Part shown: one piece after another, positions 1 to 64,000 of the stretch
Layout of the letters: the number at the start of each line of letters is the position of its first letter
Position numbering within the stretch: the stretch's first letter is position 1
Origin: Flavobacteriales bacterium
GTDB taxonomy: Bacteria; Bacteroidota; Bacteroidia; NS11-12g; UBA9320
Direction of reading: 5' to 3'
DNA length: 64,000 bases
Assembly: GCA_020635395.1 (NCBI GenBank)
Contig: JACJZV010000001.1
Coordinates: 647,545 to 711,544, forward strand
Made by a program: the position numbers and the translations under genes
The notes under the pieces: generated by a model
Seen by the model: only the letters and a program-made list of their open reading frames with translations
Databases searched by the model: none
What the model was told of the DNA's origin: nothing

Positions 1-150
1 AAAAGTAACTCTATTTTTCAACTATTTCAAAAAAGTTGCAATTTTAATCTTCTTATTATCAGCGAGTTAATTGTGTTTTGTTTTTGAGGTAAAAATCTAA
101 AATAGCGTTGAGGGTAGTTGTGCAACAGCTACCCGTGTTAGCAGTAGCAA
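1..150. repeat. Cassette-associated repeat A1. It is about 98% identical to 44683..44832 and lies immediately 3' (minus-strand sense) of the beta-lactamase gene
   Basis: Direct comparison of 1..150 with 44683..44832 shows only about 3 mismatches. It carries the internal 10-bp motif GTTGTGCAAC (117..126) and the terminal motifs cagctaccc and gttagcRgtag. Confidence 0.8.
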
Positions 151-153
151 TTC

Positions 154-960
154 TCATCTATCAGTTAGTTTGAGGTCGTTAAGGATTAAATAAACAATGT
201 CTATTCGAGCATTTGCAAAGTCCTTATTGTTTAAGTCAGCCGATTGAATGCAGTTAGCGAAATAATAAACTTTGTCTTTATTCTCAAGATAGCCAACATA
301 CCACCCAATATCTTTATTGTCTTGTCCGCCCCAACCAGTTTTTGCTCTAATTACATAATTCAATGTGTCCTTTGCAATCATTATATTTTTAACAATATCC
401 ATTGAACGCTTTGAAAAGGGAAGTTGGTTGTCGTGAAGTCGTTTTAAAAAGTCAATTTGTTGTTTGGGAGAAACACGAAGTCCACCAGTAAGCCAAAACT
501 TGTCTATGCCACCTGAAGTGTCAACGTTTCCATAGTTTGCTTTATCAAGCCAGTATTTCATTTGTTGTCCGCCAACTCGTTTTGCAAGTTCTTGATAATA
601 CCAAACTGTAGAATTTTTGAAAGCGGTCTTTAAGTCGTGGTCGCTATTCCAGTTTGGGTTTTGTCGGGTTACACTGTCCCAAGGAATTACAAAGTTCTCG
701 TCTTTAATTACTCCTGTCTCAAGTCCGATAAGCGAGTTACAAATTTTATAAGTCGAGGCAGGTGAAAAAGTTTGCTCGAATTGGTCTTTGTTGTAAAAAA
801 CATATTTGTCGTCTTGTGGGTCGTAAAGAACGAAAGAACCGCCAACATTAAATTGGTCGTAATATTTTTTAAAGTCGTCACGAATTTCTACCACCTGCTT
901 TTGCTTACAAGCTGTTAGTCCGAGAACCATTAAAGTCAAAATTATTATTGTCTTTTTCAC
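154..960 (-). CDS. Class D (OXA-family) beta-lactamase, lipoprotein-type signal peptide
   Basis: The 268-aa product has a lipoprotein-like N-terminus (LTAC). It has the class D active-site motifs STYK (S-x-x-K), STV (S-x-V), YGN and KTGWG plus a downstream W. Likely GTG start. Confidence 0.8.
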   Translation of the reverse strand: MKKTIIILTLMVLGLTACKQKQVVEIRDDFKKYYDQFNVGGSFVLYDPQDDKYVFYNKDQFEQTFSPASTYKICNSLIGLETGVIKDENFVIPWDSVTRQNPNWNSDHDLKTAFKNSTVWYYQELAKRVGGQQMKYWLDKANYGNVDTSGGIDKFWLTGGLRVSPKQQIDFLKRLHDNQLPFSKRSMDIVKNIMIAKDTLNYVIRAKTGWGGQDNKDIGWYVGYLENKDKVYYFANCIQSADLNNKDFANARIDIVYLILNDLKLTDR

Positions 961-964
961 TGTC

Positions 965-1045
965 GTTATATTGTTACTGCTAACGTTTTGCAGCTACCCG
1001 AAGGGCGGGGCTTTCGGAGCACTAATCTGTCAAGCTACGATAATG
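965..1045. repeat. Cassette-associated repeat C1 (module family C)
   Basis: The modules ttacYgcYaacgKtt, gcagctaccc and gggcgggKtttcggagcac are shared with 45270..45340 and 42605..42660. On the minus strand it reads GGGTAGCTG..GTTAGCAGTAA about 15 bp before the beta-lactamase start. Confidence 0.6.
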
Positions 1046-1050
1046 TTTAT

Positions 1051-2844
1051 TTATTGTACAACTGTTCCAATTCCCACTTCAGCCCCCGCTTTTGGCAAGG
1101 TGCTGTTAGCACCCGTTTTTATTTCTGTTAATTTGTCAACCAGGTCTTTCGGGAACATATTTAGTTTTCTTAATGCTTTAAACAAGGTCTTAAAATTAAT
1201 AATTGTGCTTGTGAAAATATTATTATAAACTTCATTCAATATCGTTTTTCCTCGTCTGTTCAATAACCATTTCGGATATAATAAAATTGTCTCACCAACA
1301 AATGACACTTCAATTCTTTCTGTTTCAGTCGCTGGGTCGAAATCAGGAAAGTATTTTTTTAATTCAGGTTCTACTATAGATATTATAGCGTCTGCGACTT
1401 TCTGTAAAGTTTCAGCAGGAAGCGATTTTAATTTGTATTCTTCGCCTACTGATAGCTTCAAACCCTCAACAGCTGGATTCTTTTCCTTGTCAATTAGTGC
1501 GGCATAAACAAGGATTGGATCAGCTAAATAATTTTCAATACTATATCTGTCTATTTTATAGACACCGTCAGATACGGCATTACCAGTGTCTGCGTCAATT
1601 AGTCCTTGAACAATATTTACTAATCCTGATTCTTGTAGCTTATTTACCCAATTCTGAACAACATCTTTGCCGCCTGATTTGTCTTTCGTAGATGCTGGAA
1701 TAAATACTAATGGAATATTTGCATCGATTTGATTTTCTGTTGTAAGTTGATTGTAAGCAAATGAATAAAATGAAACATCATCGTTGTCTTCAACAAGAAA
1801 ATACTTAGTTCCTTCACCTACATAAACCAATCCTGCTGTCAAGAGTGAAACAGAATGATTTTTTGAAGGGGATTTTCTAATTCGAGGTTCAACTCGTGAC
1901 ATTTCATAAATTGAATTATTGGGTGCAAGAATAACTGTTGAAGGAGAGTGGGTGGTCATTATTACTTGGACTCCAAATTTGTCAACAAGAACATTTTTGA
2001 TAACATTTAAAAACTGTTGAGACATTGATGGGTGCAGATGAGCATCAGGTTCGTCAAGTAATAATAATTTTGGAAATACTTTTTTTTCTTGGGAGTTGTA
2101 CAAATAAAACACTAATGAAATAAGTACTTTTTCTCCTGAAGACAAGTCATTAAAATTTATTTCCTCGTTTAATATTTGATGAGTAAGTTTTAATTGAAAG
2201 CCATCTCGAATTCCATTGTTTGAAGGGTCATTAACATCAAATGGTAATTTTGATTCTTTAATAATTTCTTTTAAAACAACCCACGGTTTTTCCCCGATTG
2301 ATTTTTTTATATTTTCTTCCGTTTCGTGTTTAGCCTGCAGTTCTATTTCGGATAACCTGTAATTATAAAAAACTTCACCAATCTTTTGACTTAGTTGGCT
2401 TTCCTGCTCAATTAATATCTCAGGAAAATATTCGTAAAATTCTTCTTTCGTTATGACATTGAATTGTTTCCCTGTTTTCTTAATAATTTCTTGGCATGCC
2501 CAAAACATTTTAATTTGTCCTTCTTGGTTTCTTTGATAGTTGCCACCTTTAAAGTTATTATAGTAACCATCCATCTGTTGCTGAATGGTAGAAAGATTAA
2601 CGTGTCCCGTATTTTGTAGTTGCCACTCTCCCTTAAGAAAAGTAACCTCATCTGGTTTGATGGATTTCCCTGTTATAACAACTCTTTCGGTAGTTCCTTG
2701 TTTATTGATAATCGTATTATGAATTAAATCTAATAGTTGCGATTTACCAGTTCCATTAGGTCCAGTTATTACAACGAAGTCAGGAATGTCTGTCCAGTTA
2801 AAACTTGTAATTGATTTGTATTTTTTGTCGAATTTTATTTCCAT
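1051..2844 (-). CDS. OLD-family ATP-dependent endonuclease (ABC-type ATPase plus C-terminal Toprim). Candidate anti-phage defence gene
   Basis: Walker A GPNGTGKS, Walker B LLLLDEPDAHLHP, a C-terminal Toprim-like LVEDNDD and IDADTG, and single-gene organisation. The start is trimmed from 2901 to the internal Met (MEIKFDK) at 2844. Confidence 0.7.
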   Translation of the reverse strand: MEIKFDKKYKSITSFNWTDIPDFVVITGPNGTGKSQLLDLIHNTIINKQGTTERVVITGKSIKPDEVTFLKGEWQLQNTGHVNLSTIQQQMDGYYNNFKGGNYQRNQEGQIKMFWACQEIIKKTGKQFNVITKEEFYEYFPEILIEQESQLSQKIGEVFYNYRLSEIELQAKHETEENIKKSIGEKPWVVLKEIIKESKLPFDVNDPSNNGIRDGFQLKLTHQILNEEINFNDLSSGEKVLISLVFYLYNSQEKKVFPKLLLLDEPDAHLHPSMSQQFLNVIKNVLVDKFGVQVIMTTHSPSTVILAPNNSIYEMSRVEPRIRKSPSKNHSVSLLTAGLVYVGEGTKYFLVEDNDDVSFYSFAYNQLTTENQIDANIPLVFIPASTKDKSGGKDVVQNWVNKLQESGLVNIVQGLIDADTGNAVSDGVYKIDRYSIENYLADPILVYAALIDKEKNPAVEGLKLSVGEEYKLKSLPAETLQKVADAIISIVEPELKKYFPDFDPATETERIEVSFVGETILLYPKWLLNRRGKTILNEVYNNIFTSTIINFKTLFKALRKLNMFPKDLVDKLTEIKTGANSTLPKAGAEVGIGTVVQ

Positions 2845-2861
2845 AGTTGTCTGTCTTAAAA

Positions 2862-2930
2862 TGGCAGCTAACATCCCTATATGCCCAATACAATAGTCCA
2901 ATTGTGCATATTTCCATTATCTATGCAACA
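2862..2930 (-). promoter_or_regulatory. Conserved array-head element H1. It is about 80% identical to 51812..51880 and placed about -18 to -86 relative to the first gene of array 1
   Basis: The blocks tagataatggaaatatgc, attgtattgggcatata and ggatgtta are shared with H2 at the same distance from the start codon of the first gene of array 2. It contains GTTAGCTGCC. Confidence 0.5.
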
Positions 2931-3326
2931 ATACATGCGACGCTGAAGATGTGGCTTCACCGCCAAACTCACACGGTCATGAGTTGTCTCATTCATCTGT
3001 CAAAAATATCTTTTTTCATAATAAATCCAAGCCTCTCCTTAATGACTTGTTGGTGGGTATTGCTAATTTTTTAAAGTGATGGTATAAAATTCCAATTTAC
3101 CCAACTCTATAAAGTCAATCGCACAAATCTTGATAAAGATTAAACGCTTTAAAATCAGCACACTAAATCCGTTATACCCATTTTCAAACGTTTTCAAGTG
3201 TTTTTATACGTATCTAAATGTTTTAAAAACCGATGGCACAAAATACCGCCCCAATCTTTGCAGTGTCGGAAATGGTTAAAACCCCACACCGACTTTTTTA
3301 AAGTAACATATTAATTTTTTAAACAC

Positions 3327-3665
3327 ATGAACACACTAAGAAACAGCGTACGATTGACAGGTCATTTGGGTGCTAACCCTGAGGTAAAAGAAGTAGCGGG
3401 CGGTAAAAAAATAGCTCGGTTTACGCTGGCCACCAACGAAACCTACCGCAAACAAGACGGCGAAAAAGTGACCGAAACCACCTGGCATCAGTTGTATGCC
3501 TGGGGAAAAACGGCTGAAATTGCCGAAAAATACCTCAAAAAAGGGCAAGAAATAAGCATTGAAGGCAAACTTACCAACCGCACTTGGGAAGACGAAAACG
3601 GCCACAAACGCAACATTACCGAAGTGCAGGTAAACGAGGTAATGATGTTTGGCAAAAAGGATTGA
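3327..3665 (+). CDS. ssb: Single-stranded DNA-binding protein (short form)
   Basis: The 112-aa product has an OB-fold SSB signature (TGHLGANPEV, FTLATNETYR, TTWHQLYAWGKTAE). Confidence 0.8.
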   Translation: MNTLRNSVRLTGHLGANPEVKEVAGGKKIARFTLATNETYRKQDGEKVTETTWHQLYAWGKTAEIAEKYLKKGQEISIEGKLTNRTWEDENGHKRNITEVQVNEVMMFGKKD

Positions 3666-3776
3666 GGCTTTTCGATTTTTTTTTGAACCATTAAGGCATT
3701 GAGGTAGTTAAGTCTGCGGATAAAATCTTATTGTACCTTAAAGCCTTAATGGTTTAGAACATTTAAGCTTTAAAAT

Positions 3777-4271
3777 TTATTCACTTCCCAATTTAAGCTC
3801 CTGCAACCGATTTATCAAGTTTTGGCCAAAAACTCCGGTGGCTATTACCACTCCGGCAGAGTCCACCAAATAGTTTTGAGGCAGGTAGTGGGGCAATTTC
3901 ATTTGGGTTAATAGCGGACTATCCCATTTGGCAGTGTCTATGGCATGTGTCGGCCATGTTATTCGGTCGTTTCTTATGGCTTTTTGCCACACCAAACTAT
4001 CGGTATCCAATGCGATGCTCACTATTTCAAAACCGTTTCCGTTTTTAAAGTTGGTGGTTTTGTATTGCTGATAGATGGTGTTTAATTCTCCGTTTTGTAT
4101 GCGGCATGGCAAACACCACGTACCCCAAAATTCTACCAAAATGAGTTTGCCTTTTATGCTGTCGGAAGCAATTTGATAATGCGTTTTTAGAGATTGAAAA
4201 TCGAAGGAGTGTTGGTTGTTTTGTGAAAAACTAAATAGCACTAAAAGCGGTATGACTGCCAACTTTTTCAT
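3777..4271 (-). CDS. TlpA-like thioredoxin-family thiol:disulfide oxidoreductase, secreted
   Basis: Signal peptide, a WCLPC CxxC motif, and about 160 aa. Confidence 0.7.
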   Translation of the reverse strand: MKKLAVIPLLVLFSFSQNNQHSFDFQSLKTHYQIASDSIKGKLILVEFWGTWCLPCRIQNGELNTIYQQYKTTNFKNGNGFEIVSIALDTDSLVWQKAIRNDRITWPTHAIDTAKWDSPLLTQMKLPHYLPQNYLVDSAGVVIATGVFGQNLINRLQELKLGSE

Positions 4272-5575
4272 TACAATCTTACAATGTCGGCACCGATAGC
4301 ATTCAACCGATGCTCGATGTTTTGATAGCCACGGTCTATTTGCTCAATGTTGTGAATGGTGCTGACCCCGTCGGCACTCATGGCGGCAATAAGTAGTGAA
4401 ACTCCTGCACGAATGTCGGGCGATGTCATTTGTATGCCTTTTAAATTTATGCGTCTGTCAAGCCCCATAACCGTTGCCCGGTGCGGGTCGCACAATATTA
4501 TTTGAGCACCCATGTCAATTAGGCTATCCACAAAAAATAAGCGGCTTTCAAACATCTTTTGATGTATCAACACATTGCCTTTTGCCTGCGTACACATTAC
4601 CAAGATAACACTCAACAAGTCAGGCGTTAGGCCAGGCCAAATAGCATCGGCAATGGTCATCATGCTGCCATCTATAAAACTTTCTATTTCGTAGTGTTCA
4701 TTATTAAACACCCGAATGTCGTCGTTTATTAATTCAAAATGCACACCTAATCGGCGGAAAGTTTCAGGGATTATTCCTAATTCCTTGTATTGCACATTTT
4801 TGATGGTTATGTCGGAATTGGTAAGAGCGGCCATGGCCATAAAACTGCCTATTTCAATCATATCGGGCAGCAAAGTGTGCGTGCATCCACCCAAATAATC
4901 AACCCCCTCAATGGTTAATAAATTTGAACCTACACCCGAAATTTTGGCTCCCATGCTGTTAAGCATTTTGCACAACTGTTGCAAATAGGGTTCGCAAGCG
5001 GCGTTGTATATGGTGGTAGTGCCTTTGGCCATGCTGGCGGCCATCACAATGTTGGCCGTTCCGGTCACCGATGCTTCATCCAGCAGCATATAGGTTCCGG
5101 TAAGTTTTTCGGCTTCTATCTCGTAAAAATTCTCATCGGGTAAAAAAGTAAATTTTGCACCCAAATTTTGAAACCCGATAAAGTGGGTGTCCAATCTTCG
5201 TCGGCCAATTTTATCACCACCGGGACTTGGGATATAACCTTTGCCAAAACGTGCCAACAAAGGTCCAATAATCATAACCGAACCCCGAATGCTTTTTGCT
5301 GTTTTTCTGAATTCGGCTGAGTTTAGATAGTCAAGGTCAATATTGTTTGATTCAAATCGGTAGTCGTTTTCGTTTAATTTTTCTACCGATACACCAAGAC
5401 CCCGCAACAGTTCAATAAGCCGGTTTACATCTCGAATGTTAGGAATGTTTTTTATAACAATTTCTTCGGGAGAAAGAAGCACAGCCGAAAGCACCTGAAG
5501 TGCCTCGTTTTTAGCTCCTTGCGGAATAATTTCGCCTTTAAGTTTTTTGCCTCCGGTTATTTTAAACGTTCCCAT
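4271..5575 (-). CDS. murA: UDP-N-acetylglucosamine 1-carboxyvinyltransferase
   Basis: 434 aa with an N-terminus (MGTFKITGGKKLKGEI..QGAKNEAL) typical of MurA/EPSP-fold enzymes. Confidence 0.85.
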   Translation of the reverse strand: MGTFKITGGKKLKGEIIPQGAKNEALQVLSAVLLSPEEIVIKNIPNIRDVNRLIELLRGLGVSVEKLNENDYRFESNNIDLDYLNSAEFRKTAKSIRGSVMIIGPLLARFGKGYIPSPGGDKIGRRRLDTHFIGFQNLGAKFTFLPDENFYEIEAEKLTGTYMLLDEASVTGTANIVMAASMAKGTTTIYNAACEPYLQQLCKMLNSMGAKISGVGSNLLTIEGVDYLGGCTHTLLPDMIEIGSFMAMAALTNSDITIKNVQYKELGIIPETFRRLGVHFELINDDIRVFNNEHYEIESFIDGSMMTIADAIWPGLTPDLLSVILVMCTQAKGNVLIHQKMFESRLFFVDSLIDMGAQIILCDPHRATVMGLDRRINLKGIQMTSPDIRAGVSLLIAAMSADGVSTIHNIEQIDRGYQNIEHRLNAIGADIVRL

Positions 5576-5581
5576 TTCTGC

Positions 5582-6253
5582 CTATCTGCGTTTAAAGTTT
5601 TTATTGTTGTTTCGGTTACCCCCGTTGTTGTTATTGTTTTTATTGTTGTTTTTCTTTACTTTATTTTTTGATTTTCCATTTTTGTTTCTAACTCGGTTTA
5701 CCTCAATATGAATCTGCAAATCATCTTCCGTCAGTTTTAATTGTCCTTTCGACAAGGTTCGCAAATGCTCAATTACGGCTATTTTGTCAAGGTTTTCATC
5801 ATTCCAGTTTCTTGATGAGTTTACCATAAAACTGGCGATATAGTTGATAAAAGCAGTTTGAATTTCTTTGTCTTTTATGTCTAACGCCTGCTCTACCATT
5901 GTTTGTAGATTGCGGCCATAAAAACGAAATTTTATGAGCTCATCTTTATATGGAATTGGTCGTGGCTTTTGCTCAATATGCTCGCGAACAGGCATGTTGT
6001 ATTCTGTGTCAACATCCAGTTTATAATCGCTGATAATGTATAGGTGATCCCAAAGTTTTTGTTTGTAATCTTCCAATGATTTTACCTCTGGGTTAAGGTT
6101 AATCATCACCTGAATCAATGTGTTAGCAAGCTCAGTGCGTTTGGCCTTATCTGGCAAATTGCAAACGTGCGTTACCATTTCTTGAAATGAGCGTCCATAC
6201 TCAGAAATGGTTAAAGGCTCCATTTGGGTATTATAATCCATGTTGTGTTCCAT
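5582..6253 (-). CDS. DUF4290-family protein with a C-terminal basic Asn/Lys-rich low-complexity tail
   Basis: Conserved Bacteroidetes family found next to murA. The tail is KNKVKKNNNKNNNNNGGNRNNNKNFKRR. Confidence 0.6.
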   Translation of the reverse strand: MEHNMDYNTQMEPLTISEYGRSFQEMVTHVCNLPDKAKRTELANTLIQVMINLNPEVKSLEDYKQKLWDHLYIISDYKLDVDTEYNMPVREHIEQKPRPIPYKDELIKFRFYGRNLQTMVEQALDIKDKEIQTAFINYIASFMVNSSRNWNDENLDKIAVIEHLRTLSKGQLKLTEDDLQIHIEVNRVRNKNGKSKNKVKKNNNKNNNNNGGNRNNNKNFKRR

Positions 6254-6290
6254 AGGGCAAAAGTAGCTTTAAAATGGGGGAAATAGATAG

Positions 6291-7385
6291 TTAGCTGAGC
6301 ATCGACACAAAATCGTCGAACAAATAGCGAGAATCATGTGGTCCGGGGTTTGCCTCTGGGTGATATTGCACCGCAAACGCTGGTTTGTTTTTTAACCGGA
6401 TACCTTCCACGGTACCATCATTCAAATTTTTGTGTGTTATCTCGGCCAAATCAGCCACAATGCTGTCGGGGTCAATGGCAAATCCGTGGTTTTGAGAAGT
6501 TATTTCACTTCTTCCGGTAACTATGTTTTGAACCGGATGGTTCAATCCTCGGTGTCCGTGGTGCATTTTAAAGGTTCGCATTCCAACGGCTTGAGCCAAT
6601 ATTTGACTACCCAAACAAATGCCAAAGGTCTTTTCGTTGTTGTCCACAATGTCTTTCACCACATCGGTTTCAAAGGCCATAACACCCGGATCACCGGGGC
6701 CGTTAGAAAGCATAAACCCATCCGGATTCCATGCTTTCATTTCATTGTATGTGGTTTTGCTCGGAAATACTTTTAAGTAACAATCTCGTTCGGCAAGGCA
6801 TCGCAAAATGTTGGTTTTTACTCCATAATCAAGCACAGCTACTTTGTATTTGGCATTTGCATCACCATAAAAGTACGGGCTTGTTGTGGTTACTTTCGAA
6901 CTCAATTCTAAGCCTTCCATAGACGGAACTGTGGCTAATTTTTGTTTTAAAACATCCACATCCAATTCATCAGAACTGATGATGCAATTCATAGCACCCT
7001 TGCTTCTGATATGTCGAACTATTTGACGGGTGTCCACATCGGAAATACCAATCAAATTGTTGTCTATCAAATAGTCGTTAAGGCTTAGGTTGGCCATTTT
7101 GCGACTAAATTTTTGACTGAATTTTTTGCAAATCAACCCGCTGATTTTAATGCTGTTCGATTCTACGTCTTCCAAGCTGGTGCCATAGTTTCCTATGTGG
7201 TCGGTGGTCATTACCACCACTTGGCCGTAGTATGAAGGGTCGGTAAAAACTTCCTGATAGCCCGTCATTCCTGTGTTGAAGCAAATTTCGCCAACGGTAG
7301 TGCCTATTTTTCCGATTGCTTTTCCGCTGAAAACGCTACCATCTTCAAGAACTAAGATGGCGGATTGTCCTGTTGTATTGTCCAC
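6291..7385 (-). CDS. carA: Carbamoyl-phosphate synthase small (glutaminase) subunit
   Basis: CPSase small-subunit N-domain followed by a class I glutamine amidotransferase domain (GICLGSQ, HHG, QYHPE). Confidence 0.85.
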   Translation of the reverse strand: MDNTTGQSAILVLEDGSVFSGKAIGKIGTTVGEICFNTGMTGYQEVFTDPSYYGQVVVMTTDHIGNYGTSLEDVESNSIKISGLICKKFSQKFSRKMANLSLNDYLIDNNLIGISDVDTRQIVRHIRSKGAMNCIISSDELDVDVLKQKLATVPSMEGLELSSKVTTTSPYFYGDANAKYKVAVLDYGVKTNILRCLAERDCYLKVFPSKTTYNEMKAWNPDGFMLSNGPGDPGVMAFETDVVKDIVDNNEKTFGICLGSQILAQAVGMRTFKMHHGHRGLNHPVQNIVTGRSEITSQNHGFAIDPDSIVADLAEITHKNLNDGTVEGIRLKNKPAFAVQYHPEANPGPHDSRYLFDDFVSMLS

Positions 7386-7453
7386 GTTTTTCTATTTGTG
7401 CAAAGGTAATCCAAACACCATGTCGGCCAAAGCGATGTTGAAAAATTGAGGAA

Positions 7454-8173
7454 TCAAATGTTGTCGTATTTTCTCAATAAATTAAGAAATGCTGCCATAT
7501 CCTTGGGTAAGGCGGCATCAACACTATATTGTTTGCCAAATAATTCAAATTGCAGAGAGTGGGCGTGCAATGCGGCTCGGGTTATCAAGGGTTGCTCTTC
7601 GGTTAATTTTTTGAGATTAAAATTCTTTTTAAATGTTCTTAAAAATGGCAGTTGCCCTCCATAGGCCACATCTCCGGCTATTGGGGCATTTTGCGAGGCA
7701 AGATGAATTCGGATTTGGTGTAATCTTCCGGTAATGGGTTTTGACTCTATCAAACTGAAATGCTTAAATTGCTCCAAAACTTGAAAGAGGGTTTGAGCAG
7801 GTTTGCCATTCAATTTGTCAATTTTTGCTCTGCCTTTAGAACTGACCGAGAGGGGCAGATCCACTTCAAATTTTTCAAAATAATGCCGTCCGTCGGCAAT
7901 GGCCCAGTAGGTTTTATCCATCTGCCGTTTCTCGAATTTTACAGCTATTTCGCGGTATGTTTCCGCATTTTTAGCAATGAGCAGTATGCCCGACGTTTCC
8001 TTATCCAACCGATGACAAAGCTGAGCATCTGCATAATAATTTTGAGCCAATTCTTGTACGCTCATGGCAATCCCGATTCGCTCTTGCAAACTCGACACCA
8101 TGGGCGGCTTATTGATAATCAGTAGATTTTCATCTTCCTGAATCAAAATGTCTTCAAAACGTTTGATTTTCAT
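7454..8173 (-). CDS. RluA-family pseudouridine synthase
   Basis: Catalytic motif HRLDKETSGILLIAKN and about 239 aa. Confidence 0.75.
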   Translation of the reverse strand: MKIKRFEDILIQEDENLLIINKPPMVSSLQERIGIAMSVQELAQNYYADAQLCHRLDKETSGILLIAKNAETYREIAVKFEKRQMDKTYWAIADGRHYFEKFEVDLPLSVSSKGRAKIDKLNGKPAQTLFQVLEQFKHFSLIESKPITGRLHQIRIHLASQNAPIAGDVAYGGQLPFLRTFKKNFNLKKLTEEQPLITRAALHAHSLQFELFGKQYSVDAALPKDMAAFLNLLRKYDNI

Positions 8174-9525
8174 TTTTTTAATTTGATAATCAATTCGTTG
8201 AGCGATATTTTTGACTGACTTCCATCGGTCATATTTTTTAATTGAACACAGTTTTCGGCCATTTCATTATCGCCCACCACAGCCACCAAATCAAATCCCA
8301 ACTTGTTAGCATAGTCAAACTGTTTGCCTATCTTTTTTTGATCGGGATACACAACGACTTTAATGCCTTCCTTTCGCAATTCATCAGCCCATCGACTACA
8401 AAAAATCATAGCCTTTTCATCGAAATGGCAGAATATAATTTTTTGATTATCTATTTGATTTTGAAATAGTTGAAGAGCATCCATCACATCATATATACGG
8501 TCAATACCAAAAGAAATTCCGACACCGGAAACATCCTTTAGTCCAAATATTTCGGTAAGATTGTCGTATCGGCCACCACCGCTCACACTGCCAATTCCAC
8601 TGTTTTTTATCACAGCTTCAAAAATGCAGCCTGTGTAATAATCAAGTCCACGAGCCAAACTCAAATCAAGCACCACTTGTGATAGATGACTTTCGGCCAA
8701 TCCAATAAGTTGCCCTAATTCGTGCAAGGCAATTTCTTTTTCCTGGCAATCAACTAATTGATTTTTAATGGTTTCCAATGTGTTTTCAGTTAAAGGAAGT
8801 TGAAGCAGCATATTTTTTAGAAGTTCCACTTTGGCGGCATCCACACCTTTTTCGCTTAATTCTTTTCCAACGCCGTCCCAACCAATTTTGTCCAATTTGT
8901 CTATGGCCACAGTAAATTCAGTAAAACTACCGGTAAATCCGATGGAAACCGTTACGGCCTCCAACAGTTTTCGGTGGTTTATCCGAACTTCATAATCTTT
9001 CAGACCCAACGTTTGAAAAACTTCTTCATAAATTTTAAGAAAATCTGCTTCGCAAAGCAATGATTTGGTGCCAATTACGTCGGCATCGCACTGCCAAAAT
9101 TCGCGGTATCGGCCTTTTTGTGGTCGGTCCGCACGCCACACAGGTTGTATTTGGTAGCGTTTAAATGGAAATGTTATATCACTTTGATTTTGAACCACAT
9201 AGCGTGCAAAGGGAACAGTTAGGTCATATCGAAGACCTTTTTCGGCAATGACCCAAGTGAGTTTTTGGGAGTTTTTATTAGCCAAAACTTCAACATCGGC
9301 ACTTGCCAAAAAATCACCCGAATTCAGAATTTTGAACAAGAGTTTATCCCCTTCTTCCCCATATTTTCCGGTAAGGGTAGTTAGGTTTTCCATGGCCGGA
9401 GTTTCGATGGGGTCGAATCCGTATTTTTCATAAACTTTTTTTATCGTATTGATAATGAGGTTTCTGCGAAACATCATTGTCGGAGAAAAATCACGTGTTC
9501 CTTTTGGGAGAGCTGCTTTTTGCAT
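8170..9525 (-). CDS. hisS: Histidine--tRNA ligase
   Basis: Class II aaRS motifs, an N-terminus (KGTRDF) typical of HisS, a C-terminal anticodon-binding domain, and a 4-bp overlap with the downstream gene. Confidence 0.85.
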   Translation of the reverse strand: MQKAALPKGTRDFSPTMMFRRNLIINTIKKVYEKYGFDPIETPAMENLTTLTGKYGEEGDKLLFKILNSGDFLASADVEVLANKNSQKLTWVIAEKGLRYDLTVPFARYVVQNQSDITFPFKRYQIQPVWRADRPQKGRYREFWQCDADVIGTKSLLCEADFLKIYEEVFQTLGLKDYEVRINHRKLLEAVTVSIGFTGSFTEFTVAIDKLDKIGWDGVGKELSEKGVDAAKVELLKNMLLQLPLTENTLETIKNQLVDCQEKEIALHELGQLIGLAESHLSQVVLDLSLARGLDYYTGCIFEAVIKNSGIGSVSGGGRYDNLTEIFGLKDVSGVGISFGIDRIYDVMDALQLFQNQIDNQKIIFCHFDEKAMIFCSRWADELRKEGIKVVVYPDQKKIGKQFDYANKLGFDLVAVVGDNEMAENCVQLKNMTDGSQSKISLNELIIKLKK

Positions 9526-9538
9526 GGTGCAAAAATAA

Positions 9539-11389
9539 TTATTGCAAGGCGTTTGGCTTAATGTAGTGATGATAATTTGCCACTTTTTGTTTTAGCATTT
9601 CTTCCAATTCTTTAGCCTTTTCGGGGTATTCATTCAGTAGATTTACCACACAATTTGGATCATTTTTTCTATCGTAAAGAAATAATGGTTTCGCATCGTT
9701 CATTAGCAAATTCCAATTACCCAAAGTGATGCTATACAACTGATTATCATAGTGACAAACAGGTCTTTCCGACATAGAAAGCATGTCGTTGCCAAGAAGG
9801 TTGTAGCCCACACTTCGGTTGTTCATGCTCAAAACAGTCGGAAAAATATCAATCTGCGAAACGGTTTGGTCTATGACCTTCGGGGTTAAAATTTTAGGGG
9901 CATAAATCAGCATGGGTATTTCATACTTCCCAGAAAAGGTGCGGAAAGCATGCACAGTGTTTTCGGCACTATGGTCGGCAGTAATAATAAAAATAGTTCG
10001 GTCAAACCACGGCTGTTTTTTGCATGAGTCAAGAAAACTTCGCAACGCAAAATCGGTATAGCCAATACTTTCATGAATATCGAGATTTCCTTTTGGAAAA
10101 GTGTTTTTGAATTGATCCGGAATGGGGTAGGGGTGATGACTGGTTAGCGTAAATATTCCGGCAATAAATGGTTCTTTTTGTACACTGATTTGGCGTTGAG
10201 CAAAATCAAACATGGCATGGTCATAGATACCCCAAAAGCCGTCAATGCCTGATTTGCCGCCGTCATATTCATCTTTTCCAAAATAAAAATCAAGACCGTT
10301 GGTTGTTAAAAAGGTTTGAAATCCCATCGAATTATTATCTGCTCCATGAAAAAAAAGTGAGGTGTAACCCTGCTTTTTTAATTCTTGTAAAATAGAGTTT
10401 GCCGGTTTTGCAGATAGTGGGCTGTTGATAAACGGCGAGTTACTGAGACGTGGAATTCCACAAAAAATAGCTGGAACAGCATCCATTGATTTTAATCCAT
10501 TTGCATAAGCATTTGTGAAACATACAGAGCTATCCATCAGTTTGTCAAGGTTCGGGGTGTAGCTTGTGATCCAGTTATGATTAAATGCAGTATATTCTTT
10601 ACCAAAACTCTCTAAAATAATTATTACGTAGTTATAATTAATTGGCAACGTGTCGATTAGGGTTTGTGAGAAATCATATTTTGGAGCAATGCCTTTGGCA
10701 AAGTCAGGAATATTAATGGGGTTTTGATAGGTCTCCAAAAGATAGAGCGGCGTATTCATAGCGAGCGATAAATAGGGTTCGGCAAGATATTGGCCAACAT
10801 TTGCGGATCGATACGGTTTTTTTTGAAAACCGCGAGCCAAACCAAAAAAGCACAAAATGAATATTGCTAAGTGCCAAAATTTTTGAGTTGCATTTGTAAC
10901 TTGGTTTATGCGGCGAAGAATTAAGACAAAAGTTACGGAAATAGCAACGAATAAGATAAAAAACGGCCAATAATCTTGTATATAAACCATTGGAGAAATA
11001 TTGTTGTCTCCCTTCAATTGCCAAAAAATATCGGCACTCAAATGGTTTTTAAGAATAGAAAAATACAAAGCATCAATAATGCCCAAAAGAGCTGTTGTTA
11101 TTCCAAAAACAGACAAAAGAAGAATTCGTATTCTCGGTTTTTTAAAAAAGAATGTCAGAAGAAAAACGCCACATGTAACATAGGTCGTTGGTATAATGTC
11201 GAGCCGAAACCCATAGAAAAAAGAGCTAAAAAGAGGGGAAACAGAAATGGGTTGAAATGCACTAAAATTGGCAAACAAAAAGATAGCCCGCAAACAAAAA
11301 AACAATCCCAAAACAAACAATATGCTGAGTAAAAATGCTTTGTTGGATTGCAAGAATTTTCTAACCAAAATAAAAATAAAATATGTCAA
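9539..11389 (-). CDS. LTA-synthase/sulfatase-family membrane protein (alkaline-phosphatase superfamily)
   Basis: Five N-terminal TM helices followed by a sulfatase-like extracytoplasmic domain. Confidence 0.6.
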   Translation of the reverse strand: MTYFIFILVRKFLQSNKAFLLSILFVLGLFFCLRAIFLFANFSAFQPISVSPLFSSFFYGFRLDIIPTTYVTCGVFLLTFFFKKPRIRILLLSVFGITTALLGIIDALYFSILKNHLSADIFWQLKGDNNISPMVYIQDYWPFFILFVAISVTFVLILRRINQVTNATQKFWHLAIFILCFFGLARGFQKKPYRSANVGQYLAEPYLSLAMNTPLYLLETYQNPINIPDFAKGIAPKYDFSQTLIDTLPINYNYVIIILESFGKEYTAFNHNWITSYTPNLDKLMDSSVCFTNAYANGLKSMDAVPAIFCGIPRLSNSPFINSPLSAKPANSILQELKKQGYTSLFFHGADNNSMGFQTFLTTNGLDFYFGKDEYDGGKSGIDGFWGIYDHAMFDFAQRQISVQKEPFIAGIFTLTSHHPYPIPDQFKNTFPKGNLDIHESIGYTDFALRSFLDSCKKQPWFDRTIFIITADHSAENTVHAFRTFSGKYEIPMLIYAPKILTPKVIDQTVSQIDIFPTVLSMNNRSVGYNLLGNDMLSMSERPVCHYDNQLYSITLGNWNLLMNDAKPLFLYDRKNDPNCVVNLLNEYPEKAKELEEMLKQKVANYHHYIKPNALQ

Positions 11390-11439
11390 AACTATGAAAA
11401 TAAAATTTACCTTTGCAGTCCTTTAAAAAAAGAAGAGAC

Positions 11440-11691
11440 ATGAAGCAAGGTGTGCATCCTGAAAATTACAGAATGGTTGTGTTTAAAGACATGAGTAATG
11501 AGCATACATTCATTACAAAATCAACTGTTGATACCAAAGAAACAATTAAATGGGAAGACGGAAACGAATATCCTCTTTATAAATTGGAGATTTCTAACAC
11601 CTCTCACCCTTTCTTTACCGGAAAAATGAACTTTGTTGATACCGCAGGTAGAATTGACAAGTTCAATAAACGATACGGAAAAAAGAAATAG
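11440..11691 (+). CDS. rpmE: 50S ribosomal protein L31 (type B)
   Basis: [10 protein letters not shown]...HPFFTG signature. The start is trimmed to the internal Met at 11440. Confidence 0.85.
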
Positions 11692-11737
11692 GCAAATGAT
11701 AATTTTTGCTGCAAAGCTCTCAATTTGAGGGCTTTGT

Positions 11738-12919
11738 TTGTTTAAAAAGAATATGAACATAATACTTTTCGATAATAAAAACCGCAATGATTTGTTGCCT
11801 CTGGTTTACACCCGACCAGTATGCGAATTGCGGGTGGGTATTTTAACCATTCGCGAAAAATGGGAAAAGTACTTAGGTGACAGTCCGAGCTACAAAACCG
11901 AAGAGTATTTACAAACCAAATTTCCACTCGTTTCCGCTGACGACACTGTATGGATTGATGCATCTGTTTTGCCGAATATTGAAATAGTGCAAGCTGTAAA
12001 AACACTTGCACAAAACCAGTCTATTGTTGATGAAAACAATCAATTGTTGGCTTGTAGAGGAGATATACATGATTCGGAAAATTGTGAAAGAATCAGTATC
12101 CATACCGATCGAATCCGATTTCCCGAAGATATATTTTCGAAAAATGGGGTGGAACTCGAAAAAGATTTTGACCTATTAACTACAGGAAGAAAATCAAAAG
12201 AAATTTCGGGTTCAAACCGAATAATTGGAAACGGAAGAATTTTTTTGGAAGAAACAGCCTCTGTGGAGGGAGCCATTTTAAATGCCACTTCTGGCTCTAT
12301 CTACGTTGGGCATCATGCCGAAATAATGGAAGGCAGCATTGTTCGTGGAGGTTTGGCTTTGTGTGAACATGCGGCACTCAAATTGGGTTCTAAAATTTAT
12401 GGGCCTACCACCGTTGGACCTCACTCAAAAGTTGGCGGGGAGGTTATCAATTCTGTTATTTTAGGATATTCCAATAAAGGGCATGATGGATTTTTGGGAA
12501 ATAGTGTTTTGGGTGAATGGTGCAATATCGGGGCAGACTCCAACAATTCTAACCTAAAAAATAATTATGCCGAGGTGAAACTTTGGGATTATACCACCGA
12601 GCGGTTTCGAAATACCAAACTACAGTTTTGTGGTTTGATTATGGCCGATCACAGCAAATGTGGCATCAATACGATGTTTAACACTGGAACTGTCGTTGGC
12701 GTTTCTGCCAATATTTTTGGGTCGGGTTTCCCAAGAAATTTTGTCCCTTCATTTGCATGGGGAGGCAGTGCTGGTTTTAGCACCTATCAGCTCAATAAAG
12801 CGTTTGAAACCGCCGATTTAGTAATGAAACGGAGAGGTATAGAATTAGACGAAACCGAAAAGAACATTTTAAAACATGTTTTTGAAATGTCCGAAAAATT
12901 TAGATTTTGGGAAAAGTAA
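11738..12919 (+). CDS. GlmU-like nucleotidyltransferase with a left-handed beta-helix (hexapeptide) domain
   Basis: N-terminal nucleotidyltransferase-like region followed by LbH hexapeptide repeats. Confidence 0.5.
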   Translation: MFKKNMNIILFDNKNRNDLLPLVYTRPVCELRVGILTIREKWEKYLGDSPSYKTEEYLQTKFPLVSADDTVWIDASVLPNIEIVQAVKTLAQNQSIVDENNQLLACRGDIHDSENCERISIHTDRIRFPEDIFSKNGVELEKDFDLLTTGRKSKEISGSNRIIGNGRIFLEETASVEGAILNATSGSIYVGHHAEIMEGSIVRGGLALCEHAALKLGSKIYGPTTVGPHSKVGGEVINSVILGYSNKGHDGFLGNSVLGEWCNIGADSNNSNLKNNYAEVKLWDYTTERFRNTKLQFCGLIMADHSKCGINTMFNTGTVVGVSANIFGSGFPRNFVPSFAWGGSAGFSTYQLNKAFETADLVMKRRGIELDETEKNILKHVFEMSEKFRFWEK

Positions 12920-12928
12920 AATAATAGA

Positions 12929-13684
12929 ATGAGAAAGAGATATGTAGCTGGAAACTGGAAAATGAATACCAACTTGATGGATGGTTTTGATTTGGTATCG
13001 GAAGTGTTGGAAAACATAAGTGAGACCGATTTGTCGAATTGTGATGTTGCCGTTTTTGCACCTTTCACACATTTAAAAGTGTTTCAAAATTCGCTAAACG
13101 GAAGTGGTATTCGGTTGGGAGCTCAAAACTGTCATCATGAAAAAGAAGGTGCATACACGGGCGAAATATCTGCGGCCATGTTGGCTTCAATTCCAATAAG
13201 TTCAGTAATAGTAGGGCATTCGGAACGCCGTCAATATTTTGGAGAAACCAACCAACAAATTGCTCAAAAAATGGAAAGAGCTTTTGAAAACGGACTGGAA
13301 GCCATTTATTGTTTTGGAGAAACGCTGAACGAAAGAGAAAGCAATAAACATTTTGAAGTGGTTGAAACCCAAATTCGTGAGGCTTTAACCGGTTTTTCAT
13401 GGAATGAGTGGTCGAAAATCACGTTGGCCTACGAACCTGTTTGGGCCATTGGAACGGGGAAAACGGCCACTGCCGAACAAGCACAAGAGATACACGCTTT
13501 TGTTCGCGGCATTGTCCAATCCATTGCAGGAAAAGAAGTTGCCGATACTATCCGAATTTTATACGGCGGTAGCGTAAAACCAAATAATGCAGCCGAACTT
13601 TTTTCAATGCCCGATATTGATGGTGGATTGATTGGAGGAGCTGCACTTGATGCAAAGTCATTTGCGGAGATTGTAGCCGCATAA
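12929..13684 (+). CDS. tpiA: Triosephosphate isomerase
   Basis: AGNWKMN, GHSERR and YEPVWAIGTGKTAT motifs. Confidence 0.9.
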   Translation: MRKRYVAGNWKMNTNLMDGFDLVSEVLENISETDLSNCDVAVFAPFTHLKVFQNSLNGSGIRLGAQNCHHEKEGAYTGEISAAMLASIPISSVIVGHSERRQYFGETNQQIAQKMERAFENGLEAIYCFGETLNERESNKHFEVVETQIREALTGFSWNEWSKITLAYEPVWAIGTGKTATAEQAQEIHAFVRGIVQSIAGKEVADTIRILYGGSVKPNNAAELFSMPDIDGGLIGGAALDAKSFAEIVAA

Positions 13685-13775
13685 GTGTTTGTTTAATAGG
13701 ACACATTATAAAGGTGAGAATCTAATTTTTCCCTTAAAATAAGGGCTTTGGTAGGCTGGGACAATTTTTGAACCT

Positions 13776-14954
13776 ATGCTCAAAACAATTAAATTTGAGC
13801 GTATGAAACTGAAAATTTACTCTTTCGCATTTGCATCATTTCTGATTTTATCTGTTGTTTTTTTGGGTTGTAGCTCGGGCAAAAATAGGTTCGAGAAAGG
13901 TGAGTACGATGCAGCCACTCAGCAAGCCATTAAGCGATTGCGAAGCAATCCGGATAAAAAAAAGGCGGTAAAATATCTCGATTTGGCCTACAATCATGCA
14001 GTTGATTATCATTTGAGCGAAATAGACAGGCTTAAAGCCAGTCAGGATAGATTTAAGTTTGATGATGTAGTTTGGCACTATCAAAAACTCAACGAGCTTT
14101 ATAATGAAATAATTAAGTGTCCTGGTTGTTTGGAAGTAATTCCAAACCCAAAAATATTTCAAAATGAATTTAATGAATCGAGTTTGGCGGCCAGCAAGGC
14201 TCACTTTGAGTATGGCTTGGAGCAGCTGAATTTGAACACCAAATCTGGTGGCCGAGAGGCTTACCGACATTTTACGACGGCTAAAAATTATACTCCAAAA
14301 TATTCAAAAATAGATGAATATATCTCCCAAGCTCTGTCTTTAGGAACTGTCCGAGTTTTGATAGAGAATATTCCGGTACACAGCCGAAGTTTGGCTCTTA
14401 CAAATGAGTTTTTTCAAAATCAAATTTCGGAATATGCCAGAGGTCTCAATTATACCTTTGTTGAATTTTACCGGGAGTCGGAATACAACGCGTTGAATGT
14501 TGAAATTGACGAAGTAATCGTTATGAAATTTGATGATTTTGTTGTTGGGCAAACTTATATTAAAGAAAAAACGGAAACGATTGAAAAGGATAGCGTGAAA
14601 ATTGGAACTGTAAAAACCAGTGACGGCGAGCTGCCTGTAATAGGAAAAGCAAAAGCGAAGTTTACAACCTATGAAAAAACACTTACCTCCAGTGGATTGC
14701 TTGACTTTCAAATTGTAGATGCGACAAGCGGAGCTACCTTAAGGCAACAAAAATTTCCCGGCACGTTTGTTTGGAAAACTGATTGGGCTTCATACAACGG
14801 ACAAGAGGAAGCATTAACTGCCGAGCAAATTAAAATGTCGAAACGCACGGAAGCATATCCACCCAGTCCGCAAGACTTGTTTATAGAGTTTACAAGACCT
14901 ATTTACTCACAACTGGTTCGATCTATTGCCAATTATTATTCTGGCTTAAACTAA
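13776..14954 (+). CDS. Hypothetical lipoprotein
   Basis: Signal peptide with a lipobox-like LGCSSG. No recognisable domain. Confidence 0.4.
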   Translation: MLKTIKFERMKLKIYSFAFASFLILSVVFLGCSSGKNRFEKGEYDAATQQAIKRLRSNPDKKKAVKYLDLAYNHAVDYHLSEIDRLKASQDRFKFDDVVWHYQKLNELYNEIIKCPGCLEVIPNPKIFQNEFNESSLAASKAHFEYGLEQLNLNTKSGGREAYRHFTTAKNYTPKYSKIDEYISQALSLGTVRVLIENIPVHSRSLALTNEFFQNQISEYARGLNYTFVEFYRESEYNALNVEIDEVIVMKFDDFVVGQTYIKEKTETIEKDSVKIGTVKTSDGELPVIGKAKAKFTTYEKTLTSSGLLDFQIVDATSGATLRQQKFPGTFVWKTDWASYNGQEEALTAEQIKMSKRTEAYPPSPQDLFIEFTRPIYSQLVRSIANYYSGLN

Positions 14955-15075
14955 AGAATAACACAGGTTTTGTTTTTATGCAATTGAATAATTAAAGAGT
15001 TAAACCAGAATTTAAGATAATTTCTTATGATTTGAAAATTCAAATATAAATGTGGGACTATATTAGCCTTACTCA

Positions 15076-15101
15076 AGCCCCATCCTAAAAGGATGGGGCT
15101 T
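15076..15101 (+). terminator. Hairpin downstream of the 13776..14954 gene
   Basis: aagccccatcctaaaaggatggggctt stem-loop with a weak T-run. Confidence 0.4.
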
Positions 15102-15211
15102 CTGTTTAAAGTACATATTGCATTTTAACCGTGTTCAAATATTTTCCCAATTCCAACGTTCAATTTCAATATAATTAGCGTTAAGAAGCAGAAAAGTGGA
15201 TCCATAAAAAA

Positions 15212-15239
15212 AGCCGATTCAATGAATCGGCTTTTTTTT
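15212..15239. terminator. Bidirectional rho-independent terminator between convergent genes
   Basis: agccgattcaatgaatcggct hairpin flanked by A-runs and T-runs on both sides. Confidence 0.75.
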
Positions 15240-15257
15240 ATATTGCAGTATTTTATA

Positions 15258-16799
15258 TTATCTAACTTTCATAAGGTCAATTCTTCTGGCAGGATATTGC
15301 AAACCAGGAGAAGCCGAACCTTCAGTATCCATAATGAATCTGTCGCGAGGCACACCATAGTTAGAGTTTAAGTAATCAATAATGGCATTGATTCGTTGCT
15401 GAGCCAATTGAGAACCTGATTTACTTCTAACAGAGTAACCAGTCATCAATACATTCAAATCAGGACAAGATTTCATTTTTTCAGCAACACTATACAACAC
15501 ACCAATTGCCTCAGGGCTGATTGTATGACTACCATTGTCAAAAATGATTGCTGGAAGCATTACATCAGAACAGTCGCAGCAGCCGCCGACATCGCCAGAA
15601 GTTTTAATAGTTTCACCTCTTGGGTTAACGGCAACACCTTTTTGAGTGTTTAATTCTTCATCTCTATAATCAGGCACACCGTCACCATCAACATCAATCA
15701 TAATGCCGTTAGCATCAACTTCAGAACCTCTTTCTGAGTCAATTTGTTTGTCTTTATTGTCAGGTACACCATCTTTGTCAAGGTCAACAGTAACCCCAGA
15801 ACCCCAAACGTACGCATCAGGATCTGTGTCAGGTTCTTTGTCGAAATAATCGGCTACACCGTCATTATCAGTATCTAACAAAAGAAGTTCAACCTTTTCT
15901 TGTATCATTACAAGCGTGTCCATAGTTTCATAGATGTTCTCAACAGGGTTCAACCAATCGTAGTGTTCTTTAGAACCATCTTTTCCGCCAAGTTTAATAC
16001 TTGCTTGGAAGCTTAATAAACCGTAGAAGTCAAAAACACGGTTTCTCCAAATTGGGAAAGAGAATGCATCAATATTATCGCTACGTGTGTAGTGGTTTTT
16101 GTACTCCATGCCCAAATCCAACCATCTGTTCACATTTCTTTTAAATCCAACACCAAAAGGAATAGTAAAGTTGGTTCCCTTGTACACAGATATTAAATCA
16201 ACTACGTTTCCGTTATTATCCAACTTTTGGGTGAAAAAACCTTGGTCTCCCCAAGTGTCCCACATGGCTTGCTCATTAGTTTGATATTGACCATATTGGC
16301 CTTTTACATCACTCCAAATGGCACCGAAACCAGTAAAGAAATACATTTGCCATTTACGCAAAGGTCGAATAAACGAAAGATTACCTAAAGTTAAATTGGC
16401 AGTAACGTTTAAATCTTTAAACTTGTTATTAAAGTAATAGCTGTCATCCGAAGGGGCTTGATTTCCTGCATTGAAATACTGAGTCCCATCCGAAGTATTG
16501 TTTCGGTCTTTCGAACTGTTTCCGCTGATATCATGACCGTCCCGTGAACCACTCAAAGTTCCTATATTTCCATTAACTTTAATTCCAAAGGTTTGAGAAA
16601 CAGAATACTTGGCGTGTGCTCCAAAAGCAAAATTTGCTTTGAAATGGTCAGCGTCACACATGGTGTGAGTAGGACTCAACTGAATTCCAACAGACCATCG
16701 CTTAGAATAGCGAAACTTTCCAAAAAAATCGGTCTGCGACATTGCACTCTGGCTTACAACCAAAGCACCTAAAAGCAACAAAGTTTTTAAATTTTTCAT
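15258..16799 (-). CDS. OmpA-family outer-membrane protein with thrombospondin type-3 (TSP3) Ca-binding repeats
   Basis: Signal peptide, an N-terminal beta-barrel-like region, DxDxDGxxD repeats, and a C-terminal OmpA peptidoglycan-binding domain. Confidence 0.75.
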   Translation of the reverse strand: MKNLKTLLLLGALVVSQSAMSQTDFFGKFRYSKRWSVGIQLSPTHTMCDADHFKANFAFGAHAKYSVSQTFGIKVNGNIGTLSGSRDGHDISGNSSKDRNNTSDGTQYFNAGNQAPSDDSYYFNNKFKDLNVTANLTLGNLSFIRPLRKWQMYFFTGFGAIWSDVKGQYGQYQTNEQAMWDTWGDQGFFTQKLDNNGNVVDLISVYKGTNFTIPFGVGFKRNVNRWLDLGMEYKNHYTRSDNIDAFSFPIWRNRVFDFYGLLSFQASIKLGGKDGSKEHYDWLNPVENIYETMDTLVMIQEKVELLLLDTDNDGVADYFDKEPDTDPDAYVWGSGVTVDLDKDGVPDNKDKQIDSERGSEVDANGIMIDVDGDGVPDYRDEELNTQKGVAVNPRGETIKTSGDVGGCCDCSDVMLPAIIFDNGSHTISPEAIGVLYSVAEKMKSCPDLNVLMTGYSVRSKSGSQLAQQRINAIIDYLNSNYGVPRDRFIMDTEGSASPGLQYPARRIDLMKVR

Positions 16800-16866
16800 A
16801 TTAAATTAAATACTGAATATGTAGTAATTTTGGGGCAAAGATAGATATTTAGCTATAAATACCAAT

Positions 16867-18492
16867 TTAATTTTCAAGATAAAGAATATTTATTTTAGAG
16901 TTTTTTGTTACGGAGGAGGCGGAAAGAAGGTGTTTTAAACTTGATAAGGATTCGAGTATCGATTTTTGTCTTTCCTGATTGTAATTTTCATGCCAAATTT
17001 TCGACTTTATTTTAATAACTTTTTGATAGTCTGAATTCATTTCGATGGAGTTGTCAATCATTGATTTTATTGAGTTTGAGGTTTTTTTGAACACATTTTT
17101 CCAATCCGTTTTTATGGATGCATTTAGGTATTGTCGCATTGACTCATCCATAAAAAGAGATTCCATTAAATCATCCAACTCCGAAAGTCTGTTCGAGAGG
17201 TTGTTGTATTTTTCATTGTATTTATTGACAAACAACTGACTTAATTTTTCTTTTGAGTAAAAAATTGTCTCAATTGGAATATCTGCATTTCTCAGAAATT
17301 CAAGGTTTTTTTTAGTAAAATAAAAGGTTGATGGACGAATAATCAATTTTGGGAATAGGGTTCCAAATTTAAAAAGCAATAGCTTGAGTTCTATCCAATA
17401 CATGAACTCAGCGGCACCTGCAATGTAGCTAATATTTGGCAAGATGACTTGTTGATACAATGGCCGTAACAAGGCATTTGGGCTAAATTTTTCAGGTTGG
17501 TTCAATAAAAAATCATTTATTTCTTCGGTATTATATTTTATTTCAGAACCGACAACCCTAAAATTGTTTTCGTTTTTTTCGAGCCTAAGTCTTTGATTGT
17601 CATGTAAAAAGAAAGTATTGGATGGCCTCGTGTTGATTGGTGGTTTTATCTTGTTGGCCTTTAATTCATTTATTGTTGCGTCTATTGCTTCAGAACAATC
17701 ATGTTTAAAAAGGTCGTTTTTAAAAATGTTTACAAATTGTTTTTTACAAAAGGTATTGTCTCCATCAAAAACAATAATTCCGGTATGCCCATAAAGGGTA
17801 TGAATAATTTGCCGTGTGGCTTGAGCAAAGGTTTTGCATTGGGTGTATGCTGTTTCGCAAACAGCAATAAAATGAAGATTTTCGGGGGTTTGGTCAATTC
17901 GCTGTTTTGCAAAATTTACTAAAGGCAATAAGCTTTGTGGAGCCAAACGACCAACGAAGCCCTTTGATTCTATATCCCAGGTTAATTTTTCATTGTATAA
18001 ACTGACCGAATTAATCTCTTCAAAATCATGATCTTCGGTGGCCATCCAAAATATCGGAACTGATTCATATTCAGATTGTTGTTCATTGAATTCGTCCGAT
18101 TCTAAACAAACTGAAAGCAATTTGTGGGCTACAAACATTGGCCCCAAAAAAATATGAATTTGTTGTCCGGTAGTTATGCATACGCAATTTTCATTTTGTA
18201 GTTTTACAATGTTCTGATAAACGGGACTCGATTCATTCAAATGAATGTTCGATTGCTCGTATTGTTTAAGAATTTCCTCTACCAAGCCTTTTCTGTAATT
18301 CGGGCTAAATTGTGGGTTTTGAACAACCTCTTTTGCATTGTCTGCGTCACTGTTTCGATTTACAAATTGATTCGGAAAATCTTGATTAGACAGATATTTT
18401 TTGATTAAATCGCTGAAAAAATCAGTATTGGAATAGTCAATCTCTATCAAATTATGTGTTTGATTTTCAGTCGATTGTTCCATATAAATCAA
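16867..18492 (-). CDS. bshC: Bacillithiol biosynthesis cysteine-adding enzyme BshC (putative)
   Basis: About 540 aa. Has the N-terminal IEIDYSN..LVEEILKQYEQ region typical of BshC and a coiled-coil C-terminus. Confidence 0.55.
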   Translation of the reverse strand: MIYMEQSTENQTHNLIEIDYSNTDFFSDLIKKYLSNQDFPNQFVNRNSDADNAKEVVQNPQFSPNYRKGLVEEILKQYEQSNIHLNESSPVYQNIVKLQNENCVCITTGQQIHIFLGPMFVAHKLLSVCLESDEFNEQQSEYESVPIFWMATEDHDFEEINSVSLYNEKLTWDIESKGFVGRLAPQSLLPLVNFAKQRIDQTPENLHFIAVCETAYTQCKTFAQATRQIIHTLYGHTGIIVFDGDNTFCKKQFVNIFKNDLFKHDCSEAIDATINELKANKIKPPINTRPSNTFFLHDNQRLRLEKNENNFRVVGSEIKYNTEEINDFLLNQPEKFSPNALLRPLYQQVILPNISYIAGAAEFMYWIELKLLLFKFGTLFPKLIIRPSTFYFTKKNLEFLRNADIPIETIFYSKEKLSQLFVNKYNEKYNNLSNRLSELDDLMESLFMDESMRQYLNASIKTDWKNVFKKTSNSIKSMIDNSIEMNSDYQKVIKIKSKIWHENYNQERQKSILESLSSLKHLLSASSVTKNSKINILYLEN

Positions 18493-19774
18493 ATTCTTTG
18501 GCTGAAGTTATGGTTACTTCTACAAAATCTCCAATTCTAAGATGTTGGTCGGTTTTAATCAAAACTTCATTGTCCACCTCTGGCGAGTCGTGTTCTGTTC
18601 TGCCAATAAAATATTGGTCGTCAAAATGATCAATCAAAACCTTATATTTTTTGCCCACTTTAGATTGGTTAAGGTCAAATGAAACTTGTTCCTGAATTTC
18701 CATCAGGTTAGAGGCACGTTCTTCTTTCACTTCCATAGGAATGTTATCATCCAAAGAAAAGGCGTGAGTTCCATCTTCATGCGAATATGTGAAAACTCCC
18801 AATCGGTCAATTTTGTATTTTTCAACAAAGTCACACAATTCTTCAAAATCCTTTTGAGTTTCGCCAGGATGCCCCACCAACATAGTGGTTCGCAATGCGA
18901 GTTCCGGACATTTTTCTCTGATTTGTTCCACCAATTCTACGGTTCTTCGCTTTGAAATGCCTCTCCGCATTGTTTTTAAAACATTTTCCGAAACGTGCTG
19001 CAAAGGCATGTCGAGATAGTTGCAAATGTTTGATTTTCGGTTAATTACATCCAAAACATCCATCGGAAACTGAGATGGGTAGGCATAATGTAACCGTATC
19101 CAATCTATACCATCTATGTCTGAAAGTCTATCCATCAATTCGGCTAATTTTCGCTCATTGTATAAGTCCAATCCATAATAGGTCGAGTCTTGAGCGATAA
19201 GCATAAGTTCTTTACAGCCATTTTTTGCCAAATTTTTTGCCTCTTCAACCAATAATTCCATTGGTTTTGATACATGATTTCCCCGCATTTGCGGAATGGC
19301 ACAAAAAGAACATGGCCTATTGCAGCCCTCTGATATTTTGAGATATGCGTAATGAAAAGGTGTTGTGGTTATTCGTTCGCCAAGTAAATTTTGTTTGTAA
19401 TCTGCATTTAGTTTTTGCAGCAATGCCGGTAACTCCATGGTGCCGAAAAAGGCATCAACCTCGGGCATTTCAGCTTGCAGTTCATCTTTGTAACGGTGAG
19501 ATAAACAGCCTGTTACATATAATTTATCAATATTTCCGATTTCTTTTTGGTTGATGTAATGGAAAATAGTGTCAATCGATTCTTGCTTGGCATTTTCAAT
19601 AAAACCGCATGTGTTTACCACAATAATATTGGCTTTTCCATCCTCCGCTTGATGGGTAGCTTCAAGATCGTTGGCTTTAAGCTGGGTTAATAAAACTTCG
19701 GAGTCAACCAAATTTTTGGAGCATCCCAAAGTAATAATATCCACTTTGTTTTTTCCGAAACTCTTGGTGTGCAT
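18467..19774 (-). CDS. rimO: Ribosomal protein S12 methylthiotransferase
   Basis: MTTase N-domain, a radical-SAM CxxxCxxC (CNRPCSFC) and a TRAM domain. Confidence 0.85.
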   Translation of the reverse strand: MHTKSFGKNKVDIITLGCSKNLVDSEVLLTQLKANDLEATHQAEDGKANIIVVNTCGFIENAKQESIDTIFHYINQKEIGNIDKLYVTGCLSHRYKDELQAEMPEVDAFFGTMELPALLQKLNADYKQNLLGERITTTPFHYAYLKISEGCNRPCSFCAIPQMRGNHVSKPMELLVEEAKNLAKNGCKELMLIAQDSTYYGLDLYNERKLAELMDRLSDIDGIDWIRLHYAYPSQFPMDVLDVINRKSNICNYLDMPLQHVSENVLKTMRRGISKRRTVELVEQIREKCPELALRTTMLVGHPGETQKDFEELCDFVEKYKIDRLGVFTYSHEDGTHAFSLDDNIPMEVKEERASNLMEIQEQVSFDLNQSKVGKKYKVLIDHFDDQYFIGRTEHDSPEVDNEVLIKTDQHLRIGDFVEVTITSAKEFDLYGTID

Positions 19775-19776
19775 GA

Positions 19777-20739
19777 TTAATTCGAGAATAAAGATTCGAC
19801 AAAATCAGTAGGTTCAAAATATTGTATGTCATTAATACCTTCACCAATGCCAATGTATTTTACAGGAATTTTAAATTGCTCCGAAATACCAATTACCACG
19901 CCTCCACGGGCAGTGCCGTCAAGTTTGGTTAAGGCCAGGGCATTAACCTCGGTGGCAGCAGTAAATTGCTTGGCTTGTTCATAAGCATTTTGTCCGGTAC
20001 TGGCATCAAGAACTAAGAGTACTTCGTGCGGTGCATCGGGTATAACTTTGCTCATAACGCGTTTAATCTTACTCAACTCATTCATAAGATTGACTTTATT
20101 ATGTAAACGCCCGGCGGTATCAATCAATATTAGGTCAACATCTTGGTCAACCCCTTGTTTAACAGCATCAAAGGCTACCGCCGCAGGATCCGTATTCATT
20201 CCTTTTGAAACAATAGGAACGCCCACTCGCTGACTCCAAATAGTTAGTTGGTCAACCGCTGCGGCTCTAAATGTATCACCGGCACCCAGTAGCACTTTTT
20301 TGCCTGCATTTTTATACATATTGGCCAGTTTACCAATGGTGGTGGTTTTGCCAACACCATTCACGCCCACCACCATTACCACATAAGGTTTGGCAGAGGC
20401 ATTCAAATCTTCTTTCTTGTTTTCTGTTAATAGGTGCGAAATTTCATCTTTTAGTAATGAGTTTAACTCCGCAGCACCAATATATTTATCCTTAGAAACA
20501 CGCTTTTGTAGTCGGTCGATGATATTGAGTGTTGTGTTTACCCCAACATCCGACGAAATCAAAATTTCCTCCAATTCATCGAGAAAATCATCGTCTATCG
20601 AACTTTTGCCGACCAATGCTTTTGAGATTTTACTAAAAATGCTGGATTTGGTTTTTTCTAACCCTTGATCCAGTTTTTGTTTTTCCTCAACCGATTTCTC
20701 TTTTTTAAAAAAATCAAATAATCCCATGTCTATAAACAA
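19777..20739 (-). CDS. ftsY: Signal recognition particle receptor
   Basis: SRP54-type GTPase with GVNGVGKTTT, DTAGR and TKLDG motifs. Confidence 0.85.
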   Translation of the reverse strand: MFIDMGLFDFFKKEKSVEEKQKLDQGLEKTKSSIFSKISKALVGKSSIDDDFLDELEEILISSDVGVNTTLNIIDRLQKRVSKDKYIGAAELNSLLKDEISHLLTENKKEDLNASAKPYVVMVVGVNGVGKTTTIGKLANMYKNAGKKVLLGAGDTFRAAAVDQLTIWSQRVGVPIVSKGMNTDPAAVAFDAVKQGVDQDVDLILIDTAGRLHNKVNLMNELSKIKRVMSKVIPDAPHEVLLVLDASTGQNAYEQAKQFTAATEVNALALTKLDGTARGGVVIGISEQFKIPVKYIGIGEGINDIQYFEPTDFVESLFSN

Positions 20740-20791
20740 AAAAAGCCTCCTGATGAAACACCTGGAAGCTTAAAAAGATTTTTTAAAAATG

Positions 20792-20941
20792 TTATTTAAA
20801 ATATTCCTTTACCGCTTCGGTAGGAATAATCTCTTCTTTAAACGTGTACGCACCGGTCTTTGGAGACTTAACAGCTTTGATAACCTTAGCCCAATCTCTA
20901 CCTGTTCCGGTTTTAAGTGTTGCAACTACCTTCTTTGCCAT
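20792..20941 (-). CDS. DUF4295-family small protein. It is absent from the ORF track because it is shorter than 60 aa
   Basis: Manual translation gives MAKKVVATLKTGTGRDWAKVIKAVKSPKTGAYTFKEEIIPTEAVKEYFK. The ftsY-DUF4295-rpmG-rpmB arrangement is conserved in Bacteroidetes. Confidence 0.6.
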   Translation of the reverse strand: MAKKVVATLKTGTGRDWAKVIKAVKSPKTGAYTFKEEIIPTEAVKEYFK

Positions 20942-20950
20942 GTCTCTTTA

Positions 20951-21133
20951 TTATTTAATTTCTTTATGAACGGTTACTTTCTTTAAAATGGGGTTGTATT
21001 TTTTCAACTCCAAACGCTCGGTAGTGTTCTTTTTATTTTTGGTGGTAATGTAGCGAGAAGTGCCGGGCATACCGCTCGTTTTGTGCTCTGTGCACTCCAT
21101 TATCACTTGAACTCTGTTTCCTTTCTTTGCCAT
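20951..21133 (-). CDS. rpmG: 50S ribosomal protein L33
   Basis: 60 aa, [18 protein letters not shown]... Confidence 0.85.
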
Positions 21134-21139
21134 TGCCGA

Positions 21140-21373
21140 TTATATTTTGCCGTTTTTTACAAACCCGTCTAAACAAGCTGTAATGCCTTTTTTGTTAATA
21201 GTTCTTAAAGCCGAAGTAGATACTTTTAATGTAATCCAAGCATCTTCTTCTGGGATATAGAATTTTTTAGTGTGAAGATTTGGGTAAAATCTTCGCTTTG
21301 TTTTAATATTTGAATGGGAAACATGGTTGCCTTTCAAAGCCTTTTTTCCCGTTAAATCACATACTCTCGACAT
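21140..21373 (-). CDS. rpmB: 50S ribosomal protein L28
   Basis: 77 aa, MSRVCDLTGKKALKGNHVSHSN. Confidence 0.85.
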   Translation of the reverse strand: MSRVCDLTGKKALKGNHVSHSNIKTKRRFYPNLHTKKFYIPEEDAWITLKVSTSALRTINKKGITACLDGFVKNGKI

Positions 21374-21447
21374 CGCTTATTTTTTAAGGACTGCAAATTT
21401 GAACTTTTTTTTCTTTTTACGCAAAAGAAAGTTAGAGATTTTGATTT

Positions 21448-21855
21448 TTAATCTAATATCCTGTAAGTGCTTGGTGCTAGCTGGATGGTAGAGCCAACAA
21501 CAAAGGTATCTGCTCTAGCCCATAGTTCTCTAACCATTATCTGATCAATTACCAAAAACGTGAAGTCGGATTTTGTGATTTCCTCAATATACCTTTTTTC
21601 AATGACTTGGGTATTGTCGAAATTATATGCTCTAACGGTGTCATTTTTTGGGATAACCAGAACCCTGAAACTTTTCAATTGAAGTAATGCGTTGTTGTAT
21701 CGCTCCGGATGCTTTGTGTCAAGCATAATATCAAGTTGCAAAGAATCATGCATTTTTAAATACGATTTTGATATGCAGCAGGAATCTATTTTGTTAATAG
21801 TCAGACTTTTTTTTTGGGGGGGGATTTCCCATATGGTCGAAAGAGCTGCAAACAA
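21448..21855 (-). CDS. Hypothetical protein. The N-terminal region contains a C8A9 homopolymeric tract
   Basis: ORF only. An alternative start is Met35 at about 21753. Confidence 0.35.
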   Translation of the reverse strand: MFAALSTIWEIPPQKKSLTINKIDSCCISKSYLKMHDSLQLDIMLDTKHPERYNNALLQLKSFRVLVIPKNDTVRAYNFDNTQVIEKRYIEEITKSDFTFLVIDQIMVRELWARADTFVVGSTIQLAPSTYRILD

Positions 21856-21950
21856 AAATAATAATCAATAGAATTTCGGCCTGAAATAATGTAATCAAAA
21901 ATTTCAAATTCAATTTTTATTGCAAAATGTTGGTCAAAGAATGCAATTCG

Positions 21951-22385
21951 CTACTCAACTACTTTGTAAATCCGAGGCATTAGGTTTTTTGTTTCTTTAG
22001 TCTCAATGCTGTTTTCATAAAGTATTTTGGATGCCTTGATTCTATCTATAATTACACGGGTAGAGTCTCCACCGGCAATTATTTTTTCGATTACATTTTT
22101 GCCAATGTTTCTGCTATCTGTTTTGAATGTGTAAACACTAGCAGAGCCAGTTTTAGGTGCGATAATCAAACCAAATTCATCAATATTCCAAAGTTCAGAA
22201 ACAGGATTATTTTCCTTGAATGAGGGGGAAAAATCAATCTGAAGGCTGTTTAAATTTTTCAGATTCTTCAAACTCAATGTCTCACCCTCAAAACCGTTAA
22301 GATTAATGTCGATTTTACTTTCCATTTTGGTGGTAGTAAACGACAAGGCAACAATTGCCAACAGAAATAAAAATTTTGATTTCAT
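21951..22385 (-). CDS. Hypothetical secreted protein
   Basis: Signal peptide. No recognised domain. Confidence 0.4.
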   Translation of the reverse strand: MKSKFLFLLAIVALSFTTTKMESKIDINLNGFEGETLSLKNLKNLNSLQIDFSPSFKENNPVSELWNIDEFGLIIAPKTGSASVYTFKTDSRNIGKNVIEKIIAGGDSTRVIIDRIKASKILYENSIETKETKNLMPRIYKVVE

Positions 22386-22448
22386 AGTCTTATAAATAAA
22401 GTCAAATGTATGATGAAAACTGTATTGGCAGAAATTTATTGTGTCATA

Positions 22449-25566
<3,118 letters not shown>

Positions 25567-25568
25567 GC

Positions 25569-26495
25569 TTAATTTCTTTGAGCCGCCAATAAATATAGAA
25601 CCGACATACGAATGGCCACCCCATTTTCTACCTGATTAAGTATGATAGAATAATCAGAGTCGGCCACTTCTGAGCTAATCTCTACGCCACGGTTTATTGG
25701 ACCCGGATGAAGTATAATAATTTCCTTTTTTAATTTCTCCAAATGCCGCATGGTAAGGCCATATTGCATACTGTATTCTCTTAAACTCGGGAAATATTTT
25801 GTGTCCTGCCGTTCTAATTGAATGCGGAGCATATTGGCAACATCGCACCAATCAATGGCTTTTTGTAGGTCATATTCTACTTTTACCCCCAAGCTGTCGA
25901 TGTGCTTTGGAATTAAGGTAGGAGGCCCACAAACGGCTACTTCGGCTCCCAACTTTTTGAGGCAGTAGATATTTGAAAGTGCCACACGACTGTGAAGAAT
26001 ATCGCCGACTATAACCACTTTTTTGCCCTTCAAACTACCCATTTTTTCACGAATGGAGTATGCATCTAACAAGGCCTGCGTTGGATGTTCGTGTGTTCCG
26101 TCTCCCGCATTTACAATTTGAGCATCTACATTTTTAGCTAAAAATTGAGCCGCCCCCGGTGCAGGATGCCGCATTACCACCATGTCCACTTTCATGGAGA
26201 GAATATTGTTTACGGTGTCAATCAGTGTTTCGCCTTTTGATACAGATGAAGACGAACTGGCAAAGTTGACAATATCTGCCGACAACCTTTTTTCGGCAAG
26301 TTCAAACGAAATTTTTGTTCTTGTTGAGTTTTCAAAAAACACATTGGCAATGGTAATATCGCGAAGGGAAGGAACTTTTTTTATGGGTCGGGCTAAAATT
26401 TTCTTAAAATTATCTGCTGTCTCAAAAATGAGGTTTATGTCATGAGCAGTCAGGTCTTTTATACCCAATAAATGTTTTGTCGAGAGCCTTGTCAT
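25569..26495 (-). CDS. pyrB: Aspartate carbamoyltransferase catalytic subunit
   Basis: STRTKISFE and HPTQALLD motifs. The start is trimmed to the Met that gives an ATGA overlap with the pyrR stop. Confidence 0.85.
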   Translation of the reverse strand: MTRLSTKHLLGIKDLTAHDINLIFETADNFKKILARPIKKVPSLRDITIANVFFENSTRTKISFELAEKRLSADIVNFASSSSSVSKGETLIDTVNNILSMKVDMVVMRHPAPGAAQFLAKNVDAQIVNAGDGTHEHPTQALLDAYSIREKMGSLKGKKVVIVGDILHSRVALSNIYCLKKLGAEVAVCGPPTLIPKHIDSLGVKVEYDLQKAIDWCDVANMLRIQLERQDTKYFPSLREYSMQYGLTMRHLEKLKKEIIILHPGPINRGVEISSEVADSDYSIILNQVENGVAIRMSVLYLLAAQRN

Positions 26496-27058
26496 TTCTT
26501 TTCGGTTTCTATCCAAACTTTTTGTTCGTTCACTAAATCCACAATTACTTTATCGTTGGCTCTGCTATCTACATTAAGTCCAACATAATCTGGCTGAATG
26601 GGTAGTTCTCTTTTAAATCTTCGGTCGATAAGGGTTAAAAGCTCTGTTTTGGCAGGTCGCCCAAAATCAGAAAGAGCGTTCAAGGCGGCTCGCACCGACC
26701 TGCCAGTATAGAGCACATCATCTACTAAAATAATATGCAAGCCTTCAATAGAAAATTCAATTTCCATGGTATTGGGAAGCAATATTTTTTCGCTTCTTCT
26801 AAAATCATCTCGATAAAATGTACTGTCTAACTCACCGTATCTAATATTTTTTATTCCGAAATCATCCGTTAAAATTTGTCTAATTTTTCGTGCCAACGCA
26901 CTGCCGCGAGGCTGCAATCCAATAATGGCAGAGTGTTCGAAAAGTGTGTGATTTTCGTACAATTCCATAGCCATGCGGTGCAGAACAAACTCCAATTGGG
27001 TGCTTTCTATGAGTAGCCTTTTCAACATTTTAACTTCCCAGTTTTTTAATAAGGTCAA
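26492..27058 (-). CDS. pyrR: Bifunctional pyr mRNA-binding regulator / uracil phosphoribosyltransferase
   Basis: PRTase fold (IILVDDVLYTGRS) and PyrR N-terminus. The true start may be the internal Met at about 27028. Confidence 0.8.
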   Translation of the reverse strand: MTLLKNWEVKMLKRLLIESTQLEFVLHRMAMELYENHTLFEHSAIIGLQPRGSALARKIRQILTDDFGIKNIRYGELDSTFYRDDFRRSEKILLPNTMEIEFSIEGLHIILVDDVLYTGRSVRAALNALSDFGRPAKTELLTLIDRRFKRELPIQPDYVGLNVDSRANDKVIVDLVNEQKVWIETEKK

Positions 27059-27467
27059 ATTCTTTTTTCGTTACTTTAGAAACGGATAGCCGGTTGAGCC
27101 GAACCATTTCCATGCTTTTGAGTACCGGATGTTCTTTTATTTCTGATAGGGTTATTGTTTTTGATAATTTTTGAATTGGTTTTACATCAACGGCCACCCA
27201 TGTTTCGTCGTTTATGGTTGGGTCTGGATAGCTTTCTCTTTCAACCTCAGCAATACCTACAATTTCTTTTCCTTCATTGCTGTGGTAAAACAAACATTGA
27301 TCGCCCAATTTCATATCACGCATATTGTTGCGAGCGGCATAGTTTCGCACACCGTCCCAAAATGTTTTTCCGTCTTTTTCAAACTGCTCCCAACTGTATT
27401 TGTGAGGTTCAGATTTAATAAGCCAATAATTCATTTTCTTAATTTTTAAGCAAAAAAAAAATCCCAT
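27030..27467 (-). CDS. EVE (PUA-like) domain protein
   Basis: MNYWLIKSEPHKYSW..FWDGVRNY signature. Confidence 0.7.
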   Translation of the reverse strand: MGFFFCLKIKKMNYWLIKSEPHKYSWEQFEKDGKTFWDGVRNYAARNNMRDMKLGDQCLFYHSNEGKEIVGIAEVERESYPDPTINDETWVAVDVKPIQKLSKTITLSEIKEHPVLKSMEMVRLNRLSVSKVTKKEFDLIKKLGS

Positions 27468-27486
27468 TCAAAAATGGGATTTTTAG
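27461..27486 (-). terminator. Rho-independent terminator downstream of rpsA
   Basis: aaatcccattcaaaaatgggattt hairpin followed on the minus strand by a T10 run. Confidence 0.65.
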
Positions 27487-27513
27487 TTAATATATTAAAT
27501 GTTTTATGCAATC

Positions 27514-29826
27514 TTAATTTGCTAAGAACTCTTTAAGTTGCTCTGACCAGCCATTTTTCGAGAAAGCGTCAGCTTTGCCAATGGTGGTTTCTAATTCCAC
27601 TATTTGATCAGCGTTTAAAGCTGCCAACTGGGCATAAGTTGTATAACCCGCTTCATGGATTTTTTTCTCCAATGCAGGGCCAACACCGGCCAATTTTTTC
27701 ATATCATCAGCACCAGTGTTAGATTTAGCTGCTTTTTCTTTTTTTGGAGCAGGCTCATCAGAAGAAACTTTGTCTGATTTTTCCTTTTCCATTTTAGCCA
27801 ATTTTGCTTCGGCAGATTTTCTGTTTTCTGCTTCCATCTTGGCTTTAAGTTCTGCTAAACCGTCAAGCTCGCCGAGGGTAGAAACGTCGTTAGACTTGTT
27901 CAGTTTCTTAACCATTTTGCTGGCTTGTTTTGCTGATTTTTTCTTGGCCTCATCATCGCCGTCAATGCGGGCTCTTTCTTGCTCTTTCCAAATATCGGTA
28001 TGAGAAACAATGATTCTTTTTTGATCTTTGTTGAACTCAATGATTCTGAAATTCAAAACCTCATCAACTTTTACCGAAGTTTTATCTTCTTTTTTGATGT
28101 GTTTATTAGGAGCAAAACCTTCTACACCATAAGGAAGAGCAATGGTAGCACCCTTGTCGGTCATTTCAGTAACAGTTCCTTCGTGTTCCGAACCTTCGGT
28201 GAAAATGCTTTCAAATGTATCCCAAGGATTTTCGTCCAATTGTTTATGACCAAGGCTCAAACGTCTGTTTTCGCGGTCTATTTCAAGAACGATAACCTCT
28301 AACTCTTCTCCTTTTTTAGTAAACTCGGCAGGATGCTTAATTTTTTTGCTCCAGCTCAAATCACTTACGTGTACTAAGCCATCAACACCTTCTTCCAATT
28401 CTACAAACAAACCGTAGTTGGTAAGATTTCTAACCACACCTTTGTGTTTGCTTTCAATTGGATATTTAGCTTCGATGTTTTCCCATGGGTCAGGAGTAAG
28501 TTGTTTTATGCCAAGAGACATTTTGTGTTCATCTTTTTCAAGAGTAAGCACCACAGCTTCTACTTCATCGCCCACTTGCATAAAGTCTTGAGGTGTTCTC
28601 AAATGTTGAGACCAAGACATTTCTGAAACGTGAACTAAACCTTCTATACCCGGAGCAACTTCGATAAATGCACCGTAATCGGCCACAGTAACTACTTTAC
28701 CTTTTACTTTAGACCCAACTTGAATGTCGGCACTCAAATCAGCCCATGGGTGAGGAGTAAGTTGTTTTAAGCCAAGAGAAATTCGTTTTTTATCGTCATC
28801 GAAGTCAAGCACCACAACGTTGATTTTTTGGTCAAGTTGCAATACTTCTTCCGGATGGTTGATTCTGCCCCAAGATACGTCAGTAATGTGAAGCAATCCG
28901 TCTAAACCACCAAGGTCGATGAACACACCAAAAGAAGTCATGTTTTTAACAACACCTTCAAGCACTTGACCTTTTTCAAGTCTTGAAAGGATTTCTCCTT
29001 TTTGGGCTTCAATATCATCTTCGATAAGAGCTTTGTGCGAAATAACAACGTTTTTGAAGGCTTCGTTAATCTTAACAACCTTAAATTCCATTGTTTGACC
29101 AACGTATTGGTCGTAGTCGCGAATTGGTTTAACGTCGATTTGAGAACCTGGCAAGAATGCGTCAAGTCCGTTAACATCAACTACCAAACCACCTTTGGTT
29201 CTAGATTTTACTAAACCTCGAACAATTTCGCCGGTTTCTTGAGCTTTGGTAACCATATCCCAAGAAGTTTCAGCTAATGCTTTTCTTCTTGAAAGAACTA
29301 ATTGACCAAGAGCATCTTCTGTTTCCACTACATAAACTTCAACCTCATCGCCAACTTTTAAATCAGGTTGGTTTTTGAACTCTGTTCTACCAACCAAACC
29401 ATCCGATTTAAAGTTAACATCAACAACCACGTATTTTTTGGTCATTGACACAACTTTACCTTTAATGATTGAACCAGCTTCGATGGTGTTGAACGTTTGA
29501 GAATACAATCCCATCAATTCATTTTTGTTAGAATCGTCATACTGTCCAAAGCCTTCTTTGTCCATAGACCAATCAAATGCATTAGCATCGTGAACCGGAT
29601 TGTCGTTAATTTCGACTTTAGGTCTTCTAACTTCTGCTACTTCGTCTTCCTCATCTTCGTCAGATGTGTTCACAAAGTCTTCGGTAATTGTTTCTGTAAT
29701 TTCGTTTTGTTCGGTTTGTTCCGCCGTAACATCCTGGGTTTCGGCAGCATCAAGAGATACTTGTTCGTTCTCTAATTCGTTGTTTTGTTCTGTCAAATCA
29801 ATGTGTCCTCCTTTGAGCGGCGGCAA
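27514..29826 (-). CDS. rpsA: 30S ribosomal protein S1 with an acidic N-terminal extension and a C-terminal extension containing a helix-hairpin-helix-like module
   Basis: Multiple S1 OB-fold repeats, and 770 aa against a typical length of about 560 to 600 aa. The C-terminal 150 aa are Lys/Glu-rich and are followed by GVGPALEKKIHEAGYTTYAQLAAL. Confidence 0.8.
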   Translation of the reverse strand: MPPLKGGHIDLTEQNNELENEQVSLDAAETQDVTAEQTEQNEITETITEDFVNTSDEDEEDEVAEVRRPKVEINDNPVHDANAFDWSMDKEGFGQYDDSNKNELMGLYSQTFNTIEAGSIIKGKVVSMTKKYVVVDVNFKSDGLVGRTEFKNQPDLKVGDEVEVYVVETEDALGQLVLSRRKALAETSWDMVTKAQETGEIVRGLVKSRTKGGLVVDVNGLDAFLPGSQIDVKPIRDYDQYVGQTMEFKVVKINEAFKNVVISHKALIEDDIEAQKGEILSRLEKGQVLEGVVKNMTSFGVFIDLGGLDGLLHITDVSWGRINHPEEVLQLDQKINVVVLDFDDDKKRISLGLKQLTPHPWADLSADIQVGSKVKGKVVTVADYGAFIEVAPGIEGLVHVSEMSWSQHLRTPQDFMQVGDEVEAVVLTLEKDEHKMSLGIKQLTPDPWENIEAKYPIESKHKGVVRNLTNYGLFVELEEGVDGLVHVSDLSWSKKIKHPAEFTKKGEELEVIVLEIDRENRRLSLGHKQLDENPWDTFESIFTEGSEHEGTVTEMTDKGATIALPYGVEGFAPNKHIKKEDKTSVKVDEVLNFRIIEFNKDQKRIIVSHTDIWKEQERARIDGDDEAKKKSAKQASKMVKKLNKSNDVSTLGELDGLAELKAKMEAENRKSAEAKLAKMEKEKSDKVSSDEPAPKKEKAAKSNTGADDMKKLAGVGPALEKKIHEAGYTTYAQLAALNADQIVELETTIGKADAFSKNGWSEQLKEFLAN

Positions 29827-29970
29827 ATTTAAAATTCATAATTGAAAAACCAAAAAGTATTGTTTCTTTTTTTCTTAAAGAAAATTCTAACGAAATATGA
29901 CATTAAAAATGACTTTGGTTGGTTGCATCTAACATCTCTTATCCTTAAATTTGACACTTTATTTTTGATT

Positions 29971-31293
29971 ATGAAGAAGCATCTAATAGCATTTTTGTCA
30001 GGAACAGTTTTGATGGGGGTAAATGTTTTTGCCCAAACACCTGCGGTAAAAGGGGTTCAGTGGAATGAACAAACATCGAAGATTAAGATAGTAAATTTAG
30101 ATCAGCATGGGAGTGTCCTGAACAATGTAGGCGAGGTTTCTATCCAAAATGGTCAGAAATACTTGGCTAATTCTCTTTATAATAATCAATCATCCGGTAT
30201 GTTGACGTTTGTTACAGAGACGAACGACCCAACTTTGAGGTTTGCTGTTCACCCAGGAGCTCAGCAAATTGTGTTTGCAAACGCTCAAAACGGAGAGGTA
30301 ATAAAGACAGTGCCTATTAACGCTTCTATAATGACATCTTTTGCCATTGGCGAGAAAAATAGAATGGGCTTTATCACAGAGGAAGGCAATTTTAATCCCT
30401 ACGGAAACAACAATGAAGATATTTCAATGGTGGTTTTTGATATGAACACTGGAGGTTTAACGGGGAAAATTAAACTTTCATCTCTTTCCATTACCAGCGG
30501 TGTAAACGCTCCTTTTGTGGGCAATGTGACCCCCGTTGATGGCAACGGATTGGCTCAGGATGTATCTTTGAGTAATGTGTGCTATGTTCATAAAACCCAA
30601 ATGCTTTATTTTGCTTCTAAAGACGTTACTGGCACCAATAAACTATTCAAAATAAATGCCGCCTCGAATGTTATTGAAAGTCAAACAACTATTGATTATG
30701 ACATTCTGGATTTTGTATATGACAATACAAAAGACAATCTGAAGGTGTTGTTTGTAGAAAAAAGTGGAGAAGAGTCCATCCTTAAAATAGGGGAGATGAG
30801 TTTGAAAACACACGAAATTACTGCCCAAAATGAGGTTGTAAATTTAGGTGGAGTGAAAATCATCAATGATGGATTTGTGAAAATTGACGCTCAAAATGAG
30901 TTCATCTTTGTTGGTAAAATGATTAACGGCAAAATGAATGTTTATACCTTTGGAAGTGATTTGAATCTTGTTTCGCAGGTAACCAATCAAAATACAGATA
31001 GACTTGATTTTGAGTTTCCCTATTCCTTTCAAAATTCTGCTACCATTGCGGATGGCGTGATAAGCATGTACCCTAATCCTGCTACCTCTGAGGTAACAGT
31101 AGAATCAGATTTGACAACCGTAACAAATGTTAAAATTATGAACATGCTTGGTGAGGTTGTTAGAGTAATAGAAGTTCAGTCAGGATTGCGAGCAAACACC
31201 ATTAGCGTTGATGGATTAGTTCCAGGAGCATACACTCTATCTATCGAGTCTGATAAATCTGTTACTGAAAACAAAACTCTTATCATACAGTAA
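29971..31293 (+). CDS. Secreted protein with a T9SS C-terminal sorting domain
   Basis: Signal peptide after trimming the start to Met44. The C-terminal region (MYPNPATSEVTV...TLSIES...LIIQ) is typical of Por secretion-tail domains. Confidence 0.65.
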   Translation: MKKHLIAFLSGTVLMGVNVFAQTPAVKGVQWNEQTSKIKIVNLDQHGSVLNNVGEVSIQNGQKYLANSLYNNQSSGMLTFVTETNDPTLRFAVHPGAQQIVFANAQNGEVIKTVPINASIMTSFAIGEKNRMGFITEEGNFNPYGNNNEDISMVVFDMNTGGLTGKIKLSSLSITSGVNAPFVGNVTPVDGNGLAQDVSLSNVCYVHKTQMLYFASKDVTGTNKLFKINAASNVIESQTTIDYDILDFVYDNTKDNLKVLFVEKSGEESILKIGEMSLKTHEITAQNEVVNLGGVKIINDGFVKIDAQNEFIFVGKMINGKMNVYTFGSDLNLVSQVTNQNTDRLDFEFPYSFQNSATIADGVISMYPNPATSEVTVESDLTTVTNVKIMNMLGEVVRVIEVQSGLRANTISVDGLVPGAYTLSIESDKSVTENKTLIIQ

Positions 31294-31310
31294 TCGATTT
31301 TTGACATGCG

Positions 31311-32411
31311 ATGAATCAACTGATAGATACGAGATACTTGAAATATCTAAAACATTTTCTTATACTGCTGTCGGTATTTGCAGTTGGTGGGTTTATGAGT
31401 GGTTGTGGCCCCGAACCACCGCCAGAAATTATTGGCCCCGGCAGCAAAGCCGATACCGCACTGGTGGAACGAACAGATTTGCCACCTTTACGAATTCCGG
31501 CAGACAACCCCCTTACATTGGCCGGAGTTGACTTAGGAAGACATTTGTTTTACGACCCAATGCTAAGTGGAGATGGCACTCAAGCCTGTGGAACATGCCA
31601 CAATCAAAAATTTGCTTTTACGGATAATGGCAATCCTGTGAGTCAGGGAATAAGAGGTAGTTTCGGAAAGCGTAATGCAATGACTATCTTTAATTTAATG
31701 TGGGTAGATAGCTTTTTCTGGGACAGCCGAGCAAAAACCTTACGACAATTAGCTACGATGCCCATTGAAAATCCCATAGAAATGGATGCACGGATACCTG
31801 ATGTTTTAGTGAAACTAAACAACTCGGCCATGTATCGGCAAAAATTTAAAGACGCATTTAATACAGACACAATTTTAAAAGAGCATTTAGAGAAAGCACT
31901 CGAGCAGTTTTTGTTAAGCATTACCTCTGACAATTCAAAATTTGATAGATCAAATAGAGGAGAAGTAGAACTTACAAGTGCAGAACTAAAAGGTTTCAAC
32001 GCATTAAAAATAAAAGGGTGTTTTAATTGCCATTCAACATCACTTTTAATTGACAATAAATCGCACAACACGGCTCTGGATCCATACCCTAAGGATTCGG
32101 GTAAAATGGGTTTTACAAAACTTACAAAAGATAAATTTAGCTTTAAAACGCCTTCATTAAGAAATATTATGGTGACCGCTCCGTATATGCATGATGGTCG
32201 TTTTATGACCATTGACGAGGTAATTCGGTTTTATGAAGAGGTGGGTAATAATCTGAATACTTCCAACAACTCTAATGCACCCAGAGACTTAATGACCATT
32301 GCTCCTCGAAACAGAATAACTGAGGAGGAAATGGCCGACATCAAAGCATTTTTGAATACGCTTACAGACGAAAAATTTCTGAATAATCCTAAGTATTCGG
32401 ATCCATTCTGA
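31311..32411 (+). CDS. Di-haem cytochrome c peroxidase (CCP/MauG family) lipoprotein
   Basis: Two CxxCH motifs (CGTCH and CFNCH), a lipoprotein signal, and about 366 aa. Confidence 0.8.
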   Translation: MNQLIDTRYLKYLKHFLILLSVFAVGGFMSGCGPEPPPEIIGPGSKADTALVERTDLPPLRIPADNPLTLAGVDLGRHLFYDPMLSGDGTQACGTCHNQKFAFTDNGNPVSQGIRGSFGKRNAMTIFNLMWVDSFFWDSRAKTLRQLATMPIENPIEMDARIPDVLVKLNNSAMYRQKFKDAFNTDTILKEHLEKALEQFLLSITSDNSKFDRSNRGEVELTSAELKGFNALKIKGCFNCHSTSLLIDNKSHNTALDPYPKDSGKMGFTKLTKDKFSFKTPSLRNIMVTAPYMHDGRFMTIDEVIRFYEEVGNNLNTSNNSNAPRDLMTIAPRNRITEEEMADIKAFLNTLTDEKFLNNPKYSDPF

Positions 32412-32895
32412 TGGTTTTTTCTCTCTGAATAATTTCGTGCCAATCATTTCCTTCGGCATATTTCTTTATGATAGCGTTTCTTTCAACCAACACTTTGGTT
32501 AAGTATTTTTTTAAGAATAGAATATCTGCGAGTCTTCCCAAAATGCCCAAAGGAGCTTGGTAGTCGAAATAGTCCGTCATCACACAACTTCCATTATTGT
32601 CTTCAAAAAGGTGCTTGTGGTAAAGGCTTTTGAAGATTCCTTTTTCCATTTCGTCAACAAAAAAATGCGGAAACTGAAGTTCTGTAATTCTACTGGTAAG
32701 ATGCTGGTATATTCCAAAATGTTTTGCCTTCCAAGTTACCGTTTCGTTCAAATCAATCAAACCTGAAACAACTCCCGAAATGGCTGTTTCATCCGTATTT
32801 GAAGTTGAAATTTGGTGCAAATCAATACTTCTCGATAAATCAAAAACCCGTTCAACGGGAGCTTTAATGATGGTTTGAAGTCTTATGTGCGGCAT
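32389..32895 (-). CDS. SRPBCC (Bet v1-like / polyketide cyclase-like) superfamily protein
   Basis: About 168 aa with a SRPBCC-like N-terminus. Converges on the preceding gene and overlaps its 3' end. Confidence 0.5.
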   Translation of the reverse strand: MPHIRLQTIIKAPVERVFDLSRSIDLHQISTSNTDETAISGVVSGLIDLNETVTWKAKHFGIYQHLTSRITELQFPHFFVDEMEKGIFKSLYHKHLFEDNNGSCVMTDYFDYQAPLGILGRLADILFLKKYLTKVLVERNAIIKKYAEGNDWHEIIQREKTIRMDPNT

Positions 32896-33017
32896 AAAAA
32901 CAGTGATAAAACAAATGTCAAAAGTAAAGAAATGGGGAGCAAATAACTTTTTTTAAAAATTCATCCAACCATTTTATCCTTAGCTTCGTATTGGTTTTTC
33001 AAAAGAGAATAAAAAAT

Positions 33018-35111
33018 ATGAGAAAGATACTTTACATTATTGGAATTATTTGGCTTTTGTTTTTGAGCAATACCCAAGCCAACGCACAATGCGATGCACA
33101 GTTTTCCTGGTATATGACCAGTGTTTCCGGACTGTTTTATTTTCAGGATTCTTCCGGAAATCAATATACACAGGAACATTGGGATTTTGGCGATGGAACT
33201 CGGGATTCCACATTTGGTTTTGCACAGCATAAATACAATAGTGCCGGAACCTATAAGGTTTGCAGAATTGTTATGGATTCAAAAGTGCCATGTGCAGATA
33301 CATTTTGTGTTACCGTAGTTTATACCACGGGCTGCGATGCACATTTTTCGAGTTATATAAAAGGAGACTCGGTTTATTTTGTAGATAATTCAACCAAGGC
33401 CGCCACCCATATATGGACTTTTGGCGATGGGACAACTTCCACAGCCAAAAATCCGATACACAAGTATAGTTCTTCATTGAGCTGGGCAACGGTTTGTTTA
33501 CAAATTTATGATAGCACAGCTACGTGTTCAGATCAATATTGTGTAACTATTGCCCTACCAAATGGCAACAATTGCAATGCGGATTTCGATACTTATGTAA
33601 GCGGAAGCTCGGTTAGCTTTTACCCCAAAGATTATAGCAGTAAAATATACCGTTGGACCTTTGGCGATGGTGATACATCAAGCAGTTTTAGCCCTTATCA
33701 TAAATATCAAACAACATCTATTCAGACTTTTAATGTTTGCCATTATGTGAGTGATTCAAGTATGGCTTGCAGTGATTCCGTTTGCAAAACGGTTACGGTT
33801 TATCCAGATACGTGCGATGTGAGTTTTACGCTCTCTCAATATAAAAATGTAGTTGCATTAAAAGCAAATTCAAATGTGGCAACCACTCATCATTATTGGA
33901 CTTTTGGTGATGGGCATTCGGTTAGTGGTGGTGGGGGCAGTGTTACTTACACCTATCAACCCGTCACAACAGCCACCACATATCAGGTGTGTCATTATAT
34001 AATGGATTCTACGTTGGGTTGCAATGATACTTCTTGTCAATACATAATAGTATATCCAGATAGTTGCAATGCAGCGTTTAGTACGCAAATTAGCGGAAAT
34101 TCGGTTCGATTTTCGGGAGTATATCAGGCCAATAGGTTTTACTATTGGACTTTTGGAGACGGAGCAACCAGCACAGGCAATAACTCGGTAAGTATTGTAC
34201 ACACTTATTCAAAACAGGGCACATATAATGCATGCCTCACCGTTTGGGATACTACTGGATGTCAAAGTACCTATTGCGATAGTATCGTGGTTGGAGGCTC
34301 AGCTACTGGTTGTCAGGCCGATTTCAGCTTTTATGTGATGGATACCATTGCCCATTTCAAAAACATGTCCTCGTCAAACACCACTCAATATTTGTGGAGT
34401 TTTGGTGATGGAACTTCTTCGACACAAAAAAATCCGAGTCATCATTACACCTATTTTGGAACATATACTGTTTGCCTTTATGCTTACGATAGTGGATGCG
34501 TAGATTCCATCTGCAAGTCGGTAACTATTGACAGTATGAAAAGTTGCACGGCATTTTTTAGAGTAGCGGTTGATACCAATACAAAGTATAAGTTGTACTT
34601 AATTAATGGCTCATCCAACAAATCATCACATCAATATTATTGGAATTTTGGAGATGGAGGCACATCAACCCAACGCAATCCAAGCCACCATTACTCAACC
34701 TTTGGTAGATACAATGTGTGTCTTACGGTAATAGATTCTTCAGCCAATTGTTATGATACTTATTGCGACACGTTAGGGCTTGATTCGTTGGGAAGGTTAC
34801 TAAAGGTTGATGGTTTTGATATTGAAGTTCTTGACCAACTGGGTGTTGGCAATAAATTGAATAAAAATAATTTTCGCATCTATCCAAACCCAACCTCAGG
34901 GCTGGTTAATATTGAGTTGGTTCAAGGAAAATCAGAAGGGGCAATTGTAAGAATTTATTCAATGAACGGCATTTTGATTTCTGAGGTTGAAATGGAAGCG
35001 GATGGAAAAGCGAATTTGGACATAGCCCATCAGCCCGATGGACTGTATTTAATTGAAATATCGGGCAAGCAAGTAATGGTAAGAGAGAAATTTATCAAAT
35101 TGACTAATTAA
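33018..35111 (+). CDS. Cell-surface protein with about 9 tandem PKD-like repeats and a T9SS C-terminal sorting domain
   Basis: Repeated unit WTFGDG.TS...NP.H.Y...G.Y.VC....D...C.D..C. The C-terminus FRIYPNPTSGLVNIEL...GLYLIEI is a T9SS CTD. Start trimmed to Met10. Confidence 0.75.
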   Translation: MRKILYIIGIIWLLFLSNTQANAQCDAQFSWYMTSVSGLFYFQDSSGNQYTQEHWDFGDGTRDSTFGFAQHKYNSAGTYKVCRIVMDSKVPCADTFCVTVVYTTGCDAHFSSYIKGDSVYFVDNSTKAATHIWTFGDGTTSTAKNPIHKYSSSLSWATVCLQIYDSTATCSDQYCVTIALPNGNNCNADFDTYVSGSSVSFYPKDYSSKIYRWTFGDGDTSSSFSPYHKYQTTSIQTFNVCHYVSDSSMACSDSVCKTVTVYPDTCDVSFTLSQYKNVVALKANSNVATTHHYWTFGDGHSVSGGGGSVTYTYQPVTTATTYQVCHYIMDSTLGCNDTSCQYIIVYPDSCNAAFSTQISGNSVRFSGVYQANRFYYWTFGDGATSTGNNSVSIVHTYSKQGTYNACLTVWDTTGCQSTYCDSIVVGGSATGCQADFSFYVMDTIAHFKNMSSSNTTQYLWSFGDGTSSTQKNPSHHYTYFGTYTVCLYAYDSGCVDSICKSVTIDSMKSCTAFFRVAVDTNTKYKLYLINGSSNKSSHQYYWNFGDGGTSTQRNPSHHYSTFGRYNVCLTVIDSSANCYDTYCDTLGLDSLGRLLKVDGFDIEVLDQLGVGNKLNKNNFRIYPNPTSGLVNIELVQGKSEGAIVRIYSMNGILISEVEMEADGKANLDIAHQPDGLYLIEISGKQVMVREKFIKLTN

Positions 35112-35130
35112 TTCTATAACCTACAATTAG

Positions 35131-35163
35131 GAGCGATTCGCCGCAGGCGAATCGCTCTTTTTA
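35131..35163 (+). terminator. Rho-independent terminator
   Basis: gagcgattcgccgcaggcgaatcgctc hairpin followed by a T-run. Confidence 0.75.
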
Positions 35164-35167
35164 GCTT

Positions 35168-35734
35168 ATGTCAATATCCCCAAAGCTCATAAAAGATTGT
35201 TTGCAAAACAAAAGGAGGGCTCAAAATGAGCTTTACAATGAGCTTTTTAGTTATTTGATGAACATTTGCATACGATACAAAACCAACTATGATGATGCGG
35301 GATCAGCTTTAAACGCAATTTATTTTAAGATATTGAAAGGGTTAGTTGCCATAGATATAAATAAACCATTTTTACCCTGGGTCAAAACCATTGCCATCAG
35401 GCACTTAGTGGATGAATATAGACAAAATAAAAAGTATATACCGAATGAGGCTTCAATAAATGATTTGGAGTTTATGGTTGAATCTACCGAAATGGATGTA
35501 AACCAAAAATTGAATGCCGAAGATATTTTAAACCTGATAAAACAGTTGCCCGAAACCACCTCGCAGGTATTCAACCTATATGTAATTGATGGATACAAAC
35601 ACAGGGAAATATCAGAAATGCTTGAGGTAAGCGAAGGAACTTCAAAATGGCACTTAAATATGGCCAGAAAACAGTTGCAAGCCATGTTGGCTGCCGAAAC
35701 AAAACGATTGCAAAACATAAAAGTAGAACTATGA
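35168..35734 (+). CDS. ECF-subfamily RNA polymerase sigma-70 factor
   Basis: Sigma-70 region 2 and region 4 (YKHREISEMLEVSEGTSKWHLNMARKQL). Confidence 0.8.
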   Translation: MSISPKLIKDCLQNKRRAQNELYNELFSYLMNICIRYKTNYDDAGSALNAIYFKILKGLVAIDINKPFLPWVKTIAIRHLVDEYRQNKKYIPNEASINDLEFMVESTEMDVNQKLNAEDILNLIKQLPETTSQVFNLYVIDGYKHREISEMLEVSEGTSKWHLNMARKQLQAMLAAETKRLQNIKVEL

Positions 35735-37044
35735 GCAGTTGGGATAAATTAGATGAAATGTTTAAAAAGGGGCATCAACAGGAATACAGCCCGGATGCCG
35801 AATTGTGGAATAAGGCCAGTGAACAGTTGGAGGTACTTTATCCGGTTAAAAAGAAAAGGATTATTTATATAGTTGCCGCTTTAGTGGCGTTGGTTTGTGT
35901 TGGCTTATGGTGGTCGATGAATAAATTAGATTCTACCAAAAGGAGTGATATTCAAGTAGAAAGTCAAACAGCAGAGGAAAGTAAAGTTGAAAATTTCACT
36001 GATTTTAATGATTCAAACACGAATGCAACAACTGAAGAATCAACAAAAAATGCAACTGAAACAATTCAAGAAAAAAGCTTCGCTAAATCATCAAATCCCA
36101 AAATAAAATATGAAGAGCCTTTATCAAAAAGGGGCGAATTGGGAATTGACGATTTTGCAAAACAGCTCGAAGAATGGAAGGCAAAACGGAGTTTTGAGAC
36201 GGGAAAAGGAGGTGAGTTGAGAGGAGAATTGCCAAAAGATAAAAGGGCAATATCAACGGATTATTTAGAGGCAATGTCAGCCAAAAAGGAAATTCAGTTT
36301 GAAAGATATGATTGGAAAGGTCAATCGGCAGGATTGAATTCGGTTTACAAGAATTCCAGACAATGGAGATTTTATGTTTCCGCTGAAGCCAACATGTCGG
36401 CAACAAATAAAACGCCAACCAGAAGTGTTGAAAGCCAAGAATTTGGAACAACCATGCGTTATTTTAACAAGTGGCAAGAAGTAACGAGTAGGGTAGGTGT
36501 TTACAAAAACAAATGGGCGTTGGAGATTGGGGCAGGACTGTCGAAGGTGCAAACCGAATCGGTGGTAAGAAACCAAGTTGTGGGTGAAAAAGTGGATACC
36601 ACCAATAGATATTTTACATTGGTCAACAGTGAGTATAATGCCAATGGCAGAAAAGTGTGGCTGATAAAAGAAATCGTGGAAACCAGAGTTTCTAAAGACA
36701 CGGCAAATGCCAAAATAGAATTAACTCAAAAGGCAGAATCGGCAAACTACATTCATCTGCCCGTTTCGGTGGCATACAAGTTTGTAAATAAGAGAACCTT
36801 TGGAATTTCGGCTCGTACGGGATTTGATGTTATGTTGTTGACCAATTCAAACATTGTTGGCAACGATTTCAACAAAATCCATACACGATTAAATTCGGGT
36901 ATGGAAGTGAATGTTAATCGCTTTCATTGGCAACCCTATTTCAGAATTTCAGGGGTTTGGAGTTTGAATTCTATTTATAAACGCGATATTTTGAAACCAA
37001 CAACCACAATGACTGCTTTTGGGTTGAGGTATGTTTTTTATTGA
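35731..37044 (+). CDS. Putative anti-sigma factor / membrane-anchored protein with a C-terminal outer-membrane beta-barrel-like domain
   Basis: ATGA start/stop overlap with the sigma gene. A single TM helix, a low-complexity linker, and a beta-strand-rich C-terminal region ending in the aromatic YVFY. Confidence 0.5.
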   Translation: MSSWDKLDEMFKKGHQQEYSPDAELWNKASEQLEVLYPVKKKRIIYIVAALVALVCVGLWWSMNKLDSTKRSDIQVESQTAEESKVENFTDFNDSNTNATTEESTKNATETIQEKSFAKSSNPKIKYEEPLSKRGELGIDDFAKQLEEWKAKRSFETGKGGELRGELPKDKRAISTDYLEAMSAKKEIQFERYDWKGQSAGLNSVYKNSRQWRFYVSAEANMSATNKTPTRSVESQEFGTTMRYFNKWQEVTSRVGVYKNKWALEIGAGLSKVQTESVVRNQVVGEKVDTTNRYFTLVNSEYNANGRKVWLIKEIVETRVSKDTANAKIELTQKAESANYIHLPVSVAYKFVNKRTFGISARTGFDVMLLTNSNIVGNDFNKIHTRLNSGMEVNVNRFHWQPYFRISGVWSLNSIYKRDILKPTTTMTAFGLRYVFY

Positions 37045-37577
37045 TAGGTTAACAATGAAAAAACAGGAGTGTCAGGGGGTAATAGATTTCGACCTCCCAA
37101 AAATTCAAGTTCTATAAGAAAAGAAAATTCAACCACTTGTGCCTCAAGTCGTTGCAGGAGTTTGAACCCTGCCCTGGCAGTGCCGCCCGTGGCAAGCAAA
37201 TCATCATGTAGCACCACTTTGCTGCCTGGTTTTAAAGCATCTTCGTGAATTTCTATGGTGGCATTGCCATATTCTAAATCGTATTTTTCTTGCAAGGTGT
37301 TATAGGGTAGTTTTCCGGCTTTTCTTATGGGGATAAAAGGAATATTTAACCGATTGGCTATAAGCATTCCAAACAAAAAGCCTCTTGATTCAATGCCAAC
37401 AACTGCGTCTAAATTCAGGTGTTTGTATCTTGTGGCAAATGTGTCGGCAATGTCATTGCATAGTTTATGGTCTTTCAAAACAGGTGTAATGTCTTTAAAA
37501 ACAATGCCCGGTTTTGGAAAATCAGGCACATCACGAACCACGCTTTCCAATTGCTGCGAAACGGTTTTTATATTCAT
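37038..37577 (-). CDS. apt: Adenine phosphoribosyltransferase
   Basis: PRTase motif VVLHDDLLATGGT and about 179 aa. Confidence 0.85.
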   Translation of the reverse strand: MNIKTVSQQLESVVRDVPDFPKPGIVFKDITPVLKDHKLCNDIADTFATRYKHLNLDAVVGIESRGFLFGMLIANRLNIPFIPIRKAGKLPYNTLQEKYDLEYGNATIEIHEDALKPGSKVVLHDDLLATGGTARAGFKLLQRLEAQVVEFSFLIELEFLGGRNLLPPDTPVFSLLTYQ

Positions 37578-37580
37578 AAC

Positions 37581-38135
37581 TTATTCAAGTTTAATGTCTA
37601 AATGAGAAACCAAACCAACCAAATTTTCTTTAGAAAACAGCGTTTTTTTTAACCTATTTTTCTCGGGAGATAGGATGAAATGGTTTGCAGTTCGGAAGTC
37701 TGTTTTTTCTAAAATACTTTGGTCAAAGGTGGCATAAAGCAAATTGCAAGTATCAAAAACAGCATTGGTCAAATCACATTCGGTAAAATCAGTCTCGGTT
37801 AAATCACAATTTGTAAAGCTGGTATTTTTTAGCAGGGTTTGATAAAATGAACAACTCTGAAGGTTGCAGTTATTAAATGTTACCGAAAGTCCAAATTTGT
37901 TGCACGTATCAAAATGAAGCCCTAACATTTTGCATTGGTCAAACAAAACATCTCGAAAAGTTGCATTAGATATTTTCACGAGACTGAGATTGCAGTTGAT
38001 AAACGAGCAATCAATAAACTTGAATTCCGAAAAATTCTGATCGCCAAAATTACATTCGGCAAAACGGCAGTTTTCATACTCACCAGCTTGCAGTTCTTTA
38101 ATGTTTTGATATTGTTGAGCGTCGAAATAATTCAT
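37581..38135 (-). CDS. Pentapeptide-repeat protein
   Basis: Tandem A(D/N)LxX-type pentapeptide repeats throughout. Confidence 0.75.
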   Translation of the reverse strand: MNYFDAQQYQNIKELQAGEYENCRFAECNFGDQNFSEFKFIDCSFINCNLSLVKISNATFRDVLFDQCKMLGLHFDTCNKFGLSVTFNNCNLQSCSFYQTLLKNTSFTNCDLTETDFTECDLTNAVFDTCNLLYATFDQSILEKTDFRTANHFILSPEKNRLKKTLFSKENLVGLVSHLDIKLE

Positions 38136-38606
38136 TTTGCAAACTTAATTTCAAAGCACCCAATCAAAGAAATTATTGGTGATAATGCAATTATATTGTT
38201 GATTTGGATAGTCGGTTTGCCAACTTTGCCGCGGTTGATTTTTACTTTTACTCCACTTAATCTCAAATGTGTGATAGATCGTTGTTCAATCCAGTCTAAA
38301 TCTGCACTCGAATATCGTCTCCAGAAATGTTAATACTTGCTCTTCCCTTGTAGTCCATATACTTCAACCATTCATTTATAAAAAAAACTCCCACAAAGCA
38401 CCCTTTGTCAGGCCGTATTACCATGTCAGAAAAATTGTTGATAAAAGCATATTTTTAGGATTAGTAAAAATAATTAGACTAAAGTTTATGGTTAATCGTA
38501 TGAATTAACCCTAATTATTCTGGTTACTTTGAATCTTAAACATGGATTTAATAAAAAACGGTCTGCATAAACTTCACTAAATTCGAGCCGTCAATTTTGC
38601 ATTAGT

Positions 38607-40049
38607 ATGTACAAACTCAAAAATTACATCAACGGACAGTTAGTGGAGCCAATTTCGGGAGAATATTTGGATAATTTTCAACCTTCAACCGGCAAGGTAT
38701 ATAGCCACATTCCTCGTTCTGGAAAGGCAGATGTAGATGAAGCTGTTTCGGCAGCCAAAGCGGCTTTCCCTGCGTGGAGCAGCATGAGAAACGAAGAGCG
38801 TTCGGATATTTTGTTGAGGTTGTCTAATTTGATAAATGAAAATTTAGAAACATTGGCCGAGGCCGAAAGCAAAGACAATGGCAAGCCTTTGTGGTTGGCC
38901 AGAGAGGTGGATATACCTCGAGCTCGCGATAACTTCGCTTTTTTTGCAACAGCCATAAAGCATTTTGCCAGCGAGAGCCATCGCACCAGCGATAATATTA
39001 TAAACTACACCACCCGAACGGCCATTGGGGTGGCAGGCTGCATATCTCCATGGAATTTGCCGTTGTATCTTTTCAGCTGGAAAGTAGCTCCGGCGTTGGC
39101 TGCCGGCAACACGGTGGTTGCAAAACCCAGCGAGGTAACGCCCATGACGGCCTACAAACTTTCAGAACTCTGCATAGAGGCCGGAATGCCTGCCGGAGTG
39201 TTTAACATTGTGCATGGATTGGGCACCGAAACCGGAAATGCCATTGTGGAACACCCCGATGTAACACTTATCTCATTTACTGGTGGAACCACCACTGGGG
39301 CTCACATAGCTCGAACAGCGGCTCCAATGTTTAAAAAACTGAGCCTTGAGCTTGGCGGCAAAAACCCAAACATCATTTTTGATGATTGCGATTTTGATAA
39401 AATGCTCAAAACCACACTCAATTCATCTTTTGCCAATCAAGGGCAGATTTGTTTGTGCGGTTCTCGCATATATGTGCAAAGAGGCATTTACGAAAAATTT
39501 AAAACAGCATTTGTAGAAAAGGTGGCTGCCATGAAGGTTGGAAATCCCAACGAATCAGACAGCCGTTTGGGAGCCATTGTGTCTCAGCCGCATTTTGAAA
39601 AAATAAAAAGCTACATTCAGCTTGCTCAAGAAGAAGGAGGAGTGGTGTTGACCGGAGGCGAAGAGGTGAAGCTAACGGGAGAAGAAGCAGGTGGCTGGTA
39701 TTTGCGGCCAACGGTAATAGAAGGGCTCAACGAGACCTGCCGTACCAATCAAGAAGAAATATTTGGCCCCGTGGTAACTATTCAACCATTTGATACGGAA
39801 GAAGAGGCCATAGCATTGGCAAACTCAACGGGATACGGACTTGCATCAACCGTTTGGACAGAAAATTTGAGTCGGGCACATCGGGTAGCCGATCAGTTGA
39901 AGGCCGGAATTGTTTGGATAAATTGCTGGCTTGTGAGAGATTTGAGAACACCATTTGGCGGAATGAAAAATTCTGGTGTGGGCAGAGAAGGTGGCTGGGA
40001 AGCCCTTCGGTTTTTTACAGAAGCAAAGAATGTTTGTATAAAGTATTGA
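38607..40049 (+). CDS. NAD(P)-dependent aldehyde dehydrogenase
   Basis: ALDH-family glutamate (ELGGKNP) and cysteine (QGQICLCGSR) active-site motifs. Confidence 0.8.
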   Translation: MYKLKNYINGQLVEPISGEYLDNFQPSTGKVYSHIPRSGKADVDEAVSAAKAAFPAWSSMRNEERSDILLRLSNLINENLETLAEAESKDNGKPLWLAREVDIPRARDNFAFFATAIKHFASESHRTSDNIINYTTRTAIGVAGCISPWNLPLYLFSWKVAPALAAGNTVVAKPSEVTPMTAYKLSELCIEAGMPAGVFNIVHGLGTETGNAIVEHPDVTLISFTGGTTTGAHIARTAAPMFKKLSLELGGKNPNIIFDDCDFDKMLKTTLNSSFANQGQICLCGSRIYVQRGIYEKFKTAFVEKVAAMKVGNPNESDSRLGAIVSQPHFEKIKSYIQLAQEEGGVVLTGGEEVKLTGEEAGGWYLRPTVIEGLNETCRTNQEEIFGPVVTIQPFDTEEEAIALANSTGYGLASTVWTENLSRAHRVADQLKAGIVWINCWLVRDLRTPFGGMKNSGVGREGGWEALRFFTEAKNVCIKY

Positions 40050-40067
40050 TAAAAAAGTGAAGATTAT

Positions 40068-40400
40068 TCACTTTTCAATTTCCTCCTCAGTTTGTTTATC
40101 CAAATCGGGCGTGGCAGAAACTCGTGATAAGAAATGGATGGTTCCTTTTCCTTCACATTGTTTATTGGCCAATACAATACCTAACACTAAGCCAACAAAA
40201 GTCAGAAATATGCCGATAATCAACGTGTCGATTGTTTGATTTCCCATGTAGATAAAAGCTCCAATGGCCGCACCAATCAGTGCAGGAGAAAGAACAATAA
40301 GCACCCAACCAGCAATTTCAAACACCAGTTCCAAATAGTAAAAACCATCTTTCTTCGTTTCTTTTTTCATATCGTTTATGTTTTTGTATAAATGAAACAA
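40068..40400 (-). CDS. Small membrane protein (2 TM)
   Basis: Hydrophobic segments only. Confidence 0.35.
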   Translation of the reverse strand: MFHLYKNINDMKKETKKDGFYYLELVFEIAGWVLIVLSPALIGAAIGAFIYMGNQTIDTLIIGIFLTFVGLVLGIVLANKQCEGKGTIHFLSRVSATPDLDKQTEEEIEK

Positions 40401-40430
40401 CCACTTGATGCTTTAAGAAAGGCAAAATCT

Positions 40431-41273
40431 TTATTCTAAAAAGAAAACAATAGTACTTACCACACGTGCTTTTTGCAAGTATGGCTCTTTGGGTTTTTCA
40501 CTGTATCCACCCATGTCTTCATCATAATAATATTGCCCGGCAATGGTAATTTGACCTTGTGAAGCGGTTTTTATTTTTCCCAGTTTTGCCTTCGAATCGT
40601 TTGCAAATTGCTCTCCGGCCACACGTGCATTTTTTGTGCTTTCGGCTATTAACTGAGGTTTGATAGAGTTTAATTCAGGGAAGACGTAATTGCTTGAAAT
40701 ATTGGATGTTAAGTCTTTGCTGATTAAATCCAACTCAATTTCCGACACTTTGTCTTCTGTCGTTTTCACATCTTTCGACTGAATTGTTAAACTTTGTGTT
40801 ATGGTGTATCTATCTATTTTAACTTCTGTTTGTACTCCGTTTATCCACCTTGCCTCGTAATATTTCTGCCGATCATATACATTTATATTGTTAATTTTTA
40901 GTTCGTTTTCGTTGTATCCTTTTTTCTTGAGATAAGAAACAATTGAATTCTTCTTCGTTTCTGTACGCTGAATAATATCTTGCAATTCATCTCCCGAAAA
41001 TGAAAAACTCAACGAAATGGTGGCACTTTCTGCCGTCATATTCATTTCGGCCAATCCTTTTACGGTTACTATTCTATCTTTATCACTAAATGTTTTTAAT
41101 CCTTTGTAGATAAAAAAACCTAACGAAAGAAGCCCTAACAATATAAAAACGCCAACTCCAATGGATTTTGATAAATCTCTGTTTTCCATAATGTCTTTTT
41201 TTTTGTTGTTACTCAAAATGCATTTGAATACATATTTTCTTATTTCGTAATTAAACCCTTTACCATCATTCAA
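40431..41273 (-). CDS. SIMPL (DUF541) domain protein, membrane-anchored
   Basis: N-terminal TM helix followed by a SIMPL-like region. The start may be the internal Met (MENRDL) at about 41189. Confidence 0.45.
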   Translation of the reverse strand: MNDGKGFNYEIRKYVFKCILSNNKKKDIMENRDLSKSIGVGVFILLGLLSLGFFIYKGLKTFSDKDRIVTVKGLAEMNMTAESATISLSFSFSGDELQDIIQRTETKKNSIVSYLKKKGYNENELKINNINVYDRQKYYEARWINGVQTEVKIDRYTITQSLTIQSKDVKTTEDKVSEIELDLISKDLTSNISSNYVFPELNSIKPQLIAESTKNARVAGEQFANDSKAKLGKIKTASQGQITIAGQYYYDEDMGGYSEKPKEPYLQKARVVSTIVFFLE

Positions 41274-41359
41274 TTACCTAGTGCTTCACAATCGATTTTG
41301 GACAACAACGAAACCAAAATGATATGTTGTTTTGATAATCAATAAATGGCTCACTTTCT

Positions 41360-41851
41360 TCAATCATCGTCTTTTTCGGCGTTATGCTGTTCGGATGCAG
41401 AATTGTTATTTCCGTTTCTAATTTCTGTGTGTCTTATTTCGCCACCAGTAGTGCCCGTTTGTTTCGCAAAAAACAATGCAATGAAGGCAAAAACTAAGGT
41501 GGCTATTGAAACGATGGAAGAAAAGGATTTTTGCTTAATACTTGCCCAAAGACCGAGAAGCGAAATACCTCCCAAAATATATGATAGAAATGCAAAAGTT
41601 TCGGCTGTTTCTTCGTGGGTTTCAATAAAATGTTTTGAAACACCGTTTATTTCCTCCACCACTTCTTCTGCTCCTTCGCCCGTGGTCATTGCGGCTATTG
41701 CAGCAAACGCACCAAGAATAAAAATCATAAATGCCGTTCGTTTAACAGCTTCTGATTTTGAAACAAAACCCGTAATCATTACGATTACCCCTACCATCGG
41801 GAAAATAATAGGTAGATGATTTACCACCAAATGCCAATGTGCTCCGTTCAT
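41360..41851 (-). CDS. Integral membrane protein (DUF2231-like)
   Basis: Four predicted TM helices. The opposite-strand ORF 41346..41819 is judged spurious. Confidence 0.45.
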   Translation of the reverse strand: MNGAHWHLVVNHLPIIFPMVGVIVMITGFVSKSEAVKRTAFMIFILGAFAAIAAMTTGEGAEEVVEEINGVSKHFIETHEETAETFAFLSYILGGISLLGLWASIKQKSFSSIVSIATLVFAFIALFFAKQTGTTGGEIRHTEIRNGNNNSASEQHNAEKDDD

Positions 41852-41977
41852 ATTATTGTATTTTAAAATTAACTATTTACACCAATTTGCCATTCGCAAT
41901 ATAGTTTTATTAAGTCACTCGATTTCAAATTTTTTTTGGTAGATTTTAAGATAACTGTTCTGCTCAGGTTGCAAGCT

Positions 41978-42020
41978 CCTCCTTATGGGGAGAGCCGCCT
42001 ACTCGTTTGGCAGCTACCCT
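41978..42020. repeat. Module W/Y copy (cctccttatggggagagccgcctactcg..cagctaccc) at the distal end of array 2
   Basis: The same 25-bp W module terminates the B elements at 46264, 47782, 48583 and 49305. Confidence 0.6.
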
Positions 42021-42601
42021 TCTTTTATCATTTTATAGATATTCGATTGATTAAACTGTTCTCTCCATTTCTCAATTCTATCAGTCTCACTTTCAATTTT
42101 TTGAATCTGAAATGATTCCACAAAACCAATTTTTAACCGAATTTCTTTTCCACCTTCATCTAATGGTATTTGAACAAAACAATCATGCTCATCACAAGTA
42201 ATTTTTGACTTAATTAAAGCTGAATCAATTTTGTTTGACAAGAATTCTTTTCCAAATTCCATTTGATAGGATAGCACTTTTAACGAATCTATTGTATTGT
42301 TACTGGTGTATATTGAATCTAATGATTGACGAGACAATTTGTGTTCTCCTAATCGTTTGTATATCTCGTATCTTAACAGGTTTGCCTTTTCATTTACTTG
42401 CATAACACAAAGGCCACAGGTGCAATAACCACACGTTTCAGCTTCCGTTATTTGCTTCAATGCTTTTTCGTTTTTTCCCTTAGTAACGTTTTTCTCTGCT
42501 TTATCAAGTAACATAAATGAATTCTGACCATAGCTCAACTGATAAAATACTATGAGTGTCACTATGGCGAAGGATCTGAGATATTTTACTTCTATTTTCA
42601 T
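42014..42601 (-). CDS. Hypothetical secreted protein (cassette-like array gene)
   Basis: Signal peptide. No recognised domain. Confidence 0.4.
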   Translation of the reverse strand: MKIEVKYLRSFAIVTLIVFYQLSYGQNSFMLLDKAEKNVTKGKNEKALKQITEAETCGYCTCGLCVMQVNEKANLLRYEIYKRLGEHKLSRQSLDSIYTSNNTIDSLKVLSYQMEFGKEFLSNKIDSALIKSKITCDEHDCFVQIPLDEGGKEIRLKIGFVESFQIQKIESETDRIEKWREQFNQSNIYKMIKEG

Positions 42602-42604
42602 TTT

Positions 42605-42660
42605 TTTAATTTCTAAGACGTTTTAGGGCTTTGTGTTCAGGCAGTTTCGCGGGCCATTGG
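42605..42660. repeat. Module C copy (cgttttagggctttgtgttcaggcagtttcgcggg)
   Basis: About 75% identical to 45293..45328 and 985..1022. Confidence 0.5.
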
Positions 42661-42697
42661 GGTGATTTAACCAGTGAACCACGGTAGGTGTTGTGAG

Positions 42698-43438
42698 TTA
42701 TTTTAACTTCTTAAATACATAATCCCAGTCTTTATAAGTCCAATCATTTTCACCGATAAATTCATGGTCCGCACATTCATAAATTTCATTTACATTGAAA
42801 ATCTGATTATTTTCTCTTGCTTCATCCCAAAGGTTCATTAGCCCAGATTTATCCTTTATTTTTTCAAACTTATTTTTAACATTTTTAAAACAAACTAAAT
42901 CTCCAAACTCTGAATTTCCACATGGATGATAATTTGAGTATTTACAGGATATACAGGTTTTAATTTCATAATTTTCAGGGAGCGTCTTTTGCATATCAAT
43001 CATAAGATATTCAAAATTATACATATTCCTTGCAAATAAATTCTCTCCAAAAACAGTCTTAAAAGTTGCTTCTTTTATAACCAACTCAACACCGTAATCT
43101 TTTTTATTTTCAATACTTTTTTCCAATTTTAAAATCAGTTCGCCATTAAAATTATTCTTTAAGTGGCCAATGATTATAGGTATCTCAATTTCTAATTCAA
43201 AATTTGTTAACTCATTGTAAGAATTAAATTCAAAATTACCCTTAGTTTCTTTTGTTTCTAATGACTCAAACTCACGTCCTTCAAAGATTGTATTCCTTAA
43301 TTCTAATCTTAAATTGCTTCCATGCGAAATAACCTCAGATTTGAGCGAACCGAATTTGTCAGTATATTTTACGAGATATTTTTTTAAACACATGCTCTTA
43401 CTCTTTATTTTTCTGGCATTAACTATACTGTAAAACAC
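42698..43438 (-). CDS. Hypothetical protein, AT-rich (cassette-like array gene)
   Basis: ORF only. Confidence 0.4.
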   Translation of the reverse strand: MFYSIVNARKIKSKSMCLKKYLVKYTDKFGSLKSEVISHGSNLRLELRNTIFEGREFESLETKETKGNFEFNSYNELTNFELEIEIPIIIGHLKNNFNGELILKLEKSIENKKDYGVELVIKEATFKTVFGENLFARNMYNFEYLMIDMQKTLPENYEIKTCISCKYSNYHPCGNSEFGDLVCFKNVKNKFEKIKDKSGLMNLWDEARENNQIFNVNEIYECADHEFIGENDWTYKDWDYVFKKLK

Positions 43439-43689
43439 GGAGAAGCCAAATCATCTAAACGTACTTTATTTAAAATTCTGTACGAATTTCTCCTCTTCAG
43501 TGCATGGTGTAAATATAGTTCGAAAGATAAGAAATTGATTGTCAATTTGATATAAATTATTTCCGTCTGGAACAGGTGCATCTAAATCGGGGAAGCCACT
43601 ATTCGGCGACGTCGCCAACATTGCTATTATTATCACAAAAGGTCAAGTTAGCACGTGTCCTCCAGTGGTGGAAACAGCCGTATTCTATA

Positions 43690-43775
43690 CCCCAATCCCG
43701 ATAGCTATCGGGATTGGGGTGAGAGGTACACTCTCATCATTTATGGGGAGAGCCGCCTACTTGATTATGTGCTGT
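43690..43775. repeat. Composite repeat made of a perfect 30-bp palindrome V (ccccaatcccgatagctatcgggattgggg), then a truncated B 3' half, then the W module
   Basis: The palindrome was read directly. The gaggtacactctcatcatttatggggagagccgcctacttg part matches the B-element 3' end. Confidence 0.7.
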
Positions 43776-43782
43776 TATTTTT

Positions 43783-44511
43783 TTATTCATATGGTTTCCA
43801 GTTTTTGTCTTTGGGTTCCTTGTAATTTGCAGGTCTTACATTTCGCTTCATTTCTTCATCACAAGCTCCGAACTCAATAAAGTTTTTTTGTGCCTGTCTT
43901 AACGAAATTGTGTTTGCTCCACCTTCATAATATGGGTCGTCAAGTTGGATTGGGTCATCTTCCCAAAAGCATACAGGGCAAATATCATAAGTTCCATTTG
44001 GTTTCTCCGTAAACGTTTTATGTCCACAACAAGGACAAGCAAATTTTGAATTAACTGTCAATATTAGTAATGCCTTTTCCAATGCATCTTTGTCAAAACC
44101 GATTGATGGTCTTGTTGCAACCCAGCGTTCTTTTATATACTCTGGCAATGCGTTTATTGATTGGTCATCATCAATAATAACATAGTTCTGTCCCTCTCCT
44201 TTTTTTTCAACCCATTCTTTAATTTCGGTTCCTCTGTCTAATAATTGACTTATTTCTGTTTTGTTATTTAGTTTTGATATTGTTTCAAAATTCAATCCTC
44301 TTAATCTAAAAATCTCTTTCCATTTAGTTTCGTCATAATTTATTCTATGAGTTGTTGTCAAAACTATCGAAGCATTTGTCCTTTTGTGAAGGATTAATAA
44401 GTTTTCAAGTGCTTTTTTATTTAGTTTCATAAATCCGTCAGAATATATTTCTGCCTGTCGCCAAGTAGGTGTCGTTTCCAAAACTCCGTCTATGTCTAAA
44501 AGTATTGTCAT
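43783..44511 (-). CDS. HAD-like hydrolase domain fused to a cysteine-rich CPCC domain
   Basis: N-terminal DxD HAD motif (LLDIDGVL) and a C-terminal CPCCGHKTF...CPVCFWEDD cysteine-rich CPCC-type module. Confidence 0.5.
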   Translation of the reverse strand: MTILLDIDGVLETTPTWRQAEIYSDGFMKLNKKALENLLILHKRTNASIVLTTTHRINYDETKWKEIFRLRGLNFETISKLNNKTEISQLLDRGTEIKEWVEKKGEGQNYVIIDDDQSINALPEYIKERWVATRPSIGFDKDALEKALLILTVNSKFACPCCGHKTFTEKPNGTYDICPVCFWEDDPIQLDDPYYEGGANTISLRQAQKNFIEFGACDEEMKRNVRPANYKEPKDKNWKPYE

Positions 44512-44682
44512 TCTGTTTTGTGTCGGTCTTTATAATAGCACATAACTTTTTGCCGCTTGCCGCAGTGGGGGATTTCGAAGCACTTCACTTTCAACCAAGC
44601 ACAAATGTTGATAGAATCACAGCACTTGATTTAACCACGTCAACCCCCATTGCGGCAAACGACTGTGCCTGTTGCACAACTC
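44512..44682. repeat. ORF-less structured spacer element with a 12-bp inverted repeat (ccgcaGtggggg / cccccaTtgcgg) and module Z (atttcgaagcac)
   Basis: Read directly. No credible ORF. It lies between repeat A2 and the CPCC gene. Confidence 0.5.
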
Positions 44683-44832
44683 AAAAGTAACTCTATTTTT
44701 CAACTATTTCAAAAAAGTTGCAATTTTAATCTTCTTATTACCAGCGAGTTAATTGTGTTTTGTTTTTGAGGTAAAAATCTAAAATAGCGTTGAGGGTAGT
44801 TGTGCAACAGCTACCCGTGTTAGCGGTAGTGT
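44683..44832. repeat. Cassette-associated repeat A2, about 98% identical to 1..150
   Basis: Direct comparison. It is bounded by the inverted 10-mers GTTGCACAAC (44671..44680) and GTTGTGCAAC (44799..44808). Confidence 0.85.
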
Positions 44833-45267
44833 TTACGTCATGTGTTTAAGGAAAAGTGTAATGGTTTCATATGTCAATTCGTTATCCTTGATTATATAGT
44901 TGTCAAACCAGTCGTTGTTACTTAGTGTTTGTGCTACCAACCAAGATTCTTTGCCAAGATATAAAAATCGTTTGCCGCCAACTTGTATTAACCATGAACC
45001 AAAATCCTTCTCGTGATAAGATTCTTTTGTAATCACCTTGTCTGTTAGTCGTAATAAGCAAAAGTCGAAAAGAAATTTATTCCAATTGCTTGAAACTTTT
45101 CTTTCAATGTCAAACGCATAACTTATAGCCTTGTCAATCGTATTATCAGTTGCATTGTCAACCAATTCTGCTTTTCGCCCAAATTTGTCAGTAAGAGTAA
45201 CTTTAAAAACTCCGTTCGAAATTTCGTCAATTTTAGTTGTCCAACCTGGTAGTGATTTTGTGTTCAT
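44833..45267 (-). CDS. Hypothetical protein (cassette-like array gene)
   Basis: ORF only. Confidence 0.4.
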   Translation of the reverse strand: MNTKSLPGWTTKIDEISNGVFKVTLTDKFGRKAELVDNATDNTIDKAISYAFDIERKVSSNWNKFLFDFCLLRLTDKVITKESYHEKDFGSWLIQVGGKRFLYLGKESWLVAQTLSNNDWFDNYIIKDNELTYETITLFLKHMT

Positions 45268-45269
45268 AG

Positions 45270-45400
45270 TGTCTGTCTAACATTACCGCCAACGGTTTCG
45301 GGCTTTGCGTTCGGGCGGGTTTCGGAGCACAAAGTTTCAATTTATTACTAAAGTTTATTAGAAGCACAAAGCTCCATCCCGATAGCTATCGGGATTGCAC
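45270..45400. repeat. Composite repeat made of module C (ttaccgccaacggtttcgggctttgcgttcgggcgggtttcggagcac) plus palindrome V copy (atcccgatagctatcgggatt)
   Basis: Related to 965..1045 and 43690..43719. Confidence 0.6.
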
Positions 45401-45440
45401 GTCAACCCGCATGACGCAACCCGTGTTATAGCCAGTTTTT

Positions 45441-45797
45441 CTATTCATTGGTCAACATTACTATTGTCTTATTTTTTGTCTCTGCACATTTATTTTCTGT
45501 CGGCATATTAGTTTTTATTTTCAATATGTCGTCATTTCTTTTAATGCTAAAGTTCATAACATTATAGATTGCGTCATTTAAGTAATATTCAAATAATTTG
45601 GTCGTGTCATTTCCATAATTTGCAAAAAATTCAAATCTGTAATTGTCAATCTCAGTCTGATAAACGCTATAAAAAATGTGTTCATTAGGTTCGTTTGAAA
45701 TTGTTCTCGTCACAATGAGGTTGTTCTGTTCAAAATAGGAACAGCCAACTATGAATAGTAAAAATATCAATGCATATTTTGGTATTTTTTTATTCAT
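45441..45797 (-). CDS. Hypothetical lipoprotein (cassette-like array gene)
   Basis: Signal peptide with the lipobox LFIVGCS. Confidence 0.4.
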   Translation of the reverse strand: MNKKIPKYALIFLLFIVGCSYFEQNNLIVTRTISNEPNEHIFYSVYQTEIDNYRFEFFANYGNDTTKLFEYYLNDAIYNVMNFSIKRNDDILKIKTNMPTENKCAETKNKTIVMLTNE

Positions 45798-46047
45798 ATA
45801 CTTTCGCTCCTTTAAAAATGTCTACAAATGTTGACCAGTCTGGTTTGTCCGCATTTACATTTAGTTTCATATTGTCGTAATAGCCTTGAATGTCTTCAGT
45901 AAACGCACCCAACGCTTCCAGAAAATCGGTCAAAGTTTTGTTTTCCCAATTTTCAGGATTGGCTAAAAAGTCTTTGCGTAATAAGCCAAGAAACTTAATG
46001 AAATTTTGTCTGTCCGTTACTTTAAAGTCGTTAAGTGTGTCGTTCAT
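45790..46047 (-). CDS. Hypothetical small protein (85 aa). It overlaps the next gene by 8 bp with no intervening repeat
   Basis: ORF only. It forms a two-gene unit with 45441..45797. Confidence 0.35.
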   Translation of the reverse strand: MNDTLNDFKVTDRQNFIKFLGLLRKDFLANPENWENKTLTDFLEALGAFTEDIQGYYDNMKLNVNADKPDWSTFVDIFKGAKVYE

Positions 46048-46165
46048 AAAATTGGCTATAACGTGCCAGCACTAAATGTTGTGCCACTTTTTTCACTATT
46101 TGTTGTCAGTATAAATATACAATTTTATTTCTAATTCCCTGTCTGTCAGGCATAACATTTAGTGC

Positions 46166-46292
46166 ACGTGTGTGCCGCCAATGGCAAACACCCTCCAAGT
46201 TTAGTTGAAAGGAGAGTGATAACCAATAGTTATGTTGGATTAGCTAATGAGGTGTACACTCCTCATTTATGGGGAGTTCCGCCTACTCGATT
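46166..46292. repeat. B-family structured repeat copy B1
   Basis: gtgtgccgccaatggcaaacaccctcc..aggagagtgataaccaatagttatgttggattagctaatgaggtgtacactcctcatttatggggag..cgcctactcg. Internal hairpins are ataac/gttat, ttagctaa and aatgagg/cctcatt. Confidence 0.8.
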
Positions 46293-46298
46293 ATGGGC

Positions 46299-47513
46299 TT
46301 ACAATTCAATTTTCCAAAGACCATTTTTGCCTCCGACAATTACGCTTCCCTTAGGATCGATTGCAAGGTAAAAAGCACTTTCAATGCCAGCAAATAAGTC
46401 CTTTGACCTAAAAGTATAATATTCCCCATTACTTGTCCGAATACCGAAGTCTGGATAACCCATCCAACTTGTTGTATACCAAATATTAGATTTTTCATCA
46501 ATAACTATAGAATTTGGTAATGGAATTACCGTTCCACAGTCTGGTTTTAATTTTTCATTGAAAGATTCAGATTGAATATCCAACCCTAATCCAATAAATG
46601 ATTTACTAAACCCAGGGTTTTGACCATAATGTGTACTATTATATAGATTAATACAAGGGATATTTATAACAGAATTTTTTTCGAAAACACTTCCAAATTG
46701 CTGAATACTGTCAAATGTGAAAGTTTTCCACTCATTATTTTTAATTCTAAGTAATTCAGCTTGTGAGGCTGCATTTATTCCATTACCTTTAGTTGCATAG
46801 AATCTGACCCAAACGGAGTTATCACTGGTTATAGTTATTCCATCAAGTCTTTTACCTACTGGTAGTCCATTATTTTCTGTGAATGTTAAAACATCGGAAG
46901 CTGAAATTAAACTCAATCCATTTTCCTCCCAGTTGGATCCAGGCTGAGGCTGGGTCGTATGACCTACCCAAACATTGTCAGATTGGTCAACTGCAACATA
47001 TTTCGTATGGTTATTTAGGAGACCTTCATTTTTTGAAAAGAGTTGCATTGAATTCCAGTCATATCTGCACAAACCCTTGGGAGTAGCCATCCATAATCGT
47101 CCTTTGCTGTCTTCATCAACTCCTGTAATAGTGTCTGAAGGTAATCCATCTTCTTTGCCAATATGTAACCATTTTTGTTGGGCAAAATCGAAATAATCTG
47201 CACCTTTATTCGTTCCAACCAGAATTGCCCCTGATACCTTGGAAACTGACAGATGATTAATTCGCCCGTTTGCTAAATTATGGGTTAAGTTTTCTTTTTT
47301 TTCAAAAATAGAGAAGTCGTTAAAGTTTTTACTATTCCAGCAGCTATCCCAAGTAAATTCGGACACGACAACTAGAGGTTTAGATGGTTCCTCTTTTTCT
47401 TTACAAGATAATGCCAAAATAGAAAAAGAGATAACTAAGAATGTAATTGTTTTATTCATATTTCTGTTTTTAGTTCTGACTAACGCAAAATTATGTTTCT
47501 GATTACCAAGCAA
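46299..47513 (-). CDS. Lipoprotein with two-component-regulator-propeller (Reg_prop-like) beta-propeller repeats
   Basis: Lipoprotein signal and repeated ..DG..W.GT..GL..YD blades. Confidence 0.45.
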   Translation of the reverse strand: MLGNQKHNFALVRTKNRNMNKTITFLVISFSILALSCKEKEEPSKPLVVVSEFTWDSCWNSKNFNDFSIFEKKENLTHNLANGRINHLSVSKVSGAILVGTNKGADYFDFAQQKWLHIGKEDGLPSDTITGVDEDSKGRLWMATPKGLCRYDWNSMQLFSKNEGLLNNHTKYVAVDQSDNVWVGHTTQPQPGSNWEENGLSLISASDVLTFTENNGLPVGKRLDGITITSDNSVWVRFYATKGNGINAASQAELLRIKNNEWKTFTFDSIQQFGSVFEKNSVINIPCINLYNSTHYGQNPGFSKSFIGLGLDIQSESFNEKLKPDCGTVIPLPNSIVIDEKSNIWYTTSWMGYPDFGIRTSNGEYYTFRSKDLFAGIESAFYLAIDPKGSVIVGGKNGLWKIEL

Positions 47514-47682
47514 TCACAAAGTATCATTTTTTACCTCTTTTTCAGAGGTTTTTTCGACTTCGTTGGCCTCCAAAATTAATAAAGAAAATTCAGAAATGAG
47601 AAATTGAATTAGACTCATTTCGGAATTTTTATTTTTGGATTGCCCATAACGGTGAGTGTACGCGTAGTTTGCACGTTTAGGG

Positions 47683-47816
47683 CTACACCGTGTGTGTGTG
47701 CCGCCAATGGCAAACACCCTCCAGAAAGGAGAGTGATAACCAATAGTTATGTTGGATTAGCTAATGAGGTGTACACTCCTCATTTATGGGGAGAGTCGCC
47801 TACTCGTTTGTGTGTA
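47683..47816. repeat. B-family repeat copy B2. It has an 11-bp deletion relative to B1 and is flanked by the imperfect inverted repeat ctacaccgtgtg / tgtgtgtag
   Basis: Direct comparison. Its 3' flank encodes the last 4 codons of the upstream ORF. Confidence 0.8.
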
Positions 47817-48414
47817 GTTTTTGTTCTTTATATACTTTCGTTATTTCGCTTTTTAATTCATTGTACCTTTTAGGTTCGGTCAGTTTTTTCAGTGAATTAA
47901 TTGTGATTGAGCTCTGACTTCTTTCATAGTTGTCAAGTCGATATGTTGGTAGAACATAAAAATCCCATTGCTCCATTTTTAAAGGGTCAATTGTTTTTTG
48001 GTCTTTGTGTTTTAAATGACAGAACACATAAAGGTCAGCGTGTCTTTTGGGTTCTCCACGTTGCATATTTGTTTCTGCATCCCAATATCTTGCAGGTTTA
48101 ATTGAAAATGAAATAGTCGAAAAGTTCTTTTGATTCCAACTTTGAATATAAGCGGCAGATTTGACTTCTATTTTTATTCCGTCGATAGTTGTCAAGTCAT
48201 ATGCATCCCATTCATCTCTTAAATTTTCAGGATTTAGTCCAACTGCTGTCCCGACGATAAACTCTGCAAATCTTCCGCGAGTTGCATTGCTCAAAATGTC
48301 AGAAACGCTCCAACGCCAAAAGTCCAATAGGTTAAAATTTGTTTCCTTACCATTGTCGGTAAGGGTTTCATTTCCGTTTTTGGGGCTTGCTTTTATTTCT
48401 TTGAGTTCGTTCAT
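47800..48414 (-). CDS. Hypothetical protein with a PD-(D/E)xK-like nuclease motif
   Basis: D..(x)n..IEVKS arrangement (DAYDLTTIDGIKIEVKSAAY). Weak. Confidence 0.35.
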   Translation of the reverse strand: MNELKEIKASPKNGNETLTDNGKETNFNLLDFWRWSVSDILSNATRGRFAEFIVGTAVGLNPENLRDEWDAYDLTTIDGIKIEVKSAAYIQSWNQKNFSTISFSIKPARYWDAETNMQRGEPKRHADLYVFCHLKHKDQKTIDPLKMEQWDFYVLPTYRLDNYERSQSSITINSLKKLTEPKRYNELKSEITKVYKEQKLHTNE

Positions 48415-48482
48415 TTCTAATTACACACGACGGTTCGTATATGGTGTCGTAGCATCCCGCAGGGTGCTATGTATTATATACC

Positions 48483-48618
48483 ATGTGTGTGCCGCAAATG
48501 GCAAACACTCTCCAAATTTAGCTGAAAGGAGGGTGATAACCAATAGTTATATCGGATTAGTTGATGAGGTGCACACTCCTCATTCGTGGCGAGAGCCGCC
48601 TAATGGATTGTGTGTATT
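48483..48618. repeat. B-family repeat copy B3, the most diverged
   Basis: About 85% identical to B1. Confidence 0.7.
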
Positions 48619-49047
48619 ATCTGTTAAAATTCTGTTTTTTGGAATCAGCTGATGCATTACGAGTAAAAATAATACACCTTTAGTAAAACCATTTGGAATA
48701 AACTTTACAAACGAGTCGTAAATATCAAATTGAAATCCTAATCCAGCTCCTATTATTAAAGAAATTATTATGGAAGAAATTAAGCAAACAATGCCATAAA
48801 TGCTACCAAATATTAAAGCTTTTGATAGCGATATTCCGAGATTATCTTTTGAAATATTCCTTACTAACAAATGGGTTACGAAAGCGGTAATTATTAAAAA
48901 TAAAAACTCTAAAACCATCTCATAGATGAAAAAATAGATATTGAATATTCTAGTCATTTCAAATTCGGTAAATATTAATTTTCTAATCAAATCTATTCCA
49001 ATTGAGATTAATCCAAAAAACAATATTGCTCTAAAAACCTTTGTCAT
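48580..49047 (-). CDS. Small integral membrane protein (4 TM). Its last 11 codons are encoded by the B3/W repeat
   Basis: Hydrophobic profile. The C-terminus THNPLGGSRHE is read through the repeat. Confidence 0.4.
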   Translation of the reverse strand: MTKVFRAILFFGLISIGIDLIRKLIFTEFEMTRIFNIYFFIYEMVLEFLFLIITAFVTHLLVRNISKDNLGISLSKALIFGSIYGIVCLISSIIISLIIGAGLGFQFDIYDSFVKFIPNGFTKGVLFLLVMHQLIPKNRILTDNTHNPLGGSRHE

Positions 49048-49211
49048 TCTTTACAGTTTATCTTAGTGTTATGCATACGCTGCGATTACGCATAACGGTA
49101 TAGGGTAAGAAACGTAGGGCATTTCGAAGCAATTTCCTGTTCACCGAAACGGAACTTGCTAAGAGCCCAAAACTTGCGGAAACCACTGCCCGCCCTATGT
49201 TTTATACCCAT

Positions 49212-49345
49212 TGTGCGTGCCGCCAATGGTAAACGCCCTCCAAATTTAGTTGAAAGGAAAGTGATAACCAATAGTTATGTTGGAATAGCTAAATAGGTAC
49301 ACTCTCCTCATTTATGGGGAGAGCCGCCTACTCGATTAGGAGCAT
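49212..49345. repeat. B-family repeat copy B4
   Basis: About 90% identical to B1. Confidence 0.8.
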
Positions 49346-49350
49346 CATAA

Positions 49351-49854
49351 TTATGAAATCCAAATCATTTCATTGCTTACAACTCGCCATTTTCCGAGGC
49401 GTTTTTTTAATTCAACAACATTTCCAGACGAGCTTAAGTTACCTTCGTAATATCCACAATAAACACTGGCTTTGTTTCCAGACACAATTACTTTTGAAAT
49501 ATTGAATGAAAGAAAATCAATTTCACTTTTTTCTTCGTCTGTCATATTATTGAACATTGAAATGTCCTTTACTTTGGGAGAATTCCTTTTTAGCTTATCC
49601 AATACAAATGGTAAGGATTGATTGAGAGAATCGTCTAAACTTAGAAAATAGTAGGTGGCTTTTTCTTTGGTTGCAGATGCGTTTTCTTTAAATAATGCTT
49701 TGAATGCAGCAACTTCAATTTTAACCAATGTCGTCTTTGGGATATTGTTATTCTGCAAACCCTCTTTTATATTTCCTGTCTTTTGGCTGAATACTGTGCC
49801 AGAAAGAAGTAAGAGAAGTGTCGGAAACACAAGGACTTTGAGTATTAAATTCAT
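49351..49854 (-). CDS. Hypothetical secreted protein (cassette-like array gene)
   Basis: Signal peptide. Confidence 0.4.
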   Translation of the reverse strand: MNLILKVLVFPTLLLLLSGTVFSQKTGNIKEGLQNNNIPKTTLVKIEVAAFKALFKENASATKEKATYYFLSLDDSLNQSLPFVLDKLKRNSPKVKDISMFNNMTDEEKSEIDFLSFNISKVIVSGNKASVYCGYYEGNLSSSGNVVELKKRLGKWRVVSNEMIWIS

Positions 49855-50063
49855 TTGATTGCCATTTAAATTATTTCTGTCGCATTCTAGAAAGTCAAAT
49901 TCTATCTGGTGTTGGTGTAATTGCTCCTAACGTATTCGTGTATGAGTAGTGGCGGATTTTAACCCACTAAACTATCAGATAACATCGACCTTTGATTTAT
50001 AATTTTATGTTTCTATTAAGCACCAAACCCGCTATTGCAAATGTGCTGTTAGCGGTAGTTTTT

Positions 50064-51143
50064 CTATTCTGTAAGTTCATAAACAGATATTGTTTTGTTG
50101 TCTGCCGTTAAGAAACAACCTGTCCCAACGCTGTATTCGTTTACTTTCAAAATTTCGTCTTTAAAAGCGATTTGTCCATCCGATGAAATTACCGAAAAGC
50201 CACCTTCGTCAGAAACTGTGATGAACGAATTCATTGCTCTATTGAAATACATTTTCGAACTAAGGATATTTTTGTCAACAATCTGAATTTTCTTACCTAT
50301 CTCAACATTGTCCCCGCTGATTTTGAGAAAATGAATTTCACAAGGAGAGTCTGCTGTTGAATTTTCATCTCCTTCGGTAAATGGATTATACGCAATAGCA
50401 ATAGTATCATTGTCAATCCAACATGTCGCTCTGTTTTCATGTTCCCAACCACCTATTCTCAAATCTGATATTCTATTACTTGTGATAAAATTTTCAATAT
50501 CATAGACATTATAGCAATCGTATGAACCCCAAGCCCAACCTGCACTCAAAAATTTCTTCTGATTAGGCGAAATAAAAAGTTTGCCAAAAAAATAGTCGTA
50601 TGGTCTCGGCCAAGGTAATTTGTTGTCCTCAGAATGTTTTTTATAAAAATCAATGTGTCTTTCTTCCGCCCCTTCTTCAATCAAGGATTTTGAAGCAGTC
50701 AGGATTTGTCTGGTGTCAAGATTCATGATTTGAATATGATTCCATGCTTCACCAAAAATTAAATGGGGCACTCTTTCTTGATTTTTATAAAGTACTATTG
50801 GATAAGTTGAAATGTCAGCGTGATAGTCTTCTCTCCACAAGTGCAAGGCATGATACTTGTTGGGATAATGAACAAAACCATGTCTTTTGAAGTCATTAAC
50901 TACAACTACAATTTCGTCCATTGTGTAAATTGAAGTCTTTGCTGTTAAGTCAAAACCTCCGTCTGAATATCCAAAATTGCTTTTTACTGAAAATAAATGC
51001 TTTCCCTTTTTGTCGTCCAAATTAAACCGAATGACATTACCAGAACTCATCAACATAACAACTTCATTTGACTTTGATAAAGTCGCAGTCATAATAGTTT
51101 CGTCAGTGTCAAAAGTGATGTCGTAAATTTTATTTGTTTTCAT
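50064..51143 (-). CDS. Hypothetical protein, beta-rich and possibly beta-propeller-like (cassette-like array gene)
   Basis: ORF only. Confidence 0.4.
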   Translation of the reverse strand: MKTNKIYDITFDTDETIMTATLSKSNEVVMLMSSGNVIRFNLDDKKGKHLFSVKSNFGYSDGGFDLTAKTSIYTMDEIVVVVNDFKRHGFVHYPNKYHALHLWREDYHADISTYPIVLYKNQERVPHLIFGEAWNHIQIMNLDTRQILTASKSLIEEGAEERHIDFYKKHSEDNKLPWPRPYDYFFGKLFISPNQKKFLSAGWAWGSYDCYNVYDIENFITSNRISDLRIGGWEHENRATCWIDNDTIAIAYNPFTEGDENSTADSPCEIHFLKISGDNVEIGKKIQIVDKNILSSKMYFNRAMNSFITVSDEGGFSVISSDGQIAFKDEILKVNEYSVGTGCFLTADNKTISVYELTE

Positions 51144-51317
51144 TCTAATCGTCTATTCGCTTGGTAGCTTTAAAATTACCGCTAACGGTTAGTATATGAA
51201 AAGTAGGCGATTTAGAAGCTCTAATTTTTCGGTTAAACACAAATTTTAATGCGAGCCATAACCTATGAATTTATCGCTGTTTCGCCTATTTTTTATATAC
51301 AGTGTTGTAGTGCGTTT

Positions 51318-51803
51318 TTATTCATTATTAGTTGTCGTAAACACTTGATAGAAGTATGACAGGTTATCAGGCTCTCCATTTGCAAATCGTTTAAAAGCTT
51401 TGGCAATCGGGTCGCAAACAGTTCCGTTTGGTAGTTTAATTACAATTGGCATCATATTTACTCCTTCTGGAAGGTTCGCGTCTTCTTGCTTAATCCACCG
51501 TCCATTTGCATTCTCAATCATTACTTGTCCAGAATAGCAACCAGCAACAAAAATTGTCTCAGCAAAATCGTCAACGTTCCATTCTTTACTAAAGTTGTCC
51601 AGAAATTGGTCAACAAAATTCAGCGAGTCAACTGAATAATCTAACTCAATTCCTTCGTTTTCTTTAACAGCTCCACTAAAAAACTCACTCAACCCTTTTC
51701 CATTTTCAGGGTTTGGTTCTAATTGTAAGTTTAGTCCGCGGTTTGGAAAGACTTGTTTTGGCTTTTCTTCTTTCTTTCCGAAAAGGTTTTTAAATATGCT
51801 CAT
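51318..51803 (-). CDS. Hypothetical protein. It is the first gene of array 2
   Basis: ORF only. Confidence 0.4.
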   Translation of the reverse strand: MSIFKNLFGKKEEKPKQVFPNRGLNLQLEPNPENGKGLSEFFSGAVKENEGIELDYSVDSLNFVDQFLDNFSKEWNVDDFAETIFVAGCYSGQVMIENANGRWIKQEDANLPEGVNMMPIVIKLPNGTVCDPIAKAFKRFANGEPDNLSYFYQVFTTTNNE

Positions 51804-51811
51804 CTGTTTTT

Positions 51812-51880
51812 TTTAATGCCCTATAACATCCGTATATGCCCAATACAATGTTCCTATTACGCATATTTCCATTATCTACG
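51812..51880 (-). promoter_or_regulatory. Conserved array-head element H2, about 80% identical to 2862..2930
   Basis: See H1. Same spacing from the first start codon. Confidence 0.5.
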
Positions 51881-52101
51881 AAACCAAAACAGGGTTTGAA
51901 ATTTAATGTATCCGTTTTCATTTTTTTTGGCTTCGTTCCATTCAGTCAAATATAGAAACTTTTTTTAGAAATTATCCAAAATGCCAATAGCACCTTGCGG
52001 TTTGTAACAAGGCCAAAGAAAAATGCCATTCTGTCACCATTTTAGGTTAAAAAGTGGTTGGCAAAGTAGTTGATATTGCCCAAACATTAATTCATAATCG
52101 G

Positions 52102-52641
52102 ATGAAGAAAAACAAAAAGAAGGAGCAAGAAGAAGTGATGGATAATCAAACGGAAGATACGCAATCGCAAGCCGATGAAACCTCAGCCGAAAAAGCTGAG
52201 GTAAACTGGCAAGAAAAAGCGGCCGAGCTAAACGACAAATATTTAAGATTGTATTCGGAGTTTGACAATTTCAGACGTAGAACTGCCAAAGAACGCATAG
52301 ATTTGATAAAATCTGCCTCCAAAGAAATATTGGAAGATTTGCTGCCCGTGGTGGACGATTTTGACCGAACCATTGACTCGCTTACAAAAACCGCCGATTT
52401 GAATGCGTTTGGCGAAGGGGTAAAACTGGTTCAACACAAATTTTTGGGTGTGCTTCAAAAGCAAGGTTTGCAACATTTTGAGGCCACCGGTGAGGCTTTT
52501 GATGCCGAGCTACATGAGGCCATAACAAAAATTCCGGCACCTACAGAAGATTTAAAAGGCAAGGTAGTGGACGTGATAGAAAAAGGCTATATGCTTAATG
52601 ATAAGGTGTTGCGATACGCCAAAGTAGTGGTTGGCGAATAA
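52102..52641 (+). CDS. grpE: Nucleotide exchange factor GrpE
   Basis: GrpE coiled-coil plus C-terminal beta-domain. Start trimmed to the ATG at 52102. Confidence 0.8.
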
Positions 52642-52648
52642 TACAAAC

Positions 52649-53770
52649 ATGGCAAAAAGAGATTATTACGAAATTTTAGGTGTTTCTAAATCGGCAACCG
52701 ATGCCGAGTTGAAAAAGGCTTACCGCAAGTTGGCCATCCAATATCACCCGGATAAAAACCCCGACAACAAAGAGGCGGAGGAGAAGTTTAAAGAAGCAGC
52801 CGAGGCCTACGAGGTGTTGAGCAATGCCGACAAGCGAGCCAGATACGACCGTTTTGGCCATCAAGGTGTGGGCGGTGCTGCCGGAGGCGGTTTTGGTGGC
52901 GGCATGAGCATGGACGATATTTTTAACCAATTTGGCGACATATTTGGCAGTGGTGGCAGCCCGTTTGAAAGTTTCTTTGGCGGTGGCCGAGGTGGCAGAA
53001 CCCGACAAGCCGTTGGCAGCAACATCCGCATAAAACTAAAACTCAATCTGGAAGAAATTACAAACGGCGTTGAAAAGAAAATTAAATACACCAAAAAAGT
53101 AGTTGCCCCGGGTGTAAAATTCGATACGTGCAAAACCTGCGGTGGCAGAGGGCAGGTAACTCAGGTTACCAATACGTTTTTGGGACAGATGCAAACCGCG
53201 TCAACATGTCCTGCCTGTGGTGGTGGTGGTAAAACCATCATTTCTCGCCCGTCGGGTGCCGACCATCATGGGTTAATCAGCGAAGATGTGACAACCACTT
53301 TAAACATTCCGGGTGGGGTAGAAGATGGAATGCAGCTTTCGGTGAGCGGAAAAGGAAATGAAATTGGTGGAGGCATTCCGGGTGATTTGATTGTGCTTAT
53401 TGAGGAGCAACACCACGAAAGTTTAAGACGAGAAGGAAACAACATTGTTTACAATCTGTATATCAGTTTTCCAACGGCAGCACTGGGTGGCGATGTAGAA
53501 GTGCCAACAGTAGATGGCCGTGTGCGAATAAAAATTGAGCCAGGTACACACGCCGGAAAAATTCTTCGATTAAAAAATAAGGGGGTTAAAGACATCAATG
53601 GCTACGGTCGTGGCGATCAGCTGATTCAGGTAAATGTATGGACACCTGAAAAACTCTCGAACGAAGAGAAAAATATCTTAAAACAATTGGATAATTCGGC
53701 CAATTTTAAACCCAATCCATCAAAAGGGGAAAAAGGTTTTTTTGATAGAATGAAGGAATACTTTAGGTAA
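52649..53770 (+). CDS. dnaJ: Chaperone DnaJ
   Basis: J-domain ([11 protein letters not shown]), G/F-rich region, 4x CxxCxGxG zinc fingers and a C-terminal domain. Start trimmed to the ATG at 52649. Confidence 0.9.
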
Positions 53771-53775
53771 TTTTT

Positions 53776-54690
53776 TTAGTTCTTAGCTCTTAAAATGCCC
53801 TCTTCGTATTTGCCTCGATTGGCAGGATCCATTTTGGCTAACATTTCTACCACTTTGTTTTTTATGGTGGGGCTGGCCTGACTAAAAACCTGAATCATTT
53901 CGTCCATTTTGGCATCAAAAAAGATTTTTAAGAAAAAGGCATTTGGCAACGCATCAAAAACAAGTTTTAGTTCCTTTACACTTTCATACACCTCATTTCT
54001 TCCTTTTTCTATGTCTGTGCTCATCACATCCAAGCCTTTAATATGGTATCTGTAAAGGGCAGAACGCAAGGGCTTAAAGCGGGGGTCAAGCAGATTGTCT
54101 ATCAAAAAGTGCCGATTACGGCTGCCATTGCCACTATTAGAAGCCCAGCCAGCATTTGCATCGGCAATGTTTGCCACATTTTTTATGTTTAACGCTTTGT
54201 TAAAATAGGGGTCTCCGGCATTTAGCTGGTAGCTGTCAAAATCAAGCCCAACAATAATGTAGGCATAAAAAGCCAAAATGCTGCTTAGGTTTCCCGAATA
54301 GGTATTTTCTTGAAATTCGATGGTTTGAAATTGGGTATATTTAAAAGCCACACCGCGGTCGAGGTAGGTAAAAACTTTGGTATTGTAGGTGGAATTAAAA
54401 ACCGTGCGGCTACTCTGAATATTGATATTTGCCATAAACTGGTCAGAGCTTATCGCTGTAACTTCAAAAACCACATTGCAATCTATTTTTTCGTTGGCGG
54501 CCACCTCTCCATTTACCCATTTTTTGTTGTTCATAAATTGGGTAATGGAATTTTTTAAATCGGCCGTAATTTGGTCGCTGGCCTGTTGCCCAGATCGGTC
54601 TATTACCTCCACCACGCAGTTCAAATCCTGAGCAAAAAGGGTTTGAAACCCCAAACAGAAAATAGTTATGAATAAGAGTTGTTTTTTCAT
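53776..54690 (-). CDS. DUF4835-family secreted protein
   Basis: Signal peptide. The Bacteroidetes-specific family is typically adjacent to coaBC. Confidence 0.55.
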   Translation of the reverse strand: MKKQLLFITIFCLGFQTLFAQDLNCVVEVIDRSGQQASDQITADLKNSITQFMNNKKWVNGEVAANEKIDCNVVFEVTAISSDQFMANINIQSSRTVFNSTYNTKVFTYLDRGVAFKYTQFQTIEFQENTYSGNLSSILAFYAYIIVGLDFDSYQLNAGDPYFNKALNIKNVANIADANAGWASNSGNGSRNRHFLIDNLLDPRFKPLRSALYRYHIKGLDVMSTDIEKGRNEVYESVKELKLVFDALPNAFFLKIFFDAKMDEMIQVFSQASPTIKNKVVEMLAKMDPANRGKYEEGILRAKN

Positions 54691-55892
54691 TAAATACAGG
54701 TTCTTGCAAGTTCATTTACAATGTCCTTTGCAACTTCTTTCTTACTTTTCAAATCAAAATTACAAATTTCGCCTGATTTGTGTATGATGGTAATGATGTT
54801 AGTATCTTTTGCAAATCCGGCACCCTCGTTTTTGAGCGAATTTAGGACAATAAAATCGAGGTTTTTCTTTTTGAGTTTATTTTGTGCATATTCTATTTCG
54901 TTGTTGGTTTCTAAAGCAAACCCCACTAAAAACTGATTTTCTTTTTTCATTTTCCCCAATTCATTGAGCGTATCGGGTGTTTTAACGAGTGATAGCTGCA
55001 GGTTATTGGCCGTTTTTTTAATCTTTATGTCAGATTTATTTTCTGGAGTAAAATCGGCAATGGCTGCCGTCAAGATGGCTCCGTTGCAATGGGTGTATGC
55101 TTTTGTGCATGCCTCAAACATTTCAATAGCAGTTTCTATTTGAGTCAGATGAATATTTTGTTCAAAATCAAATGTGTGAGAAGTGGGCCCCAAAACCAAT
55201 TCAACTTCGGCTCCTCTCAAGGCTAATTCGTTGGCTATGGCCAGACCCATTTTTCCGGTGCTGCGGTTGCCTATAAATCGAACGGGGTCTATGGGTTCGT
55301 GTGTTGGCCCGGCATTGACTAAAATTTTTTTGCCGATTAAATCTTGGTTTTTGGAAAGATTTTTAATTAAAAATTCTACAATATGATCAGGTTCGGCCAT
55401 TCGGCCAAGACCAATAAGTCCGCTGGCCAATTCACCTTTTTCATAAGGTATAATTTTTACACCATCGGCTTTTAAAAGGTCAAAATTTCGCATTAAACTT
55501 GGATGCTCGGCCATATCCAAATCCATGGCAGGAGATATAAAAACGGGAGATTTCGATGAAAAATAGGTGGCCAACAAAAGATTGTCGCAAATGCCATTGG
55601 CCATTTTGGCAATGGTATTGCTGGTGGCAGGTGCAATGAGCATAAAATCTGCCCACAAGGCCAGTTCTACATGGTTTTCCCATTCTCCGGTTTCGTGGTT
55701 CTGCAAAGAGGTGTAAACCTTATGTTTGGTAAGGGTAGATAGGGTAAGGGGTCCGATGAAAGATTTGGCCGAGTCGGTCATTACAACCCGCACCTCTGCA
55801 CCGGCTTTTACCAAATTTCTAATTAAATAAGCGGCTTTGTATGCGGCTATGCCGCCGCATACTCCCACTAAAATTTTTTTATTGTTTAGCAT
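54690..55892 (-). CDS. coaBC: Bifunctional phosphopantothenoylcysteine decarboxylase / phosphopantothenate--cysteine ligase
   Basis: Flavoprotein N-domain plus DFP C-domain, 400 aa. Confidence 0.85.
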   Translation of the reverse strand: MLNNKKILVGVCGGIAAYKAAYLIRNLVKAGAEVRVVMTDSAKSFIGPLTLSTLTKHKVYTSLQNHETGEWENHVELALWADFMLIAPATSNTIAKMANGICDNLLLATYFSSKSPVFISPAMDLDMAEHPSLMRNFDLLKADGVKIIPYEKGELASGLIGLGRMAEPDHIVEFLIKNLSKNQDLIGKKILVNAGPTHEPIDPVRFIGNRSTGKMGLAIANELALRGAEVELVLGPTSHTFDFEQNIHLTQIETAIEMFEACTKAYTHCNGAILTAAIADFTPENKSDIKIKKTANNLQLSLVKTPDTLNELGKMKKENQFLVGFALETNNEIEYAQNKLKKKNLDFIVLNSLKNEGAGFAKDTNIITIIHKSGEICNFDLKSKKEVAKDIVNELARTCI

Positions 55893-56205
55893 CTTTGCTT
55901 GGGTTTCTGAAATAAACCTGTCCGTTCAGGAATTCTTCAGTTGCAAGCAAAGTAGGCTTTGGAAGTGATTCGTAATACTTTGAAATTTCAATTTGCTCGC
56001 GGTTTTCAAAAATTTCTTCTAAATTGTCTGTGTCGCTTGCAAATTCTTCCAGCTTTGCGTTTAACTCTTCTTTTACTTTTCCTGATAATTGATTTGCTCT
56101 TTTAGAAATGATGGCCACTGCCTCATAAAGGTTGCCAGTGTCTTTGTCTAATTCTCTTGTGTCTCGAGAAATAGTGGTGTTGGGAGCTGTTATATTTTTA
56201 ATCAT
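55879..56205 (-). CDS. rpoZ: DNA-directed RNA polymerase subunit omega (Bacteroidetes-type)
   Basis: NLYEAVAIISKRANQL core motif. Confidence 0.55.
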   Translation of the reverse strand: MIKNITAPNTTISRDTRELDKDTGNLYEAVAIISKRANQLSGKVKEELNAKLEEFASDTDNLEEIFENREQIEISKYYESLPKPTLLATEEFLNGQVYFRNPSKDAKQ

Positions 56206-56222
56206 TTTGAAAAAAACTTATT

Positions 56223-57044
56223 CTATTGCTGTTCTGATATTTTTTTTAGTTCTTCAATGGCCAATTTAGATTTCTCCATAAGGTCTTTCACTTTTGGCGT
56301 GTATTTGTTTTCTTGTGTTGCCTCTAAAAAATCTTTGGCCGCCACAATGGTGGTTTCATAACGTTCTTCTTGCACGCTTTTTACACTCTGTTTGGCATAT
56401 CTGTATGCCGACTCTACTTTGTAGTAATGAGCTTTTTCAATTTCCGGTAGGTCGGGGTAGTTTATAATGGCATTTTTAAAAGCGGTGTATGCCGCCAAAT
56501 AATTCTCCATATTGAAGTAAAGCATGGCTGAGTTGAATGCTTTTTCATGCAATCTCGACCGCAATTCATCGATCAGTTTGTTGCCACTTTCAACAGAGTC
56601 GTTGGTGGGGTATCTGTTTATAAAAATTTGAATGGCCTCTATCGCCTGGGTGGTATTGGTTTGATCTAATTCGCTGGCTAAGGCTTGATGATATTGACAT
56701 CTTGCCGACATGAATGCCGCCTGAGTGGCATATTTGCTGTTTGGGTAGCTTGTAGTAAAGTTAGTAAACAGGTGCTGAGCCATATAAAATTCTTGCATTG
56801 CAAACTTTGAATAGGCAAATAGGTAGTAAACCTCTTCGGCTTGTTCTCCCCTAAAATTTCCAATTAAGTTTTCGAGCAAAATAGAAGCTCTGTTGTAGTC
56901 TTTCTTTTTATAGTATTTTCTGGCGGCTTCCAGTTTTTGCTCGTTCGTGCCTTTATTCAATATTTTATTGTATTCGCACCCGCTTGATACAAGCAGAACC
57001 ACAGACAGTATGAATAAGACTCTTCGCATTTTAAAAGTTTGCAA
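56223..57044 (-). CDS. bamD: Outer membrane protein assembly factor BamD (TPR lipoprotein)
   Basis: Lipoprotein signal (SSGC) and TPR repeats, in the usual position next to rpoZ/coaBC in Bacteroidetes. Confidence 0.7.
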   Translation of the reverse strand: MQTFKMRRVLFILSVVLLVSSGCEYNKILNKGTNEQKLEAARKYYKKKDYNRASILLENLIGNFRGEQAEEVYYLFAYSKFAMQEFYMAQHLFTNFTTSYPNSKYATQAAFMSARCQYHQALASELDQTNTTQAIEAIQIFINRYPTNDSVESGNKLIDELRSRLHEKAFNSAMLYFNMENYLAAYTAFKNAIINYPDLPEIEKAHYYKVESAYRYAKQSVKSVQEERYETTIVAAKDFLEATQENKYTPKVKDLMEKSKLAIEELKKISEQQ

Positions 57045-57225
57045 AATTAAGGTTTTAAAACAGTAAGAACAATGGTTTTAACGATATGCAGTAGGTTATG
57101 TTACAGCCACTTGCAATTTTTGTTAGAAAACATGACAAAATACTTTGCCCGAAAGCCTCATTTTTTTGAAGCTCGGAATAATAATATTGCCAAATTCTTA
57201 CCTTTGCCCAAAATTTATTGGTTAA

Positions 57226-58472
57226 TGGATATTTTTGAAAAACTGACATCAAACATGGGCCCGTTGGCTCTGCATGCCGAAGCCGCCAAAGGTTATTACA
57301 CATTTCCGAAATTGGAAGGAGAAATTGCTCCACGAATGATTTTTAAAGGAAAAGAAAGACTTACCTGGAGTTTGAACAATTACCTTGGTTTGGCAAACCA
57401 TCCGGAAGTTAGAAAAGCGGATGCGGATGCAGCCGCCGAGTATGGATTAGCCTATCCGATGGGAGCCAGAATGATGTCTGGAAATAGCAATAATCATGAA
57501 TTGCTTGAGCAAAAACTCAGCGAATTTGTGATGAAAGAAGATACCATGTTGCTCAATTTTGGCTATCAAGGAGTGCTTTCTATCATCGATGCTTTGGTGG
57601 ACAGACATGATGTGATTGTGTATGATGCCGAGTCTCATGCATGTATTATTGACGGGGTTCGATTGCACCAAGGCAAACGATTTGTCTATGCCCACAACGA
57701 CATGGAAAATCTTGAAAAACAACTTGGCCGTGCTGCCAGATTGACCGAAGAATCGGGTGGCGGAATATTGGTAATTACCGAAGGTGTTTTTGGAATGTCC
57801 GGAAATCAAGGCGACTTGAAAGGTGTTGTAGAATTAAAGAAAAAATTCAACTTCCGACTTTTTGTTGACGATGCCCACGGATTTGGTACACAAGGCGAAA
57901 CGGGTGCCGGAACAGGCGAAGGACAAGGTGTTCAGGATCAGGTAGATTTATATTTCTCCACTTTTGCAAAATCAATGGCCAGCATTGGTGCATTTGTGAG
58001 TGGAAATAAAAAAATAATCGACTATTTGAGATACAACACTCGTTCACAAATTTTTGCAAAATCGCTTCCAATGCCACTGGTTATTGGTGCTTTAAAAAGA
58101 TTGGAGTTGCTAAAAACCCGACCAGAAATAAAAGCCAACCTTTGGACAATTGTGAATGCCTTGCAAAACGGGTTGCGAGAGCAAGGCTTTAATATCGGAA
58201 CGACAAAATCATGTGTAACTCCGGTAATATTAAATGGTTCAGTTGATGAGGCATTGCATTTAATTCACGATTTGAGAGAAAACTACAATATTTTCTGTTC
58301 TATTGTTGTGTATCCGGTTGTTCCAAAAGGCATTATTATGTTGCGTTTGATTCCGACAGCGGCACATACACTGGAAGATGTAAAAGAAACAATTGCTGCT
58401 TTTAGTGCCATAAAGGATAAATTGGGAAGAGGAGAGTATCAAAAATCAGAAGTTGCTGATTTAGCATTGTAA
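57226..58472 (+). CDS. PLP-dependent alpha-oxoamine synthase family enzyme (Kbl/BioF/serine palmitoyltransferase-like)
   Basis: Class I/II aminotransferase fold with a PLP-lysine region (FSTFAKSMAS). Start trimmed to the Met at about 57226. Confidence 0.7.
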
Positions 58473-58497
58473 TTTTATTGAAAATTTAAAATACAAA

Positions 58498-58534
58498 CCC
58501 TGCAATTGCTGATTGCAGGGTTTTTTGTTTTTGG
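58498..58534 (+). terminator. Rho-independent terminator
   Basis: ccctgcaattgctgattgcaggg hairpin followed by a T-run. Confidence 0.75.
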
Positions 58535-58545
58535 TTGTGTGAACA

Positions 58546-58615
58546 CGCCTGTAGGAACACGCCTCGAGGCGTGTTCACACAGGCGTGTCCCTACAAGGCG
58601 TGTTCCCACCAATAC
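58546..58615. repeat. GC-rich cluster of five 10-bp GAACACGCCT motifs (2 direct, 3 inverted), including a perfect 22-bp palindrome
   Basis: tgtgaacacgcct gtag gaacacgcctcgaggcgtgttc acac aggcgtgtcc ctaca aggcgtgttcc. Confidence 0.6.
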
Positions 58616-58685
58616 AAAAAATGTATCAACCTATGCTAAAATTCCTAAATTTCATATACCTTTGGTTTGGTTAATTTTCTAAAGT

Positions 58686-59561
58686 ATGCTCAAACAATTC
58701 CTTGAATATTCCCCCTCCACCCAACGCGGCATTCTTGTTTTGTTTATTCTTCTTTTGGGGGCGATTATTTGGCGGGCGTGGCCAGTAAAATGGCGGAGTA
58801 TAGATGTTCAATTTACGTATCTCACAGCCATAGATGCCAAGAAAACCGACTATTCCCAAAGAGCTGAAAACGAAATTTCTACAGGAGATTCAAAACAGGA
58901 ATGGAATCTACACACATTTGACATTAACTACACAAAAGCCATAGATTTTAGAGAAATGGGTTTTTCAAAAGAATTCATTTCACGCTGGTTTTCGAAAAAA
59001 GGAGAAATTGGATTTGTCAAAAGTTATGAGCAATTGGTTAATTCAAAGATATGTACATCGGAAGAATTGGATGCAATGAGGCCGTTTTTGGATTTTAGCC
59101 GGTATGAAAAACGCAACGGTTTTGCACCAGTCAGCGAACAACAAAATGAACCGCCAAAACTGCAAAATCTGAAAATAAATATTAATACGGCATCCATTGA
59201 TGAGTTGAAAAAACTCAAAGGAATAGGGGATGGGTTTGCAAACAGAATTGCAAAATATAGAGACAAACTGGGTGGATATCATTCAGTTGGCCAATTGCAT
59301 GAAGTATATGGCCTGCCCGATTCTGTCTATCAAAACTTGTTGAACAATGTGGTTTGTGATGGAACAATTCAGACAATCAATCTAAATATTATTGGTTCTG
59401 CCGAATTATCAAATCATCCGTATGTAAGCCAAAAACTTGCCGAGAGAATAGTCAATTACCGCACACAGCATGGCAAATTCAATTCAAAGGAAGAACTGTT
59501 GAAAGTGTATGGAATTGATAAAGTTTGGTTGGATAAAATGAGTCCTTACCTCACGCTATAA
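58686..59561 (+). CDS. ComEA-like protein with two helix-hairpin-helix DNA-binding modules
   Basis: N-terminal TM helix. Two IN(I/L)NxAsxxEL..l.GIG..A.rIv.yR modules. Confidence 0.65.
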   Translation: MLKQFLEYSPSTQRGILVLFILLLGAIIWRAWPVKWRSIDVQFTYLTAIDAKKTDYSQRAENEISTGDSKQEWNLHTFDINYTKAIDFREMGFSKEFISRWFSKKGEIGFVKSYEQLVNSKICTSEELDAMRPFLDFSRYEKRNGFAPVSEQQNEPPKLQNLKININTASIDELKKLKGIGDGFANRIAKYRDKLGGYHSVGQLHEVYGLPDSVYQNLLNNVVCDGTIQTINLNIIGSAELSNHPYVSQKLAERIVNYRTQHGKFNSKEELLKVYGIDKVWLDKMSPYLTL

Positions 59562-60322
59562 TTACTTATTCGATTTGTCAAGAAATCATACAATTCCAGT
59601 AATGGAGCATTGTTGGCAATAAGTTGTCGGTGTTTTTCCAAGGTAATTTTATCACCCCGAAGAGCAGGGCCGGTTTGAGCATCTTGTGGCGACAGCTCCA
59701 ATACTTTTTTTGCGGTTTCAACAATGATGGGTTTCAAAACATTGAAGTCTAAGTTGTTTTCGCTCAAAAAAGTTTCCGCTTCAAAAAACAATCTGTTCAC
59801 AAAATTATTGACCAAAACTGCCGAAAAATGATACTGCAACCTCTCGTGCGAGTTGGCATAAAACACTTTGTTGGAAATAGAATCACCCAATTTTCGCAAA
59901 AAATCCAATTTATTCGGGTCGTTGCACTCAATCATAATGGGTACTTCAAACATATTTACAGCCCTGTTTTTGGAGAATGTTTGCAATGGATAAAAGATGC
60001 CATAATTTTCGGAACAACCCTTTAAAACCTCAATAGATTGAGAGCCGCATGTATGAACAACGGTGCAACGGTTGTATGGAATTTGCCTAACCACCTCGGC
60101 CAAATTTCCATCAGAAACGGCAATAATGCAGATGTCGGCTTCCGGCAAAAGATTGGTAATAAGTGTATCGGAATCTGCACCTACTTTGGCTGCCAATTTT
60201 TGGGCATTTTCTTTGGTTCGGCTAATTATTTGAATGATAGAATGCCCCGCCCCATCAAGTGCCGGAGCCAAATGCCAAGCTACATTTCCGGAACCTATAA
60301 AAGCAATTTTTAATGCATTCAT
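59546..60322 (-). CDS. Rossmann-fold NAD(P)-binding protein (DUF2520 / ProC-like family)
   Basis: N-terminal IAFIGSGNVA dinucleotide-binding motif. Confidence 0.55.
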   Translation of the reverse strand: MNALKIAFIGSGNVAWHLAPALDGAGHSIIQIISRTKENAQKLAAKVGADSDTLITNLLPEADICIIAVSDGNLAEVVRQIPYNRCTVVHTCGSQSIEVLKGCSENYGIFYPLQTFSKNRAVNMFEVPIMIECNDPNKLDFLRKLGDSISNKVFYANSHERLQYHFSAVLVNNFVNRLFFEAETFLSENNLDFNVLKPIIVETAKKVLELSPQDAQTGPALRGDKITLEKHRQLIANNAPLLELYDFLTNRISNYSVR

Positions 60323-62967
60323 CGTGTGTTTTCTTTGCGTCGGCGGCTAAACGAAAGGCCAAACCCAACCAACATAACAATGGTGCCAAGCCATACTAAA
60401 TTGATGTATGGGAAAACAATGGCACGCATCAAAACATATCGTTGAGGTTTTACCCATGTTTGAAAACGGTGTACCATATTTCCGTTGTCATCTTCGCCGG
60501 GAGTATATTCAAATTTTACCCCTGCAAATTCGGCAAAGCTCGGTATTGGGTCACCTTTTCCGGTGGAGGAAATAACGAATGTGGGAGTGGCTATCACGGT
60601 GCTATCCATTTTGGTAACAGCCAACCGAGCAACGTATAATTCAAATCCTTTTAACGTTTTCAAACTTTCTACCGTATCGGCCAATACCTTTTTTACATCA
60701 ATCAGTTTTACCATAGATTGGTTGGAAAATATGGTATCGCCTTGCTGCAAGAAATATACAGAGTCTTCCAAAAATTCATTTTCATCAAAATCTGGAACTT
60801 GAATAAGATAGGTAAAAACATCGCGGGTCAAATAGTGCTTTGTGTCGGGGTTTGACGAAGCAATGCTTCCGTTTCTAAACTGAACATTTGGTTTTAGGCT
60901 AAATGATTTTTTGCGAAGCGTGTCGTAATAGTCAATGCGATAATAGTGGTCAGGTTCTATGGCCGTATCTTTGGCGTAGGTTACCAAATATTCCTGCATT
61001 TGGTGTGGTTGATTTTGAAAAAGGGCAATGGTTTCGCGGGTTTCTTGCTTGTTCATTTTATCTCCGTAGGTGTAGATTTGATTTTCGGAGATGACATTCT
61101 TTTTGGATGAGCTAACCAAAATACCCATCAACATCAATCCAAAACCAACGTGTGCCACCGAACTGCCTGATAGTTTCCATTTCCAACGAAGTGCTTTGGC
61201 CATAAAAATAATGTTGCCCACAATGGCAAAAGTGGCCGAGAAAAGGAAGATTAGATATGAGATATAATTCTTTAAATCAAACTCTTGTTTGTTGTAATGT
61301 AAATGAAAAATGAAAATAAAAATGGCCGTTACAAACAGCGAAATGGCAAACGTATAACCAGACCATTTTCCAAAATTTTTGCCGGTTGTTTTTTTATAAG
61401 TTAAAAACTGAACCAAGCCCGATAAAACGGCCATTATAATGGCAAACCAAATCTGAAAATTGTTAAAGTGGCTAATAATATCCAGCGGAGCATTAACGGT
61501 GCCTGCACCCATTTTTTCAAAAGTTTGCACGCCGGTAAGGTTGGCCAGCCATTTGAAAAATCCTCCAAATTGAGCGGTTATTTTATTAAAAACCGGAATG
61601 CTGGTGGTAAATAAAATTTGAACGGCAGAAAGAAACAAAATCAATGAACCGATAAACATCCAAAACTCTCGGCTGTAGCTGCTTTCGTCGTGTGGAGAAT
61701 GTGGCAAATTTTTAGAAAAATTTCGGGCAAACAATACACCGGAAGTTATTAAGAATACAAGATTTATTCCGGTAAAAAATTTGCCTGCCAAAATATTTAG
61801 AACCAATAAAGCAATTATTGTGGAGCCATAAATGATTTTTTCTTTTGATTTTTTGAATGAAAATAAAACAGGTAAAACCAAAAATAGAAGCACAAACACC
61901 AACAATTGTTGGGTTAGTCCCAAATCGGTAAAAGAGTGTACAGAGGAGTCGCCCAAAATGCCACTTCTTGTCAAAAAGGATGCGTAAAGCACCAAAATAA
62001 AAGCCCCCATAATCAGCACGTACGCCAAACCCAAAGAGTTTCCGGTGCTGCGGTTTATTACCATTACGTGCAGCCCGGCAATAAGCACAAGCCATGGAAT
62101 TAATGAGGCATTTTCCACCGGATCCCAAGCCCAATATCCACCAAAAGTCAAACTTTCGTATGCCCAAAATGCACCCATTATAATGCCTGCACCCAACACC
62201 AATCCCGAGAAAGAGGCCCACGGAAGTGCGGGCTTAACCCATTGTTTGTATTGTTTTGTCCATAATCCTGCAATGGCAAAAGCAAATGGCACCACGGTGC
62301 TGGCAAAACCTAAAAACAATGTGGGAGGGTGGATAACCATCCAATAGTTTTGCAGCAATGGGTTTAGGCTATTTCCGTCGGTAATTAAATGTAAATAATC
62401 AGCTTTGGCCAATCCAAACTGGTCAAGTTCGGGCATATAAATTACATCTGGATTTACTTCGCGAAGCAACTGAAACGGGCTGCTGCCAAACATAAAATCA
62501 TTCAAAACAGGTATTTCGATACCCAAAAGCATAGATGCTAAAACGGCTTGGCAGAGCATAATAACAGCCATTACAGGGCTTCGCCATTCCGATTTTTTAA
62601 AAGTAAGAGCGGCTCCCAATATGGCAGTCCAAAATAACCAAAGTAAAAAACTTCCTTCCTGACCGCTCCAAAAACTACTTATCATATACCGCAATGGCAG
62701 ATTGTTGCTCGAGTGCTGCCATGCGTAGTTGTATTCGTACAGATGGTTGTATATAATGTAAAATAGAGTACCCAAAATACCCACAACACTTATAAGGTGA
62801 AGGCCAAAAATGCCCTTTGCCAGAGCCACATCTTCCTTTTTTTTGTAATGAGTGTGCCAAGCAAACGCCATGGCTGCCAATAAAGCACTGATAAAGGAAA
62901 TGATTACGAAACTTCTTCCAAGATGGCCAATCCAAAGGTTTTCGTTGTTAAAAACAATAGTTTCCAT
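60319..62967 (-). CDS. ccmF: Cytochrome c-type biogenesis protein CcmF (long form)
   Basis: WWD domain (GGYWAWDPVENASLIPWL), multi-TM, 882 aa. Adjacent to ccmE/ccmD/ccmC. Confidence 0.7.
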   Translation of the reverse strand: METIVFNNENLWIGHLGRSFVIISFISALLAAMAFAWHTHYKKKEDVALAKGIFGLHLISVVGILGTLFYIIYNHLYEYNYAWQHSSNNLPLRYMISSFWSGQEGSFLLWLFWTAILGAALTFKKSEWRSPVMAVIMLCQAVLASMLLGIEIPVLNDFMFGSSPFQLLREVNPDVIYMPELDQFGLAKADYLHLITDGNSLNPLLQNYWMVIHPPTLFLGFASTVVPFAFAIAGLWTKQYKQWVKPALPWASFSGLVLGAGIIMGAFWAYESLTFGGYWAWDPVENASLIPWLVLIAGLHVMVINRSTGNSLGLAYVLIMGAFILVLYASFLTRSGILGDSSVHSFTDLGLTQQLLVFVLLFLVLPVLFSFKKSKEKIIYGSTIIALLVLNILAGKFFTGINLVFLITSGVLFARNFSKNLPHSPHDESSYSREFWMFIGSLILFLSAVQILFTTSIPVFNKITAQFGGFFKWLANLTGVQTFEKMGAGTVNAPLDIISHFNNFQIWFAIIMAVLSGLVQFLTYKKTTGKNFGKWSGYTFAISLFVTAIFIFIFHLHYNKQEFDLKNYISYLIFLFSATFAIVGNIIFMAKALRWKWKLSGSSVAHVGFGLMLMGILVSSSKKNVISENQIYTYGDKMNKQETRETIALFQNQPHQMQEYLVTYAKDTAIEPDHYYRIDYYDTLRKKSFSLKPNVQFRNGSIASSNPDTKHYLTRDVFTYLIQVPDFDENEFLEDSVYFLQQGDTIFSNQSMVKLIDVKKVLADTVESLKTLKGFELYVARLAVTKMDSTVIATPTFVISSTGKGDPIPSFAEFAGVKFEYTPGEDDNGNMVHRFQTWVKPQRYVLMRAIVFPYINLVWLGTIVMLVGFGLSFSRRRKENTR

Positions 62968-62976
62968 CCGGTAATT

Positions 62977-63411
62977 TTATATCTCAGTAAGCTCTTTTTC
63001 GTATTTGCTCGGACATTTCATTTGCATTCCGGTGGCAATAAACTCGTTGTTTTCGTCAAAATGTCCGGTTAGTTTCAATTCTTCCGATCGCTCGAAGCCT
63101 TGCGGTTTTTCTTTCAAACATGTTACTTTTCTTACCTCGCCGTTTTGGTCTTTAGCAAAAAAAGTAAATTTTTCTGGGTCAATCTTGGCATTATATTCAA
63201 TGGGTTGGTCTTTTACCAAAGTTGTTTTTACCGGAAAACTTTTGTTCGGGTGTTTTGATGCTTCTTTAAAAGAAACCACTTCGCTCGATTCTTTATAAGT
63301 CAGCAAAAAGGCCGAAAGCCCAATGGCGATAATTATCAATATAACGATTTGTTTATTTTTCATTTTCTTCTCGTTTTGAAACTTTTCTATCCAACATAAA
63401 AAGGTAAACAA
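62977..63411 (-). CDS. ccmE: Cytochrome c-type biogenesis protein CcmE, CxxxY-variant
   Basis: N-terminal TM anchor plus OB-fold. The C-terminal KCPSKY has Cys where the canonical haem-binding HxxxY has His. The start is probably the internal Met (MKNKQ) at about 63363. Confidence 0.6.
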   Translation of the reverse strand: MFTFLCWIEKFQNEKKMKNKQIVILIIIAIGLSAFLLTYKESSEVVSFKEASKHPNKSFPVKTTLVKDQPIEYNAKIDPEKFTFFAKDQNGEVRKVTCLKEKPQGFERSEELKLTGHFDENNEFIATGMQMKCPSKYEKELTEI

Positions 63412-63571
63412 TCAAAAACAGAAAAATGATTGATAAAACAGCGACTACCACGAAATATTTTCCATTGCTGAAAAAAACATCCTGACTTTGAGCAAATGTT
63501 TGAGTAGAGCTAATCAAAAGCAAAAACAAGCCAAAGGCCTTAACATATCTATTCATTGACGTATTTATCAA
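63353..63571 (-). CDS. ccmD: CcmD-like small membrane protein
   Basis: Single TM helix followed by a charged tail (DRKVSKREENEK). Positioned between ccmC and ccmE. Confidence 0.45.
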   Translation of the reverse strand: MINTSMNRYVKAFGLFLLLISSTQTFAQSQDVFFSNGKYFVVVAVLSIIFLFLIVYLFMLDRKVSKREENEK

Positions 63572-64000
63572 GTTGAAACTCTTTTTTGTGCTTTAGCCAA
63601 TCCACCCGGGCGGTGAGTTGACCAATCCAAGCAGCCACCAAAACCCAGCCTAATGATATTGGGTAAAACACTTTTCTCAAATTGTTGTCTAAATCATAGT
63701 CAGAAAAACCCGAATTGCCACCTGCATTGGGATGCAAAGAATCATCCGCCATAAATTTGGGCAAAAGCTGAATGAGTACAATAAACATAGGGAAGGCAAA
63801 AACGTTGTAAACCGCACTAATTCTGCCTGTTTTGTCGTCATCATCTATTGAACTACGCAACACCTGATAGGCAACATAAAGCAAAACACCTACTGCTGCA
63901 CCTTTCAGTTTGGGGTCGTTTGGCCAGGGTTCTCCCCACGTAAAATTGGCCCAAAACATTCCTGTAGAAACGCCCATAAGGCCAAATAGCAAAGCTGTTT
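63549..64000 (-). CDS. ccmC: Haem exporter protein CcmC (partial; the 5' end lies beyond the window edge)
   Basis: WWD motif FWANFTWGEPWPNDPK. The ORF runs off the window. Confidence 0.65.
   Translation of the reverse strand, partial: TALLFGLMGVSTGMFWANFTWGEPWPNDPKLKGAAVGVLLYVAYQVLRSSIDDDDKTGRISAVYNVFAFPMFIVLIQLLPKFMADDSLHPNAGGNSGFSDYDLDNNLRKVFYPISLGWVLVAAWIGQLTARVDWLKHKKEFQLDKYVNE

Follow-up and report, generated by a model that had tools for sequence, protein, structure and literature searches.

Two integron-like cassette arrays with hairpin-bearing sites and no recombinase nearby in Flavobacteriales DNA

In the 64,000-nucleotide stretch of Flavobacteriales DNA analysed here (the window), a block of minus-strand genes is punctuated by structured repeats, which raises the question of whether these genes are mobile cassettes and to which kind of system they belong. 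From sequence alone, the block had been described as 12 co-directional ORFs, each followed by a mosaic repeat, and read as an integron-like array without an integrase, possibly with a distinct family of sites, or as a recombinase-associated immunity island. The co-directional arrangement with structured repeats held. The ORFs of the block (42014-51803), all on the minus strand, comprised 12 with products of 85-404 aa and, in addition, a small ORF. Together, these 13 ORFs make up 11 cassettes, which with a leader site and a terminal site form array 1 (41942..51884, minus strand; Table 1). The predicted flanks were also confirmed, with grpE/dnaJ on one side and, on the other, a DUF2231-like gene (corresponding to the membrane-protein side), SIMPL and aldehyde dehydrogenase. 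The GC content of the arrays was 32-36%, compared to ~38-44% in the flanks.

A second array of the same kind was found at window positions 1-2929. The original prediction had missed it, hinting at it only by listing 1..3000 among the regions to check. Array 2 runs leftward from 2929 past the left end of the window for 5.8 kb more, and contig L007 is its continuation, with six further cassettes. The neighbours upstream of the two leaders were ssb and grpE, and no recombinase was present there. The leaders of arrays 1 and 2 were exactly conserved up to GATG|TTA, and between their hairpins A-U was replaced by G-U and C-G by U-G, with RNA pairing kept. A solo copy of the leader was also seen in contig L002, in the 5' region of an unrelated gene.

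Table 1. Features of the two arrays (window coordinates).
Feature	Position	Strand	Remarks
Leader ('head') site, array 1	51827..51884	-	short hairpin ATATGC..GCATAT, terminates GGATG|TTA; 83% identity to array 2 leader
Cassette 1 (O1, 161 aa)	51304..51827	-	5' box GTTATAGGGCATTAA, 3' box AAACGCACTACAAC
Site core 1	51187..51303	-	19-bp imperfect hairpin GTATAT..AAATAGGCGA / TCGCCTACTTT..ATATAC; AAC 3 nt before, GTT 5 nt after
Cassette 2 (O2, 359 aa)	50048..51186	-	boxes GTTAGCGGTAATTTT / AAAACTACCGCTAAC, complementary 14/15
Cassette 3 (O3, 167 aa)	49335..49931	-	
Composite site	49097..49334	-	B module (49195-49348), then second hairpin, then 5' box GTTATGC
Cassette 4 (O4, 155 aa, membrane protein)	48607..49096	-	stop codon within W hairpin
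Cassette 5 (O5, 204 aa, Phage_T4_End_IV-like)	47806..48431	-	
Cassette 6 (small ORF + O6, 386-aa Reg_prop propeller lipoprotein)	46290..47650	-	
Cassette 7, two genes (O7 DUF7660 + O8)	45425..46062	-	boxes complementary 14/15
Site core 7 (C-type)	45294..45424	-	loop interrupted by 20-nt palindrome 45376-45395 (insertion)
Cassette 8 (O9, 144 aa)	44819..45293	-	
Element A	44665..44810	-	MITE-like; 13-nt terminal inverted repeats; promoter consensus TTTG-N20-TACTTTTG
Hairpin upstream of O10	44547..44664	-	
Cassette 9 (O10, HAD_SAK_2 + CPCC)	43764..44546	-	
30-nt perfect palindrome	43690..43719	-	within long degenerate site after O10
Cassette 10 (O11, DUF6304)	42690..43438	-	degenerate 5' boundary
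Cassette 11 (O12, 195 aa)	42005..42619	-	poor match between boxes
Terminal short site	41942..42004	-	W hairpin, then GTTATCT
B module, 4 copies, ~154 nt	46150-46303, 47667-47820, 48467-48620, 49195-49348	-	
Leader site, array 2	2872..2929	-	
Array 2 cassette 1	1105..2872	-	fused ATPase-Toprim (PADLOC AriAB, 5.7e-32); 3' box inside ORF
Array 2 cassette 2	137..984	-	class D beta-lactamase; boxes complementary 14/15
Next site of array 2, start	1..136	-	element A copy

Each cassette opens with a GTTA-type box and closes with a ..TAAC-type box, which over ~15 nt is reverse-complementary to the 5' box of that cassette. An unsupervised local alignment was performed between a cassette's upstream 100 nt and the reverse complement of its stop region. 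The GTT box was the top match in 12 of 19 cassettes, and own pairs outscored cross pairs (p=9e-5). With the boxes anchored, 8.2 of 12 positions matched in own pairs, against 4.7 for the boxes of the same site and 4.5 for cross pairs (permutation p<=1e-5); the complementarity between the two boxes of one intergenic site did not exceed that of random pairs. When 22 non-array genes served as an unanchored control, significance was only weak (p=0.038). In cassette 6, the 5' box matching the 3' box of the cassette lies upstream of the small ORF.

All 17 end pairs, which come from 14 distinct cassettes, showed a mismatch at box position 11, with the 5' box always carrying A there, while all other positions were matched in 12-17 of the 17. 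On the sense strand, this position corresponds to an A.C or A.A mismatch, and a wobble pair (G.T) is formed on the antisense strand only. GTT was found in 15 of 18 5' boxes, typical examples being GTTAGCG, GTTATGC and GTTATAG, and the 3' boxes terminate in AAC, except in W-type sites, where AATC takes its place. The 7-nt consensus RYYYAAC / GTTRRRY was not met, as had been predicted, with GTTRRRY fully fitted by only one of the 18 5' boxes (GTTGGGC).

Between one cassette and the next stands an imperfect hairpin; the functional unit is box-hairpin-box. AAC lies 0-4 nt (mostly 1-3) ahead of the hairpin, and GTT follows 0-6 nt (mostly ~5) beyond it. The sites differ in sequence with pairing preserved, and the arms co-vary: the arms of one site paired at 16.1, compared to 10.6 for arms taken from different sites (p=5e-5; 16 sites, four sources). 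Simple cores measured 53-140 nt and sites containing A or B 181-297 nt, attC being roughly 57-141 nt. When whole sites were folded as single-stranded DNA, including the A or B inserts where present, the bottom strand gave z values of -1.4 to -4.5 in 15 of 16 sites, and the sites showed the attC-like architecture R''-L''...L'-R', an imperfect palindrome having conserved AAC/GTT triplets and an unpaired spacer. The bottom strand folded better, which we attribute to the G.T pair at position 11. For O2, joining its own boxes to the upstream hairpin, as in a circle reconstituted in silico, gave an end-to-end fold of -25.7 kcal/mol (z -5.1); the same site as arranged in the array gave -16.9 kcal/mol.

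The repeats originally reported as separate modules (A, B, W and palindromes) were all present. Their status was corrected, since they proved to be parts of the one box-hairpin-box architecture, and the four copies of B measured ~154 nt rather than ~130 bp. Element A is bounded by GTTGCACAAC/GTTGTGCAAC and has a perfect 13-nt terminal inverted repeat. It shares 99% identity with window 1-147, and two of three copies are flanked by ACGG(G) and ATCG(G) duplications. B is a conserved module with a Bacteroidota promoter consensus; three further copies occur in contig L007, and it showed no covariation, end-to-end pairing or cognate box pair. Neither A nor B contains an ORF, and in both the promoter consensus, inferred from sequence alone, lies in sense orientation between cassettes. 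That either is itself a recombination site was not supported, A being MITE-like and B a promoter-bearing insert without end-to-end pairing. The W motif occurred five to six times (a pattern search gave four matches, against none in 100 shuffles) and the palindrome core twice. In the 70.6 kb examined, the repeats were confined to the two arrays and to the ORF-sense orientation, and the 13 top box matches (PWM >=13.4 bits) all fell in arrays on the ORF strand. The random occurrence in both orientations expected of a generic MITE/REP family was not seen within this span. As a separate observation, metagenome assemblies break at the repeats of these arrays.

The site family was also present in other Bacteroidota. 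The CPCC+HAD cassette (777-783 nt) had the same ends and different neighbours in five contexts at 81.5-94.5% nucleotide identity. Beyond the window, these contexts were L017, L020, L022 and L027, drawn from a Bacteroidetes MAG, a Sphingobacterium genome and contigs of metagenomes. The C-type site core 7 of the Flavobacteriales MAG shared 91% identity with a Sphingobacterium site over 114 nt, and arrays of Arcicella and Flectobacillus contained decayed sites. In contig L001, O10 retained its upstream hairpin while the preceding ORF and 3' box differed. The evidence on the crossover is conflicting: the leaders point to G|TT, and the hairpin kept with the downstream ORF in L001 points to AAC|.

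Cassette products matched DUF6278, DUF7660, DUF6304, CPCC and Reg_prop in Pfam, NCBIfam and PADLOC searches, with further matches to class D beta-lactamase, AriAB (a PARIS-like ATPase), TspO and, in one cassette, an XAC2610-related protein. By analogy, the beta-lactamase, PARIS-like ATPase, TspO and DUF proteins resemble the typical cargo of sedentary integrons. No Imm/SUKH or other named immunity family was matched among the cassettes with these databases. The predicted absence of a tyrosine recombinase from the window held, as neither the window nor the adjoining 6.7 kb on its left yielded a Phage_integrase domain (PF00589). All seven arrays examined lacked a recombinase within 10 kb; the remainder of the genome lay outside the search. 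A complete integron requires an adjacent tyrosine recombinase with the IntI-specific insertion, which a CALIN by definition lacks. Rfam scans matched no family; the attC model is not part of Rfam.

Taken together, the integron-like reading was supported by four independent tests: the boxes of a cassette are complementary, the hairpin arms co-vary, the same cassette occurs in five neighbourhoods, and sites are restricted to arrays and to one orientation. The alternative half of the original prediction, an immunity island, was not supported because no recombinase near the arrays and no recognised immunity family were found and the cargo is mixed. On balance, we favour, with moderate confidence, two chromosomal cassette arrays of the integron kind, on whose structure-recognised sites an unidentified tyrosine recombinase would act in trans; neither a circular cassette nor a recombination event was observed directly. 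Membership of integrons/CALIN or of rAID-1 was not shown. In the mechanism postulated, the two boxes of an excised circular cassette would meet and pair, extending the hairpin into one long folded site with an outer 'R' stem, an asymmetric internal loop and an inner stem, the geometry of integron attC. A tyrosine recombinase encoded elsewhere in the genome would read the structure of this site rather than its sequence and cut at the conserved AAC/GTT triplet, so that cassettes may be inserted, excised and reshuffled. New arrays would be seeded at the conserved leader hairpin, and a promoter ahead of the leader would drive transcription, as would the promoter-bearing inserts A and B in some sites. 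Counting against this explanation are the lack of a recombinase within 10 kb of the arrays, the AATC in place of AAC in W-type sites, the composite sites of ~300 nt, a consensus rarely met beyond the triplet, the weak significance of the unanchored control, the conflicting evidence on the crossover and the decayed sites of Arcicella and Flectobacillus.

The rival that survives best, although unlikely, is a classical integron remnant (CALIN), with true attC sites, an IntI-type integrase elsewhere or lost, crossover at G|TT and a hairpin belonging to the upstream ORF. It is favoured by the AAC/GTT triplets, the imperfect palindrome and the cognate ends, by the exact conservation of both leaders up to GATG|TTA, by the better bottom-strand fold via G.T at position 11, and by the frequent presence of CALINs in genomes without intI (PMC4889954). 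Against it, complete integrons are almost unknown in Bacteroidetes genomes, where IntegronFinder 2.0 found only In0 elements and one complete integron, in Salinibacter (PMC9024848). Furthermore, an outer stem of 15 bp bearing a fixed mismatch contrasts with the 7 bp of attC, a hairpin and not an attI heads the array, the hairpin stays with the downstream ORF in L001, and intI is absent near all seven arrays.

Less likely still is a relative of the rAID-1 or polyimmunity islands, in which an XerD-like recombinase, lost or distant, assembles orphan immunity genes into an array. A shared host phylum and one XAC2610-related cassette speak for it; however, the defining 5' recombinase is missing in every array seen, no cassette matches a named immunity family, the cargo includes beta-lactamase, an anti-phage ATPase and TspO, and the host is a Flavobacteriales MAG, not a member of the Bacteroidales.

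Two further alternatives are very unlikely. An ordinary operon-like cluster of immobile genes, its intergenic regions colonised by REP/MITE-type repeats, would fit the MITE behaviour of element A (terminal inverted repeats, short flanking duplication, 99% identical copies), the conservation of B without covariation and the assembly breaks, but dispersed repeats do not explain boxes that are cassette-specific yet complementary, one cassette with sharp ends in different neighbourhoods, or the lack of copies outside arrays in 70.6 kb. RNA-level elements, in which boxes would pair within a polycistronic transcript as rRNA processing stems do, releasing or stabilising each cistron, and hairpins would act as terminators or stabilisers, are suggested by boxes flanking each ORF on the transcribed strand, the pairing-preserving leader differences and the solo leader at the 5' region of an unrelated gene, but the sense-strand A.C/A.A mismatch with wobble on the antisense strand only, the lack of any Rfam match, and the unexplained new neighbours and conserved AAC/GTT speak against them.

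The integron-kind arrays preferred here were compared with known systems. With rAID-1 (Ross et al. 2019, 10.1101/471110), they share a Bacteroidota host, strain-to-strain variability, short co-directional low-GC genes and repetitive integron-like intergenic sequences. The rAID-1 criterion of >=2 co-directional downstream genes with GC <=41% was met (13 ORFs, GC 0.32-0.36), but that of a 5' co-oriented XerD-like recombinase >=44% identical to BF9343_RS08045 was not met upstream of either leader. In addition, the cargo showed no recognisable homology to T6SS or polymorphic-toxin immunity genes, and the hosts are Flavobacteriales/Sphingobacteriales rather than gut Bacteroidales. The anatomy of rAID-1 sites has not been described at this level, leaving site homology unestablished.

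In the pdif (Xer) modules of Acinetobacter plasmids, genes including blaOXA are bracketed by inverted recombination half-sites; a pdif site is a 28-bp duplex (XerC-6 bp-XerD, two 11-bp arms and a 6-bp spacer) common to neighbouring modules. Genes between inverted half-sites and abutting modules are features of both systems, whereas here the two boxes of a junction lie 53-300 nt apart with a hairpin between, and are cassette-specific. Modules A and B, lacking an ORF and carrying a sense promoter consensus between cassettes, resemble the ORF-less promoter cassettes of integrons (PMC6557892), but A has transposon-like terminal repeats and flanking duplications and B has no cognate box pair.

From integrons proper, the arrays differ in the outer stem of ~15 bp with an obligatory position-11 mismatch (versus the 7-bp R box), the unmet 7-nt consensus, site lengths (53-140 nt simple, up to ~300 nt with inserts), a hairpin site rather than attI beside intI at the array head, the presence of two arrays in one 64-kb stretch with no integrase near any array, a host phylum in which complete integrons are nearly unknown and, possibly, a crossover on the inverse-core side. 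What they share with CALIN (Cury et al. 2016, PMC4889954) and sedentary chromosomal integrons are co-oriented, mostly promoterless cassettes; resistance, defence and unknown cargo genes with ORF-less or promoter-bearing units; an intervening site that folds as an imperfect palindrome based on AAC...GTT; an inverse core that complements the core at the 5' end of the same cassette; and a structure that is kept while the sequence varies.

The unit that repeats along the two minus-strand cassette arrays of the window, array 1 and array 2, was found to be a box-hairpin-box site, and the original prediction, which had taken a set of sequence modules as the unit, was revised on this point. Read in ORF sense, each intergenic region opens with a ...TAAC-type box (the 3' box) at the stop codon or immediately past it, and closes with a GTTA...-type box (the 5' box) 13-70 nt ahead of the next start codon, with an imperfect hairpin between the two. 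Full sites, comprising the cores plus the A or B insert where present, were folded as single-stranded DNA; bottom-strand z-scores were -1.4 to -4.5 in 15 of 16 and stems reached 19 bp. The stem starts 0-4 nt past AAC (mostly 1-3) and ends 0-6 nt ahead of GTT (mostly about 5, A-rich). Across 16 sites from four sources, arms of the same site paired better than arms of different sites (16.1 vs 10.6, permutation p=5e-5). As the arms pair best with their own-site partner, the hairpin structure has been maintained despite sequence change.

The two ends of each cassette were then compared. When the 100 nt upstream of a cassette was locally aligned, without anchoring, to the reverse complement of its stop-codon region, the GTT box was the best local match in 12 of 19 cassettes, and own pairs outscored cross pairs (p=9e-5). 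The corresponding control, in which 22 genes outside the arrays were used, reached only weak significance (p=0.038), and the weight is therefore carried by an anchored test, in which the alignment was fixed at the triplet and the 12 positions 4-15 were scored. Own pairs, the 5' and 3' boxes of one cassette, matched at 8.2/12 positions compared to 4.5/12 for cross pairs and 4.7/12 for the two boxes flanking one hairpin (permutation p <=1e-5). Such complementarity is the signature expected of units that are cut and rejoined at the triplet, a step that is inferred here. Own-end complementarity is known for integron cassettes (Hall and Stokes), and the chimeric sites of these cassettes have been described (PMC4889954). 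The own-end test also showed that O7 and O8 form one two-ORF cassette, and that a small ORF and O6, which encodes a propeller lipoprotein, form another. Within the region of this small ORF, an internal GCGTTAGTC resembles a 5' box; its cognate partner is absent.

One position of the boxes was never paired. Counted from the G of GTT, position 11 was mismatched in 17/17 end pairs (14 distinct cassettes, five sources), with A always in the 5' box and the opposite base C in 13 pairs and A in four, giving G.T or T.T on the bottom strand; every other position was matched in 12-17 of the 17. The sharing of this fixed mismatch by unrelated cassettes, at one helical turn from the triplet, argues that the boxes physically pair and that a protein reads the structure. 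A model circle of cassette O2, built from its own 3' box, upstream hairpin and own 5' box, gave an end-to-end fold of -25.7 kcal/mol (z -5.1) for the bottom strand and -22.4 for the top, compared to -16.9 kcal/mol for the same site as arranged in the array. The anatomy is that of integron cassettes: an own-end outer stem, an asymmetric internal loop, an inner stem and a variable loop, with the AAC/GTT triplets at the junction.

Homologues of O10 (HAD_SAK_2 + CPCC) were found at 78-94% protein identity in other Bacteroidota and metagenomes, namely Sphingobacterium sp. LRF_L2, Flectobacillus, Arcicella, a Bacteroidetes MAG and JGI metagenome contigs. All sit in co-directional small-gene arrays, with the exception of the Bacteroidetes MAG (locus L027), in which the cassette is isolated beside an IS91-family element. 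In four comparison loci (L017, L020, L022 and L027) the cassette measured 777-783 nt, showed 81.5-94.5% identity to the window copy, and had the same ends, GTTATGTGCTAT...AACAGCACATAAC, and different neighbours each time. The intergenic sites of these arrays belong to the same family as those of the window. The Flavobacteriales MAG and Sphingobacterium share one C-type core at 91% identity over 114 nt, and two sites inside the Sphingobacterium genome, at 92%, were no closer than this. The 1.3-kb contig L001, which comes from the same environment, matches the window at 99.8% identity over O10 and the hairpin upstream of it, lacks element A, and has another ORF and another 3' box ahead of them. 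The Flectobacillus and Arcicella arrays were dropped as extra evidence, their sites being decayed and adding no information. For O9 and O7, exact-protein look-ups gave nothing beyond the source genome or identical short contigs terminating in repeats. The JGI contigs L020 and L021 are 99.7% identical and differ by a 10-nt tandem duplication, AGCACATAAC, whose position coincides exactly with the junction at the CPCC cassette's 3' box. The two lengths recorded for O10 are likely a matter of start-codon call.

Features located in the analysis; positions are those of the window unless a locus is named
Feature	Position	Strand	Remarks
Array 1	41942-51884	-	11 cassettes
ORF block of array 1	42014-51803	-	13 ORFs by ORF calling, all on this strand
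Array 2	1-2929	-	Continues leftward
Class D beta-lactamase (OXA-type) cassette	154-960	-	Array 2; NCBIfam class D, 272.9 bits vs cutoff 250; no named OXA family matched
Fused ATPase-Toprim	1051-2844	-	597 aa; first cassette of array 2; best match PADLOC AriAB, 5.7e-32
Repeat at the leader end of array 2	2860-2929		83% identical to 51815-51884, directly upstream of the first ORF of array 1
Element A, array 1 copy	44665-44810		
Element A, array 2 copy	1-147		
Element A, third copy	L007 (DNA continuing array 2 leftward), about 5000-5250		
O10	43783-44511	-	Annotated as a 92-aa CPCC protein in GCA_041391645.1; 242-aa HAD+CPCC ORF here and in homologues
Perfect palindrome, 30 nt	43690-43719		Core recurs at 45376-45395
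Small ORF	47514-47650	-	About 30-67 aa by start codon
Direct repeats, ~250 nt	33400-34700	+	PKD-domain repeats of a Por_Secre_tail (T9SS) protein; ordinary
Solo leader hairpin	L002 (Bacteroidia MAG M30B35, JAGYJG010000001.1), 2194-2233		GTG for GTT; no cassettes; upstream of an unrelated 400-aa gene
CPCC cassette with a site on each side	L027 (MAG GCA_016714615.1), 1-3740		Beside IS91-family transposase and tyrosine recombinase; 300-nt repeats bracket the whole
10-nt tandem duplication	L020, 1250-1280		Difference from L021

Array 1 is flanked by grpE/dnaJ at one end and by a DUF2231-like gene, SIMPL and aldehyde dehydrogenase at the other; its GC content is 0.32-0.36 vs about 0.38-0.44 in the flanks. 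The claim of the original prediction as to which repeats are present held, all of those listed being found in the sequence: B in four copies of about 154 nt each, the W motif with four matches at <=3 mismatches (vs 0 in 100 shuffles), the 30-nt palindrome and element A, with ends GTTGCACAAC/GTTGTGCAAC. No credible Rfam family was detected in the window at gathering or permissive thresholds, and a tRNA scan of the window found none. The second array, which had not been covered by that prediction, was revealed by whole-window repeat finding, the left end of the window being 99% identical to the copy of element A 44.7 kb away. Its order on the minus strand is leader, ATPase gene, repeat, class D beta-lactamase gene and element A; beyond the window edge, on the source contig JAWKNP010000003.1 of GCA_041391645.1, six further cassettes are followed by a cNMP-binding regulator gene.

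The end boxes of the beta-lactamase cassette are complementary at 14/15 positions, and the 3' box of the ATPase-Toprim cassette lies inside the coding sequence. Based on its best match, the ATPase-Toprim protein (PARIS-like, OLD family) is likely to be a single-gene anti-phage system. Other cargo included TspO, an XAC2610-related protein, a T4 endonuclease IV-like protein, a Reg_prop propeller lipoprotein, DUF7660, DUF6304 and CPCC+HAD. Several cargo proteins could not be assigned to a family, and no named immunity family was matched among the cassette proteins.

The ~150-nt element A has 13-nt perfect terminal inverted repeats and, in two of its three copies, a 4-5-nt flanking duplication. 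It always lies in the 5' arm of C-type sites, and its removal restores a site resembling that at 45294-45424. From these sequence features it is inferred to be, most likely, a MITE-like insertion. At 45376-45395, the 20-nt palindrome core is a clean insertion in the loop of another site when compared to the copies of that site in Sphingobacterium, and the palindrome could be a second small mobile element. Module B, in seven copies of 76% mean identity, always lies between the 3' box and the second hairpin. Consensus folds of both strands gave only 0-1 compensatory pairs, with neither covariation nor end-to-end pairing, and B was therefore rejected as a structured RNA or DNA; it is a conserved sequence, not an end-to-end hairpin. 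Nor is it an attC by itself: there is no partner for its 5' end, and the 3' end, although similar to a 5' box (ATT replacing GTT), violates the position-11 rule. A scan of JGI metagenomes with the most conserved B block gave chance matches in coding regions only.

The leader is a short member of the site family, with an ..AAT box, an ATATGC..GCATAT hairpin, a spacer and an end at G/TTA (the stroke marks the boundary). A scan of GTDB genomes with the leader pattern gave one real solo copy (in L002) and one chance match (L003); the source genome was absent from the representatives scanned. Two possible identities of the solo copy are an empty attachment site and a shared 5' leader element. The Bacteroidota promoter consensus, TTG-N18-22-TAnnTTTG, was present in ORF sense in 3/3 A copies, 5/7 B copies and upstream of the array 2 leader, and a TAnnTTTG -7 box, TATATTTG, lies upstream of the array 1 leader. 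Minus-strand matches to the consensus fell within the arrays, 27% of the sequence, in 11 of 17 cases. These motifs are putative promoters, inferred from the consensus match; activity has not been shown.

A Phage_integrase domain was found neither in the window or the 6.7 kb leftward of it, nor within 10 kb of the arrays in L017, L019, L020, L022 and L026. The sole tyrosine recombinase beside a cassette was that of L027, where its partner is an IS91-family transposase. The recombinase family is present on thousands of 1-5-kb contigs; the enzyme was therefore rejected as the array integrase and regarded as a component of a multicopy insertion sequence. The IS91-family rolling-circle element appears to carry the CPCC cassette of L027 as a passenger.

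The data show the site anatomy, the complementarity of each cassette's own ends, the mismatch fixed at position 11, the co-variation of the hairpin arms, the occurrence of one cassette in varied neighbourhoods and the conservation of sites across classes. Given the integron-cassette anatomy, we commit to a reading in which a tyrosine recombinase acting in trans carries out structure-specific, site-specific recombination, and we favour this reading by a modest margin. The enzyme type, the triplet as the cleavage point and the excision of cassettes as circular intermediates are inferred. As to the side of crossover, the evidence is divided: both leaders are conserved up to G/TTA, matching the integron prediction, but the L001 hairpin stays with the downstream gene, pointing to a crossover directly past AAC. 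For the CPCC cassette, upstream and downstream hairpins compared across contexts showed identities at family background level, and folding of model circles does not discriminate the sides because the boxes are identical in both models.

A bolder reading, which we hold only tentatively and rate below even chances, is that the arrays represent a Bacteroidota-specific counterpart of integrons without an adjacent IntI, with a structure-coded site, several leader-seeded arrays, a recombinase in trans and crossover on the inverse-core side. Under it, the site would have a 15-bp outer stem in which a mismatch is obligatory at one helical turn from the cleavage triplet, and arrays would be seeded at several chromosomal leader hairpins. 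Crossover on the inverse-core side would mean that a gene travels with the hairpin upstream of it and any promoter held there. If true, this reading could also supply the unexplained assembly mechanism of rAID/polyimmunity islands.

The invariant position-11 mismatch is a feature directly testable in recombination assays. Integrons are the textbook gene-capture system, and a conserved structure-coded site family common to Flavobacteriales, Sphingobacteriales and uncultured relatives would represent a second answer to the gene-capture problem. It would also account for the movement of accessory genes between Bacteroidota classes, with cargo including a class D beta-lactamase and a PARIS-like defence gene.

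The site family was not described in the literature searched. Of the known systems, rAID-1 (recombinase-associated acquired interbacterial defence) is defined by a 5' XerD-like recombinase, immunity cargo and Bacteroidales hosts, and the window arrays meet 0/3 of these. Polyimmunity loci adjoining XerC/D recombinases were noted in 2012 (PMC3482391), and how rAID is assembled was still described as open in a 2025 preprint; for the unexplained biogenesis of such arrays, the present sites offer a concrete, testable anatomy. Complete integrons are nearly unknown in Bacteroidetes genomes (PMC9024848); the phylum is nonetheless included in general integron lists (PMC8618304). The window array works in the same manner as integrons and CALIN (cassette arrays without an integrase); unlike in integrons, no intI was found, and the 7-nt consensus is not met. 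With membership of integrons/CALIN or rAID-1 not established, the box-hairpin-box family is best regarded as integron-like.

Follow-up and report, generated by a model that had tools for sequence, protein, structure and literature searches.

The window examined here (i.e., the whole stretch of DNA that was analysed, 64,000 nt) contains two arrays of short, unrelated open reading frames (ORFs) that lie on the same strand; the region's genes are all on the minus strand. Array 2 runs from window position 51884 down to 41983, and array 1 from window position 2929 past the start of the window to about position 16700 of locus L001, which provides the DNA before window position 1 (from GCA_041391645.1, contig JAWKNP010000003.1; window position x corresponds to position 131406 + x of the JAWKNP010000003.1 record). 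The intergenic regions of the arrays are imperfect palindromes of 60-150 nt that, read on the gene strand, have a YTAAC-type box just after the stop codon and a CGTTAGC-, GTTATGC- or GTTGGCG-type end before the next ORF; as single strands, six of the eight sites tested fold into long bulged stems (z from -2.4 to -4.3). A near-identical repeat, hereafter element A, sits in both arrays. The cassette ORFs that adjoin its two copies in the window (A1 and A2) are as follows:

154-930, minus strand: class D beta-lactamase cassette ORF, directly upstream of A1 (258 aa; NF012161 at 273 bits against a cut-off of 250; Pfam Transpeptidase)
44833-45267, minus strand: cassette ORF directly upstream of A2 (144 aa; no family match)
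43783-44511, minus strand: cassette ORF downstream of A2 (HAD_SAK_2 and Cys_rich_CPCC), the gene that a promoter borne by element A would drive

The box II motif of tyrosine recombinases was not found in six-frame translations of the window or of any fetched locus, and no integrase is present among the annotated ORFs of the 84 kb examined. Given attC-like sites and no integrase in the examined DNA, the arrays resemble CALINs (PMC4889954), that is, clusters of attC sites lacking an integrase (PMC4889954, PMC9024848), with the sites judged by eye and by folding and with true integron membership unproven. Complete integrons are reported to be rare in Bacteroidetes (PMC9024848).

Several other features of the arrays deserve description. 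Some cassette products, all encoded on the minus strand, are defence-like or nuclease-like, namely, an OLD-like ATPase (AAA_15/AAA_21 plus DUF4435; 1051-2874), which is the first cassette of array 1, a T4 endonuclease IV-like protein (47800-48414) and the HAD_SAK_2 plus CPCC protein (43783-44511). The class D (OXA-type) beta-lactamase at 154-930 has a lipoprotein-like signal peptide and represents a cassette in an environmental Bacteroidota chromosome; the same protein is found on a second contig (>1 Mb) of another assembly. Both arrays start with homologous 70-nt sequences (window 2860-2929 and 51815-51884; 83% identical), which look like a short attC-like site ending in GTTAGCT or GTTATAG right before the first ORF. 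No integrase and no obvious attI was detected upstream of these starts, where the SSB gene lies on one side and grpE-dnaJ on the other. Further, two independent read-set assemblies of this locus (Logan contigs L062 and L063, at about window 3001) both end 326 nt past the SSB gene, some 70 nt short of the first attC-like site in array 1, and a further 864-bp contig ends about 20 nt past a cassette stop codon. This points to arrays that differ from strain to strain or contain enough repeats to interrupt assembly.

Element A and its copies

An earlier note on this DNA, made from the sequence alone, had described element A as a 150-bp pair of about 98% identity with about 3 differences, enclosed by a perfect 10-bp inverted pair, and had read it as an attC-like site. 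The repeat itself is confirmed, with window positions 1-147 aligning without gaps and collinearly to 44683-44829 with two mismatches (T/C at 59 and A/G at 143), but the count of differences is not: the match ends at 147, and positions 148-150 are unlike 44830-44832, which gives 2 differences over 147 nt or 5 over 150 nt. The inverted pair, GTTGCACAAC (44671-44680) and GTTGTGCAAC (44799-44808), is indeed exact, with its arms 118 nt apart, and can be extended to 13 perfect bp (44669-44681 and 44798-44810). Exact matches to the 10-mer in the 64-kb window number three, all within element A at its two sites. The left arm of copy 1 (A1), which falls beyond the window edge, is present in L001 with one mismatch (GTTGTGAAAC on the cassette strand), and the copy terminates there in ...GAGTTGTGAAACAGGC. 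A third copy (A3) was identified at L001 12351-12496, about 1.4 kb beyond the window start and two cassettes past A1. A2 shares 98.6% identity with A1 and 96.6% with A3. The copies are 146-148 bp long and contain no ORF. They lie on the minus (gene) strand, where the two in the window begin 3-6 nt downstream of the stop codons of unrelated ORFs. The note's view that element A is a recently copied or active sequence stands. Its parts within the window, named according to the interpretation developed below, are:

44667-44814, minus strand: copy A2 of the probable MITE, complete, 148 bp, 5'-GTAGCTGTTGCACAACTACC...GAGTTGTGCAACAGGC-3' on the minus strand; its ends are those of full-length IS1182-family elements
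44798-44810, minus strand: terminal inverted repeat, end 1, CTGTTGCACAACT, which holds the right-hand 10-mer
44669-44681, minus strand: terminal inverted repeat, end 2, AGTTGTGCAACAG, which holds the left-hand 10-mer
44682-44713, minus strand: putative promoter motif of Bacteroidetes type, TTTG-N20-TACTTTTG, pointing out of end 2 to the next cassette
1-132, minus strand: copy A1, cut by the window edge; its last 16 nt, including end 2, are at L001 10931-10946

Direct repeats of 98.6% identity in the same orientation and 44.7 kb apart, as A1 and A2 are, might also be attL/attR-like boundary repeats of a 44.7-kb integrated element or the result of a segmental duplication. We consider this next to impossible, given that a third copy lies 1.5 kb from A1, that the 44.7-kb interval holds housekeeping genes (a murA-like EPSP synthase, His-tRNA synthetase and the carbamoyl-phosphate synthase small chain), that no integrase motif was found in the window or any fetched locus, and that the identity is limited to 148 bp plus a 15-nt target box. 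A template/variable repeat pair of a DGR was rejected as well, both copies being non-coding and just past stop codons and their two differences not being adenine-specific. A search of the whole window against Rfam at gathering thresholds returned no match, and hence, no known RNA family accounts for element A or for the other repeat of the arrays (D1, below); a viral contig scan gave no match either.

Full-length relatives with the same ends

The termini of element A, GTAGCTGTTGCACAAC...GTTGTGCAACARGC, also bound elements of 1.69-1.77 kb in metagenome contigs; the ends GTAGCTGTTGCACAAC...GTTGTGCAACAGGC equal those of transposase-bearing elements of 1.68-1.77 kb. The 21-mer at the 5' end of element A is present in three other Bacteroidota MAGs, and its 19-mer core in 50 metagenome contigs. 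The database scans relied on exact 19- and 21-mers and therefore, conservation of this end is given by construction, and the independent evidence comes from the flanks and the far ends only. In nearly all contigs with the 19-mer, an ORF stop codon and a YAACA box precede the motif, and the sequence after the motif varies by family. In 11 contigs, the 19-mer represents one end of an element of 1,684-1,768 bp, the other end of which reads GTTGTGCAACA(A/T)GC, with ORFs of 534-543 aa inside. Two such ORFs matched the NCBIfam model of the IS1182 family transposase (NF033551) at 312.7 and 309.9 bits (cut-off 270), the ORFs of these IS also match Pfam DUF772, DDE_Tnp_1_6 and DDE_Tnp_1, and tblastn recovered the same transposase, at 37-100% identity, in 22 fetched loci.

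Both ends and both junctions of element A are identical to those of autonomous IS copies. Having exactly the IS termini and junctions, element A is best viewed as a MITE of that IS lineage, and we deem it highly probable that it is a 148-bp, non-coding MITE of an IS1182-family lineage that inserts at one fixed spot in attC-like palindromes. The complementary 10-mers, previously taken for the R''/R' pair of an attC site, are accordingly reinterpreted as the core of the terminal inverted repeats, the same termini bounding the 1.7-kb IS1182-family IS. A further short derivative (256 bp) was found in locus L050, the MAG SSF3 carries left-end fragments without a transposase, and 22 of 47 metagenome contigs break at or inside the element, as a multi-copy repeat would predict. 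The 84 kb of contig examined contain neither a full-length IS with these ends nor an IS1182 transposase, so a resident autonomous partner is unproven, and blastn of the MITE against all fetched loci revealed similarity confined to about 20 nt at each end, its interior matching no sampled IS.

The transposases fall into subgroups that are about 46-48% identical to each other (L020, L024, L031, L036 and L047 vs. L012, L026, L030 and L051), and their genes point in opposite directions with respect to the GTAGC end of the element. The subterminal regions (about 60-110 nt inside the GTAGC end) of L010, L014, L034 and L051 show clustered motifs such as TGTGGATAAC, GTTGATAAC and TGTGCATAAC, the first of which is identical to a DnaA-box sequence; clustered motifs of this type are found in L013, L030 and L012 too, so that several IS subgroups carry them. 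These motifs could be binding sites for the transposase or a host factor. For the small 5' hairpin of element A (GGGTAG...CTACCC), we also considered an IS200/IS605-type or REP-type hairpin end as well as a group II intron end, and dropped both after the far ends and the DDE transposase had been found.

Target position and interrupted attC-like sites

The 48 distinct upstream flanks gave the consensus aCwGCnnmYAACA-NNN, followed immediately by the element end, with YAACA at positions -8 to -4 in 47 of the 48 flanks and a gap of exactly 3 nt to the element end in 42. The GTAGC end always abuts the R''-like box, whatever the orientation of the transposase gene, and thus it is apparently the asymmetric end sequences, and not the orientation of the gene, that determine the insertion orientation. 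In all cases with a visible right flank, this flank runs on into a palindrome that ends in a CGTTAYG-type sequence, and hence, the target is consistently attC-like. At the copies in the window, the relevant segments are:

44815-44829, minus strand: target flank of A2 on the ORF side, where the 6-mer ACACGG directly adjoins the MITE and is overlapped by the R''-like box CTACCGCTAAC
133-147, minus strand: target flank of A1, with the R''-like box CTACTGCTAAC and with ACACGG (133-138) repeated exactly at L001 10947-10952
44540-44666, minus strand: the rest of the attC-like site interrupted by A2, a long imperfect stem GTTTGCCGCAATGGGGG...CCCCCACTGCGGCAAGC with an R'-like GTTATGT (44540-44546); fold z = -3.05
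45283-45440, minus strand: uninterrupted paralogue of the attC-like site of A1, ..TATA/ACACGG/GTTGCG.., no MITE; fold z = -4.33

The order of features is the same in A1, A2 and A3, i.e., stop codon, R''-like box (CTACYGCTAAC; degenerate in A3), 4 nt, the 148-bp element, attC-like stem, GTTRRRY-like end (GTTGGGC, GTTATGT or GTTTGGT past the three copies) and next ORF. The stems that follow the element (GTTTTGCGTCAGGCGGG...CCCGCCCGAACGCAAAGC, GTTTGCCGCAATGGGGG...CCCCCACTGCGGCAAGC and GTTTGGCAAAAGCAGGG...CCCTGCTTTCGCCAAGC) differ in sequence between the copies and remain self-complementary. The paralogue at 45283-45440 reads TATA-ACACGG-GTTGCGTCATGCGGG and aligns with the part of the A1 site that comes after the MITE. 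Together, the fixed order and the uninterrupted paralogue indicate that element A is an insertion into an attC-like site and not the site itself. This empty-site comparison is based on a paralogue, not an orthologue; look-ups with neighbouring proteins did not recover an orthologous empty site, the only contigs returned being the source contig itself and short ones that are interrupted at the array.

These data also bear on whether element A is itself an attC-type site, its 10-mers being the R'' and R' that an integron integrase would read on a folded single strand, which we judge extremely unlikely. The single strand of element A does form a 13-bp closing stem (z = -2.8 to -3.7), but this terminal stem is all that forms: the AT-rich interior beyond it is not palindromic and essentially unpaired, with no L''/L' stem, whereas the neighbouring sites have imperfect stems of 17-25 bp. 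The arms each differ from RYYYAAC or GTTRRRY at a single position, and the distance between the arms (about 118 nt) is within the attC size range; however, the very same arms are the ends of a 1.7-kb IS that encodes a transposase. Similarly, while element A begins just past ORF stop codons in a cassette-like array, an R''-like YTAAC box is found upstream of it, as at uninterrupted sites, and a palindrome that is attC-like and complete follows each copy, its separate GTTATGT or GTTGGGC end lying 120-130 nt downstream of the element and adjoining the next ORF. The three copies share 96.6-98.6% identity, whereas the attC-like sites of the array share structure and not sequence, and no integrase motif was found in any fetched DNA. 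In other words, of the hallmarks of attC sites, element A shows neither the full-length imperfect palindrome with paired L boxes and extrahelical bases, nor an ORF-proximal RYYYAAC combined with a GTTRRRY that abuts the next cassette, nor the combination of conserved structure with variable sequence within an array. We also rejected an ORF-less cassette placed by an integrase, for the roughly 25 nt between the upstream stop codon and the element leave no room for the attC of the upstream cassette.

The earlier note was correct in placing the copies at the 3' ends of cassette ORFs in an integron-like setting, but this association, which it had offered as a test, did not discriminate between an attC site and a transposon, since it is the ORF-proximal end of attC-like sites at which the transposon inserts. 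The presence of the left arm at copy 1 did not discriminate between the two readings either.

Evidence for insertion by transposition comes from the flanks. Among the 13 elements for which both flanks were available, the 6-bp flank is repeated at all six positions in five and at five of six in three; since ACA is fixed in ACANNN, only three bases are informative, and all three match in six of the 13 elements (chance of 1 in 64 each). The repeat around A1 is ACACGG (6/6) and that around A3 shares CATCG (5/6), and these differing duplications denote independent insertions of the same 148-bp element. A2, the copy on which the earlier note was centred, shows ACACGG vs. ACAGTC (44815-44820 vs. 44661-44666; 3/6), that is, no duplication, and duplications are also absent in L019, L020, L024 and L050. 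Loci L020, L024 and L047 have a common right flank and different left flanks; more generally, several copies without matching duplications, A2 among them, have one flank in common with another copy.

Alternatively, element A might be a functional intergenic module (a terminator plus promoter, or an sRNA gene) that has spread by homologous recombination or gene conversion, its likeness to IS ends being a relic. The absence of a duplication at A2, the upstream flank that A2 and A1 have in common, the outward promoter motif within the element and the lack of a transposase nearby are all in line with this scenario, which we nonetheless regard as very unlikely, since the duplications flanking A1 and A3 differ and each matches its own target site, a pattern that gene conversion does not give. 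Further, element A has no Rfam match at gathering thresholds, and its ends and junctions are identical to those of autonomous IS copies. Spread of this kind is compatible, on the other hand, with a MITE origin followed by secondary spread, as we propose for A2. Insertion as a MITE remains our preferred reading; A2 probably arose by recombination between MITE copies, and L020, L024 and L047 are likewise interpreted as products of recombination between copies. Flanks of this kind are what recombination between dispersed copies would be expected to leave, and such events could reshuffle cassette order.

The arrays contain a second repeat family (D1; about 140 nt, 62-80% identity, ..YTAATCGAGTAGGCGGCTCTCCCCATAAATGAGGAG...TTGGCGGCACACACA), found in at least nine cassettes at the following positions:

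Window 46150-46317, 47667-47834, 48467-48634 and 49195-49362: D1 copies
Window 43640-43791: D1 copy, variant
Window 41983-42028: D1 copy, partial
L001 13140-13290, 15185-15335 and 16556-16710: D1 copies

Like the MITE, and at nearly the same place, D1 follows closely on the R''-like box and precedes the attC-like stem. Terminal inverted repeats are absent from D1, its flanks show no clear duplication, and no match to it was obtained in the other fetched loci. A structured RNA was considered for D1 and rejected (zero compensatory base pairs).

Proposed mechanism and comparison with known systems

We propose that a full-length relative provides a DDE transposase in trans, which would recognise terminal inverted repeats of 12-16 bp (core TGTTGCACAAC). 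The element is then inserted in a single orientation at a point 4 nt 3' of AAC in the R''-like box (aCwGCnnmYAACA-NNN, then the insertion point), the box that opens each attC-like palindrome downstream of a cassette ORF. Insertion duplicates 6 bp (ACANNN) and leaves the element with the R''-like box on one side and the long stem of the attC-like site on the other, a position that would explain both why element A starts after unrelated stop codons and why a palindrome ending in GTTRRRY follows it. Mobilisation in trans is the route that we infer for this genome. An insert of 148 nt that parts the R''-like box from the stem should interfere with integrase-type folding of the site, if any occurs, and may disable recombination at that junction.

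The internal motif TTTG-N20-TACTTTTG may, in addition, act as an outward promoter for the next cassette. The promoter consensus of Bacteroidetes is TTTG / TAnnTTTG, which the motif fits; it faces the remainder of the attC-like site and the cassette after it. The motif has 5 matches in the window vs. 2.8 expected and thus, a chance match is possible and the motif is to be taken as suggestive only. A scan for sigma-70 promoters and intrinsic terminators around the element revealed nothing above background.

In a literature search (ISfinder excluded), we found no paper linking the IS1182 family or any MITE to attC targeting. It is possible, and we put this forward tentatively, that the elements described here constitute an undescribed lineage of DDE, IS1182-family IS and MITEs specialised for the attC-like sites of Bacteroidota arrays, inserting always in one orientation and 4 nt after the AAC of R'', with the MITE serving as a mobile promoter and possibly locking cassettes against excision where arrays have neither an integrase nor a common promoter; in one of these arrays, a cassette lies next to a class D beta-lactamase gene. 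If the promoter of the MITE is active, it would provide one route to cassette expression in such integrase-less, promoter-less arrays. The nearby beta-lactamase cassette indicates that resistance-type cassettes occur in these environmental arrays. In practical terms, a short repeat of a cassette array that has inverted arms of GTT...AAC type can prove to be a transposon lodged in an attC site and not such a site itself, and automated annotation of attC sites and cassettes in Bacteroidota could be misled in the same way.

The host arrays are similar to attC/CALIN arrays in having unrelated same-strand ORFs, each followed by a palindrome of 60-150 nt that runs from ..YTAAC to a GTTRRRY-like end; the difference from integron attC sites is that element A itself lacks attC architecture. 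Among MITEs, the Correia elements of Neisseria are comparable IS-derived examples. IS-derived bacterial MITEs such as MITEAba12 (PMC6382973) are likewise about 150 bp long, lack an ORF and have the same terminal inverted repeats as an autonomous IS, and they share with element A the short target duplications, the several near-identical copies, the intergenic location and a possible influence on neighbouring genes via an internal promoter. Unlike those MITEs, element A has IS1182 as its parent family and is inserted at one position and in one orientation of a structured, recombination-site-like target, whereas the others target a short degenerate sequence. What we describe is a new combination of known parts and not conceptually new biology.

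With respect to effects on neighbouring cassettes, group IIC-attC introns, which are inserted in attC sites and carry functional outward promoters (PMC3001079), offer a documented precedent: they can block upstream read-through while they drive the next cassette, and by analogy the MITE may have the same effect. These introns are, however, retroelements, made up of a ribozyme and a reverse transcriptase, with the bottom strand as their insertion target, whereas the MITE is a 148-bp derivative of a DNA transposon.

Finally, the IS1111-attC group (ISKpn4, ISPst6, ISPa21 and others) consists, as here, of IS that invade attC sites at a fixed position and orientation. To our knowledge, IS1111-type elements make no target duplication. 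IS are known to invade cassette arrays, with IS5, IS3 and IS110/IS1111 transposases dominating in one survey (PMC11089894), and dedicated attC targeting has been established for the IS1111-attC group, the DEDD transposase of which is guided by a seekRNA (PMC11187229) and the elements of which have subterminal repeats. The lineage described here differs in its DDE transposase of the IS1182 family, its terminal inverted repeats, its 6-bp duplication, its Bacteroidota hosts and its miniature derivative. Our results point to a second, mechanistically different class of attC-targeting IS, with a DDE transposase of the IS1182 family and a 6-bp duplication, next to the known, RNA-guided IS1111-attC class.

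Follow-up and report, generated by a model that had tools for sequence, protein, structure and literature searches.

Spliceosomal introns are considered to descend from group II introns, and tiny introns that have no catalytic core of their own and depend on factors in trans represent the key transitional form, known so far, to our knowledge, only from euglenid plastids. The group III introns of these plastids presumably depend on trans-acting factors, and bacterial ORF-less introns rely on IEPs in trans (PMC4424553). Group IIC-attC introns target TTGT/T in R'' of the attC bottom strand and lie antisense to the cassettes (PMC7923331, PMC3001079), and fragments of group II introns that keep domains V/VI and the 3' end occur in cassette arrays, e.g. 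UHB.F1 and H.ha.F1/F2 (PMC7923331). Integron elements have seldom been reported in Bacteroidota (PMC9024848), to which the present locus adds a well-resolved cassette array.

The window analysed was a 64,000-nt stretch of an uncultured Flavobacteriales genome, in which an earlier note made from the sequence alone had described a repeat family, B, as a structured element, possibly a terminator or insulator between cassettes. The last word was correct: B is set in an array of integron cassettes that lacks an integrase. A search of the window's ORFs revealed no recombinase domain, and the adjacent intI and attI of a complete integron were lacking; the array is therefore a CALIN. A recombinase-associated array of the rAID-1 type was rejected, as there is no adjacent XerD-like recombinase and the cassettes follow classical attC rules. 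The features are as follows, a slash marking the point of insertion:

41950..51835, minus strand: integron-type cassette array of about 11 cassettes, no integrase (CALIN)
41976..42007, plus strand: p41, the shortest fragment, last ~32 nt of putative domain VI with the 3' end CTACTCGTT
43719..43765, plus strand: p43, putative 5'-truncated intron fragment with linker GUGAGAGG, domain VI and 3' end CTACTTGAT
46056..46299, minus strand: attC of c46 (ORF 46299-47513), interrupted by B1; R' GTTATAG at 46062-46056
46170..46291, plus strand (intron sense; antisense to cassettes): B1, putative mini-intron copy, 122 nt, splitting R'' of cassette c46
47644..47816, minus strand: attC of c47 (End_IV-like ORF 47800-48414), interrupted by B2; R' GTTATGG at 47650-47644
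47692..47808, plus strand: B2, 117 nt, with 9-nt loop deletion, 5' (GT)2 expansion and end CTACTCGTT
48425..48616, minus strand: attC of c48 (ORF 48580-49047), interrupted by B3; R' GTCGTGT at 48431-48425
48487..48608, plus strand: B3, 122 nt, end CCTAATGGAT
49090..49344, minus strand: attC of c49 (ORF 49351-49854), interrupted by B4; R'' TGCTCCTAA/(T)C, R' GTTATGC at 49096-49090
49215..49336, plus strand: B4, 122 nt, 5' end GCGTG, flanks exactly TTGT/.../T
49241..49271, minus strand: outward, cassette-sense Bacteroidota promoter-like motif TTG-N20-TAAATTTG in B4, a motif match only

Hairpins of the attC type (expected length ~57-141 nt; 56-148 nt here once B is removed) with R''-L''/L'-R' arms lay directly 3' of co-oriented ORFs with short 5' UTRs, with R'' 0-10 nt from the stop codon; the asymmetry of arm lengths, judged by eye only, was ambiguous. 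R'' (RYYYAAC) was complementary to R', which is composed of G and the 5' end of the same cassette (TTRRRY...). Of the B-free cassettes, c50 and c45 had an R'' complementary to this 5' end at 10/10 and c44 at 9/10; of the B-bearing cassettes, c49 and c43 likewise had 10/10 and c46 had 9/10, and these three always had one added base ahead of the final C of R'' (for c49, whose 5' end is GTTAGGAGCA, 10/10 plus one extra base). No such match was found in c42. In c47, R'' is CTACACACAA(A)C and lies within the 3' end of the End_IV-like ORF. The same End_IV cassette occurs with different neighbours in other metagenomes (L026/L027, L028-L035), where homology begins at G/TTGTGTG, R'' passes directly into the attC arm, attC is uninterrupted and B2 is missing. 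Other contigs encoding proteins of these cassettes came from the same organism (L013-L020) or held B-free homologues, and neither the array nor B was found at the syntenic loci of relatives.

The B family comprises four full copies in the window (117-122 nt) and two truncated ones, all confined to 7.5 kb; a 20-mer from the family occurred 5 times against 0.00 expected. The four full copies lie essentially where the earlier note had placed them, with boundaries refined on the plus strand, and just 3' of ORFs as it had stated; these ORFs lie on the minus strand, where two run a few codons into B before their stop. Pairwise identity among B1-B4 is 82-96.5% (85 to 95% in the note), so that the copies have diverged by 4-18%. 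The truncated copy reported beside palindrome V, which adjoins p43 on its 5' side, is real and was refined to 43719-43765; that at 41976-42007 had been overlooked. B1, which starts GTGTGCCGCCAATGG and ends CGCCTACTCGAT, is flanked by GCACGT on the 5' side and TATGGGC on the 3' side, and its boundary may slide by 1 nt because a T is shared at both sides. B2 had been credited with an 11-bp deletion removing one arm of a stem; the indel is 9 nt and takes loop bases of the CACTCTCC/GGAGGGTG hairpin, leaving both arms, and 4 bases, (GT)2, have been added at the plus-strand 5' end. B3 is the most diverged copy. The four copies share one architecture at four unrelated attC sites.

In each case B splits R'' at AA/C. 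On the strand opposite to that of the cassettes, all four copies take the form ...GT/element/T, so that NNGT/T, the group IIC-attC target pattern in its usual orientation, is present in 4/4 full copies and B4 has TTGT/T itself; the 3' flank is T at both p41 and p43. In silico deletion of B (122/122/117/122 nt) gave single canonical attC hairpins of 56-133 nt, like those of the B-free controls in the array (51313-51180, 50057-49925, 45434-45287), with lengths of 133 nt for c49 (-46 kcal/mol), 70 nt for c48 and 122 nt for c46. B is not itself a recombination site, and its removal brings back canonical attC hairpins: the earlier suggestion of such a site holds insofar as B lies inside attC and fails insofar as B, an insertion, breaks up the R'' core. 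Origin by attC-derived duplication or by integrase 'top-strand' recombination at R'' was also rejected, since the resemblance of B ends to attC arms did not rise above shuffles, a complementary L' partner is missing, and the additional base at the junction is at odds with such an origin.

For comparison of the termini, 13 real class C introns were retrieved from seven bacterial classes, and 13/13 end GTG-AGAGG-hairpin-CC-CTACTCGAT. Like these introns, the B copies start GTGTGCC....ATGG and finish with a hairpin, an unpaired A and CTACTCGAT, the last of these intact in B1 and B4 and with 1-3 base differences in the other four copies. Matches of the 5' consensus GTGYGCCNNNNATGG in the window were confined to the first base of the four full copies. 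The boundary pattern 5'-GUGYG ... AXX(X)XRAY-3' is present, with a GTGTG start in 3/4 full copies (the GCGTG of B4 is one transition away), a RAY end in 4/6 copies (B2 and p41 end GTT instead) and the A at -7 in all full copies. A covariance model of domain VI only (R1) was built from the 13 introns with no B sequence included; its top match in the 128 kb searched was p43 (23.1 bits, E 2.3e-4, over the full model length), and its scores on B1-B4 were weak (E 0.22 and 9.5), all E-values being rough because the calibration was short. The domain VI hairpin with bulged A was thus recognised via p43, which an nhmmer search with a B profile recovered at E 8e-13 as a homologue of the weakly scoring B1-B4. 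Fragment p43 keeps the linker GUGAGAGG between domains V and VI, and B1-B4 have lost it.

The remaining parts of an intron are missing. Rfam RF00029 and the group II D1D4 families gave no domain V or D1-D4 match on 221 nt even at E<=10, and the best match of the domain V consensus in the window was 20/35, which is chance level. No RT/maturase ORF was found in the window and no ORF lies inside the 122-nt B. Comparison of the 5' 76 nt of B with domain I in three complete introns of class C detected no colinearity past about nt 16, and the middle ~55 nt of B showed no significant similarity to it. No full-length parent intron was found within the window. B has no domain V and no reverse-transcriptase gene, most of its domain I is absent, and it cannot be a ribozyme.

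B most likely derives, by internal deletion, from a class C (attC-targeting) group II intron. Demonstrated for this reading are the attC context, the insertion point and orientation, the intron-type termini with domain VI, and the missing catalytic parts. Original entry was, we infer, by retrohoming: a parent class C intron would have inserted into the single-stranded bottom strand of attC at the R'' core, antisense to the cassettes, and in one derivative domain I would then have been largely deleted, together with domains II-V and the reverse-transcriptase ORF. What this derivative retained would be ~76 nt from the 5' terminus (GUGUGCC....AUGG...) and ~46 nt from the 3' terminus, the latter corresponding to domain VI with an unpaired A at -7 and CUACUCGAU. 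This 117-122-nt form would now occupy four different cassettes, with p43 and p41 as putative 5'-truncated fragments of a longer parent, and its copies are presumably unable to splice on their own. Spread of one identical deletion form to four sites may have come about by trans mobilisation, as in euglenid "group III" introns, or by gene conversion, and either may apply. Our literature search found no description of bacterial intron derivatives so small and multi-copy. Searches for further B copies by DNA pattern returned 12 matches at chance level in genome contigs (the one inspected, L001, lay inside an ORF), 1 chance match in metagenome contigs and 0 in viral contigs, and blastn against plasmids and phages returned 0.

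Other identities fit the same observations less well. A MITE of an attC-targeting DNA transposon, of the IS1111-attC/IS110 (guide-RNA) or IS200/IS605 type, is a very improbable source of B. IS1111-attC elements (ISPa21, ISPst6, ISKpn4) likewise insert near the attC 5' end, antisense to the cassettes (PMC3001079, PMC11187229), hairpins lie near both B ends, and the invariant core ATAAC-TATTG-GTTAT holds the R'' motif in both its strands, a content conceivable for a guide RNA; against this, the hallmark 11-13-bp subterminal inverted repeats of IS1111 (PMC11187229) are absent between the B ends, for want of which the IS1111 type was rejected, as are their 7/3-bp extensions, the DEDD transposase or any other, and the seekRNA, and the B termini agree with group II introns instead. 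Just as slender is the case for a cis-acting cassette element, be it a terminator/insulator, a 3'-UTR structure, an sRNA or a long conserved attC like VCR. The constant position after the stop codon suits such an element, as do the fold z-scores (-1.5 to -3.4, both strands) and the short local hairpins, which are present as the earlier note had described. Its nested structure did not survive as a single consensus fold, however, because minimum free energy structures vary among copies and the predicted pairs contain no compensatory change. The checks it had proposed spoke the same way: Rfam gave 0 window matches at the gathering score and chance-level hits only at E<=10, and covariation among B copies was nil or no higher than in controls. 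With the permissive Rfam scans also empty and alifold finding 0 compensatory pairs on both strands, a structured sRNA or riboswitch was rejected; of the small structured RNA once suggested, descent from a group II intron stands and a free-standing RNA does not. Nor was a terminator-like site found in B on the coding strand, which speaks against the terminator or insulator proposal; the array has 10 terminators against 6.7 +/- 3.0 in shuffles, i.e. no excess, and a scan for terminators or sigma-70 promoters showed no enrichment. Further, B-free cassettes in the array and B-free homologues are complete ORF+attC units, and the B ends are not significantly attC-like (72-154/200 shuffles score equally). 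Descent from a plus-strand protein-coding gene, in the frame VCAANGKHPP(SLV)ERRVITNSYVGLANEVYTPHLWGEPPTRL, was rejected as effectively refuted and is the least credible reading of all, even though the frame is open in B1-B3 and the 9-nt indel of B2 keeps it: variable sites fall 11/8/10 by codon position, the synonymous to nonsynonymous ratio (6:20) is like that of the other five frames, Pfam and NCBIfam gave no matches, no cluster among 5.8 billion was matched in a word-indexed search, and 1.84 billion proteins searched exhaustively with a profile yielded 3 weak matches to repeat proteins; one of these came from a eukaryotic assembly that has no DNA similarity.

Given an intron derivative, what divides the remaining explanations is how the short form spread. 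That the copies are dead relics, spread at the DNA level only, is given about an even chance. Full-length introns would formerly have occupied all these attC sites, and a single deletion would have been copied among them by ectopic gene conversion through the ~76- and ~46-nt terminal homologies or, alternatively, have recurred identically by RT template jump. The longer or different derivatives p43 and p41 in the same array, the confinement of all copies to 7.5 kb and the undetectable structural selection favour this history; it is weakened by the shortness of the homology arms, the lack of any full-length copy left in the array and the need for at least four full-length insertions that arose independently and were then all converted. 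Alternatively, B may be a non-autonomous mini-intron that is functional, comparable in bacteria to the 'group III' introns of euglenids: its 122-nt RNA of 5' boundary, domain I stub and domain VI would be spliced and reverse-spliced with catalytic RNA and IEP supplied in trans by a full-length class C intron at another locus of the genome, and the single architecture at four unrelated attC sites would thereby be explained. The size of B, 117-122 nt, with a 5' boundary and domain VI and no domain V, is that of published group III introns, and dependence on IEPs in trans is already known for bacterial ORF-less introns (PMC4424553). The upper stem of domain VI even contains one compensatory AU<->UA switch, but the helix statistic was reached in 366/500 shuffles, not above controls; moreover, a helper intron did not turn up, the sequences of the copies differ by 4-18% and the termini of B2, B3 and B4 have decayed, and the collections searched yielded no copy elsewhere. 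We also know of no bacterial precedent for trans-complementation of an element without the EBS-bearing part of domain I. This functional mini-intron is accordingly regarded as unlikely, and a shade less likely still is the claim that B is a 'group III-like' ~120-nt non-autonomous retroelement that was, or still is, spliced and mobilised into attC in trans.

Whichever route was taken, R'' now lies ~120 nt away from the rest of attC, and therefore integrase-mediated excision should suffer; from its position, the B insertion probably impairs IntI-type excision and freezes these cassettes. The motif TTG-N20-TAAATTTG of B4 recurs in B3 (48543-48513) and, with one mismatch, in B1 (46226-46196), and is deleted in B2; its position and direction correspond, as a motif match only, to Pout of group IIC-attC introns (PMC3001079), and in these three copies it could drive the downstream cassette. 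Natural attC sites split between R'' and L'' offer a test of the disruption that cassette excision tolerates, and the B-bearing array a test of whether, where no integrase is present, cassettes are stabilised by intron relics or receive promoters from them. With a multi-copy bacterial derivative of 120 nt, trans splicing and mobilisation of minimal introns could also be tested in bacteria. If such mobilisation is true, a group III-like bacterial class would escape surveys based on RT genes or domain V; if the copies are dead relics, a 'mystery repeat' becomes intron debris, a tidy annotation.

Among known systems, B is like group IIC-attC introns (e.g. S.ma.I2) in its place at R'' of the attC bottom strand, the TTGT/T target and the antisense orientation, in parting a gene from its attC and occurring in CALINs (PMC7923331, PMC3001079), in its 5' GUGYG start, domain VI, unpaired A and CUACUCGAU 3' end, and in a possible outward promoter in the 5' region (PMC3001079). 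It is unlike these ~1.9-kb introns in being 117-122 nt long, with no domain V, no recognisable domain I core and no IEP/RT; membership of the class C-attC lineage rests on IEP phylogeny, by which B, without an IEP, cannot be placed. Fragments p43 and p41 are of the same kind as UHB.F1 and H.ha.F1/F2; those reported fragments are single, 5'-truncated and keep domain V, whereas B1-B4 have both termini and one common internal deletion in four copies. B matches the group III introns of euglenid plastids in size and content (~90-120 nt, domain I-type 5' elements and domain VI only, no domain V, multi-copy; PMC4424553), but those interrupt protein genes of plastids, lie in the sense orientation and have been shown to be spliced, while B is bacterial and sits in recombination sites antisense to genes; no evolutionary link is implied beyond common group II derivation. 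Also comparable is an ORF-less class C intron of ~605 nt found in Persicobacter plasmid CP012862.1 (L039 2077-2681), which like B is without an IEP, has the 5' end GTGTGCC.AGCATGG and shows an almost superimposable domain VI architecture. Unlike B, ORF-less class C introns retain the full ribozyme (domains I-VI, with domain V), of which B retains about one fifth.

All ORFs between ~40.4 and 51.8 kb lie on the minus strand, and in this uncultured Flavobacteriales MAG the segment flanked by an aldehyde dehydrogenase gene and grpE-dnaJ contains about eleven of them, small, co-oriented and for the most part without a known function. Their spacers are imperfect hairpins flanked by ...AAC and GTTA... 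boxes. Complementarity between the R'' box behind each ORF and G plus the 5' end of its own cassette was treated as the decisive test for integron cassettes, and the result was positive both in cassettes free of the B repeat (c50, 10/10; c45, 10/10; c44, 9/10) and in cassettes carrying it (c49, 10/10; c43, 10/10; c46, 9/10). No recombinase domain was found in any ORF of the window, and the array was therefore classed as a cluster of attC sites without integrase (CALIN), an element type seldom reported in Bacteroidetes (PMC9024848).

41950-51835, minus strand: integrase-less cassette cluster, ~11 cassettes
47800-48414, minus strand: End_IV-like (PF26887) cassette protein, 204 aa

The array is absent from related genomes (GrpE 70-73% identical), where housekeeping genes occupy its position in the order Aldedh-DUF4290-EPSPS-thioredoxin-GrpE (loci L021, L022, L024 and L025). 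DUF4290/EPSPS are inverted in the window (4271-6253), and the array thus sits at a rearrangement breakpoint. A Bacteroidota promoter-like motif, TTG-N22-TATATTTG (51924-51954, minus), was observed between grpE and the boundary of the first cassette (GGATG/TTATAGGGC near 51830; slash, boundary), ~150 nt upstream of that cassette's ORF; with no integrase/Pc module present, it could be the promoter of the array.

The B family described in the earlier note is real, with four full copies (B1 to B4, 117-122 nt) essentially where they had been placed and the partial copy near 43.7 kb (p43) present; a second partial copy, absent from that note, was located at 41976-42007 (p41, ~42.0 kb). Full copies are 82-96.5% identical pairwise, and each follows a minus-strand stop codon, in agreement with the position 3' of ORFs first reported. 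The indel of B2 is indeed a deletion, of 9 nt instead of 11, and hairpin loop bases are removed; both stem arms, including the one supposedly lost, are kept. The proposed nested fold was not reproducible: MFE structures vary by copy and strand, z-scores reach only modest values (-1.5 to -3.4) and compensatory pairs are lacking in the consensus folds of either strand. Limited collections, searched with exact patterns or blastn, gave no further copies, which provides no measure of rarity.

B is an insertion parting R'' from the rest of the attC site, as established by in silico deletion and by uninterrupted homologues. Removal of 122, 122, 117 and 122 nt yielded single hairpins of 133, 70, 56 and 122 nt, respectively, with pairing between R'' and the R' side and a resemblance to the B-free sites of the array. 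In homologues of the End_IV-like cassette R'' (CTACACACAAC) continues straight into the attC arm, whereas in the window B comes after this same R'' and the arm resumes only past B. Insertions occupy one fixed position, in one orientation, in six different cassettes, and all B-bearing cassettes have one extra base ahead of the terminal C of R'' (...TAA[T]C-GAG...). The junction slides by one shared T; read on the bottom strand (window plus), all four copies have the form ...GT/GTGTGCC...CTACTCGAT/T..., and the flank of B4 is exactly TTGT/T.

For comparison, class C group II introns were retrieved with a domain V probe, which was taken as valid because its 100% matches adjoin annotated ltrA genes in 479 plasmids. 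All 13 introns obtained (Bacillota, Proteobacteria, Cyanobacteria and Bacteroidota) end in DV-GTG-AGAGG-[hairpin]-CC-CTACTCGAT, slightly diverged in Calothrix, and the three complete ones start with GTGCGCCAGGCATGGC or GTGTGCCCAGCATGGGC. B starts with GTGTGCCGCCAATGGC and ends in a hairpin (GAGG/CCU lower stem, 7-9-bp upper stem, 4-nt loop) followed by an unpaired A at -7 and then CTACTCGAT. The first bases of the four B copies are the sole places in the window where the 5' consensus GTGYGCCNNNNATGG matches. The nonamer CTACTCGAT is found in exact form nowhere but at the last base of B1 and of B4, and versions of it with one mismatch end B2, p43 and p41. A domain VI covariance model built from the 13 real introns only, run over both strands of the whole window, gave its best match, over the full model length, at p43 (43719-43765; 23.1 bits, E ~2e-4), to which B1-B4 are unambiguously homologous. 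An ORF-less class C group II intron of ~605 nt was noted in a Bacteroidota plasmid whose record is unannotated, Persicobacter sp. JZB09 plasmid CP012862.1 (locus L039, 2077-2681), with GTGTGCCCAGCATGGGC at its 5' end, then DV, DVI and CTACTCGAT; its domain VI is nearly superimposable on that of B, the upper stems differing in sequence and both being paired.

In its site, orientation, termini and domain VI, B is thus like a class C intron, and it has lost the catalytic parts; we hold with good confidence that it derives from a class C group II intron and is inserted in R'' of attC. No domain V was found (no Rfam match; best ungapped match to a DV consensus, 20/35), no domain I core was recognisable (similarity to the three complete introns is undetectable past ~nt 16) and there is no RT ORF. 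B can be neither a self-splicing ribozyme nor an autonomous retroelement. Derivation of p43 from a longer parent is indicated by its DV-DVI linker GUGAGAGG, lost from B1-B4 at the deletion junction.

A parent intron of the IIC-attC type would have entered attC hairpins by retrohoming, and a deletion derivative would then have arisen. Since four unrelated attC sites are occupied by the same short form, it is this form that was propagated, whether by trans-mobilisation, by gene conversion of full-length copies from one deleted copy, or by a recurrent RT template jump; helix statistics among the copies are not above controls, and no helper intron is visible.

The earlier reading of B as related to cassettes, recombination sites and RNA-derived structure was right in spirit and wrong in substance. 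Rejected candidates were a structured sRNA, terminator or insulator, a long conserved attC or attC-derived duplication, an IS1111-type MITE and a coding remnant, and for the array, the rAID type. One plus-strand frame is open through B1-B3 (46170-48631), with the 9-nt indel of B2 in frame; neither codon positions nor synonymous sites give a signal, 1.84 billion proteins include no homologue, and the frame is probably a chance, if odd, occurrence.

Independently of the R'' test, homology of the End_IV-like cassette in other metagenomes starts exactly at G/TTGTGTGTAATT, with 91-95% protein identity and the cassette following different neighbours. Across Bacteroidota, Ignavibacteria and Balneolaceae MAGs (L026-L035) the protein is 75-95% identical, unusually strong conservation for a cassette gene, and its gene is always surrounded by small ORFs in the same orientation whose attC sites belong to one family (R'' CACACAAC, R' GTTGTGTG, 3' arm ...CCATATACTAACC/GTT); PADLOC gave no match to it. 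Two copies of a perfect 20-nt palindrome, ATCCCGATAGCTATCGGGAT, are present against 0 expected, one at 43695-43714, where it directly adjoins p43 and is lengthened to 30 nt, the other at 45376-45395, looped out in the B-free attC of c45; the palindrome may represent another small hairpin element invading attC sites. A ~25-bp AT-rich imperfect hairpin (CCAAAAATAAAAATTCCGAAATGAG...CTCATTTCTGAATTTTCTTTATTAATTTTGG; 47555-47630, minus) lies downstream of a cassette boundary in the long 5' leader of a Reg_prop beta-propeller gene and is followed by a Bacteroidota promoter-like box at 47493. Cassette 45441-46047 (minus) has two ORFs that overlap by 8 nt, one for DUF7660 (85 aa) and one for an unknown protein of 118 aa, a layout typical of toxin-antitoxin-like pairs. 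The 321-nt spacer 44512-44832 (minus) contains two nested attC-like repeats (CTGTTGCACAACT ... AGTTGTGCAACAG) and a complete site of 132 nt with GTTATGT at its end; it may be a cassette that lacks an ORF, or else an attC that was rearranged. Outside the array, a 616-aa protein (1051-2901, minus) with AAA_15/AAA_21 (AbiEii-like ATPase) and, below the Pfam cut-off, DUF4435 has an OLD/Gabija-like defence-type architecture amid housekeeping genes.

[quoted passage not shown] With R'' and L'' now ~120 nt apart, integrase recognition is likely impaired and the cassettes should be frozen. B3 and B4 contain a perfect outward Bacteroidota promoter-like motif, TTG-N20-TAAATTTG, pointing into the downstream cassette and ending 26 nt from the intron 5' end (one mismatch in B1, deleted in B2); we estimate that roughly 8% of such elements would have one by chance. 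Its place and direction are those of Pout in IIC-attC introns (PMC3001079), in B as a motif match. B shares site, orientation, boundary and domain VI with these introns but lacks their ribozyme and IEP, and is therefore a derivative, not a member. According to a review, ORF-less introns are rare in bacteria and surveys depend on RT or DV; such surveys would overlook an element like B. Intron fragments reported from integron arrays are single, 5'-truncated and keep DV (PMC7923331), whereas here one deletion form is present in four copies, beside two different 5'-truncated fragments.
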